From contig CAXSDE010000010.1 of NCBI GenBank assembly GCA_964236265.1, positions 2,826 to 66,825 of the forward strand: a stretch of DNA of 64,000 nucleotides, in the 5' to 3' direction. Below are positions 1 to 64,000 of this stretch, in pieces; positions within the stretch are counted from its first letter, which is position 1; every line of letters starts with the position of its first letter. The notes beneath the pieces are model-generated. The model had not been told where the DNA came from. It worked only from the letters and a program-made list of their open reading frames with translations, and ran no database searches. Source of the stretch: an uncultured bacterium. GTDB lineage: Bacteria > Actinomycetota > Actinomycetes > JAVEEB01. The position numbers and the translations under genes were made by a program.

Positions 1-9197: not shown

Positions 9198-11042
9198 TCA
9201 GCCGAGCCCCGTCTGCACCGCGGTGAGCAGCTCGCTCGTGGTCGTGTCGCCGCCGAGCTCCCAGACGAAGGCGCCGCCGAGGCCCTGGTTCTTGGCGTAC
9301 GTCATCTTGCCGGTGATCGTCGCCGGTGTGTCGTAGCCCCACCACTGCCCGTTCTGGAAGCAGTACGCGGTGCCGCCGACCGTGCCGTTCGCGGGGCAGG
9401 ATGTCTTGAGCACCTTGTAGGTTTCAATGCCGTTCTCGGTCGTGCCCGGTGCCGGTCCCGTCGCGGAGCCACCCGGTGCGGCCTGCGTCACGCCCTGCCA
9501 GCCACGGCCGTAGAAGCCGATGCCCAGCAGGATCTTCGACGCCGGCACCCCCTTGCTCTTGAGCTTCTGCACCGCCGCGTCGGCGTAGAAGCCCGGCGTC
9601 GGAATGCCCGCGTACGACGTGAGTGGCGAGTGCGGCGCCGTCGGGCCGGTCGGGCTGAAAGCACCGAAGTAGTCGTACGTCATCGGGTCGATCCAGTCGA
9701 GGTAGGGCACCGCGCTGGCGTAGTCCGCCTTGTCGATGTTGCCGCCTGTCGTGCCGTCGGCGGTGATGGCTGCCGTCACGAGCTTGCTGGATCCGAAGCG
9801 GTTGCGCAGCGCGACGACGACGTTCGTGAAGGCGGCCGGCCCGGACGAGTCGCACTGCAGGCCGCACGCGTTGGGGTATTCCCAGTCGATGTCGATCCCG
9901 TCGAACACACCGGTCCAGCGCGGGTCGTTGACGACGTTGTAGCAGCTGTCAGCGAAAGCCGTCGGGTTGGCCGCGGCCTGCGTGAAGCCGGCTGACCATG
10001 TCCAACCACCGAACGAATACAGGACTTTCAGGCCGGGGTGCTTGGCCTTCAGCTCACGCAGCTGGTTGAAGCTGCCGCGCAGCGCGCCCGCATCCCACGT
10101 GTCGGCGACGCCGCTGACACTGTCGGCCGCGGCGTACGCCTGGTCGTAGTCGGCGTAGCTGTCACCCACGGAGCAGACCCCGTTGGCCGTGTTGCCGAAT
10201 GCGTAGACGATGTGCGTCAGTTTCGCCGCGGCGCCGGACGTCTCGATGTTCTTCACGAAGTATTTCGGGGCGTAGACGCCCCACTCCGTGAAGTAGCCGA
10301 CGACCTTCTTCGCGCCCGTGCTCGGCGGCGCGGTGGTTGTCGGCGTCGCGGTGGGCGTCGGCGTCGTGCTGGTCGTCGTACACGGGCCTTTGTCGACCCA
10401 CACGCCGGAGCCGCCGGTGCTCGGTGCCTCGCCCTGCGTCCACCACTTCGCCGTCCACTTGTGGCCGTTGTAGGTCACGCTCTGGTTGGCGGTGTAGACC
10501 GTCGCACTGGCGTAGGCCGGTGCACCCGCGCAGCTCGTCCCCGTGGTGGCGGTCGGGGTCGGGGTCGGCGTCACGGTCGGGGGGGTGCTGCCGGGGCCGG
10601 ACAGGGAGAAGTCGTCGCCGTTGTAGGTGCCCTGGCCATACCAGCCGTGGAGATAGACGGTGACCGCCTTCGTGGTCGCAGCCGTCGTGAAAGTGATGGA
10701 CAGCAGGCTGTACGACGCTGCCGCCGGCGTCCACGTCGACACCTCTGACATGCCGGTGCCCGTGGCGCCGATGTAGACGTAGTTGCCGCGGACGTAGCCG
10801 GCGAAGGTGTAGACCGTGTTGGGCTGCACCGTCACCGTCTGGCTGCACTGCGCGGTGTCACTCGCCGCTCCGGCGACGGCCTTCGTGCCGCCATGCACCG
10901 GCGTCGTGACGACGCTGCCGAGGCTGCACGTCCACGGGCTCACCGCGCCGGTCTCGAAGCCGGGGTTGGTGAGGAGCTCGACGGCGTGGGCGGATGGGAT
11001 CACGGCGGACATGAGCCCCGCGGTGAGCGCGAAGGCGGCCAC
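9198..11042 (-). CDS. Secreted GH18 chitinase with N-terminal CBM4/9-like sugar-binding module and CBM5/12 chitin-binding domain
   Basis: Signal peptide ending AHA; AYASATVYTANQSVTYNGHKWTAKWWTQGEAP (CBM5/12); Thr/Pro linkers; catalytic DGIDIDWEYP motif. GTG start, with an in-frame stop just upstream. Confidence 0.9.
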   Translation of the reverse strand: MAAFALTAGLMSAVIPSAHAVELLTNPGFETGAVSPWTCSLGSVVTTPVHGGTKAVAGAASDTAQCSQTVTVQPNTVYTFAGYVRGNYVYIGATGTGMSEVSTWTPAAASYSLLSITFTTAATTKAVTVYLHGWYGQGTYNGDDFSLSGPGSTPPTVTPTPTPTATTGTSCAGAPAYASATVYTANQSVTYNGHKWTAKWWTQGEAPSTGGSGVWVDKGPCTTTSTTPTPTATPTTTAPPSTGAKKVVGYFTEWGVYAPKYFVKNIETSGAAAKLTHIVYAFGNTANGVCSVGDSYADYDQAYAAADSVSGVADTWDAGALRGSFNQLRELKAKHPGLKVLYSFGGWTWSAGFTQAAANPTAFADSCYNVVNDPRWTGVFDGIDIDWEYPNACGLQCDSSGPAAFTNVVVALRNRFGSSKLVTAAITADGTTGGNIDKADYASAVPYLDWIDPMTYDYFGAFSPTGPTAPHSPLTSYAGIPTPGFYADAAVQKLKSKGVPASKILLGIGFYGRGWQGVTQAAPGGSATGPAPGTTENGIETYKVLKTSCPANGTVGGTAYCFQNGQWWGYDTPATITGKMTYAKNQGLGGAFVWELGGDTTTSELLTAVQTGLG

Positions 11043-11120
11043 GCCGGCAACCTTCCGCAGCCGCGACGCGCGCGGTGTCGATGCCTGGAATGTACGGGCG
11101 ATCTCCCTACCTGGAAGGCG

Positions 11121-11136
11121 AATGGTCTACACCAAT
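11121..11136. promoter_or_regulatory. dre-like (DasR/GntR-HutC responsive element) palindrome 1 upstream of the chitinase gene
   Basis: AATGGTCTACACCAAT matches the Streptomyces dre consensus A(G/C)TGGTCTAGACCA(G/C)T at 13/16 positions (core TGGTCTACACCA, 11/12). Lies about 80 bp upstream of the chitinase start. Confidence 0.5.
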
Positions 11137-11162
11137 TGGACGACAATGGGCCTGTGCCGTCG

Positions 11163-11180
11163 CATTGGTCAAGACCAATC
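11163..11180. promoter_or_regulatory. dre-like palindrome 2 upstream of the chitinase gene
   Basis: CATTGGTCAAGACCAATC, core TGGTCAAGACCA (11/12 to the dre core). Lies about 125 bp upstream of the chitinase start. Confidence 0.5.
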
Positions 11181-11271
11181 CAGCAGAGATTTTCGGGGGA
11201 ACCGCCGAGACTCGCACCAGCGCGCCGCTGCTGCGTGGGCCCGCAATAGTTCCGCAACGGGCGTCGGGACC

Positions 11272-12135
11272 TCAGCCCACGACGACGCCTAGGCCGCTCG
11301 CCTGCGAGAGCAGGTCGCGATAGGCCCCCTCGGTGGTCGTCTCGCAGCCGATCCGGTGGCCGGTGCTCGCGCCGTGATCGTCGCTCGACCCCGTGACGAA
11401 CAGCCCGAGGTCGGCGGCGAGCCGGCGCAGGCGCGCGCGGTCCTCCGGCGTGTGATCGGGGTGGTCGACCTCGAGCCCGGCGAGCCCGTACGCCGCGAGG
11501 TCGGCGATGTCGGCATCGGTCACCACGGGCCCCCGCTTGGCGGCGGCGGGATGAGCGAAAACGGGCACCCCGCCGGCGGCGCGCACGAGCGCCACGGCCC
11601 GGGCGGCGTCCAACGTGTATTTCTCCGTGTACGCGCGCCCGCCCAACCCGATCCACTCCGGGGTGAAGGCGGCCGCGAGGTCGGGCACGACACCCGCGTC
11701 GACGAGGGCGCGCGCCACATGGGGGCGCCCGACGGAGGTCGCGTCGCCGGCGATGGCGGCGACCTGCGCGCGCGAGATGGGCGCCCCGAGGGCGGTCAGC
11801 GTGTCGACCATGGCGCTCGCCCGCCGTTCGCGGTCGGTGGCCAGCGCATAGCGCTCGCCGGCGAAGACCGCCTCGGACGGGTCGAACAGGTAGGCGAGGA
11901 GATGCAGGTCGACCCGGGCACCGGTGCTCGAGTCCATCGCGCACGAGATTTCCGCACCGCTGACGAAGGTCTGGCCGGGCGCCAGCGCCCCGACGGCGGC
12001 CGACCAGCCGTCGGTCGTGTCGTGGTCGGTCAGCGCCACCACGTCGACGCCCGCCCGTGCGGCGAGCCGCATGACGTCAGCCGGGGGATCTGTTCCGTCG
12101 GACACGGACGAGTGGGTGTGAAGGTCGATGCGCAC
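11272..12135 (-). CDS. PHP-domain metal-dependent phosphoesterase (TrpH/YciV-like)
   Basis: MRIDLHTHSSVSDG...HP...DHPDHTP, the typical PHP histidine/aspartate metal-binding motifs. Confidence 0.85.
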   Translation of the reverse strand: MRIDLHTHSSVSDGTDPPADVMRLAARAGVDVVALTDHDTTDGWSAAVGALAPGQTFVSGAEISCAMDSSTGARVDLHLLAYLFDPSEAVFAGERYALATDRERRASAMVDTLTALGAPISRAQVAAIAGDATSVGRPHVARALVDAGVVPDLAAAFTPEWIGLGGRAYTEKYTLDAARAVALVRAAGGVPVFAHPAAAKRGPVVTDADIADLAAYGLAGLEVDHPDHTPEDRARLRRLAADLGLFVTGSSDDHGASTGHRIGCETTTEGAYRDLLSQASGLGVVVG

Positions 12136-12213
12136 CCGGGCAACGGTAGCCGCCGGCGCGACCGCGCCGTCAACACGGAAGCCCTCAGCGCGTGAGCCGT
12201 CAGCCGTCAGCCG

Positions 12214-12846
12214 TCAGCCCGGAAGACTCATGTGCGGCGATGGAGCGCCGCACACGATGGACTCACGCGCCGGCCGGTTGTCGCGCAGATCGGTCAACGT
12301 CAACTGGTCGAGCAGCAGCACGCTCGCCGCGGGGGGCCAGACGACGACCCACAGCCACAGGCCGAGCGCCTCGCCGACGTACGCGAGACGGTCCTGCGCC
12401 GACGGCACGCACCACAGGGGGCAGGCGTGCCCGTCGGCCTCGATGTGCGCGGCTGCTGGCGTTTCGAAGACGTTCCCGGGATCCACCCCGTCGAGTCCGG
12501 CAAACCGCGCCCCCAGCCCGACCCCCGGCTCCTCCGCCACAAGGAGCAGGTCGACCGGGCCGCCGGAGGGGTTGGGACCGGAGAAGCAGAGGGCGCTCGC
12601 GCGCGTGCCACGCGTGTCGTCACCACAGTGACCGAAACCGCTGACGGTCCAGCCGATCATCGACGGGTACGGCACCCACCACGGCGCCTGTGACCGCGAA
12701 GACACCGCGTCGAGCGCCTCCCGGCTGGCCTTGGCAGTCAGGTGAAAAGGCAGTACGTCGCCGTGCCGGTCGCACTGCCAGGCACTCGACCACAAACCCG
12801 GCTCGCGCACCGGCCCACCGCAGCGCGGGCACGTGGGTGGCCTCAT
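12214..12846 (-). CDS. Conserved actinobacterial hypothetical protein with N-terminal CPRCGG zinc-ribbon-like motif
   Basis: ORF 12214..12957. Start chosen at MRPPTCPRCGG; an upstream start at 12888 is possible. Divergent from the NUDIX gene. Confidence 0.45.
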   Translation of the reverse strand: MRPPTCPRCGGPVREPGLWSSAWQCDRHGDVLPFHLTAKASREALDAVSSRSQAPWWVPYPSMIGWTVSGFGHCGDDTRGTRASALCFSGPNPSGGPVDLLLVAEEPGVGLGARFAGLDGVDPGNVFETPAAAHIEADGHACPLWCVPSAQDRLAYVGEALGLWLWVVVWPPAASVLLLDQLTLTDLRDNRPARESIVCGAPSPHMSLPG

Positions 12847-12897
12847 GCAGTCACGGTCCGCCCGCACAGCGAACGCGTCAACCCTCATGCTGGCGGG

Positions 12898-13323
12898 ATG
12901 ACGTCGTCCGCCTCGAAGCCCGTCGCGTGCGTCGGCGCGGTGGTCCGTGATGCCCACGGCCGGTGGCTGCTGGTGCGCCGCGGCACGGAGCCGGGGCGGG
13001 GGCAGTGGTCCGTGCCGGGCGGTCGCGTCGAGGCCGGCGAGTTGCCGACGCGCGCCGTCGCGCGCGAAGTGCTCGAGGAGACGGGGGTCGTGGTCAGGGT
13101 CGGCAGGATCGTCGGGGTGGTCGAGCGTGCCGGACCGGGCGGGGTGTCGTACGAGATCACGGATTTTCTCTGTACGCCGGACCCAGTCGACCGCGTGAGC
13201 GTGCCCGTGGCCGGCGACGACGCCGACGAGGCGCGCTGGGTGCCGGGCGACGAGATGGAGTCGTACGACCTCGTGGCAGGTCTGCTCGACGCGCTCCGCG
13301 ACTGGGGCCTGTTGCGCGGCTAG
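12898..13323 (+). CDS. NUDIX hydrolase (MutT-like)
   Basis: Nudix box GGRVEAGELPTRAVAREVLEETGV. Start taken at MTSSASKPVACVGAVVRD; the upstream part of the track ORF is non-coding-like. Confidence 0.85.
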   Translation: MTSSASKPVACVGAVVRDAHGRWLLVRRGTEPGRGQWSVPGGRVEAGELPTRAVAREVLEETGVVVRVGRIVGVVERAGPGGVSYEITDFLCTPDPVDRVSVPVAGDDADEARWVPGDEMESYDLVAGLLDALRDWGLLRG

Positions 13324-13985
13324 AGCTTGGCCGCCGCGAAGTCGAACTTCTCCGGCGTGAATGCCTTCCCCTTCGTCAGGTACGCGACGGTGATGTCCTC
13401 GTGGTTGGCCAGCTTGACCGCGTTGGGGTCGCCGGTGACGGCCTCGCCGTTCACATACACCTTGAGCTCATGCGAGTCGTCAGCGCAGAGGTTGGCCAGG
13501 CACGTCGCGGTCAGCGGGACGTTCCACTCCTTGAAGACCTGGCCGAGCGTGAAGTCGGCCTGCTTCTCCGACTCGATGTGGATGACGCCCGAGTCGTCGT
13601 GGGTGTGCAGCGGGGACAGGCCGACACCCTCCTGGATGCCCAGAAGGGCCGGGACCGTGACGGGGGTGCCGTCGTTGCTGACCTGGAGGTGGGAGTGGAT
13701 GTGGAACTGGAGCATCTCCTGGCCCAGCACCTGCAAGCCGGCGTTGTGGACGGCCGTCGTCACCGCTGACCCGGTCGGCGCCGGGAAGCTGACCGCCTGC
13801 CCCGGCTGTGCCACGACGGGGGCCGCGGCGGGCTTCTTCCGGAGGCCCAGGACCACGAACGCGATGACGACACCGACCGCGACGACGGTGCCGACCGTGA
13901 TGGCGATCAGCCGGCGGCGGCGGTCGGAGCGCTGAGCCTGGTTGCGCAGCTCCGCGGCCCGCAGTTGAGCCGGGGTGCGCTTGTC
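13320..13985 (-). CDS. Membrane-anchored hypothetical protein (single N-terminal TM helix, extracytoplasmic C-terminal domain)
   Basis: The C-terminal 220 aa of ORF 13320..14528 are protein-like (TM helix LIAITVGTVVAVGVVIAFVVLGL). GTG start at 13985. The N-terminal 180 aa of the track ORF are antisense noise. Confidence 0.5.
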   Translation of the reverse strand, partial: DKRTPAQLRAAELRNQAQRSDRRRRLIAITVGTVVAVGVVIAFVVLGLRKKPAAAPVVAQPGQAVSFPAPTGSAVTTAVHNAGLQVLGQEMLQFHIHSHLQVSNDGTPVTVPALLGIQEGVGLSPLHTHDDSGVIHIESEKQADFTLGQVFKEWNVPLTATCLANLCADDSHELKVYVNGEAVTGDPNAVKLANHEDITVAYLTKGKAFTPEKFDFAAAKL

Positions 13986-14136
13986 ATTCGGTGTCGCCAC
14001 GAGCCGCCCTTTCACAGGAGTCGGCGGCCATTCTCGCAGAGCAACCTGGGTGCCGGCGCGTGAGAGGCTGGGCGGCGTGCCAACCGCCGACCCCGACCGT
14101 GCCGCACCGCCCGACGCGGGGGCGCTGGACGCCGCC

Positions 14137-14496
14137 ATGCGCAAGCGCGCGGTGGTGTGGCTGAGCGTCGCCGGCCAGCGCCCATGCCTCGTGTGGCCGC
14201 TCTGGCACGACCGCACCCTGTATGTGCTGCACGGCGGCGCCGAGCAGTCGGCACCGGGCTTGGCGGAGGCCGCGCGCGGGGCGCTCGCCGTCACCGTCGC
14301 GGTGCCGTCGGCGGGCGCCCGCGAGCTGCTGCTCGAGTGGACCGCGACTGCGCGCGACGTCCCGGCCGGCGGCGTCGAGTGGCTGCGGATCGTGCCGCTC
14401 CTGCTGCCGAAACGGCTCAACCTCCGCGAGCCCGCCACGGCCGTTGAGCGCTGGGCGCGGGACTGCGCGATCACCGCGCTGACTCCGGCCGCGTAG
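14137..14496 (+). CDS. Hypothetical protein
   Basis: Internal ATG (MRKRAVVWLSV) of ORF 13975..14496. It is the only coding-like frame in this gap. Weak call. Confidence 0.35.
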   Translation: MRKRAVVWLSVAGQRPCLVWPLWHDRTLYVLHGGAEQSAPGLAEAARGALAVTVAVPSAGARELLLEWTATARDVPAGGVEWLRIVPLLLPKRLNLREPATAVERWARDCAITALTPAA

Positions 14497-14581
14497 GCCA
14501 CGCCCGCGTCGCCGCCGACGCGACGCACCAGATGGCTGTACGACGCCTGCGGAGGCGCCGCTACCGGGTAGCCTGCCCAGC

Positions 14582-15862
14582 GTGAGCAGCCTCCCTTCGC
14601 GCGTCTTCGTCTCGCGCCTCGCCGGACTGACCGTCCTGGACCCCACGGGGGACCAGGTCGGCCGCCTGCGCGACGTCGTGGTCGCGATGCGCATCGGGAC
14701 GGAGTCGCCCCGGGCCCTGGGGATCGTCGTCGAGATCCAGCAGCGACGCACGATCTTCGTGCCGATGGGCCGCCTCACCGGCATCGACAGCGAGGCCGTC
14801 GTGTTGTCCAGCGGCACCGTGAGCGTGCGGCGCTTCGACAAGCGATCCGGGGAGTCACTCGCGATCGCGGACCTGTTCGACCGCAGCGTGGAGCTCGTCG
14901 AGGATGGCTCCACCACGCCCCGCCCCGTCGTCGTCGTCGACCTCGGCATGGAGCAGAACCGGGCACGCGACTGGCTCGTCACCCGCGTGGCCGTCTCCGA
15001 GCCGGGTCGCCGCCTGCGTCGCCGCGGTCCGATCACCCAGGTGTCGTGGGACGAGGTGCGCGGCCTGTCCCTGCCGCAGGGCCGCCAGGGTGCCGACAAC
15101 CTCCTCGCGGTGTTCGACAAGCTGCGCCCCGCCGACCTCGCCAACGTCATCCAGGACCTGCCGACCAAGCGCCGCGTGGAAGTGGCCGAAGCCCTCGACG
15201 ACGACCGGCTCGCGCAGGTGCTCGCCGAGCTGCCGGAGGACGACCAGCTCGAGATCCTGCAGGCACTCAGCGGGGAACGAGCGGCCGACGTGCTCGAGGC
15301 GATGGGGCCCGATGACGCCGCCGACATCCTGTCCGAGCTGCCGGCGGCCGAGCAGGAGAAGCTCCTCGAGCTGATGCAACCCGAGGACGCGGCGCCGCTG
15401 CGCCGCCTGCTCACCTACGACGTCTACAGCGCCGGCGGCATGATGACGCCCGAGCCGGTGATCCTGCCGCCCAACGCCACCGTCGCCGACGCCCTCGCCC
15501 GGGTCCGCGACCCCGCCGTCAGCCCCGCCCTGGCCTCGGTCGTCTACGTCTGCCGGTCCCCCATGACGACGCCGACCGGCAAATACCTGGGCATGGCGCA
15601 CGTCCAGCGCCTCCTGCGCGAGCCGCCGTCGGCGCAGATCGCCGGCATCCTGGACACCGACATCGAGCCCCTCGGCCCCGACGCGACGCTCGCGGCGGTG
15701 ACCGCCTACCTGGCGACGTACAACCTCGTCGCCGTCCCGATCGTCGACTCCGACGACCACCTCCTCGGCGCCGTCAGCGTGGACGACGTGCTCGACCACC
15801 TCCTGCCCGACGGCTGGCGGGAACGCGGGATGACGCGGGTGGTGACGAATGGCGAAAAGTGA
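14582..15862 (+). CDS. MgtE N-terminal domain / CBS-pair domain protein (Mg2+ transporter MgtE intracellular-domain homolog)
   Basis: Acidic helical MgtE_N region (DDDRLAQVLAELPEDDQLEILQAL) followed by two CBS motifs. Confidence 0.85.
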   Translation: MSSLPSRVFVSRLAGLTVLDPTGDQVGRLRDVVVAMRIGTESPRALGIVVEIQQRRTIFVPMGRLTGIDSEAVVLSSGTVSVRRFDKRSGESLAIADLFDRSVELVEDGSTTPRPVVVVDLGMEQNRARDWLVTRVAVSEPGRRLRRRGPITQVSWDEVRGLSLPQGRQGADNLLAVFDKLRPADLANVIQDLPTKRRVEVAEALDDDRLAQVLAELPEDDQLEILQALSGERAADVLEAMGPDDAADILSELPAAEQEKLLELMQPEDAAPLRRLLTYDVYSAGGMMTPEPVILPPNATVADALARVRDPAVSPALASVVYVCRSPMTTPTGKYLGMAHVQRLLREPPSAQIAGILDTDIEPLGPDATLAAVTAYLATYNLVAVPIVDSDDHLLGAVSVDDVLDHLLPDGWRERGMTRVVTNGEK

Positions 15863-16394
15863 GGTCCCCCGGACCCGCCGTCCCGAACGCCGCCTCGACC
15901 AGCCGCGGGAGCGGATGGGCCGCTCGTGGCGCCCGACCTACGACGCGGATGCGTTCGGCCGCTATTCGGAACGCGTTGCCCGCTTCATCGGCACCGGCAA
16001 GTTCCTGATCTACATGACGGTCTTCGTGACCGTCTGGGTGGCGTGGAACGTGCTCCTGCCGCGTGCCCTGCGGTTCGACCGATTCCCGTTCATCTTCCTG
16101 ACGCTCGCGCTGTCCTTGCAGGCGTCGTACGCCGCGCCCCTGATCCTGCTGGCGCAGAACCGGCAGGCCGACCGCGACCGGGTCCAGCAGCAGGAGGACC
16201 GGACGCAGAACGAGCGCACCCTGGCGGACATGGAATACCTCGCGCGCGAGGTTGCCGCCATCCGCATCTCCATGGGTGAGGTCGCCACGCGCGACTTCAT
16301 CCGCCAGGAGCTCCAGCGCCTGCGCGAGGACGTGGTCGACGACATCGAGGACGGCGCCGCGCTCGACCAGCCGCAGGGCCGCTCGTCCGCCTGA
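15849..16394 (+). CDS. DUF1003 family membrane protein
   Basis: Two TM helices and the conserved LQASYAAPLILLAQNRQADRDR motif. Confidence 0.8.
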   Translation: MAKSEVPRTRRPERRLDQPRERMGRSWRPTYDADAFGRYSERVARFIGTGKFLIYMTVFVTVWVAWNVLLPRALRFDRFPFIFLTLALSLQASYAAPLILLAQNRQADRDRVQQQEDRTQNERTLADMEYLAREVAAIRISMGEVATRDFIRQELQRLREDVVDDIEDGAALDQPQGRSSA

Positions 16395-16474
16395 GCGTGT
16401 CGACGCGGGTCCGCGGGTGGCAGGGGGCGCCGTAGCATGGGCGGGTCACCCCTTCCTGCCCTCACCGAGGTCCC

Positions 16475-17599
16475 ATGCTGCCCACGCACGAAGCGATCAC
16501 CGCCGCACTCGCCACGGTGCAGGACCCAGAGATCCACCAGCCGATCACCGAGCTCGAGATGGTCAAGGGCATCACCGTGGCCGAGGACGGCTCGGTGCTC
16601 GTCGAGGTCTTCCTCACGGTCAGCGGCTGCCCGATGCGCGACCGCATCACGGCGGATGTCACGGCCGCGGTCCTGACGGTCCCGGGAGTCACGGGCGTGC
16701 GCGTCGACCTCGACGTGATGACCGACGAGCAGCGCGCGGGCCTGCAGACCAAGCTCCGCGGGGGCGTCGCCAAGGCGGAGATCCCTTTCGTCAAGCCCGA
16801 GTCGCTGACGCGCGTGTTTGCGATCGCGAGCGGCAAGGGCGGGGTCGGCAAGTCCTCCGTCACGGCCAACCTGGCGGCCGCGATGGTCGCGCAGGGACTG
16901 AAGGTCGGTGTCGTCGATGCCGACATCCACGGCCACTCGATCCCGCGGATGCTCGGGGTGGACGCGCGGCCGACGAAGGTCCAAAACATGATCATGCCGC
17001 CGGCCAAGCACGGCATGAAGGTCATGAGCATCGGCATGTTCACCGAGGGCAACTCGCCCGTCGTCTGGCGGGGGCCGATGCTCCACCGGGCGCTCGAGCA
17101 GTTCCTCGCCGACGTGTTCTGGGGCGACCTCGACGTGCTCCTTCTGGACCTCCCACCCGGCACTGGCGACATCGCCATCTCCGTCGCGCAGCTCGTGCCC
17201 AACGCCGAGGTCGTCGTCGTGACGACCCCGCAACTCGCCGCCTCCGAGGTCGCCGAGCGCGCCGGCGCCATCGCGCAGCAGACCAAACAGCGCATCGCCG
17301 GAGTCGTGGAAAACATGGCCGGCCTGCCGTGCCCGCACTGCGGTGAGCGCGTCGACGTCTTCGGCTCCGGTGGCGGCGCCCTCGTCGCCGCGACCTTGTC
17401 CGAAGCGATGGGCACCGATGTCCCGCTGCTCGGCAGCATCCCGATCGACATCCGGCTCCGCGAGGGCGGCGACGCCGGTTATCCCCTCGTGATGAGCGAC
17501 CCGGACGCCCCGGCCGCCAAGGAGTTGCGCGCCATCGCCGAGCGCCTCGTGAAGCCGCGCGGCCTCGTCGGCCGGCCGCTCAGCCTCTCGGTCGTCTAG
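16475..17599 (+). CDS. mrp: Mrp/ApbC Fe-S cluster carrier ATPase (Mrp/NBP35 family)
   Basis: Walker A GKGGVGKSS, CPHCG Cys motif, N-terminal DUF59/MIP18 domain. Syntenic with the Mtb Rv1229c region. Confidence 0.95.
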   Translation: MLPTHEAITAALATVQDPEIHQPITELEMVKGITVAEDGSVLVEVFLTVSGCPMRDRITADVTAAVLTVPGVTGVRVDLDVMTDEQRAGLQTKLRGGVAKAEIPFVKPESLTRVFAIASGKGGVGKSSVTANLAAAMVAQGLKVGVVDADIHGHSIPRMLGVDARPTKVQNMIMPPAKHGMKVMSIGMFTEGNSPVVWRGPMLHRALEQFLADVFWGDLDVLLLDLPPGTGDIAISVAQLVPNAEVVVVTTPQLAASEVAERAGAIAQQTKQRIAGVVENMAGLPCPHCGERVDVFGSGGGALVAATLSEAMGTDVPLLGSIPIDIRLREGGDAGYPLVMSDPDAPAAKELRAIAERLVKPRGLVGRPLSLSVV

Positions 17600-17640
17600 C
17601 TCCCCTGCGACCACCGCCCGCAGACGCCGCCGACCCTGCG

Positions 17641-17723
17641 GTCGCGGGGCTAGTTCGCGGGGCTAGGTCGCGGGGCTAGGTCGCGGGGCTAGGTCCGGGC
17701 TAGGTCAGGGCTAGGTCGCGTCC
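17641..17723. repeat. Intergenic 13-bp tandem repeat (GCGGGGCTAGGTC x4 plus 2 degenerate copies) between convergent mrp and tatB
   Basis: cgcggggctagttcgcggggctaggtcgcggggctaggtcgcggggctaggtccgggctaggtcagggctaggtc. Every unit carries a TAG codon. Confidence 0.85.
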
Positions 17724-18034
17724 GCGTCGAACGGCGGGTGCTCCCCCGGGGCGAGCCGGCGTTGCGCCGGCGGCCCGGGGGCCGGGACCTCGTCGTCGTC
17801 GTCGATCCCCGAGAAGAACTCCCGAGCGAGCGCCCGCGGGTGGAGCGCGGAGATGTCGTCGACACCCATCGTCTCGCGCAGGTCGACGGTCGCGTCGTTG
17901 GCCATCCGCCGCAACTGGCGGAACAGCCGTCCTGCGTCCTGCAGCAGCTTGGGCAGCCGGTCCGGCCCCACGACGAGGATGGCGACGACGAGCAGCAGCA
18001 CGACCTCGAGCGGACCGATGTTGCCGATGCCCAT
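17711..18034 (-). CDS. tatB: Twin-arginine translocase subunit TatB
   Basis: MGIGNIGPLEVVLLLVVAILVVGPDRLPKLL closely resembles Mtb TatB (Rv1224) and lies downstream of sigE-rseA. Confidence 0.85.
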   Translation of the reverse strand: MGIGNIGPLEVVLLLVVAILVVGPDRLPKLLQDAGRLFRQLRRMANDATVDLRETMGVDDISALHPRALAREFFSGIDDDDEVPAPGPPAQRRLAPGEHPPFDADAT

Positions 18035-18103
18035 GCTGCGCCACCTCCGTTGCGGGACAGCCTAGCTAGGCGCTGGGCGTTGCCGTCCACCCGGCCGGCG
18101 AGC

Positions 18104-18640
18104 TCAGGGACGCCCGAGGAAGCCGTAGCCGGGCAGCTGCCGGAACTGCGTGGAGCCGGGGACCCGGGCAAATCCCACCGTTTCGTACGACGAGGGATGC
18201 CCGCCGGTGTTGACCAACTCCGAGGGCAGCCGCGAGGTGTCGCTGGGCGCGGCCCAGACACCGAGGGCCAGCACGGAGGCACTGCCGACGAGGGCCGCGG
18301 ACAGCCGACGGCGGCGGCCGCTCACCCGGTGCAACCGGCGGCAGACGACGGCACGCGGTGGTGCCGGGGTCGGCATGGGCGACCGGACCAGTGCGAACGC
18401 CTCGGGGCTCGACAGCCCAGGAATCTGGGACAGTCGGTGCAGGAGCCCCGCCGGGACGTCCGGAACCGGGCCGGCAGTGCCCGTGAGCAGCGCTTTGGTC
18501 CGACGCTGACCGTCGACGGCCGCCCGACACTCAGCGCACCAGGCGCTGTGCGCAAGAGCGTGGTCACGATCGTCGTGAGCGAGCTCCCCGTCGGCCACCG
18601 CGGCGGCGACATCATCGAGGTGGCCGGCGTGGCCGCTCAT
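18104..18640 (-). CDS. rseA: Anti-sigma-E factor RseA (zinc-associated anti-sigma factor)
   Basis: HxxxCxxC motif ([11 protein letters not shown]). Overlaps the sigE stop by 4 bp. Confidence 0.75.
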
Positions 18641-19350
18641 GCGCCACCTGCGCCGGGGACAGGGCCACGCGCGCGGTGCTGAAGGGCCGCGCGCAGGGAC
18701 GTGCGCCCGCGGTGGATGCGGCTGCGGACGGTGCCCAGTTTGATGCCGAGGACGTCCGCGATCTCCTCGTACGACAATCCTTCGATGTCACACAGGACGA
18801 CCGCGGCGCGGAACTCGGGTGCGAGGGCGTCGAGCGCCGACTGTACGTCCGCGTCGAACAGGCCGTCGTCGTAACGCTCCGCCGGTGTGCGCTCCCCCGA
18901 CGACACGCGTTCGGCGTCGTCCGGCAGCGCGTCGAAGCGGATGCGCGCGCGTCGGCGGACGAGGTCCAGGAACAGGTTGGTGGTGATGCGGTGGATCCAG
19001 CCCTCGAACGTCCCGGGTGTGTAGGAGTCGAGCGAGCGGAACACCCGCACGAAGACTTCCTGCGTCAGGTCCTCGGCGTCGTGTTTGTTGCCGGTCAGCC
19101 GGTAGGCGAGCCGGAAGACGCGCGGGCTGTGGTCGCGGACGATGTCGTCCCAGCTGGGCGCCGCCCACCCAGCGCCGTCCGTCGAAGTGGTCACATCAGC
19201 AAGGACGTTGCGGGGTGGGGGCTGGTTGCGGCCGGGCGCCACATTCACAGAGTCCTCACAGGCCGGCCCGCGTCGCAATCCGCGCAACAGCGGCCGGTGC
19301 GGTGCCGCCGTGATGAAGCTCATCTGGTGCACCCCGTCGTCGGCGGTCAT
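18637..19350 (-). CDS. sigE: ECF RNA polymerase sigma factor SigE
   Basis: Sigma-70 region 2 ([14 protein letters not shown]...[25 protein letters not shown]) and region 4 ([25 protein letters not shown]). The start may be an internal codon. Confidence 0.9.
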
Positions 19351-20109
19351 CGTCCTGCTGGCGTCAACGGGTGCGGCTCGGCGGAAGTTCCGGCCGCCTT
19401 CTCGCTACGCTGCTCGCACGGACGCCGACGTGGCGCCGACGCGCCCGAGGAGGACGTCATCAGCGAGCCTGACCTGCGCGCGAGCGGGGATTACGCCGAC
19501 ACGTTCCTGCCCGAGGCTCCGGCGGCGGCCGCGGCCCGGGACCGCGCCCGGGACAGCGGCGTCGGTGCCGTCAGCCCGGCGGTCGGGGCGACGCTCGCCT
19601 TCCTCGCGGCGGCGCTCGACGCCCGGTCCGTCGTCGAGATCGGCACCGGCACGGGCGTCTCAGCGAGCTGGCTCCTGCGCGGGATGCCATCGGCGGGTGT
19701 CCTGACGACGATCGACACCGAGGCCGAGCACCAGCGCCAGGCCCGCACCGCCTTCACCGAAGCGGGCTTCGCGCCCAACCGGATCCGCCTGATCAACGGG
19801 TCGGCGCTCGACGTGATGACGCGCCTCGCGGACACGTCGTACGACCTGGTCGTCGTCGACCTGGCCACCTCCGACTACGGCGCGCTGCTCGACGCGGCCA
19901 TCCGCCTGCTACGCCCGCGCGGCGTCGTCGTGTTCCACGACGCCCTCGCCGACGGCCACCTCGCCGACACCTCCCGCCGCGACCCCCACACGGTGGCGCT
20001 GCGCGACCTGGCCCGGAGGTTGCACGCCGACGAGTCCCTGCTGCCCGTCGCGTTGCCGGTGGGAAACGGGCTCCTCGCCGCGGTGCGGGTGGCACAGGGC
20101 GAGCCATGA
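19327..20109 (+). CDS. Class I SAM-dependent O-methyltransferase (Rv1220c-like)
   Basis: [50 protein letters not shown] aligns with Mtb Rv1220c. The start is uncertain (no ATG; GTG near 19327). Confidence 0.8.
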
Positions 20110-20576
20110 GCTCCTGGGTCATCGTCACCGGGCACGACAATTTCGGCCGGACAGCCGCCCGCGGCTTCACCGTGCAAGGCGTCAAGTCGCGCCAGTGGCG
20201 CAAGGCGGCCGCGTTCGCGCCCGGCGACACGGCGCTGTTCTACGTGACCGGCGTCAAAGCCTTCGCCGGTGCCGTCACGATCACGTCCGAGACGTGGGAG
20301 GACCACGAGCTCTACTGGACATCCAAGCCGGGCGAGGATTATCCGTGGCGCTTCGAGATCGCGCCCCGGCTCGTGCTGCAGGACGAGGCCGACTGGGTGC
20401 CCGCCATCTCCGTGGTCGACGAGATCGCGTACTGCCGCAAATGGCCGCGCGAGCACTGGACGCTGGCCTTCCAGGGCAACGTCCACAGCTGGTCGGATGA
20501 GGATGCCGCCGTCGTGTTGGCGGCGCTGGACGCGTCGGCCGCCGCCGCCGTCGGCACGGTGCTGCGCGTCGGCTGA
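20106..20576 (+). CDS. Hypothetical protein, possible EVE/PUA-like domain
   Basis: 156 aa. Overlaps the upstream gene stop by 4 bp (ATGA). [13 protein letters not shown]...YPWRFEI is loosely EVE-like. Confidence 0.45.
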
Positions 20577-20582
20577 GCCACG

Positions 20583-20601
20583 CCGAACGAGAGTCGTTCG
20601 G
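20583..20601 (+). terminator. Hairpin directly after the stop codon (CCGAACGA-GAG-TCGTTCGG)
   Basis: Perfect 8-bp stem with a 3-nt loop starting 7 nt after the TGA at 20574-20576. No T-tract, which is typical for high-GC actinobacteria. Confidence 0.4.
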
Positions 20602-20699
20602 GACCCCAGGTCCCTCTCGCCGGAGGTGGGCGACGCGAGGCCCGTCGGCGACCACCGCCACGGAGCGAAAGGGGTGACAGCGGGCATCGCGGGGTTGGT

Positions 20700-21759
20700 A
20701 GTCCCTGCGACACTCGCACGAGGATCTTCTCCAGACCTTTCGCGTGCACCTCCCAGCCCATGTCCGTCTCCAGTGCGCCGGGAACGCGGGTGCCCGTCGT
20801 GTGCGGCGGCGGCCCCTGCGGGCGCGCGGCGATGACCTCGCGGAAGTAATAGTTGATGCCGAGATAGTCGAGGGGCTGCGCGATGGTCGCGAGGTCCGCC
20901 GCGTCCACGGGCGGCTCGACGCCGTCCACCTCGACCATGTCCGGCGGGAAGCCGCGACCGAAGACCGGGTCGAGCCACCACCGGTTGGCGTGCCCGTCCG
21001 CGCGCACGGCGGCGAGCGCATCCTCCGCGCTGTCACTCGCCGGCTCGATGGGGCTCAGGTTGAGCACGATCCCGGCCTGCGGGGCCAGCGTCGCCTCGGC
21101 GCGAATCGCCTGCATTCCGAGTCCGTGCGCGAGGAGCAGGTGGGCGCTCGCCGGCACCGCGGCCTTGATGTCCGTGCCGCCCGGTGCCATGACGGCCTCG
21201 AGGTGCCCGAGCCACGCGGAGCACAACGGCTCGTTGAAGGTCGTCCAGTGCTGCACCCGGTCGCCGAGGGCTTTCACGACGACGGACACGTAGTCGGCGT
21301 AGGCGAAGGCGGTGCCGCGCGCCGGCCAGCCGCCGCGGTCCTGCAGCACCTGCGGCAGGTCCCAGAGGTAGAGCGTGACGAACGGGTGTTGCCCCGCTCG
21401 AGGAGTTCGTCGACGAGCGCACTGTAGAAGTCGATGCCCTTGGCGTTGACTGTTCCGGTGCCGCTGGGAATGACGCGCGGCCACGCGATCGAGAAGCGGT
21501 AGGCGTTGGCGCCGGGCTCCTCGATCAGGTCGATGTCGCCGCGCCAGCGGTGGTAGTGGTCACAGGGCACGTCGCCGGCGTCGCCGTTCGCGACTTTGCC
21601 TGGCACGCGCGAGAACGTGTCCCAGATGGACAGCGACCGGCCGTCCTCATCGACGGCGCCTTCGATCTGGTACGACGCTGTCGCGACGCCCCAGACGAAG
21701 TCGGCCCCGAACGGCGGGTTGGCGTCCCCCGGGTGGCGGTCCACGAGGTCGCGGTCCAC
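20700..21759 (-). pseudogene. GH1 beta-glucosidase pseudogene (-1 frameshift in a C-run near 21385; 3-prime ~90 codons including the ITENG nucleophile region missing)
   Basis: N-terminus [15 protein letters not shown]...[10 protein letters not shown] is in frame 1; after ELLERG the frame shifts (ggcaacacccgttcgtc, expected NTPFVTLY) and [13 protein letters not shown]...LNLSP...YLGINYY continues in frame 2. There is no PLYITENG or DNFEW region before the convergent gene at 20576. Confidence 0.75.
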
Positions 21760-21769
21760 GGGACGGCGG

Positions 21770-21900
21770 TCCCTTCGGGTCAGGGGGCGGCGGTCCCTTC
21801 GGGTCAGGCGGGGCGGCGCTCCCTTCGGGTCAGGCGGGGCGGCGCTCCCTTCGGGTCAGGGGGCGGCGGTCCCTTCGGGTCAGGCGGGGCGGGCGTCTCG
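21770..21900. repeat. Five tandem copies of a ~24-27-bp unit (GCGGTCCCTTCGGGTCAGGSGGGCG), each with a CCCTTCGGG mini-hairpin
   Basis: gacggcggtcccttcgggtcagggggcg / gcggtcccttcgggtcaggcggggcg / gcgctcccttcgggtcaggcggggcg / gcgctcccttcgggtcagggggcg / gcggtcccttcgggtcaggcggggcg. Lies between the end of the ABC operon and the GH1 pseudogene start. Confidence 0.85.
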
Positions 21901-21907
21901 AGCGGCG

Positions 21908-23997
<2,090 letters not shown>

Positions 23998-24000
23998 GGG

Positions 24001-24977
24001 TCAGCCCTCCTTGCGCGTGCGCGGGTCGAGCAGCAGGTAGACCAGGTCGGCGAGGAAGTTCGCCGCGAGGACCGACAGCGTGATGATGAGGAAGATGCCC
24101 TGCATCAACGGGTAGTCCTTGGACTGGGTCGCCGCGAACAGCTGCAGCCCGATCCCCGGATACGAGAAGACGATCTCGACGAGGAACGTGCCACCGACGA
24201 TGAATCCGAGCGCGAGGGCAAAGCCGGAGATGCTCGGCAGCAGCGCGTTGCGCGCGGCGTAACTGAGCATCACACGGCGCTCGGACAGGCCCTTGGCATG
24301 GGCGACGGTGATGTAATCCTCCGACGCGACCGTCACCATCATGTTGCGCATGCCGAGGATCCACCCGGCGACGGACGACACGAGAATGGTGAACGCGGGC
24401 AGCAGGCTGTGCTGGAGCGCGTTGCCGATGAATTTCAGCTGCCAGTGCGGAACGATGCCCGGCGAGTAGCCGCCTGCCGAGGGGAAGAAGCTGTGCGGCC
24501 CGGCCATCAGGTCGATCATGATCAGGCCGAAGAAGAAATAGGGCACCGCGGCGAGGAACGTCGTCACCGGCAAGAAGGCATCCGCGATGCTCCCGCGGCG
24601 CCAGCCGAGCAGCACCCCGAGGCCGGTGCCGATGATGAAGCTGAGCACGGTCGTGGTGCCGACCAGGAAGACCGTCCACAGGATGCTCTGGCGGATGATG
24701 TCGAGCACCGGCGTCGGGAAGAACGTGAACGAGATGCCGAGGTCGTGCTCGATGAACAGCTTGTGGAGATAGTCGCCGTACTGCTTGATCAGCGGGTCGC
24801 CATTGAGCCCGAACAGGATGCGCAGCGAGGCCTCCTGCTTAGTGCTGATGCGGCCTTGCGACTTGGCGATGAGGCTGCTGACGGGGTCGCCGGGGATCAG
24901 GCGCGGGATGAAGAAGTTGACCGTGACGGCCGCCATCGCCGTGAACAGGTAGAAGGACACCCTGCGCAGCAGGTGCT

Positions 24978-24981
<4 letters not shown>
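24001..24981 (-). CDS. ABC transporter permease (DppB/OppB-like)
   Basis: Start [12 protein letters not shown]. Typical DppB fold. Confidence 0.9.
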
Positions 24982-26078
<1,097 letters not shown>

Positions 26079-26175
26079 AGAGCTTCCTGTCTGCCATTGG
26101 ACGTCAACTCACAGTCGCGCACGCTCCCCCGGACGGCAACCATCCGGGGGAGCGTGTCGCCGTACGCGGTGCGAC

Positions 26176-27966
26176 TTAGCTGGCGGGCTTCAGGGCGAGG
26201 ACGATCTGAAGCGCGTTCGGCTGCGTCGGCTGCGGAGCCGTCCACGGGTTGTCCTTGTCGGGCCAACCCGTCCAGTTCTTCGTGCTGTATTCCGCTCCGA
26301 CGTTGGACGCCGACGTGATGAGAACCGGCATGTTGTCGACGAAGATCTTCTCGATCGTCGCGAGGGCGGCCGTGCGCTTGGCGTCGTCCGCCGCGGTGGC
26401 GTACGTCTTGAGAGCCGCGGTGGCCTCTGCGTTCTGGAAGCGGCCGTAGTTGCCACCGCTGCCTGGCTTGCCGATCGGCTTCATGATGTCGCCGTTCATG
26501 ATGTTCTCGTAGAGGTCGTACGGCGTCGCGCCGCCGTTGGTCCAGTGCATCGCGGCGTCGAAGTCACCGGTGTCGATCTTGGCGAACCAGGCGTCCTCGT
26601 TGGCCTTCTCGACCTTGGCGTTGATGCCGATCTGCTTGAAGCTGTCGGCGATGATCGACAGGTCGGTCTGGTAGTCGGACCAGCCGGCAGGGTCGGTCAG
26701 CGTCAACGTGACCGGCTTGCCGTTCTTGTCCATCAGGTCGGCGCCGTTGTACTTGTAGCCGGCGTCGGTGAGCGCCTTCTTGGCGCCCTCGACGTCGACG
26801 GTGACGTCCTGGCCCTTGTAGTCGGCCGCGATGAACGGCTCACCAGCGGGCGTCGGGATGCCGGTGATGTTGGTGACCTCAGGGTAGAAGTAGCCGGCCT
26901 CGCCGATCTGGAAGATGTCGTCGCGGTTGATGACCATGTTCATGGCCTTGCGCAGAGCCGGGTCGTCGAACGGCGCATGCGTCTTGTCCGTGTTGAGCCA
27001 CAGGCCGTGCGCGCCTAGGTTCGGCGGGAACCACAGCTTGTTGTGGTCGGGGTCCTTGGCAGTGTAGACCTTTTCGATGTCCGGGATGAAGACGAAGCCC
27101 CAGTCGGCGTCACCGTTGGCGAGGGCGGTCGTCTCCGCGGCGTTGTCGGCGTAGGCCGTGTAGAGGAGCTTCGCGATCTGGGGCAGCGGCTGCCAGTAGC
27201 CACCGTCCTTGCGCAGGTCGAGCGTCGTCGTCTGCGGCGTGAAGGAGGTCAGCGTGTAGGGCCCGGAACCGACCGGGGTCTTGTTGGCGAACTTGCCCGG
27301 ATCGCCAGCGGTCTTCCAGATGTGCTCCGGCACGACGATCGTCGTGACGACCTTCGTCTGGTTGGTGAACTGCGACTCCTTGAACGTCACGGTGACCTTG
27401 TTGCCGGCTGCCGAGATCTTGTCGAACGGCAGGTTGTTGCCGTTGATCGACGGGTTGGCCTTGATGAGGTTGAACGTGAACGCCACGTCGGCGCCGGTGA
27501 CAGCCTGACCGTCGCTCCACTTGGCGTTGTCGCGGATCGTGAAGTCGACCTGCTGGAAGCCGTTGGACCAGGTCGCTTCGGTGGCCAGCCACGGCTTGCC
27601 CTTGGCGGCGGGGTCGATCGGGTTCATCATGATGAGGGGCTCGTAGATCATCGAGCGGGAACCGAGCGCCGCGCCGGCCGAGGAGCCGAGGAACGGGTTG
27701 AAGTTTTCGGTCTGCTGGCCGTTCGGCATACCGATCTTCAGGACGCCCGAAGCAGGACCCGCGGTGGCCGGCGCGGACGAAGAGTCCGACAACGACGGGG
27801 ACGGGGACATCATCGTGTCCGAGGTGGACGGCGAGGCCGAAGCGGGACCCGACGAGGACGAGGCGGCCGGAGAGGCCGAGCTCGACGTCGAGTTGGAGCA
27901 CGCGGCGAGACCGCCGAGTGCCAGCACACTAGCCACTGACGTGGCCACGGCGCGGTTGATACGCAT
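26176..27966 (-). CDS. ABC transporter substrate-binding lipoprotein, family 5 (peptide/nickel/oligosaccharide)
   Basis: Start MRINRAV; lipobox LAAC; Ser-rich linker; SBP_bac_5 body. Confidence 0.9.
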
Positions 27967-28666
27967 GCATTCTCCTTGAGTGGGTCTCATCCATACAGAA
28001 CGTGACTGGTGCTGTCTCGCCGCAGCTGCGGTGAGGGTGTCGCCTCCATGTGCGCGGATCAGACGACGACTCCGCGCGACCGGACCGGATCACCGGCAAC
28101 GATTACGCGACTTCGTTCCCTCGCTGAAACACCGCTCGTCGTGCGCGATGAGTTCGTCGAGATCGACCTTGGCGGACTTCCGTGCAACTGCCGACCTGCG
28201 GCGCCCCGGGGGGCGGGGCAAGCGTTCGCAGTCGACACAGCACTCCGTCCACATCGGTCCGGTCCGGCGGTGGGCAAGCATCGGTTCCGGCGTAAGTTTG
28301 TGGTGAGAGCGTGGCCAGGTCAATCACGATGAGGTAACGAAACGGCCTCGACTGAGCGCGCTCTCACCAGTGTCCGTCGCTTGTGCGAACCCACCCAACT
28401 GGCGTCGGCGGGAGTTGGGCATGCGTGAGGTGAGACTTCGCCGACAGCGTTAGACGCAACGGCGGTCGAGCCGGGCAGCGGCTCGGGAGCTGTCCGCCGC
28501 GATAGCGACGCGCGTTCCACCGAAGACTTGAAACGACCCGGTGCCCGAGCGCTGCCGACTTTAGCTGCGCACGTGCACCGGGTCGCCTTTCGTACCGTTA
28601 AACGTTCCGCGCGGGCAGCACGTGAGCGCGGGCACCAGGGACGCCGCGGACGTGTGGCTTCATCGA

Positions 28667-28987
28667 TCAGGAGTTCTGAATCTCGGCCGTTCCGGAGCTT
28701 GCGTGCTCACCAGTCGAGCAGCTCGGACTCGTCGTGGACGAGCCGGCGATGATGGTCCACGGTCCGTACACCACGTAGTTAACGCCCGATGCGACGCAGG
28801 TCGCGCGTGCGCGCATGTGGTAATTGGACGGAAAGCCCGTGCACCCGTAGGCCTGATACGCCCTATTACCGTTGACATAGGCTCCCGAACAGCCGCTGGC
28901 GTACGCTGGTGCCATCGCCATTGCGGCCCCCGAGGGCACCAAGAGCGCGATGATCGCGACAGAGCGGACAACTCTGTGCTTTCTCAT
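28667..28987 (-). CDS. Small secreted cysteine-containing protein (106 aa; signal peptide + ~75-aa mature domain with 4 Cys), unknown family
   Basis: MRKHRVVRSVAIIALLVPSGAAMAMAPAYA | SGCSGAYVNGNRAYQAYGCTGFPSNYHMRARATCVASGVNYVVYGPWTIIAGSSTTSPSCSTGEHASSGTAEIQNS. GGGAGA RBS 5 nt upstream of the ATG. The first codons use AGA/AAG/AGA/TTG, atypical for this genome. Confidence 0.6.
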   Translation of the reverse strand: MRKHRVVRSVAIIALLVPSGAAMAMAPAYASGCSGAYVNGNRAYQAYGCTGFPSNYHMRARATCVASGVNYVVYGPWTIIAGSSTTSPSCSTGEHASSGTAEIQNS

Positions 28988-29070
28988 GAATTCTCCCGTT
29001 GTGCAGGGTTTCGGCCTAGATGGCACCTGCAGGGGCCTTGTCTACCAAGGCCAGCGGCCGCGGTCAAGCA

Positions 29071-29119
29071 CTGCGTTACGTTTGGTGACGCTGCGTTATA
29101 AAAGGCCGTACGCACGCAG
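29071..29119. promoter_or_regulatory. Candidate promoter/operator upstream of the small secreted protein gene: direct repeat CTGCGTTAYR x2 and inverted repeat CTGCGT-N17-ACGCAG flanking TATAAAAGG
   Basis: ctgcgttacgtttggtgacgctgcgttataaaaggccgtacgcacgcag. An AT-rich TATAAAA is very unusual in this 70% GC context. Confidence 0.3.
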
Positions 29120-29143
29120 TCGTGCCGGCGGCTCGTGTATCAC

Positions 29144-30319
29144 TCAACGCTCGAGCAGCTGGGCGTACAACACGCACGTCTCCTCGGCGATGCGCCTCCA
29201 GCTGAAATGACCGGCCACCCGCTCGCGGCCGCGCAGACCCATCTCGTCCCCCGCCGCCGGGTCACCCAGGATCGTGTTGACCCGCGTGGCGATGTCGTCG
29301 ATGAACTGCTGCCGGTCCACCGGGAGCCCGTCCGGGCCCTGGGTGAACGGCACGAGCAGCCCGGTCACCCCATCGACGACGACCTCCGGGATGCCACCCG
29401 TGTTGGTGGCGACGACGGGGGTCTCGCAGGCCATCGCCTCCAGGTTGACGATGCCCAGTGGCTCGTAGATCGACGGGCACACGAACACGGACGCGTGGCC
29501 GACCAGCTGGATCAGCTCGGTCTTGGGCAGCATGTGCCGGAGCCACACCACCCCCTCGCGTTGCTCCTGGAGACCGGCGACGAGGTCGGCCACCTCGGCG
29601 GCGATCTCCGGCGTGTCGGGTGAGCCGGCGACGAGCACCAGCTGGGCCCCGGGAAGGAACTGGCGGGCCGCCTCGAGGAGGTAGGGCACGCCCTTCTGCC
29701 GCGTGATGCGACCGACGAACAGGACGTACGGCTTGGCCGGGTCGACTCCGTAGCGCTCGAGCACGTCCGTCGCCGGGTCCGGCGCGTATTCCACCACGTC
29801 GATGCCGTTGTGGATGACATGCACCCGGGCCGGGTCGACCGCCGGATAGGTGAGCAGGACATCGTCGCGCATCCCCGCGGACACGGCCACGACGGCGTCA
29901 GCGGCCTCGATCGCTGTGCGCTCCGCCCAGGACGACAGGGCGTAGCCGCCGCCGAGCTGCTCGGCCTTCCACGGCCGCATCGGCTCCAGGGAGTGGGCGC
30001 TCATGACGTGCGGGATGCCGTAGACGAGCTTCGCGAGGTGCCCGCCCATGTTGGCGTACCAGGTGTGGGAGTGCACGAGGTCGGCGTCCTTGATGTCGGC
30101 GGCCATGGCGACATCGACCGACAGGACGCGCAGCGCCGCGTTGGCCTCGCCGAGGGCGACGTTGGCCACGTGGGCGGTCGCGTCGGGCCGCGGCGCGCCG
30201 AAGCAGTGGACGTCGAGGTCGACGAGGCGACGGAGCTCACGCGCCAGATATTCGACGTGGACGCCGGCGCCGCCGTAGATCTCGGGCGGGTATTCGCGGG
30301 TGAGAAGGGCGACGCGCAT
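29144..30319 (-). CDS. glgA: GT4 glycosyltransferase, glycogen synthase/alpha-maltose-1-phosphate synthase (Mtb Rv1212c GlgM/GlgA homolog)
   Basis: MRVALLTREYPPEIYGGAGVHV...SLEPMRPWKAEQLGGGY...GIVNLEAMAC aligns nearly colinearly with Rv1212c. Divergent from glgC, as in mycobacteria. Confidence 0.9.
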   Translation of the reverse strand: MRVALLTREYPPEIYGGAGVHVEYLARELRRLVDLDVHCFGAPRPDATAHVANVALGEANAALRVLSVDVAMAADIKDADLVHSHTWYANMGGHLAKLVYGIPHVMSAHSLEPMRPWKAEQLGGGYALSSWAERTAIEAADAVVAVSAGMRDDVLLTYPAVDPARVHVIHNGIDVVEYAPDPATDVLERYGVDPAKPYVLFVGRITRQKGVPYLLEAARQFLPGAQLVLVAGSPDTPEIAAEVADLVAGLQEQREGVVWLRHMLPKTELIQLVGHASVFVCPSIYEPLGIVNLEAMACETPVVATNTGGIPEVVVDGVTGLLVPFTQGPDGLPVDRQQFIDDIATRVNTILGDPAAGDEMGLRGRERVAGHFSWRRIAEETCVLYAQLLER

Positions 30320-30374
30320 GGAATGGACCCTACTAAGACTGTAAAGGCGGCAGGCGGGGCACTACTGTCCGATC

Positions 30375-31598
30375 ATGGCCATGGGAAATCAAGTCCTCGC
30401 AATCGTCCTCGCCGGTGGGAAGGGTTCGCGGCTCAGCCCGCTGACCGACGACCGGGCCAAGCCTGCCGTGCCGTATGCGGGCAGCTACCGGATCATCGAC
30501 TTCGTCCTGTCCAACATGGTCAACGGCGGCTATCGCAAGTTGGTCGTCCTCACGCAATACAAGTCGCACTCCCTGGACCTGCACATTTCCCGCACGTGGC
30601 GCATGTCCACGCTGATCGGCAACTACGTCACCACGGTGCCGGCCCAGCAGCGCGTCGGCGACCGCTGGTTTTCGGGCTCGGCCGACGCGATCTACCAGAG
30701 CCTCAATCTCGTGTACGACGAGAAGCCCGACTACATCATCGTCTTCGGCGCCGACCACATCTACCGGATGGACCCGGAGCAGATGGTGGCCGCGCACATC
30801 GCGAGCGGCAAGGGCGTCACGGTCGCCGGCATGCGGGTCCCCCGGTCGGAGTCCCGGCACTTCGGCGTGATCGACGCCAACCCGGACGGCACCATCCGGG
30901 AGTTCCTCGAGAAGCCCGCCGACCCGCCGGGGCTGCCCGACTCCCCCGACGAGATCTTCGCGTCCATGGGCAACTACGTCTTCACGGCCGAGGCGCTCAT
31001 CGAAGCCGTGCGCCTGGACGCCGCGGACGAAAACTCCATGCACGACATGGGCGGCAACATCATCCCGTCGATGGTCGCCGCCGGCGACGCCATGGTCTAC
31101 GACTTCGCCGACAACGACGTGCCCGGGGCGACCGAGCGTGACTGCGGCTATTGGCGTGATGTCGGCACGATCGACGCCTACTACGAGGGCAACATGGACC
31201 TGGTGTCGGTCCACCCTGTGTTCAACCTCTACAACCCCGACTGGCCGATCTACACCTACATCGAGCCCCTCCCGCCGGCGAAGGTGGTCAACCCCACGTC
31301 GAGCGTCATCGATTCGCTCCTGTGCAACGGGGCGATCGTGTCCGATGGCGTCATCCACCGGTCGGTCCTGTCCCCCCGCGTCTACGTCGACCACGGGGCG
31401 CGCGTGGAAAACAGCGTGTTGATGCACAACGTCCATGTCGGTGCCGGTGCCATCGTGCGCAACGCGATCGTCGACAAGAACGTGGTCATCCCGCCCGGGG
31501 CCCGCATCGGCATCGACATGGACCGTGATCGGGAGCTCTACACGATCAGCGACGCGGGAGTCGTCTGCATCGGCAAGAACGTGAAGGTCGTCACCTGA
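30375..31598 (+). CDS. glgC: Glucose-1-phosphate adenylyltransferase
   Basis: [40 protein letters not shown]..., the classic GlgC motifs. Confidence 0.95.
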
Positions 31599-31714
31599 CG
31601 GTGCCGCGACCCCGTTCGCGGTGCGTCCCCGCGCCGCCGGCCCTCGCGACGCTAACCTCAGCGCCGGGTCCGCACGGGCGGCCCGGGGATGTCACGTTCC
31701 GAAGGAGCAGCACG

Positions 31715-32800
31715 GTGGTGGTCGACATCCGCGAGGTCGCAAGGCGCAGCGGGGTGTCGCCTGCCACGGTGTCGCGGGCGCTCAACGGACGGCCCGACGT
31801 CAGCAAGGCCACCCGCGAGCGCGTGATGAAGACGGCGAGCGACCTCGGCTATCTGCCCAACGAGCAGGCCCGCACGCTGGTCCGGCGGCGGTCGGACACC
31901 GTCGGCTTGATCTGGGACACGACCTACGTCGCCTCGCGGGGCCGCCAGCCGTTCCTGCAGGACCTGCTCGTTGCTCTGAAGATGGCGCTCGCCGACACCG
32001 GCTATCACCTCATGTTGCTCTCACCCCGCGGCGGCGACGGCACCACGGACGGTTTTCTCCGGATCGCCGCCCAGCACAGCCTCGAAGGCATCGTCCTGAT
32101 GGCCGTCGATGCCCACCAGCCGGCCGTGGACGCTCTCATCGCGTCGGCACGGCCGGTCGTCGGCCTCGACCTGCCGATCCTCGGCCGACGGGCGTCCAAC
32201 GTCGGCACGGACAACGCGGGCGGGGCCGGCATGGCGGTCGACCACCTCGTCGAGCTCGGCCACCGCCGCATCGCGGTGATCAGTGCGCGTCAGGACATGC
32301 TGCCCGCCGCGCAGCGCCACGAAGGCTTCTGCGCCGCGATGGCGCGGCACGGCCTCGAGGTGCCCGACGGCTACGTCGTCCGCGGCGACTTCTTCCTCGA
32401 CTCCGGACACCGGGCGATGCAGCAACTGCTGCGCCTGCCCGAGTTGCCGACGGCTGTCTTCGCCGGTGGCGACCAGATGGCGGTCGGTGCCGTGCACGCG
32501 ATCTACGAGGCGGGCCTCGAGGTGCCGCGCGACATCTCCGTCGTCGGTTTCGACGATGTCGAAATCGCCGCGCTCGTGCGGCCGGCGCTCACGACGATCC
32601 GCCAGGACTATCTGGAGATGGGCCGCGCGGCGGTGACCTTGCTGACCGAGCTCATCACCGAGGACCGCGAGCACGGCCGTGGGTCGGAGGCCCCCCGCTC
32701 GGTGGCCGCCCGGCATCCGGTGCTCGTGCCCGGAGCCCTCGTCGCGCGTGCCTCCACCGGCCCGGCGCCGACGCGCCGGCGCGGCCCCTCGCTGACCTGA
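31715..32800 (+). CDS. LacI-family transcriptional regulator
   Basis: N-terminal HTH (IREVARRSGVSPATVSRALNG) plus a periplasmic-binding-protein-like sugar-binding domain. GTG start after the GAAGGAG RBS. Confidence 0.85.
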   Translation: MVVDIREVARRSGVSPATVSRALNGRPDVSKATRERVMKTASDLGYLPNEQARTLVRRRSDTVGLIWDTTYVASRGRQPFLQDLLVALKMALADTGYHLMLLSPRGGDGTTDGFLRIAAQHSLEGIVLMAVDAHQPAVDALIASARPVVGLDLPILGRRASNVGTDNAGGAGMAVDHLVELGHRRIAVISARQDMLPAAQRHEGFCAAMARHGLEVPDGYVVRGDFFLDSGHRAMQQLLRLPELPTAVFAGGDQMAVGAVHAIYEAGLEVPRDISVVGFDDVEIAALVRPALTTIRQDYLEMGRAAVTLLTELITEDREHGRGSEAPRSVAARHPVLVPGALVARASTGPAPTRRRGPSLT

Positions 32801-32957
32801 CCGCCCCCGGAGCCGGGAGATTACTGACCGTCCGTGTTGGCCGAGAGCGGTCCGTGAGGGTCGGTTCGCCCGTCCGGGCGGAGTAGCTGACGTGACCGAA
32901 ATAGGCACCCATTTGGCCTAGACGGTGCCCTGGCCCGGAGTTATCGTCCCCGCCAAG

Positions 32958-32973
32958 TTGGAAACGTTTCCGG
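32958..32973. promoter_or_regulatory. LacI-type operator: perfect 12-bp palindrome GGAAACGTTTCC (extended TTGGAAACGTTTCCGG)
   Basis: Lies between the LacI gene and the secreted glycosidase gene, ~40 bp upstream of its start. Matches the generic LacI-family operator form TGnAAnCGnTTnCA. Confidence 0.55.
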
Positions 32974-33009
32974 CCCTCGGGGGATCCATCAGGAAAGGAC
33001 CCGCATCGC

Positions 33010-34878
33010 ATGTTCACGACTCCCGCACCCCGCGGATCGCGACACGACGGGCGGCGCCGCTCCAGCCGCGCGCTCGTCGGCGGCATCGCGCTCGCCACTG
33101 CAGTCTCGACGATGGGCACGGCCTACGCCGCTCCCGCCACGGCGCAGATCGCCGCCGCGCCCAACTTCGGCCCCAACGTCAAGGTCTTCGACCCCACCAT
33201 GCCCCAGTCGGACATCCAGGCCGCCATCGACGCGATCTTCACCCAGCAGGTCGACAACGAGATGGGCACCCCGCGCTACTCCCTCTTGTTCAAGCCGGGC
33301 ACCTACGGCAGCACCGCGAACCCGCTCGACATCCAGGTCGGCTACTACACCGAGGTCGCCGGCCTCGGCCAGAACCCGGGAGATGTCACGATCAACGGCG
33401 GCGTCACCGCGTACGGCCACAACGGCAGTGGGTCGCTCAACACGTTCTGGCGCTCCGTGTCCAACCTGACCGTCCACGTGGTCCCGACCGCCGATGGCTG
33501 TCACACGGGCAACGAGATGTGGGCCGTGTCGCAGGCAGCGCCGATGCGCCGCGTGGACGTCAAGGACTACACCACCTTCATGCCGTACTGCGAAAACCCC
33601 AACTACGCGAGCGGCGGCTTCGTCGCCGACTCCTTCCTCGAGGGTGGCGCGCTCAACGGCTCGCAGCAGCAGTTCTACGTGCGCAACACCGACCTCGGCG
33701 GCGGCTGGTCCAACTACGTGTGGAACCAGGTCTTCTCCGGTGACGTGCACGCGCCGGCGCAGGACTTCGGCCGTGTCGCGGCAGACGGCACGACGACGGC
33801 CTACACGACACTCACCGCGACGCCCGCGTCGAAGGAGCGCCCGTACCTGTACATCGACGCCGCCAATGAGTGGCGCGTGTTCGTGCCGTCCGCGCAGACG
33901 AACAGTGTCGGCACGACGTGGGCCAACGGCCCCACGCCGGGCAGGTCACTGCCGCTGAGCGCGTTCTTCCTCGTCACCGGGAGCACCTACGCCGTGGACG
34001 CGCAGGCCGCGCTCGACCGTGGCATGAACCTGCTCGTCACGCCGGGCGTCTACACCTACGACCGCACGCTCGCGGTCACGCGGAGCAACACCGTGGTCCT
34101 GGGCCTGGGCTTCGCGACGCTGACCGCGAAGAAGGGCAACGTCATCCTCCAGACCGCCAACAGCGCTGAGGGTGTCGACATCGCCGGCCTCACGTTCGAC
34201 GCGGGCCTGGTCAACTCCCCCGTGCTCGTGAAGATCGGTTCGAAGGCGGAGGCGGGCCGCGGCTCGGCCGCCAACCCGACCGCGCTGCAGGACGTGTTCT
34301 TCCGCATCGGCGGGGCGCACATCGGCAAGGCGACGGTCAGCCTCGAGGTCAACCAGAACAACACCATCCTCGACGACATCTGGGCCTGGCGCGCGGACCA
34401 CGGCGTTCCGGGCACGGTCGGCTGGGACATCAACACCGCCGACACCGGCGTCGTCGTCAACGGTGCCGACGTCACCGCCACGGGGCTGTTCGTCGAGCAC
34501 TACCAGAAGTTCGACGTGATCTGGAACGGCGAGGGTGGCACCACCGTGTTCTTCCAGAACGAGCTCCCCTACGACGCCCCCAACCAGGCTGCCTACCAGC
34601 ACGACGGCATCCTCGGCTACGCGGCGTTCAAGGTCGCCGACACCGTGAAGACGTTCCAGGGTTACGGCATGGGCAGCTACGTGTTCACGCCCGTCGACCC
34701 GACGATCCACATCTCGCACTCGTACGAGGTGCCGGTGACCCCGGGCGTGCAGCTGCACGACATCCTCACGCTCTGCCTGTCCGGCGCGGGCACGATCGAC
34801 CATGTGGTCAACAGCACCGGCGGCCCGGCGAACGACGCCAACAAGGACACCATCGTGTCCGTCGTCAGCTTCCCGTGA
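33010..34878 (+). CDS. Tat-secreted right-handed beta-helix (pectate-lyase-fold) glycoside-hydrolase-like protein; GH55/GH49/GH28-type candidate, family not resolved
   Basis: RRRSSRALVGGIALATAVS twin-arginine signal. An N-terminal Pectate_lyase_3-like segment (SDIQAAIDAIFTQQ...PGTYGS). 622 aa, with a repetitive Gly/Asn/Thr-rich beta-helix-like composition. Confidence 0.6.
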   Translation: MFTTPAPRGSRHDGRRRSSRALVGGIALATAVSTMGTAYAAPATAQIAAAPNFGPNVKVFDPTMPQSDIQAAIDAIFTQQVDNEMGTPRYSLLFKPGTYGSTANPLDIQVGYYTEVAGLGQNPGDVTINGGVTAYGHNGSGSLNTFWRSVSNLTVHVVPTADGCHTGNEMWAVSQAAPMRRVDVKDYTTFMPYCENPNYASGGFVADSFLEGGALNGSQQQFYVRNTDLGGGWSNYVWNQVFSGDVHAPAQDFGRVAADGTTTAYTTLTATPASKERPYLYIDAANEWRVFVPSAQTNSVGTTWANGPTPGRSLPLSAFFLVTGSTYAVDAQAALDRGMNLLVTPGVYTYDRTLAVTRSNTVVLGLGFATLTAKKGNVILQTANSAEGVDIAGLTFDAGLVNSPVLVKIGSKAEAGRGSAANPTALQDVFFRIGGAHIGKATVSLEVNQNNTILDDIWAWRADHGVPGTVGWDINTADTGVVVNGADVTATGLFVEHYQKFDVIWNGEGGTTVFFQNELPYDAPNQAAYQHDGILGYAAFKVADTVKTFQGYGMGSYVFTPVDPTIHISHSYEVPVTPGVQLHDILTLCLSGAGTIDHVVNSTGGPANDANKDTIVSVVSFP

Positions 34879-34915
34879 CTCCGACGGGCACGTTGCCGGC
34901 ACGACGCGCGTAGGC

Positions 34916-34949
34916 CTGGTGGGTCGGAGCGGCCGCTCCGACCCACCAG
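34916..34949 (+). terminator. Perfect 34-bp palindrome (CTGGTGGGTCGGAGCGGCCGCTCCGACCCACCAG) 38 nt after the stop codon; intrinsic-terminator-like hairpin
   Basis: 15-bp GC-rich stem with a 4-nt loop (GGCC). Confidence 0.6.
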
Positions 34950-34959
34950 TCGCTCCATC

Positions 34960-35790
34960 GACGACAGGACTTCCCATCGCCTCCGCAGCCGCCATCGGGG
35001 CGCCGTCGCCCGACCTCGGTCCGCACGTCACCGTCTTCGGTCCGGATGATGCGCTCGAGTTCATCCAGAGCACCGTCGACGCGCTCGCCGCCCGGCAGGT
35101 CCCGGCCGAGATGGGCACCGGGCGACATGCGCTGCTCTTCAGGCCGGGCACCTACGCATCCGCCGAGCAGCCGCTCGTCTTCCAGGTGGGCTATTACACC
35201 GAGGTGGCCGGGCTCGGTCTGTCGCCGGAGGATGTCGTCATCAACGGGCGCATCGATGTCCACAACCAGCGCACCGCTTCCGGCTGGGTCGCGCTCAACA
35301 ACTTCTGGCGGTCGATCTCCAACCTGACGATCACCGTCATGGGCCGGCGGCGGCATCTCCGGGTCCCAGCAGCAGTTCCTGACGCGGGACTCGGTCATCG
35401 GGAGTGGGCGCACGCCGTGTGGAACCAGTTTTCGCCGGCGTCGACGGTGCCCCCGAGCCCACCTTCGGGACAGTCCTCGGTCAGGGCACCGACGGCGAGG
35501 TCGCGTACGACCGCGCGTTCACCGTGCTGCCGACGAATCCGGTCAGCCGCGTGAAGCCGTAGCTCTCCATCGACGGCTCCGGCGACCTCCACGTCTTCGC
35601 ACCGGCTCCGCGTCGCGAGTCGAGAGGACCGTCGTGGGTGAGCGGTCCGACCCCCGGCCGCACCGTGCCGCTCAGTGAGTTCTTCCTCGCGGCACCCGCG
35701 CATCCCGTCGCCGATCTCAACAAGGCCCTCGCCGCCGGCAAGCACCTCCTGCTGACGCCCGGCGTCCACGACATCGACGACGTTTCCGAT
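34960..35790 (+). pseudogene. Decayed tandem paralog of the upstream beta-helix glycosidase-like gene (frameshifted and truncated)
   Basis: ORF 34802..35554 contains GPHVTVFGPDDALEFIQSTVDALAARQVPAEMGTGRHALLFRPGTYAS...QVGYYTEVAGLGLSPEDVVINGRIDVHNQ (paralogous to 33160-33500). ORF 35638..36180 contains GPTPGRTVPLSEFFLAAPAHPVADLNKALAAGKHLLLTPGVHDIDDV (paralogous to ~33930-34070). The frames are broken and the rest of the gene is absent. Confidence 0.65.
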
Positions 35791-35958
35791 GCCTCCGGGG
35801 ACCGTACGCTCGCAGCTTGTCGATGCGGAAGACTTCTCGCCAGGAACTTTCGCGAGGTGTCGGCTGTGCCGACACACGCCGGGCAGGGCACGCCGGTCGC
35901 GGCGCCCGTGACCGATTGCGGAACTATCTCCTCGGGGCCCCCTGGGCGCCCTGCACGC

Positions 35959-37431
35959 CTACGGGGTGGGTGCCAGCCAGTGGAGCAGCGTCCGCACGGC
36001 GTAGCCGGTCGCGCCTTTCGTCGCCTCGTCCTCGTCCCGGTCGGCGCGCGCGGGGCCGGCCATGTCGAGGTGGGCCCACGGGACGCCCCCGGCGAACTCG
36101 CGCAGATAGAGCGCCGCCACGATCGACCCGCCGTTGACCGAAGGGTCGGTGCCGATGTTGGACAGGTCGGCGATAGGTGAGTCGAGTGTGAAGCGGTAGT
36201 CCTCGACCAACGGCATGCGCCACCAACGCTCCCCGGAGGCCGCCGCCGCGGCGAGCAGCTCGGCGGCGAGCGCCTCGTCCGTGGCGTAGAAAGCGGCGTG
36301 GCGCTTGCCGAGGCCGAGCGTCGCCGCCCCGGTCAGCGTCGCGAGGTCGACGATCGCGTCCGGCGCGAGCTCGGCCACCGCGAAGGCGATCGCATCCGCC
36401 AGCACCAGTCGGCCCTCGGCATCGGTGTTGAGCACCTCGGACATCTTGCCGCCGAAATGTCGCAGCACATCTCCCGGGCGCAAGGCCGCACCGGACGGCA
36501 TGTTTTCCGCCGCCGCGACGAGCCCGGTGACGGCAACGGTCGAGCCGAGGCCCCGCAGGGCGCTCAGCACCGCCAGGACGCTCGCGCCGCCCGACATGTC
36601 GGTCTTCATCAGTGGCATGCCGTCGGCCGGCTTGATCGACAGACCACCCGAATCGAACGTGATGCCCTTGCCGACGAGCACCACGTGCCGGGTGGCCCCC
36701 GCGGGCCGGTAGGACAGTTGGATGAGCCGCGGTGGGAGCACCGAGCCCATCCCGACGCCGACGATGCCGCCGAAGCCGTCGGCCGCGAGCTCCTCGGCGT
36801 CCCAGACCCGCAGCTCCAGGCCCGACTCGCCGGCGATCCGCGCCGCCTCGTCGGCGAGCGACTGGGGGCTCTTGTGCCCGGACGGTGTGTTGGCGAGGTC
36901 ACGCGACAGCGCGACAGCCGCGGACCGCGTGGCGGCAGCGGCGACGAGCGGCCCGGCGACGACCAAGTCATCGACGACGAACGCGATCTCGGCGAGCTCG
37001 ATGGGCTTGGGCTCGGACTTCATCGTGAACCGGTAGGACGCGAGCTGCACCGCCTCCACGAACGTGCCGAGCTGCCCGCCGTCGAGGACCCGGGCGTCGA
37101 CCTGGAGGCGTTTGTGGTCCCGCGACCGGCGGGCCACCGCGGCGCCGGCCTTCCGGAGGGCGCCCGGAGCGCCGTCGCCGCCGATGCCCACGAAGAGGAT
37201 CAGGCGGACGCCGTCGTCAGCGTACGTCGGGAGGCTGGACAGGTCACCCGGGGCGCCGGTGAACTTGTCGCGTGCCAATTGAGCCGGGATGTCGACCGTC
37301 GACAGGGCAGCCACTTCGGCCGCAACAGCGAAGGGCTCCCCATCGCCGGGCGGCCGCAGCAACACGGCGACGACGTCACAGTCGCAGGCGAGCACGCCGG
37401 CATCGACGACGTGGACGGTGTTGGTCAGCAC
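35959..37431 (-). CDS. pepA: Leucyl aminopeptidase (M17 family)
   Basis: NTDAEGRLVLADAL active-site motif; VGKGITFDSGGLSIKP. Confidence 0.95.
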   Translation of the reverse strand: MLTNTVHVVDAGVLACDCDVVAVLLRPPGDGEPFAVAAEVAALSTVDIPAQLARDKFTGAPGDLSSLPTYADDGVRLILFVGIGGDGAPGALRKAGAAVARRSRDHKRLQVDARVLDGGQLGTFVEAVQLASYRFTMKSEPKPIELAEIAFVVDDLVVAGPLVAAAATRSAAVALSRDLANTPSGHKSPQSLADEAARIAGESGLELRVWDAEELAADGFGGIVGVGMGSVLPPRLIQLSYRPAGATRHVVLVGKGITFDSGGLSIKPADGMPLMKTDMSGGASVLAVLSALRGLGSTVAVTGLVAAAENMPSGAALRPGDVLRHFGGKMSEVLNTDAEGRLVLADAIAFAVAELAPDAIVDLATLTGAATLGLGKRHAAFYATDEALAAELLAAAAASGERWWRMPLVEDYRFTLDSPIADLSNIGTDPSVNGGSIVAALYLREFAGGVPWAHLDMAGPARADRDEDEATKGATGYAVRTLLHWLAPTP

Positions 37432-37546
37432 GAGGTCGGCACCCGTGCCGCGCGAGGTCGCCTCCCGGCCTGGACGGCACGTCCGGACACGGGGCGATGG
37501 GGGCTCAACATGCGGAGGCGGCGATCAGGGTCGCGAGCGACGCTGG

Positions 37547-37714
37547 TCAGCCGACGGCGGAATTGAGGGCTTCGCCGAGCGACGTCGCCTCATCGGGGGT
37601 GAGTTCGACGACGAGCCGGCCGCCACCCTCGAGCGGGACGCGCATGACGATGCCGCGACCCTCTTTGGTGACTTCCAGCGGACCGTCGCCAGTCCGCGGC
37701 TTCATCGCCGCCAT
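37547..37714 (-). CDS. DUF3117 small conserved actinobacterial protein (Mtb Rv1211 homolog)
   Basis: MAAMKPRTGDGPLEVTKEGRGIVMRVPLEGGGRLVVELTPDEATSLGEALNSAVG is near-identical to Rv1211. Confidence 0.85.
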   Translation of the reverse strand: MAAMKPRTGDGPLEVTKEGRGIVMRVPLEGGGRLVVELTPDEATSLGEALNSAVG

Positions 37715-37781
37715 GCTGACTCCCCTCGATCGAATGCCTGATGCGAACTCCATTGTCCCTGATGAATCGATGATCGGGAAA

Positions 37782-38354
37782 TCAGGGCACCCGGAGGGCC
37801 TCTCGGGCGACGCAACCAGCCGCGTGATCGTCGACCATGCCCGTCGCCTGCATGAGCGCGTAGGCGGTCGTGGGCCCGACGAACCGGAACCCTCGGGCCC
37901 GCAAATCGGCCGCCAGCGCCTCGGACTCCGCCGACGTGGTGCGCCCGTCGGCCGGGGCCGCGGCCGGGTTCGGCGCGAACGACCATAGGTGCTCGGACAG
38001 ACCGCCCGGCAGGTCGAGGGACAGTTGGGCATTGCGGATCACTGCGAGGATCTTCGCGCGGTTGCGCACGATGCCGGCGTCGGCCAGCAGCCGCTCCACG
38101 TCACTGTCGTCGTACGACGCGATCCTTTCGATGCTGAACCCGTCGAACGCTGCCCGAAAGGCCTCCCTCTTGCGCAGGACCACGATCCAGGACAGGCCGG
38201 ACTGGAACGACTCGAGCGCCAGCCGTTCGAAGAGGGCGTCGTCGCCGCGCAGCACGCGTCCCCACTCGTCGTCGTGGTAGCGGACGTATTCCGGGGCGCT
38301 GGTCACCCAGCTGCAGCGCAGGACCCCGTCGGGGCCCGGAAGCGGATCTGTCAT
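37782..38354 (-). CDS. tag: DNA-3-methyladenine glycosylase I
   Basis: Start MTDPLPGPDGVLRCSW. Conserved YHDDEWG and ERLALESFQSGLSWI motifs. Syntenic with Mtb Rv1210. Confidence 0.9.
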   Translation of the reverse strand: MTDPLPGPDGVLRCSWVTSAPEYVRYHDDEWGRVLRGDDALFERLALESFQSGLSWIVVLRKREAFRAAFDGFSIERIASYDDSDVERLLADAGIVRNRAKILAVIRNAQLSLDLPGGLSEHLWSFAPNPAAAPADGRTTSAESEALAADLRARGFRFVGPTTAYALMQATGMVDDHAAGCVAREALRVP

Positions 38355-38507
38355 GACACGACCGTAGGCGCGCGCGCCGTCGGGTGCTCCGGTCGGCACG
38401 GCGGCTGTGGACAGCCGCGGCCTGTGGACACGGAGTGATCTGCGTAACAAAAACCCGGACTGACCGACGAGGCCGTGCAGCGCGCCGACGGAACTGCGCC
38501 GCGCGAG

Positions 38508-38981
38508 TCAGCCTGAGGGCTTCACTTTCGCAACCAACTGACCACTGTGCAGGCGTGCGTCGATGTCCTGCAGCGAGGTGCGCAGGTTAGGCAGCGGGAC
38601 GCGCAACCCCCGCTTGTAACGGACCTCCACGCTTGCAAGGTGCATTTGCTCGTAGATCGTCCCGACTGCCGGGTACAGCAGGCCCACCAGTTCGTTGACC
38701 CCCCACACTTTCTCCGGCGGGTCGATGGGTCGGAACCGACCATGGTGACCAGTCGCGTCGCGAGCACCTGGTGTCAGGAACCTGTGCTTCGCTGTGCAGA
38801 GTTGGCCGTCGTCGAAGATCGGGTCCGCAAGAAACGCCGCCTTGACGACGTGGTAGGCCGCGTAGAAGAGCGGAACTGCAGCCCACTCATGCTTCACATC
38901 GGCCAAGGTCTCACCAATCTGCCTGTGATAAGCCGTCCGCGAGACATGCTCGTCGTAGGTTAGTGCCGGCCCTCCAGCCAT
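38508..38981 (-). CDS. Hypothetical basic protein (157 aa) in a lower-GC cassette; possible toxin component (contains an Rx4H-like motif, RDATGHH)
   Basis: The ATG lies 2 nt after the stop of the upstream ORF (TAGgcATG). Local GC is ~57% versus ~70% in the flanks. No recognised family. Confidence 0.5.
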   Translation of the reverse strand: MAGGPALTYDEHVSRTAYHRQIGETLADVKHEWAAVPLFYAAYHVVKAAFLADPIFDDGQLCTAKHRFLTPGARDATGHHGRFRPIDPPEKVWGVNELVGLLYPAVGTIYEQMHLASVEVRYKRGLRVPLPNLRTSLQDIDARLHSGQLVAKVKPSG

Positions 38982-38983
38982 GC

Positions 38984-39403
38984 CTAAGCGAAGACAGACT
39001 CTAGGACAGGGTAGGCAGCCGAAGGGTCCTCGGACAGGCACTCCTCGAAGCTGAATTCGAGCGCCAGCTCGTCCAGGAACATGATCCTGACCTCAGCGAG
39101 TTTGTCCAGGGCGGCACTACGGTTTTCCCATGTGTCGGGGTCAAGCGTGAGCGTGAGGCGCGCGAAGCCGAGGCTAGGGTCTGCCAGCACCTGGATGTGG
39201 GTGAAGGGAACAGTGCCCTTCAGGTTGTCCAAAGTCCACTCGCCCAGAGAAACGACGGTTGCTCTAAAGCTGTCTGGGGACGCCATAGCTAGTCCCATCC
39301 CCCCAAGCGAGCCTGAGCAACAGCTATCGGCTCTGCGCGCAACAACATTGAGCTCTTCATCGAAGTAGGCATCTGGGTCAAAGGTAGCAGAGCTACTCAG
39401 CAC
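38984..39403 (-). CDS. Hypothetical acidic protein (139 aa) in a lower-GC cassette; possible antitoxin/immunity component
   Basis: D/E-rich (FDPDAYFDEELNVV...). Tightly coupled to the downstream 157-aa ORF. Not recognised. Confidence 0.5.
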   Translation of the reverse strand: MLSSSATFDPDAYFDEELNVVARRADSCCSGSLGGMGLAMASPDSFRATVVSLGEWTLDNLKGTVPFTHIQVLADPSLGFARLTLTLDPDTWENRSAALDKLAEVRIMFLDELALEFSFEECLSEDPSAAYPVLESVFA

Positions 39404-39576
39404 TCACCATCTGAGTTTCCTGAGGGCCTCCAGATAGCGGCATGGCGCCCGGGATCTGTGGAAAACCTGGTTGCCAGTCAAACATCGCCCCCACGGGGGC
39501 AGCCGGTGGACACCGGCTGGAAACGGGATCCCGCCTGGAGACGGGTGCCACGCGGCGGGCACGGGCGTCCGAGCGC

Positions 39577-40236
39577 CTATCCGCGCAGCGGGTCCGAGCG
39601 GTCCAGCGGGTCCGAGCGGTCCAGCGGGACGAGAGGGTCGGCTACGCCCTCGCGATACGCGTCGCCTGGCCGGTGGGCGTGCTCGTCGGGGCCACCGGGA
39701 GGCGTGTAGCCGCCAAGATAGGGGGCCTCGGCGACAGGATGCTGGTCGTACGACGGCTGCGCGGGCTGGTCGTAAGACGCCTGCGCGGGTTGGTCGTAAG
39801 ACGCCTGCGCGGGCTGGTCGTAGGACGGCTGCGCGGGCTGGTCGGACGACGGCTGCACCGGCTCGTCGGACGACGGCTGCACCGGCTCGTCGGACGACGG
39901 CTGCGCCGCGAGCGGCGTCCCCCCGGCACCTGCCCGCAGACGGCTGATCTCGGCGTCACGGACGGAGATCTCCGTGGAGAGGCGGTCGAGCACCTCGTCG
40001 ACCTCGTCCATGCGGTAGCCGCGCAGGGCCATGCTGAACCGGACCGCCTCGATGTCGGCGCCAGCTATCCCGTCGGCCGGCAGCACCGGCCCGCGGCGGT
40101 CGGGCAGGGTCTCGGAGAGCGAGCTCCCGTGGCCGACGGCGACGGCCGCGACGCCGAAGAGCAGGCCGGCGAGCAGTAGTACGGCGAGGACGAGCACAGC
40201 CACTCCCAGGTCGAGGTACGTATGCGATCGTGCCAC
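39577..40236 (-). CDS. DivIVA-domain membrane protein with C-terminal Pro/Gln/Ser-rich tandem 8-aa repeats
   Basis: N-terminal TM segment. DivIVA motif FSMALRGYRMDEVDEVLDRL. Repeats QPSSDEPV x2 and QPAQ(A/P)SYD x4, encoded by seven 24-bp DNA repeats (39760-39910). Confidence 0.7.
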   Translation of the reverse strand: MARSHTYLDLGVAVLVLAVLLLAGLLFGVAAVAVGHGSSLSETLPDRRGPVLPADGIAGADIEAVRFSMALRGYRMDEVDEVLDRLSTEISVRDAEISRLRAGAGGTPLAAQPSSDEPVQPSSDEPVQPSSDQPAQPSYDQPAQASYDQPAQASYDQPAQPSYDQHPVAEAPYLGGYTPPGGPDEHAHRPGDAYREGVADPLVPLDRSDPLDRSDPLRG

Positions 40237-40296
40237 GCTGGGCGGCGTACGCGTGGCCCGGCGCCACCGCCCGGCGCCACGGCCCGGCTCAGCACG

Positions 40297-40887
40297 TCAG
40301 ACCTCGCTCTCGAGCACTTCCTCCTCGTCCGCCTCGCGAGCCGGGCCGGGGCGACGCTCGAGCGCGGCGAACGCGGCCGGCACGGACTCCGTCCAGCTGA
40401 CCTGCTCGGCGACCTCGCGGCGCATGAACCGCTGCTCCACCAGAGTCTCGATCTGCCGGCGGAGCGGGGCGTAGAGGCCTTGCGGGTCGCAGATGACGAC
40501 GGGCCGGTCGTGCCAGCCGAGTCCGCGGGCCGTCCAGATCTCGAAGAGCTCCTCGAACGTCCCGATGCCGCCGGCGAGCACGAGGAACGCATCGGCGCGC
40601 TCGTCCATCTCCCGCTTCCGCTCGCGCATCGTCGGCGCGACGATCAGCTCGTCGCAGTCGTCGTCGGCGATCTCCACGGCGGCGAGCGACTCCGGGATCA
40701 CCCCGATCGTGTGTGCGCCGGTCTCGCGCGCGCCGCGGGCGACGGCGCCCATCGACGAGATGCTGCCACCACCGGAGACCAGCGTGTGGCCACGGCGGCC
40801 GAGCTCGCGGCCCACCTCGGCGGCGAAGTCGACGTACACCGGGTCGATCCTCGTGCTCGAGGCGCAGTAGACGCAGATCGTTGCCAT
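40297..40887 (-). CDS. LOG family protein (cytokinin riboside 5-prime-monophosphate phosphoribohydrolase-type, TIGR00730)
   Basis: ICVYCAS...GGGSISSMGAVARGA...PGGIGTFEELFE motifs. Confidence 0.9.
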   Translation of the reverse strand: MATICVYCASSTRIDPVYVDFAAEVGRELGRRGHTLVSGGGSISSMGAVARGARETGAHTIGVIPESLAAVEIADDDCDELIVAPTMRERKREMDERADAFLVLAGGIGTFEELFEIWTARGLGWHDRPVVICDPQGLYAPLRRQIETLVEQRFMRREVAEQVSWTESVPAAFAALERRPGPAREADEEEVLESEV

Positions 40888-40933
40888 GACCGTCAGAGCT
40901 TATCGACGCCGGCCGTCCGGACGCCCGCCAATG

Positions 40934-41842
40934 TCAGTGACCAAGCCCGTTGTGGCTGACGGGGAGCCACTCGGCCTGCTCGCTGTGCACCTCGAGAATG
41001 TGCCGCACGGCGTCGTCGACGTCGTCGGTGACATACATGAGGGCGATGTCGTCGAGGGCGATCTTCTTCGACGGCGCGACGGTGTCACGGAGCCAGGAGA
41101 TGAGGCCGTTCCAGTACGAAGAGTTGAACAGGACAACGGGAAAGCGCGTCACCTTGCCGGTCTGCACGAGCGTCAATGCCTCGAAGAGCTCGTCGAAGGT
41201 CCCGAACCCGCCCGGCATGACGACGAACGCCTGTGCGTACTTGACGAACATCGTCTTGCGTGCAAAGAAATAACGGAACTGCAGGCCGATGTCGACGTAG
41301 TCGTTGAGCCCTTGCTCGAAGGGCAGCTCGATGCCGAGCCCGATGGACGTGCCGTCGTTGTCGCTCGCACCCTTGTTGGCAGCCTCCATGATGCCGGGAC
41401 CGCCGCCCGTGATGATCGCGTAGTCCTTGTCCGTGAGGAGCTTGGCGATGCGCTCCGCCGCGAGATAGTCGGGGTCGGCCGGATCCGTACGGGCAGAACC
41501 GAAGATGCTCACCGCCTTGCCTGTTCCCGCGAGCAGCCCGAAGCCCTCGACGAACTCCGCCTGAATGCGCAGGACGCGCCACGGGTCGGTGTGGACCCAG
41601 TCGCCGTCACCCTTGTTGTCCAGGAGCCGCTGGTCGGTGGTGCTGCCCTTGTCGCCGTGCGCCTGCTGGCGCCGCAGGACGACCGGACCGCGCCGCTTCT
41701 CGGGGACGGCATGGCTTGGCGAGGCGGCGCTCGAGTGCGTCGCGCGTTCGAGCTCCTCGTGGGAGTGGGTCTCGGCGGCCTCGTGCTCCTGGGCGGTCGA
41801 GGCACCGCTGGTGTCGTCATTCATGTGGTCCACGGTAGTCAT
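40934..41842 (-). CDS. LOG family protein, long form (Rv1205-like) with N-terminal extension
   Basis: VSIFGSART...IITGGGPGIMEAANKGA...MPGGFGTFDELFE. Confidence 0.9.
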   Translation of the reverse strand: MTTVDHMNDDTSGASTAQEHEAAETHSHEELERATHSSAASPSHAVPEKRRGPVVLRRQQAHGDKGSTTDQRLLDNKGDGDWVHTDPWRVLRIQAEFVEGFGLLAGTGKAVSIFGSARTDPADPDYLAAERIAKLLTDKDYAIITGGGPGIMEAANKGASDNDGTSIGLGIELPFEQGLNDYVDIGLQFRYFFARKTMFVKYAQAFVVMPGGFGTFDELFEALTLVQTGKVTRFPVVLFNSSYWNGLISWLRDTVAPSKKIALDDIALMYVTDDVDDAVRHILEVHSEQAEWLPVSHNGLGH

Positions 41843-41938
41843 GTCGGCCGATCATCGACTGGGCGTTAGCCCTCCGACGCAGGAATCCTTGGCAAACAAT
41901 GGGCGTCCGCCCCGATCGCGGCGGGTAGAGGCGGCCGC

Positions 41939-43567
41939 ATGGCGATCGACGGCGACCTGGTGCGCACCGCTGAGGAGATCTTCGGCTGGACGGAGCTGCG
42001 GCCCGGCCAGGCGGAGGCGATGCGCGCGGTGCTGGCGGGACGCGACGCGCTCGTCGTGATGCCTACCGGTGCGGGAAAGTCCGCGATCTACCAGGTCCCC
42101 GCGCTGCTTCTCGAGGGCCCGACCGTCGTCGTGTCGCCGCTGCTCGCGTTGCAGCGGGACCAAGTGACCGCCCTGCTCGCGCGCGGTTCCGCCAACACCG
42201 TCGCGGTGGCGGCCAACTCGTTGCAGTCCGCCCGGACGACCCGCGAGGCCTATGACGCCGTGCGCGCCGGCGACGCGGAGTTTCTCTTCCTGTCGCCGGA
42301 GCAGTTGGCCAAAGCTGACGTGATCGAGCGCATCCGCGACCTGAAACCGTCGTTGATCGCCGTCGATGAGGCGCACTGCGTGTCGTCGTGGGGCCACGAT
42401 TTCCGGCCCGACTATCTCCGGCTCGGCGATGCGATCGAGGGCCTCGGGCATCCGCCTGTGCTGGCACTGACGGCGACCGCCGCGCCGCCGGTGCGCAACG
42501 AGATCGTCGACCGCCTCGGCCTGCGCGACGTCGTCGAAGTGGTCCGCGGTTTCGAACGGCCGAACGTTTTCCTGGAGGTCCGCAGCGACTTCCGCAGCGA
42601 CACGGACAAACGTGCTGCTGTCGCCGTTTGCGTTGCCACGGAGGAGAAACCGACGATCCTGTACGTCGCCACGCGCAAGGACACCGCCGTCTACGCGGAC
42701 GAGCTGGCGGAGCTCGGCCTGCGCGCCGAGACATACCACGCGGGGCGCAGCGCCGCGGACCGCCGGCGGGTGCACGACGCGTTCGTCGCCGACGACGGCA
42801 CTGGCGACCAGCTCGATGTCGTCGTCGCGACCAACGCGTTCGGGATGGGGATCGACAAGCCGGATGTGCGCACGGTCGTGCACGCGTCGGCACCCGAGTC
42901 GCTCGACACCTATTACCAGGAAGCGGGCCGCGCGGGCCGCGACGGCGCCCCCGCGCGGGCGGTTCTCTTCTTCCGTCCGGCGGACCTCGGGATGCGCCGC
43001 TTCTTCGCCTCCGGCAGCATCGACGAGCAGTTGCTGATCGCCGTGCTCGCACAAGTTGGCATCGACACCGTGCCGGTCGTCGAGCTGCACCGCCGGACCG
43101 GCGTGCCCGTGTCCCGGCTCACGCACGCGGTGAACCTCCTCGAGTCCGCCGGGGCCCTCGTGTCGACGACCGCCGGGTGGTCCGCGACGGGTCTTGCCGC
43201 GACGCCGGCGCTGGAGGCGGCGAGGGTCGCTGCCGCGTCGCGTGTCGCGGTCGACAGGTCGCGTATCGAGATGATGCGCGGCTTCGCGGAGACGACCGGC
43301 TGCCGGTGGCAGTTCGTTCTTGGCTACTTCGGCGAGACCGCCGCCGGCGCGTGCGGCCACTGCGACCGGTGCCCGGCCGGCGCCGAGTCCGCTGCGGTCA
43401 CGGACGGCCCCTATCCGTTGCAGTCCCGTGTGCGCCACACCACCTGGGGCGAGGGAATGGTCATGTCGTACGACGGGGAGCAGATGACGGTCCTGTTCGA
43501 GCAGGTCGGCTACAAGACCTTGCTCCTGCCCGCGATCGAGGCGCGGGGGCTGCTCGAACCCTGCTGA
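41939..43567 (+). CDS. recQ: ATP-dependent DNA helicase RecQ
   Basis: LRPGQAEAMRAVLAGRDALVVMPTGAGKS, DEAHCVSSWGHDFRPDY, Zn-binding CGHCDRC, and a C-terminal HRDC-like tail. Confidence 0.9.
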   Translation: MAIDGDLVRTAEEIFGWTELRPGQAEAMRAVLAGRDALVVMPTGAGKSAIYQVPALLLEGPTVVVSPLLALQRDQVTALLARGSANTVAVAANSLQSARTTREAYDAVRAGDAEFLFLSPEQLAKADVIERIRDLKPSLIAVDEAHCVSSWGHDFRPDYLRLGDAIEGLGHPPVLALTATAAPPVRNEIVDRLGLRDVVEVVRGFERPNVFLEVRSDFRSDTDKRAAVAVCVATEEKPTILYVATRKDTAVYADELAELGLRAETYHAGRSAADRRRVHDAFVADDGTGDQLDVVVATNAFGMGIDKPDVRTVVHASAPESLDTYYQEAGRAGRDGAPARAVLFFRPADLGMRRFFASGSIDEQLLIAVLAQVGIDTVPVVELHRRTGVPVSRLTHAVNLLESAGALVSTTAGWSATGLAATPALEAARVAAASRVAVDRSRIEMMRGFAETTGCRWQFVLGYFGETAAGACGHCDRCPAGAESAAVTDGPYPLQSRVRHTTWGEGMVMSYDGEQMTVLFEQVGYKTLLLPAIEARGLLEPC

Positions 43568-43931
43568 CGCGCCACCGCGAGGGCCGCGAGGATCAGCGGC
43601 AGCTGAATGGGCAGGCGCGCGAGGGCGCCGGCTCGGTACAGCGCACCGTGTGCCGTGCGGAAGGCCTCGACGGCCATGTAGATGTTTGCGGGGAAGACTG
43701 CGACGAGGAGGGCGGCCGACGCCTGGGCCGCCCGCAGGCGGACGCGCCGGGGGCGGCTCCACAGACCGGCGGCGCACGCGAGCTCGGCGATGCCACTCGC
43801 GTAGACCCACGGGAGCGCCGGGCCGAGCAACGGCGGCACGATGCCGGCGAACGTCTTCGGCACGATGAAGTGCGCGGTGCCGGAGATCGTGAACAAGGAC
43901 GCCAATCCGAGCCGCCACCGTTCAGTCCGCA
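43510..43931 (-). CDS. DoxX-like family membrane protein
   Basis: Start MRTERWRLGLASLFTISGTAHF. Three or four hydrophobic helices. Convergent 57-bp overlap with the recQ 3-prime end. Confidence 0.55.
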
Positions 43932-44000
43932 TGACTCCAGCGTGCCTCAGCCGGCGGTGTCCCACACATTCGACCGCAGTGCGCGCCAACCGGCAATGCG

Positions 44001-44420
44001 TTGGAACGTCTCCCGGACAAGACCGACGCCACAATGAGCGCCATGACGGCCGCTCACCCACCCGAAGAGTCGGTGGTGCACGAGCTCGTCGAGATCCAGG
44101 GGTACGACGCGCTCTTCGCGGCGCACTTCCGCGGCATGACGCAGTTGGCCACTCTCCTCGGGGCGGACGACCCCGAAGACGTTGCCCAAGAGGCCTTCGT
44201 GCGGCTGCACCGCAACACGGGCCGGCTGCGCGATCCGAATTCCGCGCTCGCTTACCTGCGCGCGACCGTGTGCAACCTCTCCCGCAGCAAGTTGCGCCGA
44301 CTGCGCACGGCGAGGGCAAGCGGTCGCAACTCCTCGCGGTGCCCGTCGCAACGGTCGAGCAGAGTGCCGTGCTCCGCGAGGAACATCGAGACGTGCTGGC
44401 GACCGTGGACGGATCGCGGC
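44001..44420 (+). pseudogene. ECF sigma factor remnant (region 2 intact, frameshift ~44320, region 4 missing)
   Basis: Frame 1: EDVAQEAFVRLHRN...ALAYLRATVCNLSRSKLRRLRTAR (sigma-70 region 2). Then ELLAVPVATVEQSAVLREEHRDVLATVDG continues in a different frame (44325-44415), and no region-4 HTH follows. Confidence 0.65.
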
Positions 44421-44472
44421 GCGGGTCGAGTACGCATGCGTTTTTGTCGGGGGGCTCCCGTAGGTTCTTCTC

Positions 44473-45681
44473 ATGGAGCAGACGGGTCTCGGCGCAGTGC
44501 AGACAGCGGTGCAACTGCTGCGCGCCGAAGATGTGTCGCAGCGCGACAGCTTGTCACTCGCAGCTGAGTTGCACGACCTGCACTGGCTGATGGAGCAACT
44601 CGGCGGCGAGTTCCTGCGACGCCTCGCCGCCTTCGACGCCAACGGCGGCGCACTCGCCGATGGTCACCTCACCACCGCATCGTGGCTGCGCGACCAATGC
44701 CTGCTGACTCCGGCCGCCGCCTCGCAACGCGTCGCCGGTGCGCGCGCAGTCCGCGACGAGACCCCCGTGGGTAACGCCCTCGCGGAGGGCGCCATCTCGC
44801 TGGCGCACGCGGGTGTGATCCGTGCGGGTGTGCGGTCGCTGCCAGCCGCCGTGGCAGGGACGGTCGAAACCATCCTGGTCAATGCTGCAAGGGTCAACGA
44901 GGCGTCCGCTTTGCGCGGTATCACCGACCAACTGCGCTCCCAGATGGCGCCGGTGCTGCTCACCGAGACGCACGACGATCAGCACGTGCGCCGCCACTTG
45001 TCCATCAGCCAAACCCTCGGCGGCTCAGTTGTCCTCGGTGGGCAGCTGGACACCGAGGCCGGCGAGTTCGTGATGACCGCCGTCCAGACACTGGCGCTGC
45101 CTAACGGCCCCGACGACGACCGCACGCCGGGGCAGCGGCGCGCCGACGCCCTCTACGAGATGGCTCGCCTCGCGCTCGACAGCGCCGCCCTCCCCGACGT
45201 CAACGGCGAACGCCCGCACGTGAGCATCGTCGTGCCACTCGACACGCTCCGCGGTGCGCCGGCGAGCCCGGCCGCCACCGCCGAGTGGACCGGCCCATGG
45301 AGCGTCGAGGTCGTCCGCCGCATCCTGTGTGATGCCGGTGTCAGCCGCATCATCACCGACGGCGCCAGCCAGGTCCTCGACGTCGGCCGGCTCACCCGCA
45401 CCGTCAGCGCGCCGATGCGCCGTGCGCTTGCCGTGCGCGACCGCGGCTGCATCATCCCCGGGTGTCACCGGCCACCTCGCTGGTGCGACGCCCACCACGT
45501 CCACCACTGGGCCGACGGCGGCCCCACCTGCCTGGACAACCTCGTGCTCCTCTGCCGCGCGCATCACCAAGCCGTCCACGACGGCGCCTGGCAGCTGCTG
45601 TGGGACAGCGCACACCAGCGCTACCTCGCCCAACGGCCGGACCTGTTGGCTCATTACGCCACCACTTCGCGGGCACCCTGA
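44473..45681 (+). CDS. DUF222 + HNH endonuclease domain protein (mycobacterial REP13E12-family-like)
   Basis: N-terminal DUF222-like helical region. C-terminal HNH motif CIIPGCHRPPRWCDAHHVHHWADGGPTCLDNLVLLCRAHHQAVHDGAW. Confidence 0.85.
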   Translation: MEQTGLGAVQTAVQLLRAEDVSQRDSLSLAAELHDLHWLMEQLGGEFLRRLAAFDANGGALADGHLTTASWLRDQCLLTPAAASQRVAGARAVRDETPVGNALAEGAISLAHAGVIRAGVRSLPAAVAGTVETILVNAARVNEASALRGITDQLRSQMAPVLLTETHDDQHVRRHLSISQTLGGSVVLGGQLDTEAGEFVMTAVQTLALPNGPDDDRTPGQRRADALYEMARLALDSAALPDVNGERPHVSIVVPLDTLRGAPASPAATAEWTGPWSVEVVRRILCDAGVSRIITDGASQVLDVGRLTRTVSAPMRRALAVRDRGCIIPGCHRPPRWCDAHHVHHWADGGPTCLDNLVLLCRAHHQAVHDGAWQLLWDSAHQRYLAQRPDLLAHYATTSRAP

Positions 45682-45731
45682 TCGACCGCGGGCCGCTGCC
45701 CGCGATCGATCTTCCCGGCGCCGAGCGCGGC

Positions 45732-46844
45732 TTACCGGCTGTGCCCGCCGAAAAAGCGCAGCAGTGCGTGCTCGGCCTCGTCGAGAAGCGCCAGCTCCGC
45801 GTGCTCCTCTCGCTGATGCGCGAGCATCGGGTCGCCCGGCCCGAAGTTGACGGCAGAAATGCCGAGCTCGGTGAACCGCGCGACATCCGTCCAGCCGAAC
45901 TTCGGCAGCACCTCGCCGCCGACGAGCGCGACGAACGCGGCGCCCAGCTCGCTCGACAGACCGGGCAGCGCACCGGGCGCGGAGTCGGTCAGCTCGCAGT
46001 CGAAACCGGCGAAAACCGAGGCCACATGGGAGAAAGCCTCAACCACCGAGCGGTCGGGCGCGAACCGGTAGTTGACCGTGACCACACACTCGTCCGGCAC
46101 CACGTTGCCCGCGTTACCGCCCGAGATGAGGACAGCGTTGAGGCCCTCCCGGAAGACGAGGCCGTCGATCGGCACCTCCCGCGGTTCGTACGCCGCGAGA
46201 ATGGCCAGCACCGGCGCCGCCGCGTGGATCGCATTCACGCCCAGCCACGAACGCGCACTGTGGGCCCGCTTGCCGCGCAGCGACACCCGCGCGCGCAGCG
46301 TCCCCTGACAGCCTCCCTCGATGGCACCGGACGTCGGTTCCAGCACTATCGCGAACTGCCCGTCGATCCACTCCGGGTGCTCACGCACGAGACGGCCGAG
46401 CCCGTTGCGCGCGGCTTCGATCTCCTCGCAGTCGTAGAAGATGAAACTCACGTCGTACGACGGATTCGTGAGCAACCGCGCGAGCCGCAACATCACCGCG
46501 ATGCCGGCCTTCATGTCCGACGTGCCGCAGCCGTAGAGCCGACCGCCGTCGCGCCGCGACGGGACATTGTCGGCGATCGGCACCGTATCGAGATGGCCGG
46601 CGAGCAGGACCCGCTGCGAGCGTCCGAGAGAGGTGCGCGCGACGACACAGTTGCCGTCGCGGATGACCGTCAGGTGTGGCAACGCCCGCACCGCGCGTTC
46701 GACCGCGTCGGCGAGCACCGCCTCGTCGCCGCTGACCGACGGGATGTCGACGATCGCCGCGAGCAGCGACGCGGCATCGAGGGTCAGGTCGAGGGTCAGG
46801 TCGAGATCGGTCAGCCCGCCCTTGATCGGGTCATCATGGGCCAT
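45732..46844 (-). CDS. dapE: Succinyl-diaminopimelate desuccinylase (M20 family)
   Basis: Start [16 protein letters not shown] and GTSDMKAG metal-ligand motifs. Contains an in-frame hexanucleotide-type repeat [10 protein letters not shown]. Confidence 0.9.
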
Positions 46845-46845
46845 G

Positions 46846-47673
<828 letters not shown>

Positions 47674-47770
47674 GGCGGGCAGCCTACCGAGATGCCGCTG
47701 CCCGCTCGGTCGAGGCCGACCGCTAGCGTCATCGCGACGGAGCCCGACTCGCCGCAGCAGTGGGGGTTCG

Positions 47771-48310
47771 ATGAAAGCACTGCTCGGCCGCGCACGACCG
47801 GCAGGTTTCGTTCTTGCCGCCGGCCTCGCCGTTGCCTCCTGCTCATCCTCGGCCAGCACTACGGCCGCCGCGCCGGCGACCACTGCGACGCAGGCGGCAT
47901 CGCCCCCCGGCACGTCGCCCGGCGGCACGTCGCCCGGCGGCACGTCGCCCGGCGGCACGTCGCCCGGCGGAACGTCCACGTCGACACCGGCGTCGATGTC
48001 CGCGGCTGACGGCAGCGCCTCCTCCTCGGCCCCCGCTGGCGGCGGCGGTGGCGAGTGCGGGACCGCACATGACGCAGCCGGCAAGGCCCTGGCGGCCAAT
48101 AGCGACGTGACATCGTTCGAGATCGGCGCCGGCTGCGACGTCACCATCAGCACCGCGTTCACCGAGACCGGCGACCCCAAGGCGATGGCCTTGTGCGATG
48201 CCGTAGGCAAGGTGGCCTACCCCGCGGGGGGCAAGTCCGTCACGGTCCTCGGTGCCGCAGACAAGGAAATCGCCATCGGGATCAAGGGACAGCGCTGCAT
48301 CCGCGGCTGA
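47771..48310 (+). CDS. Lipoprotein with GTSPG tandem repeats, unknown function
   Basis: MKALLGRARPAGFVLAAGLAVASC lipobox. (GTSPG)x4. The C-terminal domain has two Cys pairs. Confidence 0.6.
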   Translation: MKALLGRARPAGFVLAAGLAVASCSSSASTTAAAPATTATQAASPPGTSPGGTSPGGTSPGGTSPGGTSTSTPASMSAADGSASSSAPAGGGGGECGTAHDAAGKALAANSDVTSFEIGAGCDVTISTAFTETGDPKAMALCDAVGKVAYPAGGKSVTVLGAADKEIAIGIKGQRCIRG

Positions 48311-48343
48311 ACGCGCCGCTGACTGCGCGCCCCGACCGGCCGC

Positions 48344-49339
48344 TCAGTCGTCGGCGATCCCACTGCTCGTGAGGCGGAAGCTTCCGCGCAGACGCTCACG
48401 CGTGCTCGCACCGGCCCCAGCGAGCGCCAGCGCGTGCAGCACGGCGCCGGTGACGGGGGGCACGTCCAGGATGCGCGTGCGCGCACGCGGCGCGTGGATC
48501 GCCAGCCGGGCATCGATACCGTCGACGAGCATCGCGGGACCGTGCTGAAGCATCCCGCCGCCCAGCACGACCGGCACCTCCTGATGGAGCAGGTCGAGTG
48601 TGCGGAGGTGGGCCACGATCATCGTCGTGATCTCCTCGGCGAGGCGGTCGACGATCGCCGTCGCGACCGGATCCCCCGCCACTGCGGCAGCGAAAACGAC
48701 CGGCGCGGCCGCGTGCAGGTCGTCGCCGTTGAGCCGGCCTTCGACGACACCCATGGCAACGTCCTCCGGCTCCATCCCGAAATGTTCTGTCATCGCGGCC
48801 CGCAGCAGCGTCTGCGCTCCGCGGCCGTCGCCGGCGCGCACGGCATCGCCGAGGCCGGCCAGGGCCACCCCTTCGCCGCCGCCCCAGTCGCCGGTCATCG
48901 GGCCGAGCGCGAGAAAACGCGCGGTGCGTCCGTCGGGGTGCACGCCCGTGGCGTTGATGCCCGCGCCGCACACCACGGCGATGCCCCACCCGGCGGGAGC
49001 GCCGGCATGCAGGATCGCGAACGTGTCGTTGTGCACGACCTCGCGGCGCGCATTGCCCTTCATGGCGATCTCCACGGCGAAAGCAGCCTCGTCGGCCGGC
49101 GTGTCGAGATTGGCGAGGAAGTAGGCGGCGACGGCGACGGGCTCGTCCGTCGCCAGGCCTGCTTCGTTTTTCGCTCGCTGGATGAGGTCGGTGACGTTGT
49201 CCACCGTCGTCGTCATGCCCTCGAAGTAGGCGCGCGTGCCCACCCCGCGCACGCGCGAGAGCACGTCGCCGTCAGTGGTGGCGAGCACGACGTCGGTCTT
49301 GGAGTTGCCACCGTCGATGCCGATGACGTAGTCAGACAC
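48344..49339 (-). CDS. BadF/BadG/BcrA/BcrD-type ATPase (N-acetylglucosamine-kinase-like sugar kinase)
   Basis: GTG start VSDYVIGIDGGNSKTDVVL (glycine-rich phosphate-1 loop). Overlaps the GH4 gene by 8 bp. Confidence 0.75.
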   Translation of the reverse strand: MSDYVIGIDGGNSKTDVVLATTDGDVLSRVRGVGTRAYFEGMTTTVDNVTDLIQRAKNEAGLATDEPVAVAAYFLANLDTPADEAAFAVEIAMKGNARREVVHNDTFAILHAGAPAGWGIAVVCGAGINATGVHPDGRTARFLALGPMTGDWGGGEGVALAGLGDAVRAGDGRGAQTLLRAAMTEHFGMEPEDVAMGVVEGRLNGDDLHAAAPVVFAAAVAGDPVATAIVDRLAEEITTMIVAHLRTLDLLHQEVPVVLGGGMLQHGPAMLVDGIDARLAIHAPRARTRILDVPPVTGAVLHALALAGAGASTRERLRGSFRLTSSGIADD

Positions 49340-50616
49340 TGGAGTCCCCGTTCGGGAAGAAGGCGGGCAGAAAATCCCGGTTGAGCTCGAGCAGCTCGTC
49401 GAGCAGCGGCACGAGGGTGTCCCATTGCCGGACGAGAGGATTGGCGAGCAGCGCCCTGCGCGCGACAGTGCGATCCCCGGTGCGCGCGGCTTCGATGGCA
49501 AGCACTTCGTACGCCGTGACTTCTTGAACGAGGCCGAGCATTTCGGGCGGCAACGGCGGCACGAAGACCGGGTGCGCGCCGTCCAGGTCGACATGCGCGG
49601 GCACTTCGACCACCGCGTCCGCCGGCAGCCCTTCGATCGTCCCGTTATTGCGGACGTTGACGTAGTGGTGAGCGCCGTCACCGGTGAACAGGCTCGTCAC
49701 GAGGGCGGCGGCGGCCTCGCTGTAGTAGGCCCCGCCGCGGGACTGCAGCAGCTCGGGCAGCGCGTCGAGCGCCGGGTCCTGATACAGCTCGAGAAGCTCG
49801 GCCTCGATCTTCATGACGTCGGTCGCCCGGTGGTTGCCGAGCTGCTGCGTGTGCAACTCCTCGGCGGTGCAATAGAAGTAGTGCAGGTAGTACGACGGGA
49901 TCGCGTTGATCGTGCGCAGCAATTCGACAGGTGCCCCGATATCGGCGGCCAGCTCCGCAGCCTGCGGCCCGGCCAGCCACTCCGGCAGCCGGTCGACTCC
50001 GGCGACCTCCACGGAACGGATCCACGTGAGGTGGTTGAGGCCGGCGTGACCCAGGCGGACCGCATCGGGGGCGACGTCGAACGCCTTCGCGACGCGGCGC
50101 TGGAAGCCGATGCCGACGTTGCACAACCCCACGGCACGGTGACCGGCGTCGAGCAGCGCGCGCGTCACGATTCCGACAGGATTCGTGAAGTCGACGATCC
50201 ACGCCCCCGGCGCCGCCAGCCGCCGCACGTCGTCCGCGATCCGGAGCACCACGGGCACCGTGCGCAGCGCCTTCGCGAAGCCGCCCGCCCCCGTCGTCTC
50301 TTGGCCGATCAGCCCGTGCTTGTTGGGCGTCGTCTCGTCGCCGAGGCGCGCCGTCTGGCCGCCCACACGCAACTGGATGAGCACGGCCGACGCGCCGGTG
50401 ATGGCGGCGTCGCGGTCGGTCGTCGTGACGAGACGGCCGGGGAAGCCGTGCCGCGCGAGGATGCGCTGGGCGAGCGCGCCGACGACGCGCAACCGCTCGG
50501 CGTCGATGTCGTGCAGGACGAGCTCGTCGACGGGGAGTGCCGCTGCCCGGCGCGCGAAACCTTCCACGAGCTCCGGGGTGTAGGTGCTGCCTCCCCCGAT
50601 GACGGTGATCTTCACG
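49332..50616 (-). CDS. Glycoside hydrolase family 4 (NAD+/Mn2+-dependent; 6-phospho-beta-glucosidase/ChbF/LicH-like)
   Basis: GTG start MKITVIGGGSTYTPELV (Rossmann NAD site). Conserved GH4 motifs CNVGIG, GLNHLTW and HYVNVRNNG. GGAGA RBS. Confidence 0.85.
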
Positions 50617-50708
50617 GGTGTCTCCAGTCGGGGTCTCGTGCGCCGGATGCGGGCGCGCAGGCAGTGCCGCACGCCGCCGCGGTGGTGATGATCGTCGGAG
50701 GGCGGAGG

Positions 50709-51794
50709 TCAGCCGGAGCCGACCTCGACGGGGGTCGTGCCGGGGTCGGGCCGAGCCACGTGGCACGCCGCGGTGTGCTGGTCGCCGAGCAACCGCCCCG
50801 GCGGCGTCACCTCGGAGCAGATGTCGATCGCCAACGGGCACCGGAAGCGGAACCGGCAGCCCGGCGCGGGGTCGACGACCTTCGGTGGCTCGCCGCGGTC
50901 GGTCTCGGCCCCGATGGTCAGTGAGGCCCGCGGGTCGGGCACCGCAGACAGCAGCAACTGCGTGTAGGGATGCTTCGCACGCGAGAGGACGGCCTCGGTC
51001 GGGCCGGACTCGACGATGTGACCGGCATACATGATGACCATGCGGTCGGCGACGTAGCGGGCGCTCGCGATGTCGTGCGTGATGTAGAGGAACGACACGC
51101 CCGCCTCGGCGCGGAGCTTCGACATGAGGTTGAGCACACCGATGCGGATCGACACGTCGAGCATCGACACCGGCTCGTCGGCGAGGATGAGCTTCGGCCG
51201 GTAGGCGAGCGCCTGCGCGAAGCCGATGCGCTGGCGCTGGCCGCCGCTGAGCTCGTGCGGGAACCGCTCCAGGATGTCGGCGGCCGGAGCCAGCCCCACG
51301 GCCTCGACGACCCGCTCGGCCTCGGCCGTGCGCTGCGCCTTCGACGTCATGTCCGGGCGGTGCAACTCGAGCCCGCGGACGATGCCGTGCGACACGCGGT
51401 AGGCCGGGTTGAGCGAGCTGAAGGGATCCTGGAACACCATCGGCACATCGCTGCGGTAGCCCTGCAGCGCCCGCCGGGTCCGCATGCCGGACAGCGGCTT
51501 TCCCTCGTACAGGATCTCCCCGCTCGTCGGCTTGTAGACCCGCGCGAGGAGCCGCGCGATCGTGCTCTTTCCGCTGCCGCTCTCGCCCGCGAGGGCCACG
51601 ATCTCGCCGCGATTGATGACGAGGCCGGCGTCGTCGACGGCGTGGAGTTTGCGCCGCGACCACAGGCCACCGCCGATCGAGAAGTGCTTGGTGAGCAGCG
51701 TTGTCTCGAGCAACGGGACCGTTGTCGCGGCGGTGCCGTCCGGCCGGACCGCCCGCTCGGCCGCCGGCGTCGATATCCGGGTCGACTCGCTCAT
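50709..51794 (-). CDS. Oligopeptide-type ABC transporter ATP-binding protein (DppF-like)
   Basis: Start MSESTRIST. Walker [10 protein letters not shown], signature LSGGQRQRI. Confidence 0.9.
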   Translation of the reverse strand: MSESTRISTPAAERAVRPDGTAATTVPLLETTLLTKHFSIGGGLWSRRKLHAVDDAGLVINRGEIVALAGESGSGKSTIARLLARVYKPTSGEILYEGKPLSGMRTRRALQGYRSDVPMVFQDPFSSLNPAYRVSHGIVRGLELHRPDMTSKAQRTAEAERVVEAVGLAPAADILERFPHELSGGQRQRIGFAQALAYRPKLILADEPVSMLDVSIRIGVLNLMSKLRAEAGVSFLYITHDIASARYVADRMVIMYAGHIVESGPTEAVLSRAKHPYTQLLLSAVPDPRASLTIGAETDRGEPPKVVDPAPGCRFRFRCPLAIDICSEVTPPGRLLGDQHTAACHVARPDPGTTPVEVGSG

Positions 51795-52801
51795 GCTGTC
51801 TGCACCGGGAGCTGCAGCGGCACCGAATCGGTGACGGACAACGCGTTCGGCGCGTGCCACAGACAGCGCGCGTAGGCCGAGCTGACCGCATACAACGCCG
51901 GCTCCTCGTGCGTGCAGCGTTCCTTGACGAGCGTGCACCGCGGCGAGAACCGGCAACCCGCGGGCGGGTGCGCGAGGTCGGGCGGACTCCCGGGGATGCC
52001 GGTCAGTTCCACCCGCGGACCGGTGATCGACGGGAACGCGTCGAGCAGTCCCTGGCTGTAAGGGTGCGCCGGGAGGTCGAAGACCTGCCGAGTCGGTCCG
52101 ATCTCGGCGACCTGACCGGCGTACATGACCATCAACTGGTCGGAGAAGTGGCTCACCAGGGACATGTCGTGGGTGACGAAGATGACCGCGAAACCCAGTT
52201 CCTGCTGCAGTTCTTTGATCTGCACCATGAGCGACCGCTGCGCGACGACGTCGAGGGCGGAGGTCGGCTCGTCCATGATGACGAGGTCGGGCGTGAACAG
52301 CAGCGCCATCGCGATCATCGCCCGCTGCCGCATGCCCCCGCTGAGCTGATGCGGATAGCTCTGGAGGTGGATCGGGTCGATGCCGACGAGACGCATCACC
52401 TCCACCGGGCGTCCCTCGGACACGCGTGTGTCGCGGTGGGCGGCCAGCGTGTCGGCGAACTGCTGCCCGATCGTCTTCACCGGGTTGAGCGCATTCATGG
52501 CGCTCTGCATCACCACGGAGAAGTCCCGCCACCGCATGGCCCGCAGTTGCTTGTCGGTCAGCGTCACGAGATCGCGGCCGGAGAAGCGGACCGACCCGCC
52601 CGTGATCGCCGCCGGCGCGCTCAGCAACTGCGCGATGGCGAACAGCAGCGTCGACTTACCGCACCCGGACTCGCCGACGATGCCGACGAACTCGCCGCGA
52701 TGCACCGTCAGGTCGACCCCGTCGACGGCGCGGACGCCGCCGCGGGAGCTGTCGTATTCGACCCGCAGGTCGCGGACCTCAAGAATGCGCGCGCTTGACA
52801 C
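51791..52801 (-). CDS. Oligopeptide-type ABC transporter ATP-binding protein (DppD-like)
   Basis: GTG start with GGAGG RBS. Walker A GESGCGKST, signature LSGGMRQRA. Confidence 0.9.
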   Translation of the reverse strand: MSSARILEVRDLRVEYDSSRGGVRAVDGVDLTVHRGEFVGIVGESGCGKSTLLFAIAQLLSAPAAITGGSVRFSGRDLVTLTDKQLRAMRWRDFSVVMQSAMNALNPVKTIGQQFADTLAAHRDTRVSEGRPVEVMRLVGIDPIHLQSYPHQLSGGMRQRAMIAMALLFTPDLVIMDEPTSALDVVAQRSLMVQIKELQQELGFAVIFVTHDMSLVSHFSDQLMVMYAGQVAEIGPTRQVFDLPAHPYSQGLLDAFPSITGPRVELTGIPGSPPDLAHPPAGCRFSPRCTLVKERCTHEEPALYAVSSAYARCLWHAPNALSVTDSVPLQLPVQTA

Positions 52802-53714
52802 GGGACCTCCGGATCGGACGCAGGGCCGGGTTGCTGATCTCGTCGAACGCGTAGTTGAGCAAGGCGAACGAGACCCCGAGGGTAGCGACGGCGAGGCCCG
52901 GCGCCAGCGCCCACGCGGGGAATCCACTGGCGAGCGCTCCCTGATTCTGCGCCCAGTAGAGCATCGTGCCCCAGCTCAGCGAGCCGGGGTCGCCCAGGCC
53001 GAGGAACTGCAGTCCGGCCGCGGTGAGCACGGCGTAGAGCGCGGCGCCGAGGAAGTTGGCCACGATCAGCGACGACATCGTCGGCAGCATCTCGCGGATG
53101 ATGATGTAGGACCGGCGCTCGCCGCGGACTCGCGCCGAGGTCAGGAAGTCGCGGTTGCGCAGCGACAGTCCCTGTGCGCGCATCTGCCGGGCGCCGTACG
53201 ACCATCCCGTCACGACGAGCACGACGATGACCACGCCGAGGTTTCCCTTACCCGCGAACGTTGCCAGCACGATGATGAGCGGGAACGTCGGGAGCACCAG
53301 GAAGATGTCTGTGATGGCGGACAGGATGTCGTCCGCGATCCCGCCGAGATAGGCCGCGGAGACGCCGATCAGCACCGACAGGATCGTGGCGCCGAGACCC
53401 GCGACCAGCGCGATGATGAGCGACTCGCGCGTGCTGTAGATGAGCTCCGCGTAGACATCCTGGCCGAGCCCCGTGGTGCCGAGCCAGTGCTGGGCCGACG
53501 GGTGCAGCAGAGGGATGTCGCCGATGTCGCGCGGGTCTGCGTGCTGCCACGGCACGAACAGGTGCGGGAAGGCGGCCAGCAGACAGAAGAGGACGAAGAG
53601 ACCCGCGCCCACCATGGCCTTGCGGTTGCCCCGCACGGCGCGCAGCACGCCGCCGCGGCGCCGGCGCGGCAGTTCCTCGGCCACGGCGGCGGGGTCGACG
53701 AGCAAGGTGGTCAT
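52779..53714 (-). CDS. ABC transporter permease (DppC-like)
   Basis: Start [14 protein letters not shown]_transp_1 permease. Confidence 0.9.
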
Positions 53715-53718
53715 GGCC

Positions 53719-54717
53719 TCACCCCTTCGTCCGGGCACGGGGGTCGAGGAGGAACACCGCGACATCGCAGAGCAGCACGCAGATGAGCACGGCCAGCGTC
53801 ACCAGCAGGAACAGCGCCTGCAGCAGCGGATAGTCGGTGCTGATCGTCGCGGAGTAGAACATGTGGCCGAGCCCGGGATAGTTGAAGACGTACTCGACGA
53901 GGATCGTTCCGGCGATGACGAATCCCAGCGACATCGCGAACCCGGACAGGTTGGGCAGGAACGCGTTGCGGGCCGCGTAGCCCATCATCACGCGCCGGTT
54001 CGACAGACCCTTGGCGCGGGCCATCCGCACGTAGTCCTCGCCGAGCGTCGTGATCATGTTGTTGCGCATCGTCAGGATCCAGCCGCCGATCGCCGTGATG
54101 AGGATCGTCGCCGCCGGCAGCACCGCATGCTCGAGGACGCTCGCGATGAACGGTCCGTGGAAGCCCGGCGTCAGCCCGATGTCGTAGTTGTTGTCGTTCG
54201 GCAGCAGCGCGTGCGGCCCGTTCGCGAAGAGAACGATCAGCAACAGCGCCACCCAGAAGTAGGGCAGGGCGGACGTGACGACGAACATCGGCGGCAGGAC
54301 GCCGTCGAGGAAGCCGCCGCGCCGCCACCCGGCGATGATCCCGATGGAGGTGCCCAGCAGGAACGCGAGCAGCGTCGTGACTCCGACCAGACCCAGCGTC
54401 CACGGGAGCGCCTGTCCGATCAGCGTCGTGACGGGCGCCCCGAGCGTGCCGCCGATCGAGATGCCCCAGTGCCCGGTCACCATGTTGCCGAGATACTCGA
54501 CGTACTGCTGGGCGATGTTCTTGCCCGGGTCGAAGCCGAACTGCTGCAGCATCGCCCGCAGCTGTTCGACGTCGACCACGTGCCCGCCGTGCGAGAGCCG
54601 CGCCTTCATCGCCGAGACCGGATCGCCCGGCATCATGCGCGGAATGAAGAAGTTGAGGGTGATCGCCGCCCACAACGTGAGGACGAAGAATCCGAGCCGG
54701 CGGAGCAGGAACCTCAT
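53719..54717 (-). CDS. ABC transporter permease (DppB-like)
   Basis: Start [17 protein letters not shown]. Confidence 0.9.
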
Positions 54718-54755
54718 GGCGGTCACCTCCCAGCGTCGAGTGTTGCGCGGACGGG

Positions 54756-56585
54756 TTACTTCTGCGCGGACTTCGAGAACACGTTGAGCAGGATCTGCTC
54801 GTTGTCCGGGACGTTCCAGGGCGCGGGCTGCGCGTAGGGGTTGTCCTTGGTCGGCCAGCCGTCGAAGTCCGTGGTGTTGTACTGATACCAATCCACGGAT
54901 TCCGTCGTCGGGATGAACGGCACGTCGGCGATCATCGCGGCCTCGATCTGCTTGACGATCGCGATCTGGCCGGCGTCGTCGGCGGAGGCGTATTTATCGA
55001 ACAGCGCGTCGAGCGCCGGGTTCTTGTAGCGCATGTAGTTGGACGGCGCATCCGTGCCGATCGGTGCCGAGTTCTTCGAGTAGAGCAACTGGCGAAGCTC
55101 GTAGTAGGGCGACGGTCCAGCCGACAGCTGCGGCCCGTAGGCCAGGTCGAAGTCGCCCTTGTAGAGGCGGTCGTTGTAGGTCTGACCCTCGAGGTCCTTG
55201 ATAGTCAACGAGATGCCCAGCGGCTTGAGCTGCTGCTTGATGACCGCCAGCGAGGCGTCCCAGTCGGTGTAACCGGACACCGTGATGACGTCGAGCTCGA
55301 GCGGGTTGTCCGGCGTGTAGCCCGCCCCGGCCAGCAGCTCCTTCGCCTTGGCCGGGTTGGGCTTGTCGTAACCGGAGGCGGTCAGCGCGGCGGAGTCGAA
55401 GTATTTGTCGAACGTAGGGACGACGATGCCGGTCTGATTGGCGGCGGGCTGGTAGCCGCTCTCCCCGATCTTCGAGATCTGCGCTCGGTCGAGACCGTAG
55501 GCGATCGCCTGCCGGACGGCCAGCGTGCTCGTGGCCTTGTGCGACGGGTCGACGTTGGGCAGGAGGGCGACGTTCATCATCGGCGGGAACCAGTAATTGT
55601 TGTCCGGCGACTTGCCCTTGTAGAACGTGTCGATGTTGGGGATGTATTGCCCGCCCCATTGCGCCTTGTTGTTGGCGAGGTCGAGGTTGGCCGGATTGTT
55701 GTCGAGATACGCCGGATACTGCACCGTCTGGATCGCGGGCTTGCCCGGCTGCCAGTAGTGCGGGTTGGCCGTGTAGGTGATGTTGTTGGGCGTGCACGGG
55801 TGGACCATGAACGGCCCGGTGCCGACGGGGTTGGGGTCGGCCCAGGTGTCGCCCTTCGACGCGGCTTCGCCGGTCGACCAGATGTGCTTCGGAACGATGG
55901 TGACCGTGCCGGCAAACAGGTAGAAGTAGGCCTGCGCGGGCTGCGCGAACGTCAGCGTCACGGTGCTGCCCGACGCCGTGGCGCTCTGCAGCCCCGCGCC
56001 GGTCCACAGCGAGTAGAGATCCAGGGCGGGGTTCTTCTTCATGAGCTCGAACGTGTAGGCGACATCGTCGGCCGAGAACGGCTGACCGTCGTTCCAGGTC
56101 ACGTTCTGGCGCACGGTGAAGGTGATGGACTTCTTGTCGGAGCTCCACTTGTAGGACTCGGCGAGCATCGGCGTCTCGGCACCCGCCTTCAACGCGTTGA
56201 CGTAGACGAGGGGCTCGTAGACGAACCCGTTCGCCTGGGGGCTGACGGCCGGATTGAACGGGTTGAACTGGCACGTCCAGCTAGCGCCGGACTCGTTCGA
56301 GATCGTCAGCGTGCCGCCCGGCTTGTGCACCGTCGTGTCGGCACCGGTGCCCGTCGGTGACGGCGCCGCGGACTGCGACCCCGATCCCGTCGCGCTGCCC
56401 GGTCCGCTCGGGCTGCTCGTCGCCCCGCCGGCCGTCCCCCCACTGGTCGTCCCCCCGCCGGCCGTCCCCCCGCCGGCCGTCGAGGTCGAGGTCGCCGTCG
56501 TGCTGCTCCCCCCACTCGTGCAGGCGGCGGCCAACAGAGCCACCACGCCAGCGACAGCCGCACCGGATATGCGCCTCATCGTCAT
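54756..56585 (-). CDS. ABC transporter substrate-binding lipoprotein, family 5 (oligosaccharide/peptide)
   Basis: LLAAAC lipobox; Gly/Thr/Ser-rich linker; SBP_bac_5 domain. Confidence 0.9.
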
Positions 56586-56709
56586 TGCCCCTCACTGCTG
56601 GTTCGGTGCCCGGCATTCGCCTGGCTGCTGACGGTTGCTCGCTGCTGGTGCTTGCTACTGGTGCTGCTGCCGGCCTTCGCTGCGAAGTTGTTAGGAAGCT
56701 AACCTACCA

Positions 56710-56720
56710 ATTCTGGGAAT
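56710..56720. promoter_or_regulatory. Candidate operator palindrome ATTCTGGGAAT immediately upstream of the ROK regulator and divergent from the ABC/GH4 operon
   Basis: caATTCtggGAATac lies 8 nt before the ATG at 56728. The adjacent TAGGaagctaaCCTA is also inverted. The region is lower-GC. Confidence 0.3.
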
Positions 56721-56727
56721 ACAAGGG

Positions 56728-57993
56728 ATGCAGCAGGCAACGATCGTTACGATGTCGCGGATCGAGGAGGCGCACGTGCCGGCTGGACGCGGGCAAGGCC
56801 CGGCGGCGCGCCCGCAACTGCTCCGCGAGATGAACGAGCAGGTGCTCCTGCACCTCATCCGCGAGCGTGGCCCGCTGTCGCGTGCGGATCTCGCCCGCGT
56901 GTCGGGACTGTCCAAGCCGACCGTCTCCCTCGGCCTTGCCAACATCGAGCGCGCAGGTCTCGTGCGCGCCGCGGGTGTCCGCACCGGGGTGCCGGGACCG
57001 GCAGCCATCCTGTACGAAGTGCGGCCCGACTGCGGCTATGTCCTCGGCCTCGACGTCGGCCGGCACTACATGCGGGCCGCGGTCGCTGACATGGCCGGCG
57101 CCGTCCGCAGCAGGGGTGCCGTGCGGGTCACCGCCACCGACGGGCCGACCCGCGTTGCCGAGCTGACGACGCTCGCCGACAAGGTGCTCGGCGAGGCACT
57201 GCTGACCCACGCCGACATCACGCAGACCGTCATCGGCAGCCCTGGTGTCTACGACCCACAGCGCGACGCCCTGGCGTTGTCGAGCAACCTCCCCGGCTGG
57301 GGTGTTCCCGCGGTCCTCGACCAGCTGCGGTCGGCCTTCGGTGCCTCGGTGATGGTGGAGAACGACGTCAACGTCGCGGCCCTGGCCGAGCGGGCACACG
57401 GGCACGGGCGCGACATCGACAGTTTCGCGTTCGTCTCGATCGGCACCGGCATCGGCATGGGCCTCGTGCTCGACGGAAAGCTGCACCGGGGGGTGCACGG
57501 CATCGCCGGTGAGATCGGTTACCTGCCGTTCTCCGAGGGCAGCGGCGGCGACACCGATACCGACGCCGCGCGCGAGCGCGGGACGTTCGAGGCCATTTCC
57601 AGCGCCGACGCCGTCGTGCGGGCGGCGCAGCGGGCCGGGGTCGGCGACGCGACGACGGCCGTGCGGGTCTTCGACGCGGCCGCCGCTGGGGACGCCGCGG
57701 CCTCGTCCGTGGTTGCGGAACAGGCGCGCATCGTGGCGAAGGCGGTCTGTGCCGTCGTCACCGTCGTCGACCCGGAGCTGATCGTGCTCGGCGGTGGCAT
57801 CGGCCAGGCGCCCGGCTTCGTGGAGGCGGTCGCGAGCGAGTTGCACGCGCTCGCACCCGTCATGCCCGACGTGAAGATGAGCGCCCTCGGCGCCGACGCC
57901 GTGATCGACGGTTGCCTGGCCGCCGGGATCGATCGCGCGTGGTCGCTTCTCAGCGCCGCGGTGCCGAGCCCCGCGGCGGGCACCGCCGACTGA
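56728..57993 (+). CDS. ROK-family transcriptional regulator (NagC/Mlc-like)
   Basis: N-terminal wHTH (LSRADLARVSGLSKPTVS) plus a ROK sugar-kinase-like domain (GLDVGRHYMRAAVAD...GIGMGLVLDGKLHRG). Confidence 0.9.
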   Translation: MQQATIVTMSRIEEAHVPAGRGQGPAARPQLLREMNEQVLLHLIRERGPLSRADLARVSGLSKPTVSLGLANIERAGLVRAAGVRTGVPGPAAILYEVRPDCGYVLGLDVGRHYMRAAVADMAGAVRSRGAVRVTATDGPTRVAELTTLADKVLGEALLTHADITQTVIGSPGVYDPQRDALALSSNLPGWGVPAVLDQLRSAFGASVMVENDVNVAALAERAHGHGRDIDSFAFVSIGTGIGMGLVLDGKLHRGVHGIAGEIGYLPFSEGSGGDTDTDAARERGTFEAISSADAVVRAAQRAGVGDATTAVRVFDAAAAGDAAASSVVAEQARIVAKAVCAVVTVVDPELIVLGGGIGQAPGFVEAVASELHALAPVMPDVKMSALGADAVIDGCLAAGIDRAWSLLSAAVPSPAAGTAD

Positions 57994-57996
57994 CGG

Positions 57997-59097
57997 TCAG
58001 CCCAGCCGTTGGGCGGCGGCCGCGATGCGCTCATCCGTGGCGGTCAGCGCCACCCGCACGTGGCGCGCACCGGCGGGCCCGTAGAACTCCCCGGGCGCGA
58101 CGAGAATGCCACGATCGGCCAACCAGGACAGGGAATCCCAGCACTCTTCGTCGCGGGTGACCCACAGGTAGAGGCCGGCATCCGAGTGCTCGACCCGGAA
58201 ACCCGCGGCGGTCAGCGCGGGCAGCAGCGCCTCGCGCCGCGCGCCGTACCGCGCCCGTTGCTCCTGCACGTGACGTTCGTCGCCGAGGGCCGCCACCATC
58301 GCCGCCTGCACGGGCGCGGGCACGATGAGACCGGCGTGTTTGCGTACGCCGAGCAGCCCTTGCACGAGCCGCGGATCGCCGGCGACGAACCCCGCGCGAT
58401 AGCCGGCGAGGTTGGAGCGCTTCGACAAGCTGTGCACCGCGAGCAGGCCGTCGAGGGAGCCGTCGCTGACCGACGGGTGCAGCACCGAGACGGGCTCGGC
58501 GCCCCATCCGAAGTCGAGATAGCACTCGTCGCTGACGAGCACCACGTCGTGCGCGCGTGCCCACGCGACGTAGGCCCGCAGCTCGTCGATGGTCAGCACG
58601 CGGCCGTGCGGGTTGGCGGGTGAGTTGACCCACAGGAGCGCGACGTTCGCCGCGTCGAGGGTCGAGATGTCGTCGTACGCCAGCGGCGTCGCGCCGGCCA
58701 GACGTGCCCCGATGTCGTACGTCGGATAGGCCAGCGCGGGGTGCGCCACGATCGACTCGGCGGGCGCGCCGAGCAGCAGCGGCAGCAAAGCGACGAGCTC
58801 CTTGGTGCCGATGACCGGGAGCACACCCTCGGCCGGCACCACCGCCCCGCACCGGCGCGCAAGCCATTCGACGATGGCGGTGCGCAACGACACCGTGCCG
58901 GCGGTGAGCGGATAGCCCGGCGCGTCACTTGCGGCGACGAGGGCATCGCGAGCAACCGCCGGTGAAGGGTCCACCGGGGTGCCGACCGACAGGTCGACGA
59001 TGCCGCCCTCGTGCGCGCGCGCGATCGCGGCGAACGGCACGAGCCGGTCCCAAGGAAACTCGGGCAGCAGGTCACCGGGCGGGCGCAGGATGCTCAC
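57997..59097 (-). CDS. dapC: Succinyldiaminopimelate aminotransferase-like class I aminotransferase (DapC-like)
   Basis: GTG start VSILRPPGDLLPEFPWDRL. Lysine motif LSKRSNLAGYRAGFVAG. Adjacent to fdxA, as with Mtb Rv1178/Rv1177. The upstream in-frame extension in the track ORF was rejected. Confidence 0.8.
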   Translation of the reverse strand: MSILRPPGDLLPEFPWDRLVPFAAIARAHEGGIVDLSVGTPVDPSPAVARDALVAASDAPGYPLTAGTVSLRTAIVEWLARRCGAVVPAEGVLPVIGTKELVALLPLLLGAPAESIVAHPALAYPTYDIGARLAGATPLAYDDISTLDAANVALLWVNSPANPHGRVLTIDELRAYVAWARAHDVVLVSDECYLDFGWGAEPVSVLHPSVSDGSLDGLLAVHSLSKRSNLAGYRAGFVAGDPRLVQGLLGVRKHAGLIVPAPVQAAMVAALGDERHVQEQRARYGARREALLPALTAAGFRVEHSDAGLYLWVTRDEECWDSLSWLADRGILVAPGEFYGPAGARHVRVALTATDERIAAAAQRLG

Positions 59098-59150
59098 CCG
59101 GACATCTTCGCAGGGCACACTCTCGACCTCGGTGGACGGCCGCTCGGCCG

Positions 59151-59735
59151 TCAGCGCGGGGTGAGCACGGCGTAGGTCAGCAGCAGGTCGTACGACGAGC
59201 GGACCGCGTGTGTCGTCACATCCCAGACCTCGGTGAGCCACGGCGCCTCCGGCGTGGCATCCTGCGACACCACGACAACGGAGCAGCTGCGGCGATGTCT
59301 GCCCGTGCAGAAAGACCCGCGAGACATCGCCGCCAAACGAAGCGACAAGCGCCGTCCGGTCACTCGCCACGAGGCCGCCACCGACGAGCGGCGGACCGAC
59401 CGTGATGACCGTCGTGGCACTCGTGACAGCTCCGCGCGGGCGACTCGCTGCTGCACGCGCACCAGCCGGCCAGATCCGGCGGGTCGGACACTCACGGTGA
59501 CGCCGGCCAGGACGCCCGACGGAACGGTGGCGCCGGCGGCGGTCAGACGCACGGTCGTCGCATGCACCGCCGCGGCCATTACCGTTGCGGCCGGAAGGGA
59601 ACGCGCCGTCGGGAGCACCGTCGCTGCCGTCGCCCCGATCGGCATCGCGACCGTGCTCGCGACAGACACAGTGAGCAGCACACTAAACGCGCGCCGAGAC
59701 CGGCGCGGTGCCGCCGCCGTGGTCAGTTCAGCCAA
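59151..59735 (-). CDS. Hypothetical protein with twin-arginine-like signal (weak call)
   Basis: MAELTTAAAPRRSRRAFSVLLTVSVASTVAMPIGATAA. The C-terminal half is Arg-rich and of doubtful coding quality. Confidence 0.3.
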   Translation of the reverse strand: MAELTTAAAPRRSRRAFSVLLTVSVASTVAMPIGATAATVLPTARSLPAATVMAAAVHATTVRLTAAGATVPSGVLAGVTVSVRPAGSGRLVRVQQRVARAELSRVPRRSSRSVRRSSVAASWRVTGRRLSLRLAAMSRGSFCTGRHRRSCSVVVVSQDATPEAPWLTEVWDVTTHAVRSSYDLLLTYAVLTPR

Positions 59736-61342
59736 CCGTCGATGTGCTGCGGGCCGGTGTAGATCACGGTGGCGTCTGCTGCCGAGAAGATGCTGGCCGC
59801 GGACGTCACCGAGGTCGCGGTGAAGGTATCGACGGTGAGAGCCACGGCGTCGTCGCCGATCCAGCGGATCGACACGGGGGCGGTCGGCGACCAGTCCGAC
59901 ACCGCACCGAGGTCAACCGGTGCGGTGAAGTCCGCGTTGGCAGCGAACAGGTGTTGACTGCCCGCCGCTCCGACGGTGTAGGCCACCTTCGTGCCGGCAC
60001 TGTTGCTCACAAGGTCCGAGAAGTCCAGCGCCGCGTGCAGCGCAACAGGCCGCGCGGTTGAAGTGAGCGAGGCGACGACGAACTCGCCCTTGGCGATGTC
60101 GAACGCGGCGAGATGCCCCGCCGGCACCGCGACGTCCACGACAATCAGGTTGCCCAGTTGCGCACTCCCGCCGACGGACACGATGGCGCCCGTCCGGTCG
60201 AACAGGACGTTGAACGAGAAGGGATGGACACCCTGGGTGACCGCGGTGACGTCCACCTCGACGAACTGCCCCGTGTGGTCGGCGATCAGCCCGACGGTCG
60301 AGCTGTTGGCGAGCGCCGTCGCACTGACGGCCAGCTTCTTCGTGCGGCCCTTCGCGAGATCCCGGACGTACACCGCCGTGGTCTGGCACGTCTTGCCATC
60401 CCAAGAACCAACGGCCCAGGCGACGAGGGTGCCGGCGTCTGCGAGCTCGACGTCCTCGATGCACGTCGAAGCCGTGGTCCTCGCCAGCTCGACGACCGGC
60501 TTGCCCGGCACGTTGACCTGCAGGCTCTCCGTCGTGTCCGTGAGGTTCTTCACCACGGTTGCGGTGCCATTCGGTGCGACGTGCACGGCGTCCTCGTCGG
60601 CGAACGGCATGTCGATGTCGCGCTGCGTGCCGCCGAGCTCGTGCACGCTGAGGTGGCCGGCGGAGTTGAAGAGCAGCGCGCCGTGGCCGACCAACCCTGC
60701 CGCGACCGACGTCGAGACAGCGCTGGTGACCGCGGGGCCGCGGAGCGCGGAGGCCACGACCCACGCGCGAACCTGCAGCGTGGCCACGGGTGGGGTCACA
60801 GCGTTGAAGGCGAAGGCACCGTGGATGTCGGTCGTCGCGACGCCGACGGTTTTCCACGTTGCGCCGGTGAGCTGCTGCACCTGCACCACTCGCCCGCGTT
60901 CGGCGGGGGTGACCGTGCCGGAGAACGGCGACACGATGCCGGCCGTGGCGTTCGGGAAGTCGAAGCCGGCGACGACGCTCGACGCGCTGCGCTTGCGGAT
61001 GATGACGACGGCGCTCGTCGCGACGACGGTCTTGCCCGACCGCACCTGCACGCGCACCTTGGTCGTCGCCGTGATGTGGATCGCGGCGAGGGAGTAGGCG
61101 CCGGAGCGCGCGCTCTTGCCGGAGACGCCGTCCTTCCACGTCGCGCCCGTCAGCCGCTGCAGCACGACGGTGCGGGCCGCGGCGGGGCGGGCCACCCCAC
61201 TGACGACGACGCTGTTGGCGTCGGTGACGCTGCTCGCCGTCGCGACCGCAGTCACCGTCACCCGGGCCGCGGCCGAGGCCGGCACACCGCCGAGCGAGAC
61301 CAGGCCGAACAGGAACGCCACAACAACCGCGACACGTCGCAC
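59723..61342 (-). CDS. Secreted protein: signal peptide, two Ig-like repeats, then a beta-propeller-like domain; function unknown
   Basis: MRRVAVVVAFLFGLVSLGGVPASAAA. Duplicated ~100-aa modules (RTVVLQRLTGATWKDGVS / RVVQVQQLTGATWKTVGV). Confidence 0.6.
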   Translation of the reverse strand: MRRVAVVVAFLFGLVSLGGVPASAAARVTVTAVATASSVTDANSVVVSGVARPAAARTVVLQRLTGATWKDGVSGKSARSGAYSLAAIHITATTKVRVQVRSGKTVVATSAVVIIRKRSASSVVAGFDFPNATAGIVSPFSGTVTPAERGRVVQVQQLTGATWKTVGVATTDIHGAFAFNAVTPPVATLQVRAWVVASALRGPAVTSAVSTSVAAGLVGHGALLFNSAGHLSVHELGGTQRDIDMPFADEDAVHVAPNGTATVVKNLTDTTESLQVNVPGKPVVELARTTASTCIEDVELADAGTLVAWAVGSWDGKTCQTTAVYVRDLAKGRTKKLAVSATALANSSTVGLIADHTGQFVEVDVTAVTQGVHPFSFNVLFDRTGAIVSVGGSAQLGNLIVVDVAVPAGHLAAFDIAKGEFVVASLTSTARPVALHAALDFSDLVSNSAGTKVAYTVGAAGSQHLFAANADFTAPVDLGAVSDWSPTAPVSIRWIGDDAVALTVDTFTATSVTSAASIFSAADATVIYTGPQHIDGWLN

Positions 61343-61517
61343 GAAAACCTCCGAGTCAGATCGGAGCTCCCCCAGTCGGTGCGCCGCCGGGGAAGGCTAG
61401 CGTCAATCGCCGCGCGCGTCGACGGGACGAAACGGGCATCACAGCGCGCCATGATCGAACTACAGCAACGGCCGCCGATTCAGCAGAATCAGCGGCCGTC
61501 GTCGTACAAGAAAATGC

Positions 61518-61862
61518 TTATGCTTCGTGCTCCTGTGGCGGCATCGCGGCGACGAGCGGGTGGTCCTTCGGGATGAGCCCGACCTTCGAGGCACCGCCCG
61601 GCGAGCCGAGGTCGGCGAAGAAGTCGACGTTGGCCTTGTAGAAATCTTTCCACTGCCCGGGGACATCGTCCTCGTAGAAGATCGCCTCGACGGGGCAGAC
61701 CGGCTCACAGGCGCCGCAGTCGACGCACTCGTCGGGGTGGATGTAGAGCATCCGCTCGCCCTCGTAGATGCAGTCGACGGGGCATTCCTCGATGCAAGCC
61801 TTGTCCTTGAGATCGACACAGGGCTCGGCGATGACGTACGTCACGTGTCGGACCTTCCTCAT
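61518..61862 (-). CDS. fdxA: 7Fe ferredoxin ([3Fe-4S][4Fe-4S])
   Basis: [26 protein letters not shown]...[16 protein letters not shown]. Confidence 0.95.
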
Positions 61863-61937
61863 CTGCGACTGGCTGCGGGGCCGCCCCTAGTATCGCCAGA
61901 ACGGTCGTCGCGTGCAGGAACGGGGGGTGGGATCGCC

Positions 61938-62870
61938 GTGTCGCCCTTCCTCCTGACCTCCTCGCTGACCGCCGCCGACGTGGGGCGCCGGGTTGTGGTC
62001 CGGTGGTCCCTTCCCGACGGACAGGCGTCCGATGTGCTCGGCGAGCTCGAGTCCTGGACGGATCACGACCTTCGTGTACGACGCCGGGACGGGTCGCCGC
62101 AGGTCGTCCCGCTCGCCGCCGTCCTGGCCGGGAAGGTGGTCGACGCCCGGTGGGCGCGCGACGTCGCGGCCGGGGAGGTGCAGCGGATCGCCAGCCGGGC
62201 GTGGCCCGCGTTCGAGACCGAGCAGCTCGGCGGGTGGGAGTTGCGGGCGGCCGGCGGCTGGAGCCGGCGCGCCAACTCGGCGCTGCTGGTCGGCTCGCCG
62301 GGACTGCCCCTCGATGCCGCGGCGGTGGCGATCGAGCGCTGGTACGCCGCGCGCTCGATGCCGGCCGTCGCCCAGCTCCCGCTCCCGCTCGCCGCCGCGG
62401 CCGACGAGGTGCTCGCCGCCCGCGGCTGGGCCATGCACGCGCAGACGGACATGCGGGTCGCTGACCTCGTCGGCATCGCCCGGATCGCCGGCCCGCCGGT
62501 GACGCTGGCGGACGCCCCGAGCAACGGCTGGCTCGCGGTCCTGCCCAACGCGTCGCCGCTCGCCGTGCGCGTCATCACCGGCGTGCTGGCCGTGTATGCG
62601 TCGGTCGATGTCGACGGGATGCCGGTCGCGGTCGGGCGGGGCTGCGTCACGACCGGTTGGCTCGGGATCGCGCAGCTCAACGTCGCGCCGTCGTTCCGGC
62701 GCCGGGGCCTGGCGCGCGCGCTCGTGTCGGCGCTCGCCGACTGGGGGGTCGCCCTGGGTGCGCGGCACGCGTACCTGCAGGTCGAGGCGGACAACGCGGC
62801 GGCGATCGGGTTGTACGACGGTCTCGGCTTCGCGCTGCACCACCGCTATCACTACCGGGTGGCGCCGTGA
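61938..62870 (+). CDS. GNAT-family N-acetyltransferase (two-domain)
   Basis: GTG start. C-terminal GNAT motif QLNVAPSFRRRGLARALVSALADW...IGLYDGLGF. Confidence 0.7.
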   Translation: MSPFLLTSSLTAADVGRRVVVRWSLPDGQASDVLGELESWTDHDLRVRRRDGSPQVVPLAAVLAGKVVDARWARDVAAGEVQRIASRAWPAFETEQLGGWELRAAGGWSRRANSALLVGSPGLPLDAAAVAIERWYAARSMPAVAQLPLPLAAAADEVLAARGWAMHAQTDMRVADLVGIARIAGPPVTLADAPSNGWLAVLPNASPLAVRVITGVLAVYASVDVDGMPVAVGRGCVTTGWLGIAQLNVAPSFRRRGLARALVSALADWGVALGARHAYLQVEADNAAAIGLYDGLGFALHHRYHYRVAP

Positions 62871-63700
62871 CCGTCTCGACGCGTGACCGCTTCGCCTCCG
62901 TCGTGCGGTCGACGCCGGTGGATCTGGCGGAGGCGTGCCTGCTGCTCGCCAGTGAGGCCGACCCGGACCTGTCCGTCGGCGAGTGGCTGGACGCGCTCGA
63001 CGCGCTGGCCGCGGGGATGGCGGCCTTCCTCCCACCGGGCGACGCGGGGCCGATCGACCACGCCGACGCGCTGCGGGCCTACCTCGGTGACACATGCGAC
63101 TTCGCCGGCGAGGCGCGCGACTATCGCGACGTGCGGTCGTCCTTGTTGCACGAGGTGCTGCGTCGCCGTCGCGGCCTCCCGATCCTGTTGTCGGTCGTGT
63201 GGCTCGAGGTGGCGCGGCGCAACGGCATCCCGTCGTATGGCATCGGGGCGCCGGGCCACTTCCTCGTCGGGATCGGGCTGCCCGGGTCCTCCGTGGTGGT
63301 CGACCCGTTCAACGGCGGCGTGCGCGTCGACGGCGATGACATCGCCATGCTCGTCGAGGATGCGTCCGGGGTGCCGCTGCATCCAGGACACCTCGATCCG
63401 TCAACCCCCATTGAGATTCTGCAGCGCATCCTGACCAACATTCGGGCGGGCGCATCCCAGGACCCGTTGTCCGTCGAGGGCGCGCGCACGTCGTTGTGGG
63501 CGGTCGAGCTGAGCCTCCTGCTCCCCCATCACCCGCTCGCTTTGCGGCGCGAGCACGGCGAGGCGCTGATGCGTCTCGGCGAGTTCGTGCGGGCCGCCGA
63601 CGAGCTCGAGACGTTCTCCGAGGCCGTTTCGCTCACCGACCCCGTGGCGGCCGAGGCCGCCGAACGCCTGGCGCGCATGTCCCGCTCGCGGCTGAACTAA
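62867..63700 (+). CDS. Transglutaminase-like/TPR-like family protein (SirB1/UPF0162-type)
   Basis: GTG start overlapping the upstream stop (GTGA). GLPILLSVVWLEVARRNGIPSYGIGAPGHFLVG core. Confidence 0.7.
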   Translation: MTVSTRDRFASVVRSTPVDLAEACLLLASEADPDLSVGEWLDALDALAAGMAAFLPPGDAGPIDHADALRAYLGDTCDFAGEARDYRDVRSSLLHEVLRRRRGLPILLSVVWLEVARRNGIPSYGIGAPGHFLVGIGLPGSSVVVDPFNGGVRVDGDDIAMLVEDASGVPLHPGHLDPSTPIEILQRILTNIRAGASQDPLSVEGARTSLWAVELSLLLPHHPLALRREHGEALMRLGEFVRAADELETFSEAVSLTDPVAAEAAERLARMSRSRLN

Positions 63701-63729
63701 TCTCGTCGCTCATCTATCGCTCTTTATTA

Positions 63730-63753
63730 GGCACTGTGATGCATGTGAGTGCC
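63730..63753. promoter_or_regulatory. Imperfect 24-bp palindrome GGCACTGTGATGCATGTGAGTGCC in an AT-rich (~40% GC) intergenic region upstream of the HTH gene
   Basis: Arms GGCACT/AGTGCC around a central ATGCAT. A TTGCAT -35-like hexamer follows. Confidence 0.35.
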
Positions 63754-63843
63754 GAATAATCTTGCATTTCAATGCTTGTTAATTCGAACTTCTCCTGTAG
63801 TGTGGTGCCTGCTCGCAAATGGCGACCGTGAAGGAGGCCAGCC

Positions 63844-64000
63844 ATGACCCGGACAACCAGCGGTGTCTCTCGCCGTCAGGCCCGCCGACGACTCGACGAA
63901 CGCACCGACGTCCTCCGCCAGGCCCTCCCAGAGTTGGGCACGCCGCGCGGGGGATGGCTGCGCGCTGTCCGGGAGGCCCTCGGGATGTCGTCCATGGATC
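63844..64000 (+). CDS. XRE-type HTH protein resembling mobile mystery protein A (TIGR02612-like), 5-prime partial at window end
   Basis: GAAGGAGG RBS then MTRTTSGVSRRQARRRLDERTDVLRQALPELGTPRGGWLRAVREALGMS. The GGWLRAVREALGMS motif is characteristic of that family. Confidence 0.5.
   Translation, partial: MTRTTSGVSRRQARRRLDERTDVLRQALPELGTPRGGWLRAVREALGMSSMD

Follow-up and report, generated by a model that had tools for sequence, protein, structure and literature searches.

Introduction

The published consensus of the dre operator is A(G/C)TGGTCTAGACCA(G/C)T (PMC6097792), and the GT-N4-AC layout is regarded as the signature of the HutC subfamily of regulators (PMC4494728); in the crystal structure of NagR bound to DNA, the GG of the TGGT half-site is read by Arg38 and Arg48 (PMC4333415). 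Earlier work on dre in the chitinase promoters of S. coelicolor, S. lividans and S. plicatus (Colson et al. 2007; Delic et al. 1992; Ni & Westpheling 1997) is reviewed in PMC6097792. DasR binds to dre sites in the chitinase promoters of S. coelicolor, as assessed by EMSA and ChIP, and deletion of dasR in this organism alters chitinase transcription only slightly (PMC6097792); maximal chi expression in S. coelicolor has also been reported to require DasR (PMC6167110). In Saccharopolyspora erythraea, according to the work of Liao et al. (2014) as cited in PMC6167110, DasR represses the chi genes, and in Bacillus thuringiensis the regulator NagR represses chiB (PMC6141813). Since the effects reported for S. 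coelicolor and S. erythraea differ, neither the sign nor the strength of control should be assumed. CsnR boxes, which constitute a different type of operator, are mentioned before chitinases only for Streptosporangium roseum, an organism said to lack a DasR orthologue (PMC6097792).

Here, we describe a pair of dre-like palindromes upstream of a chitinase gene of an uncultured actinobacterium, contained in a stretch of 64 kb of DNA that was analysed as a whole and is referred to below as the window. The position of the pair, its conservation in orthologous promoters and its relation to a candidate promoter make it likely that the palindromes are operators of a HutC-type regulator.

Results

The chitinase gene and its surroundings

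Gene calls were made by GC3-based selection of open reading frames and domains were assigned with Pfam. The chitinase gene lies on the minus strand (9198..11042) and encodes a protein of 614 residues with a signal peptide, CBM_4_9 and CBM_5_12 modules and a GH18 domain bearing the catalytic motif DIDWEYP, which bears out the preliminary description of the gene downstream of the palindromes as a GH18 chitinase; protein P0001 is 100% identical to it. The intergenic region upstream of the chitinase is adjoined by a gene for a PHP-domain phosphoesterase (11272-12135, minus strand), and the chitinase gene is followed by genes for a PD-(D/E)XK nuclease (8150-9016, minus strand) and, downstream of the latter, an aminotransferase (6945-8153, minus strand). 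As the PHP gene ends at 11272 and is read from the same strand, the chitinase gene is the only gene that sites in the intergenic region can serve. About 100 nt past the chitinase stop codon, a G+C-rich hairpin of 13 bp (9062..9097, minus strand; -37.8 kcal/mol, z = -3.3) is a probable terminator, so that the chitinase gene is probably monocistronic. A consensus terminator scan gave no match in 8900-9300, having missed this hairpin because it has no T-tract.

The wider neighbourhood is that of a core actinobacterial chromosome, with mgtE, mrp, an ECF sigma factor, glgA/glgC, pepA and dapD/dapE, and the G+C content of the window is 69%. The GlgC protein clusters (at 90% identity or above) with proteins from Frankiaceae/Frankiales metagenome-assembled genomes, and nearly all of the window proteins tested are singletons at 90%, which agrees with the earlier statement that the host is a non-Streptomyces actinobacterium and allows a Frankiales-related lineage to be proposed tentatively.

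Several other features of the window were recorded. Its first part (1-6400) is slightly lower in G+C (66-67%) and contains no convincing genes; the long open reading frames at 51-1514, 1560-2330 and 2462-3088 have no Pfam match, a poor GC3 signal and no Rfam match, and an Rfam search of the whole window found no RNA family. A second Dpp-type ABC transporter operon (20339-27990) encodes an SBP_bac_5 protein (26176-27990), an ATPase and two permeases. The open reading frame that follows it (20339-21484) matches the GH1 profile only partially, over positions 111-349 of 453, and may be truncated or mis-started.

Two palindromic sites resembling dre

The two palindromes were found in the window exactly as they had first been given. 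Read directly from the DNA, the putative proximal operator occupies 11121..11136 (AATGGTCTACACCAAT on the plus strand, ATTGGTGTAGACCATT in the gene sense) and the putative distal operator occupies 11164..11179 (ATTGGTCAAGACCAAT, ATTGGTCTTGACCAAT in the gene sense), the latter being a 16-mer within the 18-mer CATTGGTCAAGACCAATC (11163-11180). Both lie in one intergenic region of 229 bp, 43 bp apart from centre to centre. With respect to the GTG start codon of the chitinase gene (11042-11040), they are located 79-94 bp and 122-137 bp upstream, and the 18-mer 121-138 bp upstream, so that the overall span of 79-138 bp is in close agreement with the 80-135 bp originally proposed.

Each site agrees with the dre core TGGTCTAGACCA in 11 of its 12 bases, reproducing the earlier count, and with the longer consensus ACTGGTCTAGACCACT (16 bp) in 13; in each case, the departures from the longer consensus affect a single central base and two bases in the flanks. 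Indeed, positions 2 and 15 of both sites are A/T and not G/C as in the consensus A(G/C)TGGTCTAGACCA(G/C)T. Self-complementarity extends to 12 of 16 positions in one site and to 14 of 16 in the other, the distal site. The element TGGT-N4-ACCA is complete in both half-sites of both operators, and with it the HutC signature GT-N4-AC is present.

When TGGTCTAGACCA was searched for with at most one mismatch, the 64 kb yielded two matches, namely these two sites, against an expectation of 0.06 derived from 100 dinucleotide-preserving shuffles of the window, none of which gave two or more matches. With two mismatches allowed, the number of matches (three, with an expectation of 1.18) does not reach significance; the signal thus consists of two near-perfect sites, 43 bp apart, in a single intergenic region. 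The preliminary description had termed these sites dre elements of the DasR type: the agreement with the dre consensus, the HutC signature and the association with a chitinase gene support the dre assignment, while the label specific to DasR goes further than a motif that fits HutC-type regulators in general.

Conservation in orthologous promoters

The full domain architecture of the chitinase, at 67% identity or above, is found in only three proteins of a collection of 5.8 billion. Two of the corresponding loci, both metagenomic, are syntenic with the window. Locus L081 (P0002, chitinase 78% identical) has the order PHP gene, chitinase, PD-(D/E)XK and aminotransferase, and locus L082 (P0003, 73% identical) has chitinase followed by PD-(D/E)XK. 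In the gene sense, the window reads GATTGGTCTTGACCAAT, then 27 nt, then ATTGGTGTAGACCATT. The same GATTGGTCTTGACCAAT is present in L081, with a distal 16-mer (387-402) identical to that of the window and a proximal site ACTGGTGTAGACCATT at 429-444. The L082 contig is cut at its end and begins within the distal site, as TGGTCTTGACCAAT (1-14), all 14 remaining bases of which are identical, and carries the proximal site ACTGGTGTAGACCACT at 41-56. L081 and L082 share the core of the proximal site, TGGTGTAGACCA, without change, and in a further relative, L203, it is weakened to TCGTGTAGACCA.

In the alignment of these promoters (A1), the operator columns are invariant, against an average column identity of 53% over the whole region. 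The spacing from centre to centre (window, 43 bp; L081 and L082, 42 bp each) is fixed, although the sequence of the spacer itself has diverged in L081 and L082.

L203 is a non-syntenic relative, with a catalytic domain that is 78% identical and an upstream region (3867-4000) homologous to that of the window. Next to its chitinase gene are an SBP_bac_1 ABC transporter and a ROK regulator gene in divergent orientation. Of the two dre sites of L203, the distal one is degraded and the proximal one weakened, which may reflect a change of regulator.

A 13-mer in the same intergenic region, GTTGCGGAACTAT in the gene sense (11246-11258), lies just past the stop codon of the PHP gene, with about 65 bp between it and the distal operator further downstream, and is identical in L081 despite differing flanks. 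It may be a further site of regulation, or else belong to the 3' end of the PHP gene.

Candidate promoter and translation signals

A candidate -35 hexamer, TTGACC (11167..11172, minus strand), lies inside the distal operator and is followed after 18 nt by a candidate -10 hexamer, CATTGT (11143..11148, minus strand). If transcription starts 6-8 nt past the -10 hexamer, the start would fall near 11136, where the proximal operator begins. At the aligned -35 positions, L081 and L082 have TTGACC and L203 has TTAACC; the counterparts of the -10 hexamer are CATTGT in L081 and CAAGGT in L082, each after a spacer of 17 nt. These candidate hexamers are weak, and a simple sigma-70 consensus scan of 10900-11400 reported no promoter, so that the proposed promoter model draws on the alignment and not on the scan.

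The alignment also bears on the start of the chitinase gene. In the orthologues, GGGAG or GGAGG is followed 7-9 nt on by a GTG or ATG start codon. The window retains GGGAG as what appears to be an ancestral ribosome-binding site (11103..11107, minus strand), with CGT (11096-11094) as the codon aligned to the orthologous start and GCG in place of the internal ATG used in L081; because neither can serve, the first usable start in the window is the GTG at 11042, which is preceded at a distance of 8 nt by GGAAGG, a likely ribosome-binding site (11051..11056, minus strand). A frameshift at the 5' end of the chitinase gene was considered and rejected, re-alignment showing instead a substitution of the start codon (GTG to CGT) and a spacer that is shorter by 1 nt.

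Translation from the GTG at 11042 yields MAAFALTAGLMSAVIPSAHA, a signal peptide lacking the basic n-region; the in-frame sequence upstream would supply one (RASRLRK). This arrangement could point to a non-canonical start (an in-frame CTG lies before RK), to an assembly error or to impaired secretion.

Search for the regulator and for further sites

No gene for a GntR/HutC regulator was found in the 64-kb window, either with Pfam or by tblastn with DasR (a query identical to the sequence of PDB entries 9i0v/4zs8), and the regulator must consequently act in trans. Beyond this pair, the 64 kb contain no further dre-like site with at most one mismatch, and for this reason no claim concerning a regulon is made.

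Exact copies of the distal site in metagenomic contigs

A scan of metagenomic contigs with the exact distal 16-mer returned at least 120 loci. Eight of the 120 listed had a G+C content of 65% or more, and most of the matches listed, being in low-GC contigs, are probably due to chance. The high-GC contigs that were read among the matches listed are L155, L091, L113 and L088. In L155, an unrelated contig of 68% G+C, a GH18+CBM5_12 gene is preceded at a distance of about 95 bp by a tandem pair (1404-1441), the two members of which, ATTGGTCTGCACCAAT and ATTGGTCTTGACCAAT, begin 22 bp from each other; the second site of this pair supplies a TTGACC -35 hexamer inside the dre, followed after 17 nt by TACAAA.

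In L091 (3468-3483) and L113 (5522-5537), two unrelated contigs of 74% G+C, ATTGGTCTTGACCAAT is found 96 bp upstream of a gene for a GntR+UTRA (HutC) protein, adjoined by a second, perfect inverted repeat, CTATGG-N4-CCATAG. The two HutC proteins share 80% identity with one another and only 29% with DasR. The 16-mer is placed as would be expected for autoregulation and, should these sites indeed be autoregulatory, it would not be specific to orthologues of DasR. Its presence before genes for HutC proteins this distant from DasR makes 'HutC-type' a safer designation for the regulator than 'DasR orthologue'.

Operators at homologous chitinases across actinobacteria

The motif was also surveyed at 80 loci with chitinase homologues, taken from GTDB species representatives and amounting to about 1 Mb in all. 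A tblastn search of these loci with six neighbouring proteins of the window gave no match, none of the loci being syntenic with the window, and they serve as a cross-taxon survey only. Pairs of dre-like 12-mers (at most two mismatches, starts 21-24 bp apart) occur directly upstream of the chitinase in 16 of the 80 loci, comprising all 13 loci from Pseudonocardiales (genera Actinophytocola, Saccharothrix, Actinosynnema, Umezawaea and Amycolatopsis) and three of the four from Streptomycetaceae (L053, L061 and L069). Locus L005, from a metagenome-assembled genome labelled Streptomyces, has no dre-like pair before its chitinase. At the stricter threshold of at most one mismatch, 21 of the 22 matches in the approximately 1 Mb are upstream of a chitinase.

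Dre-like sites are absent from the surveyed loci of Micromonosporales, Streptosporangiales, Kribbella, Nocardioides and Cellulomonas. A CsnR-type box, TTAGGAAAnTTTCCTAA, is present in 35 of the 80 loci, all of which belong to Micromonosporales, Streptosporangiales or Actinomadura; the loci of Kribbella, Nocardioides, Cellulomonas and Catellatospora have neither a dre-like pair nor a CsnR-type box. In the loci examined, dre pairs and CsnR-type boxes at homologous chitinases are taxon-specific and mutually exclusive. The CsnR box GGAAANTTTCC is absent from the entire window, as is any match to the 13-mer AGGAAAnTTTCCT with up to two mismatches. This division between dre and CsnR-type operators is of somewhat wider comparative interest, since a 2018 review (PMC6097792) treated chitinases with CsnR boxes as an exception.

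The window contains a ROK-family regulator gene of its own (56728-57993, plus strand), divergent from an operon (48344-56585) that encodes a BadF/NagK-like sugar kinase (48344-49681), a GH4 glycosidase (49332-50672) and a Dpp-type ABC transporter (SBP_bac_5, two permeases and two ATPases). The operon is possibly involved in sugar uptake; an NCBIfam search of the ROK, ABC, GH4 and kinase genes gave no name above threshold. The palindrome GTTAGGAAGCTAAC (56690-56703) lies between the ROK gene and the operon, and its left half resembles the CsnR box. No dre was found at this operon or in the ROK intergenic region.

Discussion

We consider it likely that the two palindromes are operators through which a dimeric GntR/HutC repressor, of the DasR/NagR type and with its gene in another part of the genome, controls the promoter of a monocistronic gene for a secreted GH18 chitinase. 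In favour of this reading are the statistical significance of the two sites, the conservation of both at a fixed spacing, and the recurrence of dre-like pairs before homologous chitinases in Pseudonocardiales and Streptomycetaceae. The distal operator would overlap the -35 hexamer and the proximal operator would begin at about +1, so that one dimer could cover the -35 region and another the start site. As 42-43 bp correspond to approximately four helical turns, both dimers would be on the same face of the DNA. The bound repressor would exclude RNA polymerase by promoter occlusion, and an amino-sugar phosphate formed when chitin is degraded (GlcN-6-P or GlcNAc-6-P, by analogy with DasR and NagR) would release it, leading to de-repression of the chitinase. 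From this geometry we infer repression in preference to activation. We are less confident that the regulator is orthologous to DasR in the strict sense and responds to either of these phosphates.

The alternative that survives best retains the operators and changes the protein. They may be bound by a HutC-subfamily paralogue, and not by the DasR/NagR orthologue, with an effector of its own (for example chitobiose or an unrelated metabolite), in which case the promoter would not respond to GlcNAc in the sense established for DasR. The exact ATTGGTCTTGACCAAT located 96 bp before the HutC genes of L091 and L113 favours this possibility, as does the consensus of the HutC subfamily as a whole, which TGGT-N4-ACCA closely resembles (PMC4494728). 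In addition, the A[A/T]...[A/T]T flanks and the spacing of 42-43 bp depart from the pattern of canonical Streptomyces dre pairs, which speaks against a DasR reading. On the other hand, chitinase genes are classic targets of DasR/NagR in Streptomyces, Saccharopolyspora and Bacillus thuringiensis (PMC6097792, PMC6167110, PMC6141813), both sites match the 12-bp dre core at all positions but one, and the sites in L091 and L113 are themselves putative. On balance, a paralogue of this kind appears unlikely.

A more elaborate proposal combines such a paralogue with an evolutionary scenario. A HutC paralogue distinct from DasR would act through two operators, four helical turns apart and bracketing the -35 hexamer and the start, by cooperative or looped repression; orthologous actinobacterial chitinases would have switched repeatedly between HutC (dre) and ROK (CsnR-box) control, and L203 would be an intermediate caught in the act, with its dre decaying beside a newly adjacent ROK gene. 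This scenario is speculative and, taken as a whole, rather improbable.

The conserved blocks could also be something other than HutC operators, namely a promoter element (the TTGACC -35 hexamer) together with an unrelated element of the 5' untranslated region or a site for a ROK, LacI, TetR or response regulator. A near-consensus -35 hexamer within the distal block would be conserved by itself, a ROK regulator gene is present in the window (56728-57993) and the ROK gene of L203 is divergent from, and adjoins, the orthologous chitinase. Conservation, however, extends beyond the hexamer to a full palindrome of 14-16 bp in both blocks, and the proximal block has an invariant core with no promoter-like hexamer. 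Moreover, the ROK-type CsnR box GGAAANTTTCC, which precedes 35 of the homologous chitinases, is absent from the window, and L203, the locus with the adjacent ROK gene, has degraded and not kept its dre-like sites. We therefore regard this explanation as very improbable. Chance similarity without function, for which it can be said that short palindromes do arise by chance and that the count at two mismatches (three) is not significant, is effectively refuted by the two matches in the same intergenic region against 0.06 expected, with none of the 100 shuffles giving as many, and by the retention of both sites at a fixed spacing in orthologues with a diverged spacer.

Binding of the pair by a HutC-type repressor thus being the reading that we prefer, the known link between dre/HutC operators and chitinases in Streptomyces, Saccharopolyspora and Bacillus is extended to an uncultured, probably Frankiales-related soil actinobacterium. 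The general understanding of chitinase regulation is unchanged, the switch being of an ordinary and well understood kind. The phylogenetically footprinted promoter could find use as a chitin- or GlcNAc-responsive element.

Comparison with known systems

The nearest counterparts are the dre pairs of S. coelicolor, S. lividans and S. plicatus, which likewise consist of paired TGGTCTAGACCA-type sites at the promoter of a secreted GH18 chitinase and overlap the core promoter, as is proposed for the window. The Streptomyces sites have A(G/C)..(G/C)T flanks, whereas those of the window have A[A/T]..[A/T]T. The two also differ in spacing, which is 21-24 bp from start to start in the 16 loci of Streptomycetaceae and Pseudonocardiales, and 22 bp in L155, compared with 42-43 bp in the window, L081 and L082; the pair of the window therefore does not have the Streptomyces-type spacing of about two helical turns.

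As a non-Streptomyces actinobacterium in which DasR binds dre and represses chi, Saccharopolyspora erythraea offers a precedent for the present case; its DasR is given there as 72% identical to that of S. coelicolor (Liao et al. 2014, in PMC6167110; PMC11076491). It differs from the lineage of the window in order and in operator spacing, and the Pseudonocardiales loci in the series L040-L080 carry the same pairs. NagR (YvoA) of B. subtilis and B. thuringiensis is an orthologous HutC repressor that acts on dre-type sites in Firmicutes (PMC4333415, PMC6141813). Native Bacillus dre usually retain the second G in one half-site only (PMC4333415), whereas the sites of the window retain it in both. 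The CsnR box, recognized by the ROK regulator CsnR (PMC6097792), is an alternative operator at homologues of the same chitinase, unrelated to dre in sequence and in the family of its regulator. The pair of the window agrees with dre in sequence, in its location in a chitinase promoter and in its conservation in L081 and L082 and, judged by sequence criteria, belongs to the dre/HutC class of operators.

Follow-up and report, generated by a model that had tools for sequence, protein, structure and literature searches.

The DNA analysed here, a stretch of 64,000 nucleotides that we call the window, carries on its minus strand at 38508-39403 a pair of small coupled genes, ORF-A and ORF-B. We read this block as a self-contained module of two genes, acquired horizontally and of the toxin-antitoxin or abortive-infection type, and we put the probability of that reading at about 60%. 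The block has an atypical base composition, ORF-B is conserved and has a well-supported HEPN fold, homologs of the two genes are linked in a constant order while their contexts are mobile and varied, and both genes are under purifying selection. A preliminary description of the sequence had already proposed a toxin-antitoxin or defence role for the pair. That proposal is supported, and our tests of GC content, homolog context, ORF-B fold and gene order did not refute it. We infer RNase activity, toxicity, binding between A and B, a trigger and an anti-phage role from established HEPN biology.

The gene pair and its surroundings

The cassette (38508-39403) had a GC content of 60.5% versus a window mean of 69.3%, a significant drop (z = -3.1 among 896-nt windows), and only 0.08% of the 896-nt windows in the 64 kb matched or undercut it. 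The preliminary figure of ~57% therefore captured a real drop but slightly overstated it for the block as a whole; in 300-nt windows, values of 57.7-58.3% were reached only across ORF-A and its leader. GC3 was 0.69-0.75 in the cassette and 0.86-0.93 in five neighbouring genes (the DivIVA-like gene, tag, pepA, and both LOG genes). Pfam identified the flanking genes as a 3-methyladenine glycosylase (Adenine_glyco) and two LOG/Lysine_decarbox genes, while the DivIVA-like gene had a sub-threshold match to Pfam DivIVA (E 0.001). Public gene calls near the cassette included a DUF3117 protein and an M17 peptidase as well. The cassette had the orientation of its neighbours, in the order DivIVA-like, A, B, tag, DUF3117, pepA. 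No integrase or transposase was found near the window copy, which is solitary, and the window contained no tRNA genes or Rfam families. Exact look-ups of a cassette protein and of the neighbouring DUF3117 protein matched this genome alone. The cassette was apparently acquired horizontally. Its genes and their junction are located as follows.

38984..39286, minus strand: ORF-A, putative antitoxin/partner, 100 aa, pI 4.1
38979..38986, minus strand: stop-start junction TAGgcATG, read from the sequence, with the A stop at 38984-38986 and the B start at 38979-38981
38508..38981, minus strand: ORF-B, putative RNase toxin/effector, 157 aa from ATG, modelled HEPN fold

The stop-start arrangement reported earlier for this minus-strand pair was present, with the junction reading ...GCT TAG gc ATG GCT..., and judged by its sequence it is a site of translational coupling between A and B. 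A longer GTG form of ORF-B overlaps. The list of open reading frames gives A as 38984-39403, 139 aa from GTG. The public gene call for A is 100 aa (MASPDSF...), the N-termini of all homologs align with this 100-aa form, and the 39-codon extension has a GC3 of 0.51, below its GC1 of 0.62, which is a non-coding pattern. On these three grounds we took A as 38984-39286; the product described as a 139-aa protein is most likely 100 aa from the ATG at 39286, not the GTG at 39403. The pairing of an acidic first product with a basic second one holds in the window (pI 4.1 for A and 8.7 for B), but basicity is not a trait of the B family, which has a median pI of 6.7.

Several sequence elements flank the two genes.

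39287..39480, minus strand: low-GC 5' leader, 56.7% GC, including the non-coding 39-codon 'extension' of the 139-aa ORF
38446..38510, minus strand: imperfect hairpin plus GGGUUUUUGUU, beginning at the ORF-B stop codon
38512..38523, plus strand: left copy, CCTGAGGGCTTC, of a 12-nt direct repeat (partner at 39419-39430)
39419..39430, plus strand: right copy, CCTGAGGGCCTC, of the 12-nt direct repeat (partner at 38512-38523)
39500..39519, no strand assigned: perfect 20-bp palindrome, CAGCCGGTGGACACCGGCTG, outside the low-GC block

The leader at 39287..39480 is the probable promoter region of the cassette; a promoter scan of it found no consensus promoter, and a G-rich Shine-Dalgarno-like run precedes the ORF-A ATG. 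At the other end, the T-run that had been placed after the cassette is there (GGGTTTTTGTT at 38446-38456, minus strand). The hairpin at 38446..38510 had an MFE of -26.5 kcal/mol, no better than shuffles (z = 0.64), and the terminator scan called neither this hairpin nor the double hairpin at the palindrome. It is possibly, on weak evidence, the intrinsic terminator of the cassette. The two copies of the direct repeat bracket the cassette and are identical at 11/12 positions, with an equally good pair in 10/300 shuffles of the two flanking zones; the repeat is no more than suggestive of an insertion junction. The palindrome exists, though at 39500-39519 and not at 39494-39513 as first given, a difference of 6 nt. 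Past it on the minus strand lie a second GC hairpin and then GAUGUUU, and folding of the region was no better than shuffles (z = -0.73). The palindrome probably belongs to the terminator of the upstream DivIVA-like gene rather than to an operator. A shared operator built on the GTGTCCAC motif common to both flanks was considered and rejected, as the motif occurs at chance frequency.

Protein families, linkage and genomic contexts

ORF-B family. A word-indexed search of 5.8 billion proteins with ORF-B returned only ORF-B itself. When 1.84 billion cluster representatives (50% identity clusters) were scanned exhaustively with HMMER, 109 were recovered at E <= 1e-3, of which 78 reached E <= 1e-10. 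The relatives were nearly all ~150 aa and 30-50% identical. One homolog of 320 aa consists of two B domains fused in tandem, as would suit B working as a dimer. As the preliminary description had stated, neither protein matches a recognised family: there were no meaningful matches to A or B in Pfam, NCBIfam, PADLOC, or PHROGs. B matched none of the PADLOC defence models, the AbiV models in PADLOC matched none of 68 relatives either, and the B profile had no significant match among PDB sequences. Searches with tblastn found no match to B in INPHARED phages (50,697 records) or PLSDB plasmids (72,556 records). A relationship to the HEPN defence protein gp57r of mycobacteriophage Butters was ruled out, since INPHARED gave no match.

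Linkage. We fetched every available B homolog locus from Logan, JGI, GTDB-genome, and IMG/VR sources, giving 17 distinct loci besides the window copy. Each contained exactly one A and one B, and the A homolog lay directly upstream of the B homolog on the same strand in 17/17. This is the antitoxin-then-toxin layout that had been proposed from the window alone. Junctions varied between a 4-nt overlap and a 19-nt gap, and the upstream frame was open and intact in all 17 loci, with a length of ~96-105 aa. The pair is small, co-oriented, coupled, always complete, and found in variable or mobile contexts, as in the generic type II toxin-antitoxin arrangement. Homologs of B are rare (~109 clusters at 50% identity) and their contexts varied with no fixed synteny, unlike widespread housekeeping genes. 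The contexts included the following.

Locus L002: integrase, HTH, then A-B adjoining a holin/amidase lysis cassette
Loci L003-L006: prophage with tape measure, HK97-gp10-like protein, resolvase, HTH regulators, and integrase
Locus L013: IMG/VR prophage, with A-B between host ychF and a phage integrase, and then genes for a repressor and an antirepressor
Locus L010 (Isoptericola nanjingensis): A-B at the margin of an island of lower GC3, which terminates in a tyrosine integrase by tRNA-Gly
Locus L018: integrase-HTH-AAA_25 element
Locus L019: resolvase neighbour
Locus L012: A-B straight after a tRNA-Glu/Asp/Phe cluster
Locus L020: A-B adjoining Tad pilus genes

Cultured hosts of the pair were Micromonospora (three genomes), Isoptericola, and Arthrobacter, and one locus came from a Candidatus Lumbricidophila MAG. 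Cassette GC3 was again below that of the flanks in the Micromonospora and Isoptericola loci (L008-L010).

ORF-A family. Homology among the upstream proteins was recovered with a leave-one-out profile (E = 8e-18), and at four further loci the upstream ORF matched A at E 1e-14 to 2.5e-21. All 14 aligned homologs were acidic (pI 4.1-4.8). The sole near-invariant residue among them was Gly14, within an SLG[NE] motif. Further features of the family are the motif F-x-D-E-L, an acidic linker that varies between members, and a C-terminal tail of aromatic character, [FY]-x-[FYH]-A. None of the 14 homologs matched NTP_transf_2, Polbeta, or any other NTase family at E <= 1. The A profile had no significant match among all PDB sequences and no MNT match at E <= 10. 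S6 and a designed ferredoxin matched at an insignificant E of 0.3-0.8, the sole hint that A might be ferredoxin-like or a degenerate MNT. Searches of A detected no HTH, RHH, or AbrB domain and nothing else recognisable as a DNA-binding or enzyme domain. A single-sequence model showed a beta-hairpin followed by a long helix but is unreliable (pLDDT 48). Going by these searches, A is a member of an undescribed protein family. For the Micromonospora pair, dN/dS was ~0.13 for A, and pN was 0.15 versus a pS of 0.81 for B; both genes are therefore maintained as proteins.

Fold and candidate active site of ORF-B

We modelled B with AlphaFold2 from a 13-sequence alignment (pLDDT 96.1, pTM 0.90). The model has four long helices, at residues 9-28, 32-52, 95-121 (with a break at 103), and 130-145, and a 40-residue insert of short helices and a beta-hairpin separates the second from the third. 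This four-helix up-down bundle with a helix-2/helix-3 insert corresponds to the HEPN fold, that of the RNase toxins of which a motif in the protein had reminded the preliminary description. Its structural neighbours and their scores were as follows.

2hsb, AF0298: 13.5
1ufb, TT1696: 10.9
1wol, ST0689: 10.7
2jpu: 10.4
3o10, sacsin HEPN: 9.6
4nqf: 8.6
5yep_B, HepT toxin SO_3166: 7.8

Foldseek returned 1ufb, 4nqf, and 2hsb as the top matches, with probabilities of 0.80-0.99, and a search of the viral folds in BFVD gave no credible match. By sequence, B itself had no match to Pfam HEPN PF05168 at E <= 1, leaving it short of the gathering threshold, and 7/68 relatives had weak matches to the same family (best E = 0.001). 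An hhalign comparison of B with TT1696/TM0613/ST0689 was colinear over the domain and weak (E 0.041). Given the structural neighbours, the Foldseek matches, and the weak PF05168 matches, the predicted HEPN fold of B is well supported; membership in a named HEPN sequence family is not.

Two conserved segments mark the candidate active site.

38745..38762, minus strand: codons of R74-D-A-T-G-H79 (Rx4H), in the insert that separates the second and third core helices
38616..38633, minus strand: codons of S117-V-E-V-R121-Y122, at the end of core helix 3

The Rx4-6H motif of HEPN domains lies at the end of helix 3 or the start of the loop to helix 4 (PMC3710099). AF0298-type HEPN-T proteins and AbiV usually do without that histidine and keep the basic residue (Anantharaman et al., PMC3710099), with an alternative conserved histidine supplied by the helix-2/helix-3 insert (PMC3710099). 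The Rx4H that the preliminary description picked out in ARDATGHHGR does exist and is conserved, though it lies away from the canonical HEPN position. In the model, R74x4H79 is placed between helix 32-52 and helix 95-121, in an insert spanning residues 53-94. H79 was kept in 68/68 members of the family; R74 was kept in 59/68, with Lys in another 3, and was replaced in 13% overall. At the canonical position, helix 104-121 of the model terminates at R121, which occupies the place of the HEPN arginine, and no histidine follows within 4-6 residues (VRYKRGLRV in B, VRYxxGL in the family consensus). The hhalign comparison set the VRY of B onto the TRYP of TT1696/TM0613/ST0689, while the GHS position of TT1696 fell on V95, with H79 15 residues upstream. 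With R121 and the insert-borne H79 both present in 68/68 members, the family shows the AF0298-type HEPN-T/AbiV variant pattern, and H79 is a candidate catalytic histidine, whose arginine partner would be either R74, as in AbiV, or R121, as in AF0298. The invariant residues in the 68-member alignment were F39, Y40, H79, G94, S117, R121, and Y122, with W33, D53, Y103, and Y110 nearly invariant; H44 was His in 59/68 and H114 in 61/68.

In the mechanism that we propose, B would be a stand-alone, dimeric, metal-independent RNase whose active site combines the insert-borne His79 (Rx4H, as in AbiV) with Arg121 and Tyr122, where helix 3 ends. A would be translated first from the same transcript, with TAGgcATG coupling the translation of B, and would bind and neutralise B stoichiometrically, possibly via its acidic linker and aromatic C-terminal tail. 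Loss or inactivation of A through phage infection, stress, or loss of the element would then free B to cut RNA and arrest growth. We hold a narrower version more tentatively and consider it somewhat doubtful: that the pair is an unrecognised prophage- or island-borne abortive-infection system of Actinomycetota, in which an acidic A of new fold both inhibits an AbiV-like, non-canonical HEPN RNase and senses the phage trigger.

The pair could instead be a non-toxic accessory, with B a non-catalytic HEPN protein of nucleotide-binding, RNA-binding, or regulatory function, like MtlR and the C-terminal domains of nucleotidyltransferases, and A its functional partner. We consider this unlikely. [quoted passage not shown] However, the invariant H79, S117, R121, and Y122 together with the conserved R74, H44, and H114 form a pattern typical of active sites and not of scaffolds, and the same arrangement is catalytic in AbiV. 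Strict linkage, coupling, and scatter across mobile elements are also hallmarks of toxin-antitoxin and defence genes, which argues against a pair without toxicity.

Less probable again is an inert relic, a cassette that was transferred horizontally and has ceased to be expressed or to function in this genome. The copy is solitary with no mobile-element genes nearby, its leader yielded no consensus promoter, and apparently no close sequenced relatives carry it, all as a relic might appear. Yet both ORFs are full length with every invariant family residue kept, the coupling junction is intact, and the orientation shared with the flanking genes would allow read-through transcription.

Novelty and comparison with known systems

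HEPN RNases are effectors in many immune and addiction systems, including Cas13, Csm6, HepT, RnlA, AbiV, and PrrC. HEPN toxins and HEPN-based toxin-antitoxin and abortive-infection systems are well known. What is new, as far as sequence comparison can tell, is the B family, absent from Pfam, NCBIfam, PHROGs, and PADLOC, and, more than that, the family of its partner A, which has no relation to MNT, RnlB, or RNA antitoxins. As a toxin-antitoxin or abortive-infection module, the pair would add a HEPN family wholly overlooked by current annotation and defence-finder models, with a non-canonical active-site layout for which experimental support so far comes from AbiV only. It is a small (~0.8 kb), testable module from actinobacterial prophages, and it could reveal how inhibition works at a HEPN site whose histidine comes from an insert. 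Prophage-encoded defence in actinobacteria affects phage therapy and strain engineering. If the pair is a simple toxin-antitoxin pair, it would be a useful gain for annotation and no conceptual surprise.

HEPN-T proteins (Pfam PF05168; AF0298, TT1696, TM0613, ST0689) occur in MNT-HEPN modules (PMC3710099). B scores nothing against PF05168 and does not have its histidine at the GHS position of TT1696, and its partner A is, by sequence searches, not a minimal nucleotidyltransferase. HepT of the SO_3166/SO_3165 HepT-MntA pair (type VII toxin-antitoxin, DUF86 HEPN/MNT) has a canonical Rx4HxY and is neutralised by AMPylation (PMC7641770, PMC4621449), whereas ORF-A has no NTase motifs or matches, and its one near-invariant residue is a Gly. 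The minimal nucleotidyltransferase of HEPN-MNT pairs is marked by G[SG]...DxD. RnlA and LsoA (RnlA-RnlB and LsoA-LsoB) are large multidomain HEPN toxins with a small protein antitoxin gene downstream (PMC8266594); A has no sequence similarity to RnlB, as it has no family matches.

AbiV of Lactococcus (abiV2 + abiV1) is a HEPN RNase whose activity requires Rx6H (bioRxiv 10.1101/2024.05.05.592566). The motif, 91-RNHKSKH-97, lies in a flexible segment (77-100) between core helices alpha3 and alpha7, and R91A and R91A/H97A abolish the rRNA-degrading activity, although the Arg and His are not strictly conserved in the AbiV family (bioRxiv 10.1101/2024.05.05.592566). The enzyme is inhibited by the transcript of the small upstream ORF abiV2, and a premature stop codon in that ORF is tolerated (bioRxiv 10.1101/2024.05.05.592566). 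The pair differs from this system in that 0/68 B members match the PADLOC or Pfam AbiV models, B is 157 aa versus 199 aa for AbiV, and the hosts belong to Actinomycetota rather than Bacillota. The inhibitor differs as well, reported to be RNA for AbiV, whereas ORF-A is conserved as an acidic protein of ~100 aa. A type III-like arrangement as reported for AbiV, in which the ORF-A region yields an antitoxin RNA that binds B and the A protein is irrelevant, would suit the resemblance of B to AbiV in structural neighbours and motif placement and the tolerated stop codon of abiV2, but it is improbable given that A is conserved as a protein by its profile E-value and dN/dS, that its frame is intact at every other locus with products of uniform length and acidity, that a Shine-Dalgarno-like run precedes its ATG in the window, and that the region contains no repeats or Rfam matches.

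The likeness to AbiV lies in the organisation of the locus and in the architecture of the protein. Both systems have a stand-alone HEPN protein with a small gene upstream. The nearest structural neighbours of the AbiV crystal structure are 2HSB, 1UFB, 3O10, and 3JYY (bioRxiv 10.1101/2024.05.05.592566), and these are common with B (AF0298 2HSB, TT1696 1UFB, sacsin 3O10, LinB 3JYY). Both proteins also carry an Arg-x(4-6)-His motif between core helices, R74x4H79 in B and 91-RNHKSKH-97 in AbiV.

Internal promoter candidate and relatives of ORF-B with a fused or possibly fused architecture

Within ORF-A, the acidic putative antitoxin, and upstream of ORF-B, the HEPN-fold putative RNase toxin, a sigma-70-like promoter match (TGGACA-16-GATCAT) was located on the minus strand at 39081-39108. 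It was the sole such match across 38300-39700, where 0.1 were expected. This predicted promoter could serve as an internal promoter for ORF-B.

Two metagenomic relatives of ORF-B stood out for their architecture. P0065 (320 aa) contained two B-type HEPN domains fused in tandem, and in the P0066 ORF the last 23 residues of an ORF-A homolog continued in frame into an ORF-B homolog. In P0066, A and B could be fused naturally, or the joined frame could be an artefact of sequencing.

An island lies beside the homologous cassette in Isoptericola nanjingensis:

L010:8555-16268, island beside the homologous cassette, Isoptericola nanjingensis

Hypoth_Ymh and DUF6221 were among the families found in it, together with an excisionase-like gene of the HTH_17 type and, next to a tRNA-Gly, a gene for a tyrosine integrase. 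Several ORFs within 8555-16268 had no family match. This region is possibly a defence island.

Composition and repeats in neighboring genes

GC fell locally a second time, to 0.60 over windows of 300 nt, inside the longer LOG-family gene (40934-41842, minus strand), especially at 41000-41400. Because GC3 was still high there (0.88), the dip looks like an effect of amino acid composition and not foreign DNA.

The gene adjoining the cassette was itself repetitive:

39577-40236, minus strand, DivIVA-like gene

It matched Pfam DivIVA only weakly (E 0.001). At 39741-39906 a 24-nt unit was repeated 6.9 times in frame, encoding the octapeptides PAQPSYDQ / PVQPSSDE, and the 3' end of the gene had a further repeat with an 18-nt unit (x2.4; 39586-39628).

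Tandem arrays elsewhere in the window

Four further arrays were found:

17640-17720, short tandem array, 13-nt x6.5
21759-21892, GC-rich tandem array, 5.3 copies of a 26-nt unit, CGGGGCGGCGGTCCCTTCGGGTCAGG
47900-47976, short tandem array, 15-nt x5.1
56418-56481, short tandem array, 15-nt x4.3

The array with the 26-nt unit lies within the gap separating the minus-strand ORFs 21274-21759 and 21908-23815, and each unit contains a small CCC-TTC-GGG hairpin. It is an intergenic, VNTR/MIRU-like array.

Follow-up and report, generated by a model that had tools for sequence, protein, structure and literature searches.

The locus described here raises the question of how a GH4 glycosidase that is encoded with a peptide-type ABC importer and a sugar kinase obtains its substrate, and of which sugar this substrate may be. 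It is an actinobacterial gene cluster in a stretch of 64,000 nucleotides from an uncultured bacterium (the window), and we consider it on balance probable that its operon serves the PTS-independent uptake and catabolism of small β-1,4-linked glucosamine-containing chito-oligosaccharides, with the kinase acting first and GH4 second. Candidate substrates would then be chitosan-derived (GlcN)2-3 or the GlcN-GlcNAc of partly deacetylated chitin.

A GH4-kinase pair encoded with a peptide-type ABC importer

Positions 48344-57993 of the window hold eight genes, all of them intact (Table 1). Pfam searches identified a family-5 lipoprotein, two permeases, two ATPases, a GH4 glycosidase and a BadF-family kinase, all encoded on the minus strand, and a ROK-family protein encoded divergently, so that the gene content and layout given in the original prediction are borne out.

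Table 1. Genes and candidate operator of the locus, with positions counted from the first letter of the window
Feature	Position	Strand	Basis
ROK-family regulator, HTH + ROK sugar-binding domain	56728..57993	+	Pfam ROK 1e-41, MarR_2 1e-6
Candidate operator/promoter block GTTGTTAGGAAGCTAACCTACCAATT	56686..56713	.	Conserved across family-5-type loci
Family-5 (cluster C) solute-binding lipoprotein	54756..56585	-	SBP_bac_5 3e-66
ABC permease 1, DppB/OppB type	53719..54717	-	BPD_transp_1 3e-42; GGGAGG before start codon
ABC permease 2, DppC/OppC type	52779..53714	-	BPD_transp_1 3e-21, OppC_N
ABC ATPase 1, DppD/OppD type	51791..52801	-	ABC_tran 8e-27 + oligo_HPY 2e-19
ABC ATPase 2, DppF/OppF type	50709..51794	-	ABC_tran 6e-31 + oligo_HPY 6e-19
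GH4 glycosidase, NAD+/Mn2+-dependent, CsnH/ChbF-like	49332..50615	-	Glyco_hydro_4 (PF02056) 4e-47, Glyco_hydro_4C (PF11975) 1e-50
BadF/BadG/BcrA/BcrD-family sugar kinase, CsnK-like, translationally coupled to GH4	48344..49339	-	BcrAD_BadFG (PF01869) 3e-25

The two ATPase genes overlap by 4 nt, a gap of 93 nt separates the second of them from the GH4 gene, and the divergent intergenic region between the ROK gene and the operon measures 142 bp. The GTG start codon of the kinase gene at 49339 sits within ...CCAGTGTCTGA, the 3' end of the GH4 gene, and the 8-nt overlap that had been claimed for this pair is therefore real. Its junction, RTGNCTGA, is present in 32 of the 49 adjacent GH4-kinase pairs and the same gene set was found in 15 loci of our first survey, arguing that these genes have not come together by chance. 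Neither a chitosanase gene nor nagA or nagB was found beside the locus in the window, a point against the reading given above.

The GH4 protein belongs to the 6-phospho-β-glycosidase branch

As a family, GH4 also holds enzymes that act on unphosphorylated substrates (AglA, alpha-glucuronidase and LplD), and a grouping of the window GH4 with such non-phospho alpha-glycosidases was the outcome that the original prediction had named as its refutation. When solved structures were ranked, the closest relatives instead turned out to be 6-phospho-β-glucosidases (1s6y/5c3m, 1e-96; BglT, 1e-73), while the AglA, alpha-glucuronidase and LplD types were far weaker matches (1e-19 to 1e-22). Bit scores fell from 327 for 1s6y and 252 for BglT to 141 for GlvA, 81 for LplD and 72-75 for AglA/Agu4B, and an NJ tree also placed the window GH4 nearer to the phospho-β enzymes. 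The N-terminal part of the protein carries the NAD-binding GxGS motif as VIGGGSTYTPE (residues 5-15).

The active site gives a similar picture. In E. coli ChbF, which lies on the same GH4 branch and is 38% identical to the window protein, the -1 subsite for the 6-phospho-sugar and the metal consists of R96, E112, T113, N150, C172, N173, H203, Y258 and R282 (PMC13197890). Alignment showed that all nine residues are identical in the window GH4 (R90, E106, T107, N145, C165, N166, H195, Y243 and R263), as they are in 84/84 aligned GH4s, including the 54/54 enzymes of the actinobacterial clade, whereas E. coli MelA, an enzyme for unphosphorylated substrates, deviates at four of the nine positions. 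By its sequence, the window GH4 belongs to the 6-phospho-β-glycosidase branch (BglT/ChbF/LicH), with a predicted need for the 6-phosphate. ChbF, annotated as a "monoacetylchitobiose-6-phosphate hydrolase", cleaves GlcN6P-GlcNAc but not GlcNAc6P-GlcNAc (PMC13197890), indicating that this branch naturally handles GlcN at the -1 position.

PTS genes and BadF-family kinases are mutually exclusive GH4 neighbors

If the GH4 substrate must carry a 6-phosphate, the coupled kinase could be what provides it. Its ASKHA ATPase motifs (IDGGNSKTD, NDT, GAGIN and VLGGG) are all intact, and they are conserved across the kinases linked to GH4. At the equivalog level, the protein matches no kinase with an established specificity: the best solved relative is MurK (8zo3) at only 1e-19, human NAGK follows at 4e-10, and the NCBIfam model NagK_SO3507 matches at 1e-12 with 47.9 bits, far under its cut-off of 370. 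To our knowledge, the characterized BadF-family sugar kinases (NAGK, Shewanella NagK, GspK, MurK and the Sulfolobus hexokinase) all act on monosaccharides, and this record, together with the MurK and NagK matches, counts against the phosphorylation of a disaccharide. A firm role for the BadF-family kinase is also weakened by the second kinase, of the ROK family, that is encoded in 13 of the 15 family-5-type loci. This extra kinase is absent from the window; no ROK-family kinase matching NF042998 is encoded in the locus, whose single ROK protein, the HTH regulator, reaches 98 bits with that model (cut-off, 550).

These observations make room for the reverse order, in which GH4 would cleave an unphosphorylated di- or oligosaccharide and the BadF-family kinase would then make GlcN-6-P or GlcNAc-6-P from the products. 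Such an order agrees with the nearest characterized kinase relatives being monosaccharide kinases, with the existence of GH4 enzymes for unphosphorylated substrates and with the literature on the Streptomyces cluster csnREFGHK (SCO2657-2662; Dubeau et al. 2011, Viens et al. 2015). [quoted passage not shown] We nevertheless regard this order as unlikely, although it deserves serious consideration, since the 6-phospho-sugar subsite is invariant throughout the actinobacterial clade and since the kinase is tightly coupled to GH4 and not to the transporter, as fits a partner that produces the GH4 substrate.

The distribution of these genes argues in the same direction. Among the 83 loci surveyed for GH4 neighbors, none combined PTS genes with a BadF kinase gene beside GH4. 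The PTS-linked GH4 loci lacked a BadF kinase in 5/5 cases, as does E. coli chb, while such a kinase was present in 52/54 actinobacterial-clade loci and in 19/24 Chloroflexi-type loci, none of which carried PTS genes. This mutual exclusion is what the earlier idea of a kinase replacing the PTS predicts; it fits the substitution of one phosphorylating step by another and favors the kinase-then-hydrolase order.

The binding protein is predicted to bind a β-1,4 oligosaccharide

The solute-binding protein has a lipoprotein signal peptide that ends in the lipobox LLAAAC. Its closest solved relatives are the chitooligosaccharide-binding proteins VhCBP (5yqw, 3e-61) and VcCBP (1zty, 2e-58) of Vibrio, followed by manno/cello-oligosaccharide binders of Thermotoga maritima (1e-45), which marks it as a protein of the sugar-binding type, in keeping with the sugar import envisaged in the original prediction. 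The Vibrio importer belongs to the same peptide-type transporter family and serves β-1,4 amino-sugar oligomers, but identity between the Vibrio and window binding proteins is only ~30%. Furthermore, (GlcNAc)2 imported by Vibrio enters phosphorylase/hexosaminidase routes and is not known to take a GH4 and kinase route.

Of the sugar triad of VhCBP (W363/D365/W513), alignment indicates that D365 and W513 are kept and that W363 is replaced by Tyr. The residues of VhCBP that read the N-acetyl group (R436, F437 and F411) are not conserved, being Ser, Asn and Leu in a gapped loop alignment. This loss argues against (GlcNAc)2 as the ligand, while it does not tell GlcN from Glc. The lipoprotein is predicted to bind a β-1,4 oligosaccharide.

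A neutral ligand has to be considered, in which case the kinase and then GH4 would process cellobiose or another neutral β-glucoside in a BglK-like manner, with no amino sugar involved. Beyond the relationship to the T. maritima binders and the replaced N-acetyl readers, the annotation of the closest solved GH4s as 6-phospho-β-glucosidases speaks for it, BglT among them. The substrate of T. maritima BglT (1up4-1up7) is cellobiose-6'-P, and this organism, too, is not known to have a PTS; BglT lies on the same GH4 branch as the window enzyme but comes from a different phylum. Genomic contexts, however, make cellobiose less likely than GlcN-containing chito-oligosaccharides: orthologous operons are found beside chitin- or glucosaminide-related genes and not beside cellulases. 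In Dactylosporangium, the operon adjoins a GH18 chitinase gene and a GntR/UTRA regulator gene, and on a soil contig a GH2 gene with an exo-β-D-glucosaminidase Ig domain and a GH20 gene come after it, the binding proteins of these two operons being 69-70% identical to that of the window. In addition, csn-layout loci have a matching GH4-kinase pair, the candidate operator resembles the CsnR box (see below), and the window contains a second family-5 importer by a GH1 β-glucosidase remnant that would be the more obvious cellobiose system. Altogether, a neutral substrate appears quite improbable to us.

That the transporter imports peptides, nickel or muropeptides, with its adjacency to the GH4, kinase and dap genes reflecting cell-wall recycling or coincidence, is very improbable: its NCBIfam matches are indeed to Opp, Dpp and Nik models, the best solved kinase relative is indeed a MurNAc/GlcNAc kinase, and dapD, dapE-like and aminotransferase genes do flank the locus, but these NCBIfam scores are all far under their cut-offs (NikA, 103 against 393), the top structural relatives of the binding protein bind sugars through Asp/Trp contacts that are kept, the flanking dap genes are not retained at related loci, the regulator belongs to the ROK sugar sensors, and GH4 chemistry requires a free 3-OH for cleavage, which excludes MurNAc at the -1 position.

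A candidate operator is conserved upstream of the ROK gene

The HTH of the divergent regulator matches at residues 35-83 (Pfam MarR_2/HTH), and its translation may in fact start a little downstream of position 56728. This protein shares 59-76% identity with the regulators of other family-5-type loci and only 36-39% with the ROK proteins of csn-layout loci. The block at 56686..56713 contains TAGG-N7-CCTA, along with TAACCT as a possible -10 hexamer, and it aligns just upstream of the ROK gene in 14/14 family-5-type loci. The corresponding pattern, GTTAGKAARSTADMCT, has a single match in the window (56690-56705; expected, 0.03). When 92 loci were searched, it was found in 16, including the 15 family-5-type loci examined, and in 0/76 others, with one site per locus except for L027, which has two. 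The candidate operator is thus conserved at every ROK-regulated family-5-type locus examined.

Its AGG-N7-CCT core is common to the operators of CsnR and RokL6. The canonical CsnR box AGGAAANTTTCCT was not found upstream of the operon; the best site, AGGAAGCTAACCT (56693-56705), agrees at 9/12 positions and is mismatched at position 9, which is critical in the CsnR box together with position 5. The likeness to the CsnR box is limited to the core and the left half-site (AGGAA), and this mismatch, with the low identity to the csn-layout ROK proteins, counts against a close csn kinship of the regulation.

A transporter-swapped relative of csnREFGHK

Under the kinase-first reading that we favor, the lipoprotein would bind the oligosaccharide extracellularly, for unmodified uptake by the peptide-type ABC importer. 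The BadF-family kinase would then transfer phosphate from ATP to O6 of the non-reducing sugar, as a cytoplasmic stand-in for the phosphorylation that the PTS performs at uptake in enterobacteria and Firmicutes. GH4 would split the resulting 6'-phospho-disaccharide by NAD+/Mn2+ redox-elimination, releasing a free sugar alongside GlcN-6-P (or Glc-6-P). TAGG-N7-CCTA would be the site from which the divergently encoded ROK protein keeps both transcription units repressed, until the imported oligosaccharide releases it.

The original prediction considered this arrangement as not commonly described. This view needs to be revised, since csnREFGHK already unites GH4 (CsnH) and saccharide kinase (CsnK) genes with an ABC importer and a ROK repressor. 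In csn-layout Streptomyces loci, GH4 has 73-75% and the kinase 54-57% identity to its window counterpart, and these loci share the 8-nt overlap and its junction; kinship with the experimentally studied SCO2657-2662 genes is judged from the layout and from the protein families encoded. The window cluster is a modular variant of the Streptomyces cluster that keeps its GH4-kinase pair; a family-5 importer complete with ATPases stands in place of the CUT1 transporter, and another ROK regulator in place of CsnR. While the csn transporter consists of an SBP_bac_1 protein and two permeases in a cluster without ATPase genes, the window importer comes with two, and no SBP_bac_1 match was found near the window GH4. 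The csn transporter reportedly depends on MsiK, an ATPase encoded elsewhere. Another difference is that csnR is the first gene of the csn operon, whereas the window ROK gene is divergent. The peptide-type transporter is the transporter-family difference from csn, and this variant is itself widespread, occurring in at least 15 actinobacterial genomes. As a transporter-swapped csn relative that recurs in many related genomes, the locus is of interest but not unprecedented.

Two other systems illustrate parts of the proposed route. In E. coli chbBCARFG, the ChbF substrate is the kind of product that the proposed kinase would make, but there it is the PTS that phosphorylates during uptake, the pathway requires the ChbG deacetylase, and control lies with the AraC-type ChbR; the window has no PTS genes and no ChbG homolog, and a predicted ATP-dependent kinase instead. 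A route through the β-glucoside kinase BglK and a phospho-β-glucosidase reportedly operates in Klebsiella and Listeria (Thompson et al. 2002). It follows the same PTS-independent logic, as BglK (NF042998; PDB 4htl) is a cytoplasmic ATP-dependent kinase that makes a 6'-phospho-β-disaccharide for a phospho-specific glycosidase, but BglK is a ROK-family kinase acting on cellobiose or gentiobiose, whereas the coupled kinase of the window belongs to the BadF family.

Elsewhere in the window, a GH18 chitinase gene carries dre-like sites, while the GH4 operon carries the ROK site. This mirrors the split described for Streptomyces, in which DasR goes with chitin and CsnR with chitosan.

The transporter-GH4-kinase operon

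Gene calls and Pfam searches showed that in the 48344-57993 region, the minus strand carries seven intact genes in tandem, divergent from a gene encoding a ROK protein, exactly the gene content of the original prediction. The 8-bp overlap that had been noted between the GH4 and BadF kinase genes is also real: the kinase GTG at position 49339 is located within the final GH4 codons (...CCAGTGTCTGA). The intergenic region between the ROK gene and the operon is 142 bp, and the untranslated gap between the ATPase 2 and GH4 genes is 93 nt, compared to 12 nt for the equivalent gap in the comparison locus L087. Scanning this gap revealed no motif and no operator, promoter-like or terminator-like element, and a promoter and terminator scan across the whole locus gave nothing above background in this DNA of ~70% G+C. 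The operon is flanked by housekeeping genes (dapD, a dapE-like M20 peptidase gene and an aminotransferase gene) that are not conserved in relatives.

Positions of the operon genes and of other features of the window
Feature	Position	Strand	Remarks
Family-5 solute-binding lipoprotein, 609 aa	56585..54756	-	lipobox LLAAAC, then Ser/Thr/Gly-rich linker
Permease 1	54717..53719	-	
Permease 2	53714..52779	-	
ATPase 1	52801..51791	-	oligo_HPY C-terminal domain
ATPase 2	51794..50709	-	oligo_HPY C-terminal domain
Untranslated gap	50616-50708		between ATPase 2 and GH4 genes
GH4 glycosidase, 427 aa	50615..49332	-	
BadF/BadG/BcrA/BcrD-family kinase, 331 aa	49339..48344	-	
ROK protein	56728..57993		N-terminal helix-turn-helix; divergent from operon
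ROK-upstream block	56686-56713		GTTGTTAGGAAGCTAACCTACCAATT
GH18 chitinase	9198-11042	-	CBM_4_9 and CBM_5_12; ~37 kb from operon
DasR-responsive element match	11121-11136		AATGGTCTACACCAAT; 3 mismatches
DasR-responsive element match	11164-11179		ATTGGTCAAGACCAAT; 3 mismatches
Second family-5 ABC system	22945-27990	-	binding protein, one ATPase, two permeases
GH1 beta-glucosidase	19875-21759	-	profile positions 111-349 only
LacI-type regulator	31601-32800		
DUF222 protein	44473-45681	+	2.7 kb from operon
Long ORF, 622 aa	33010-34878	+	coding-like GC3
Long ORF, 539 aa	59723-61342	-	coding-like GC3
RHS/DUF6531 ORF, >1990 aa	3-5981	-	runs off window start

Conservation of a predicted 6-phospho-sugar pocket in GH4

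Among solved structures, the Geobacillus 6-phospho-beta-glucosidases 1s6y and 5c3m (E 1e-96) come closest to the window GH4, with T. maritima BglT (1e-73) next, followed by 6-phospho-alpha-glucosidases (1e-37 to 1e-40) and then by LplD, alpha-glucuronidase and AglA, which act on unphosphorylated substrates (1e-19 to 1e-22). At the sequence level, these matches to solved structures are unambiguous, and they place the enzyme among the phospho-glycosidases, as originally predicted, and not with the non-phospho alpha-glycosidases.

In Salmonella ChbF, the -1 subsite that holds 6-phospho-glucose consists of R96, E112, T113, N150, C172, N173, H203, Y258 and R282 (2026 analysis, PMC13197890). When E. 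coli ChbF and MelA were aligned with the window GH4 and the survey GH4s, all nine residues were found to be identical in the window enzyme (R90, E106, T107, N145, C165, N166, H195, Y243 and R263) and in 84/84 survey GH4s, including 54/54 of the actinobacterial clade, while MelA, whose substrate is unphosphorylated, departs at four of the nine positions. Since the nine residues are invariant across the survey and MelA differs at four of them, the predicted pocket for a 6-phosphorylated gluco-configured sugar is strongly conserved where loci hold no PTS.

A known design with an exchanged transporter and regulator

Homologues of the window GH4 number in the thousands, and the top ones are actinobacterial (72-88% identical). 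Our survey, made of 80 genome loci found with this GH4 plus loci from an exact protein look-up, revealed two main layouts in the actinobacterial clade. Type A, the csn layout, was found in 31 loci (Streptomyces, Actinoallomurus, Angustibacter and others), with co-directional genes for a ROK protein, an SBP_bac_1 protein, two permeases, GH4 and the BadF kinase. Type B was found in 15 loci including the window (Acidothermaceae B102, Nakamurella, several Mycobacteriales and other actinobacterial MAGs), with a divergent ROK gene followed by genes for a family-5 binding protein, two permeases, two ATPases, GH4 and the BadF kinase; in three of these (L014-L016), the kinase gene is located downstream of the ROK regulator. 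The window GH4 is 72-79% identical to the GH4s of both types, its kinase and type A kinases share 54-57% identity, and the RTGNCTGA junction that creates the 8-nt overlap is present in 32/49 adjacent GH4-kinase pairs, from both types. The named proteins closest to the binding protein come from Frankiaceae MAGs (90% and 83%), which makes a Frankiales-like actinobacterium the probable source; an exact look-up of the window GH4 protein returned no record. In a neighbour-joining tree built without support values, type B GH4s are nested among type A, and that of the family-5 locus L089 (Dactylosporangium) branches far from those of the other family-5 loci, which may indicate that the transporter module was exchanged more than once.

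The csn cluster, which many actinomycetes have conserved, is controlled via the CsnR box AGGAAANTTTCCT (PMC6097792), and CsnK has been termed a 'putative oligosaccharide kinase' (PMC5635096). A 2023 Streptomyces study stated that 'little is known of glucosamine metabolism', the roles of CsnH and CsnK being only presumed. A GH4 paired with a kinase, in a locus with an ABC importer and a ROK regulator, has then been described before, although its biochemistry has not, and the novelty first attributed to this arrangement was overstated: it is the csn design with another transporter and regulator module, a family-5 variant that is common in soil Actinomycetota. This link to the studied cluster (S. 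coelicolor SCO2657-2662) is based on gene layout and family content. Literature searches on chitosan with GH4 and BadF, on TM1280/TM1281 and on IBT99 returned nothing useful.

Complementarity of the kinase and the PTS, and order of the reactions

PTS EIIB/EIIC(/EIIA) genes were found beside GH4 only in E. coli chb and in five Firmicute or enterobacterial loci, all without a BadF kinase, while a BadF kinase and no PTS gene were found in 52/54 actinobacterial-clade loci and 19/24 Chloroflexi-type loci; the two kinase-less actinobacterial-clade loci (L045 and L047) are cut short by contig ends. This complementarity, together with the invariant phospho-sugar pocket and the conserved translational coupling, leads us to prefer, without regarding it as proven, that the kinase would make the GH4 substrate over its mopping up GH4 products. 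The import-kinase-GH4 mechanism originally proposed has thus gained comparative support and is plausible, and we give about an even chance to its acting, in that order, on GlcN-containing chito-oligomers.

That GH4 would cleave first, leaving the products to the BadF kinase, is in line with the fact that all characterised BadF-family sugar kinases we know of are monosaccharide kinases, but the same three observations go against this order of events and we consider it unlikely. The window kinase matches characterised BadF kinases only remotely (MurK at 1e-19; the NagK_SO3507 model at 48 bits for a cut-off of 370), and it retains intact ATPase motifs that are conserved across the GH4-linked kinases. 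Whether the kinase or the hydrolase acts first becomes sharply testable with two recombinant proteins. A role in muropeptide or cell-wall recycling, considered from the similarity to MurK and from the dap neighbours, was rejected since conservation of the dap flanks does not extend to related loci and since GH4 chemistry is established to require a free 3-OH.

Candidate substrates of the importer

The solved relatives of the binding protein rank from the Vibrio chitooligosaccharide-binding proteins VhCBP (3e-61) and VcCBP (2e-58), through the T. maritima manno/cello-oligosaccharide binders (1e-45), down to the far more distant peptide and nickel binders, and NCBIfam peptide and nickel models score far under their cut-offs. 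Two of the residues by which VhCBP contacts the sugar, D365 and W513, are retained in the alignment, and Tyr takes the place of W363; the N-acetyl readers R436, F437 and F411 align to Ser, Asn and Leu, a weak point considering that this loop alignment is gapped. Two orthologous operons lie beside glycoside hydrolase genes. In Dactylosporangium (L089 7069-18056; binding protein 70% identical), a GntR/UTRA regulator and a GH18 chitinase are encoded divergently from the transporter-GH4-kinase operon, with no ROK gene and no ROK-type operator at this locus. On a soil contig (L092 8339-21683; binding protein 69% identical), the operon is followed by a co-directional GH2 gene with an exo-beta-D-glucosaminidase Ig domain and then by a GH20 gene.

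ChbF, which accepts GlcN6P and not GlcNAc6P at its -1 site and splits GlcN6P-GlcNAc but not GlcNAc6P-GlcNAc (PMC13197890), provides a precedent for the window GH4. The binding-protein relatives, the contexts of the orthologous operons, the match to the csn-layout GH4-kinase pair and this precedent point to GlcN-containing chito-oligomers as the probable substrate, rather than (GlcNAc)2, cellobiose or peptides. A neutral beta-glucoside, to which the intermediate rank of the T. maritima binders would correspond, is less likely still than hydrolysis before phosphorylation, and a peptide or muropeptide role is very unlikely.

A conserved block upstream of the ROK gene

The block GTTGTTAGGAAAGTAGACTWMCAATY is common to all 14 type B loci examined and lies immediately before the ROK gene. 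The pattern derived from it, GTTAGKAARSTADMCT, has one match in the window (0.03 expected) and is found in 16/92 loci and in 0/76 others: it lies between the ROK gene and the operon in 15 family-5-type loci, the sixteenth locus being L087, from the same contig as L009. The ROK protein of the window, which shares 59-76% identity with the regulators of type B loci but just 36-39% with those of type A, would repress the operon via this block, presumably until an inducer is bound.

The window block holds a perfect TAGG-N7-CCTA, with the AGG-N7-CCT core noted for the CsnR and RokL6 operators and the left half-site AGGAA of the CsnR box. Its fit to that box is nonetheless limited to 9/12 positions, with critical position 9 mismatched, and no canonical CsnR box was found in the window at <=2 mismatches or in the Streptomyces loci fetched. 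Because the canonical box is missing from the window, its regulator is not named CsnR here. The sole exact CsnR box among all loci is directly upstream of GH4 in a groundwater MAG (L053 9945-9957), where the GH4 frame (10001-11089) has an in-frame stop within the fetched stretch. Related elements occur in type A loci (AAGCAACTTTCTT in Streptomyces, AAGAAAGTTTCCT in Angustibacter and AGGAAAGTTTCCA in L046), and we read the type A and type B elements as probable diverged operators of one regulator family.

Streptomyces and Actinoallomurus loci of the csn layout (L001, L011-L013, L017, L019-L026, L028-L030, L039 and L050-L051) carry a near-invariant TATAAATAAGCAACTTTCTTTCTTACAG ~40 nt upstream of the ROK gene, a near-palindrome (AAGMAA-N-TTTCTT) unlike the published CsnR box. 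These loci may be paralogous to the csn cluster studied so far; alternatively, the CsnR box may vary more than its consensus would suggest.

A second kinase and separable modules

A ROK-family kinase without a helix-turn-helix is the first operon gene, between the regulator and the binding protein, in 13/15 type B loci (L008, at 3180-4154, L004, L005, L007, L009, L010, L014-L016, L018, L031, L043 and L086) and in no other locus type of the survey. It is absent from L027 and from the window (56586-56727), where the regulator directly faces the binding-protein gene, and it matched no curated kinase family at cut-off. Its presence fits a two-kinase design, with one kinase priming the disaccharide and the other phosphorylating the free sugar released by GH4; alternatively, two monosaccharide kinases could serve a hetero-disaccharide. 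Both the regulators of this locus type and this kinase have GEIGY in place of the usual ROK ExGH motif (window 56728-57993; L008 1864-3120 and 3180-4154; L092 8339-9520), not followed by the usual Cys-rich zinc motif, with 3-4 Cys per whole protein.

The transporter and GH4-kinase modules are separable, since in Kribbella (L088) and on a related MAG contig (L091) the transporter module, accompanied by its ROK regulator and its ROK kinase, occurs with neither GH4 nor BadF kinase. In L091, a DUF222-HNH gene (15882-17807) immediately follows this module, and a DUF222 gene is also found near the operon in the window; this family is often tied to HNH endonucleases in actinobacteria.

A proposed PTS-free route for GlcN-capped chito-oligomers

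Altogether, the survey shows that the GH4-kinase pair is a conserved, translationally coupled module, that it is joined to at least three different transporter/regulator modules and that it stands in for the PTS adjoining the same GH4 branch in enterobacteria and Firmicutes. We tentatively propose, with somewhat less than even confidence, that the GH4-coupled BadF kinase is a dedicated di-/oligosaccharide 6'-kinase acting on (GlcN)2 or GlcN-GlcNAc, which, with a 6-phospho-beta-glucosaminidase-type GH4, would form a general PTS-free route in Actinomycetota and Chloroflexota for GlcN-capped chito-oligomers that GH20/GH3 enzymes cannot cleave, with freely exchangeable transporters and regulators (CUT1 with CsnR, family-5 with another ROK, family-5 with GntR). 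To our knowledge, such a kinase activity is undescribed for the BadF family. How actinomycetes catabolise glucosamine and chitosan is still poorly defined, and many 'peptide/nickel ABC transporter' plus '6-phospho-beta-glucosidase' annotations in soil Actinomycetota are probable chito-oligosaccharide systems. In practical terms the interest is modest and concerns the annotation of chitin/chitosan turnover in soil metagenomes and enzymes to process chito-oligosaccharides.

Other features of the window

The sole two DasR-responsive element matches in the window are both located upstream of the GH18 chitinase gene, which suggests that the chitinase is under DasR-type control and the GH4 operon under ROK-type control, a combination that also exists in Streptomyces. 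The binding protein of the second family-5 ABC system is 33% identical to the first and likewise closest to Vibrio CBPs; the GH1 gene that follows this system is split over several frames and could represent a pseudogene or result from misassembly. The window also encodes a LacI-type regulator. The two long ORFs with coding-like GC3 gave no Pfam match at E<=1e-5. The ORF at the window start has many RHS repeats and a DUF6531 domain, by which it is assigned as a polymorphic-toxin-type protein, and GC and AT skew are marked in this region.
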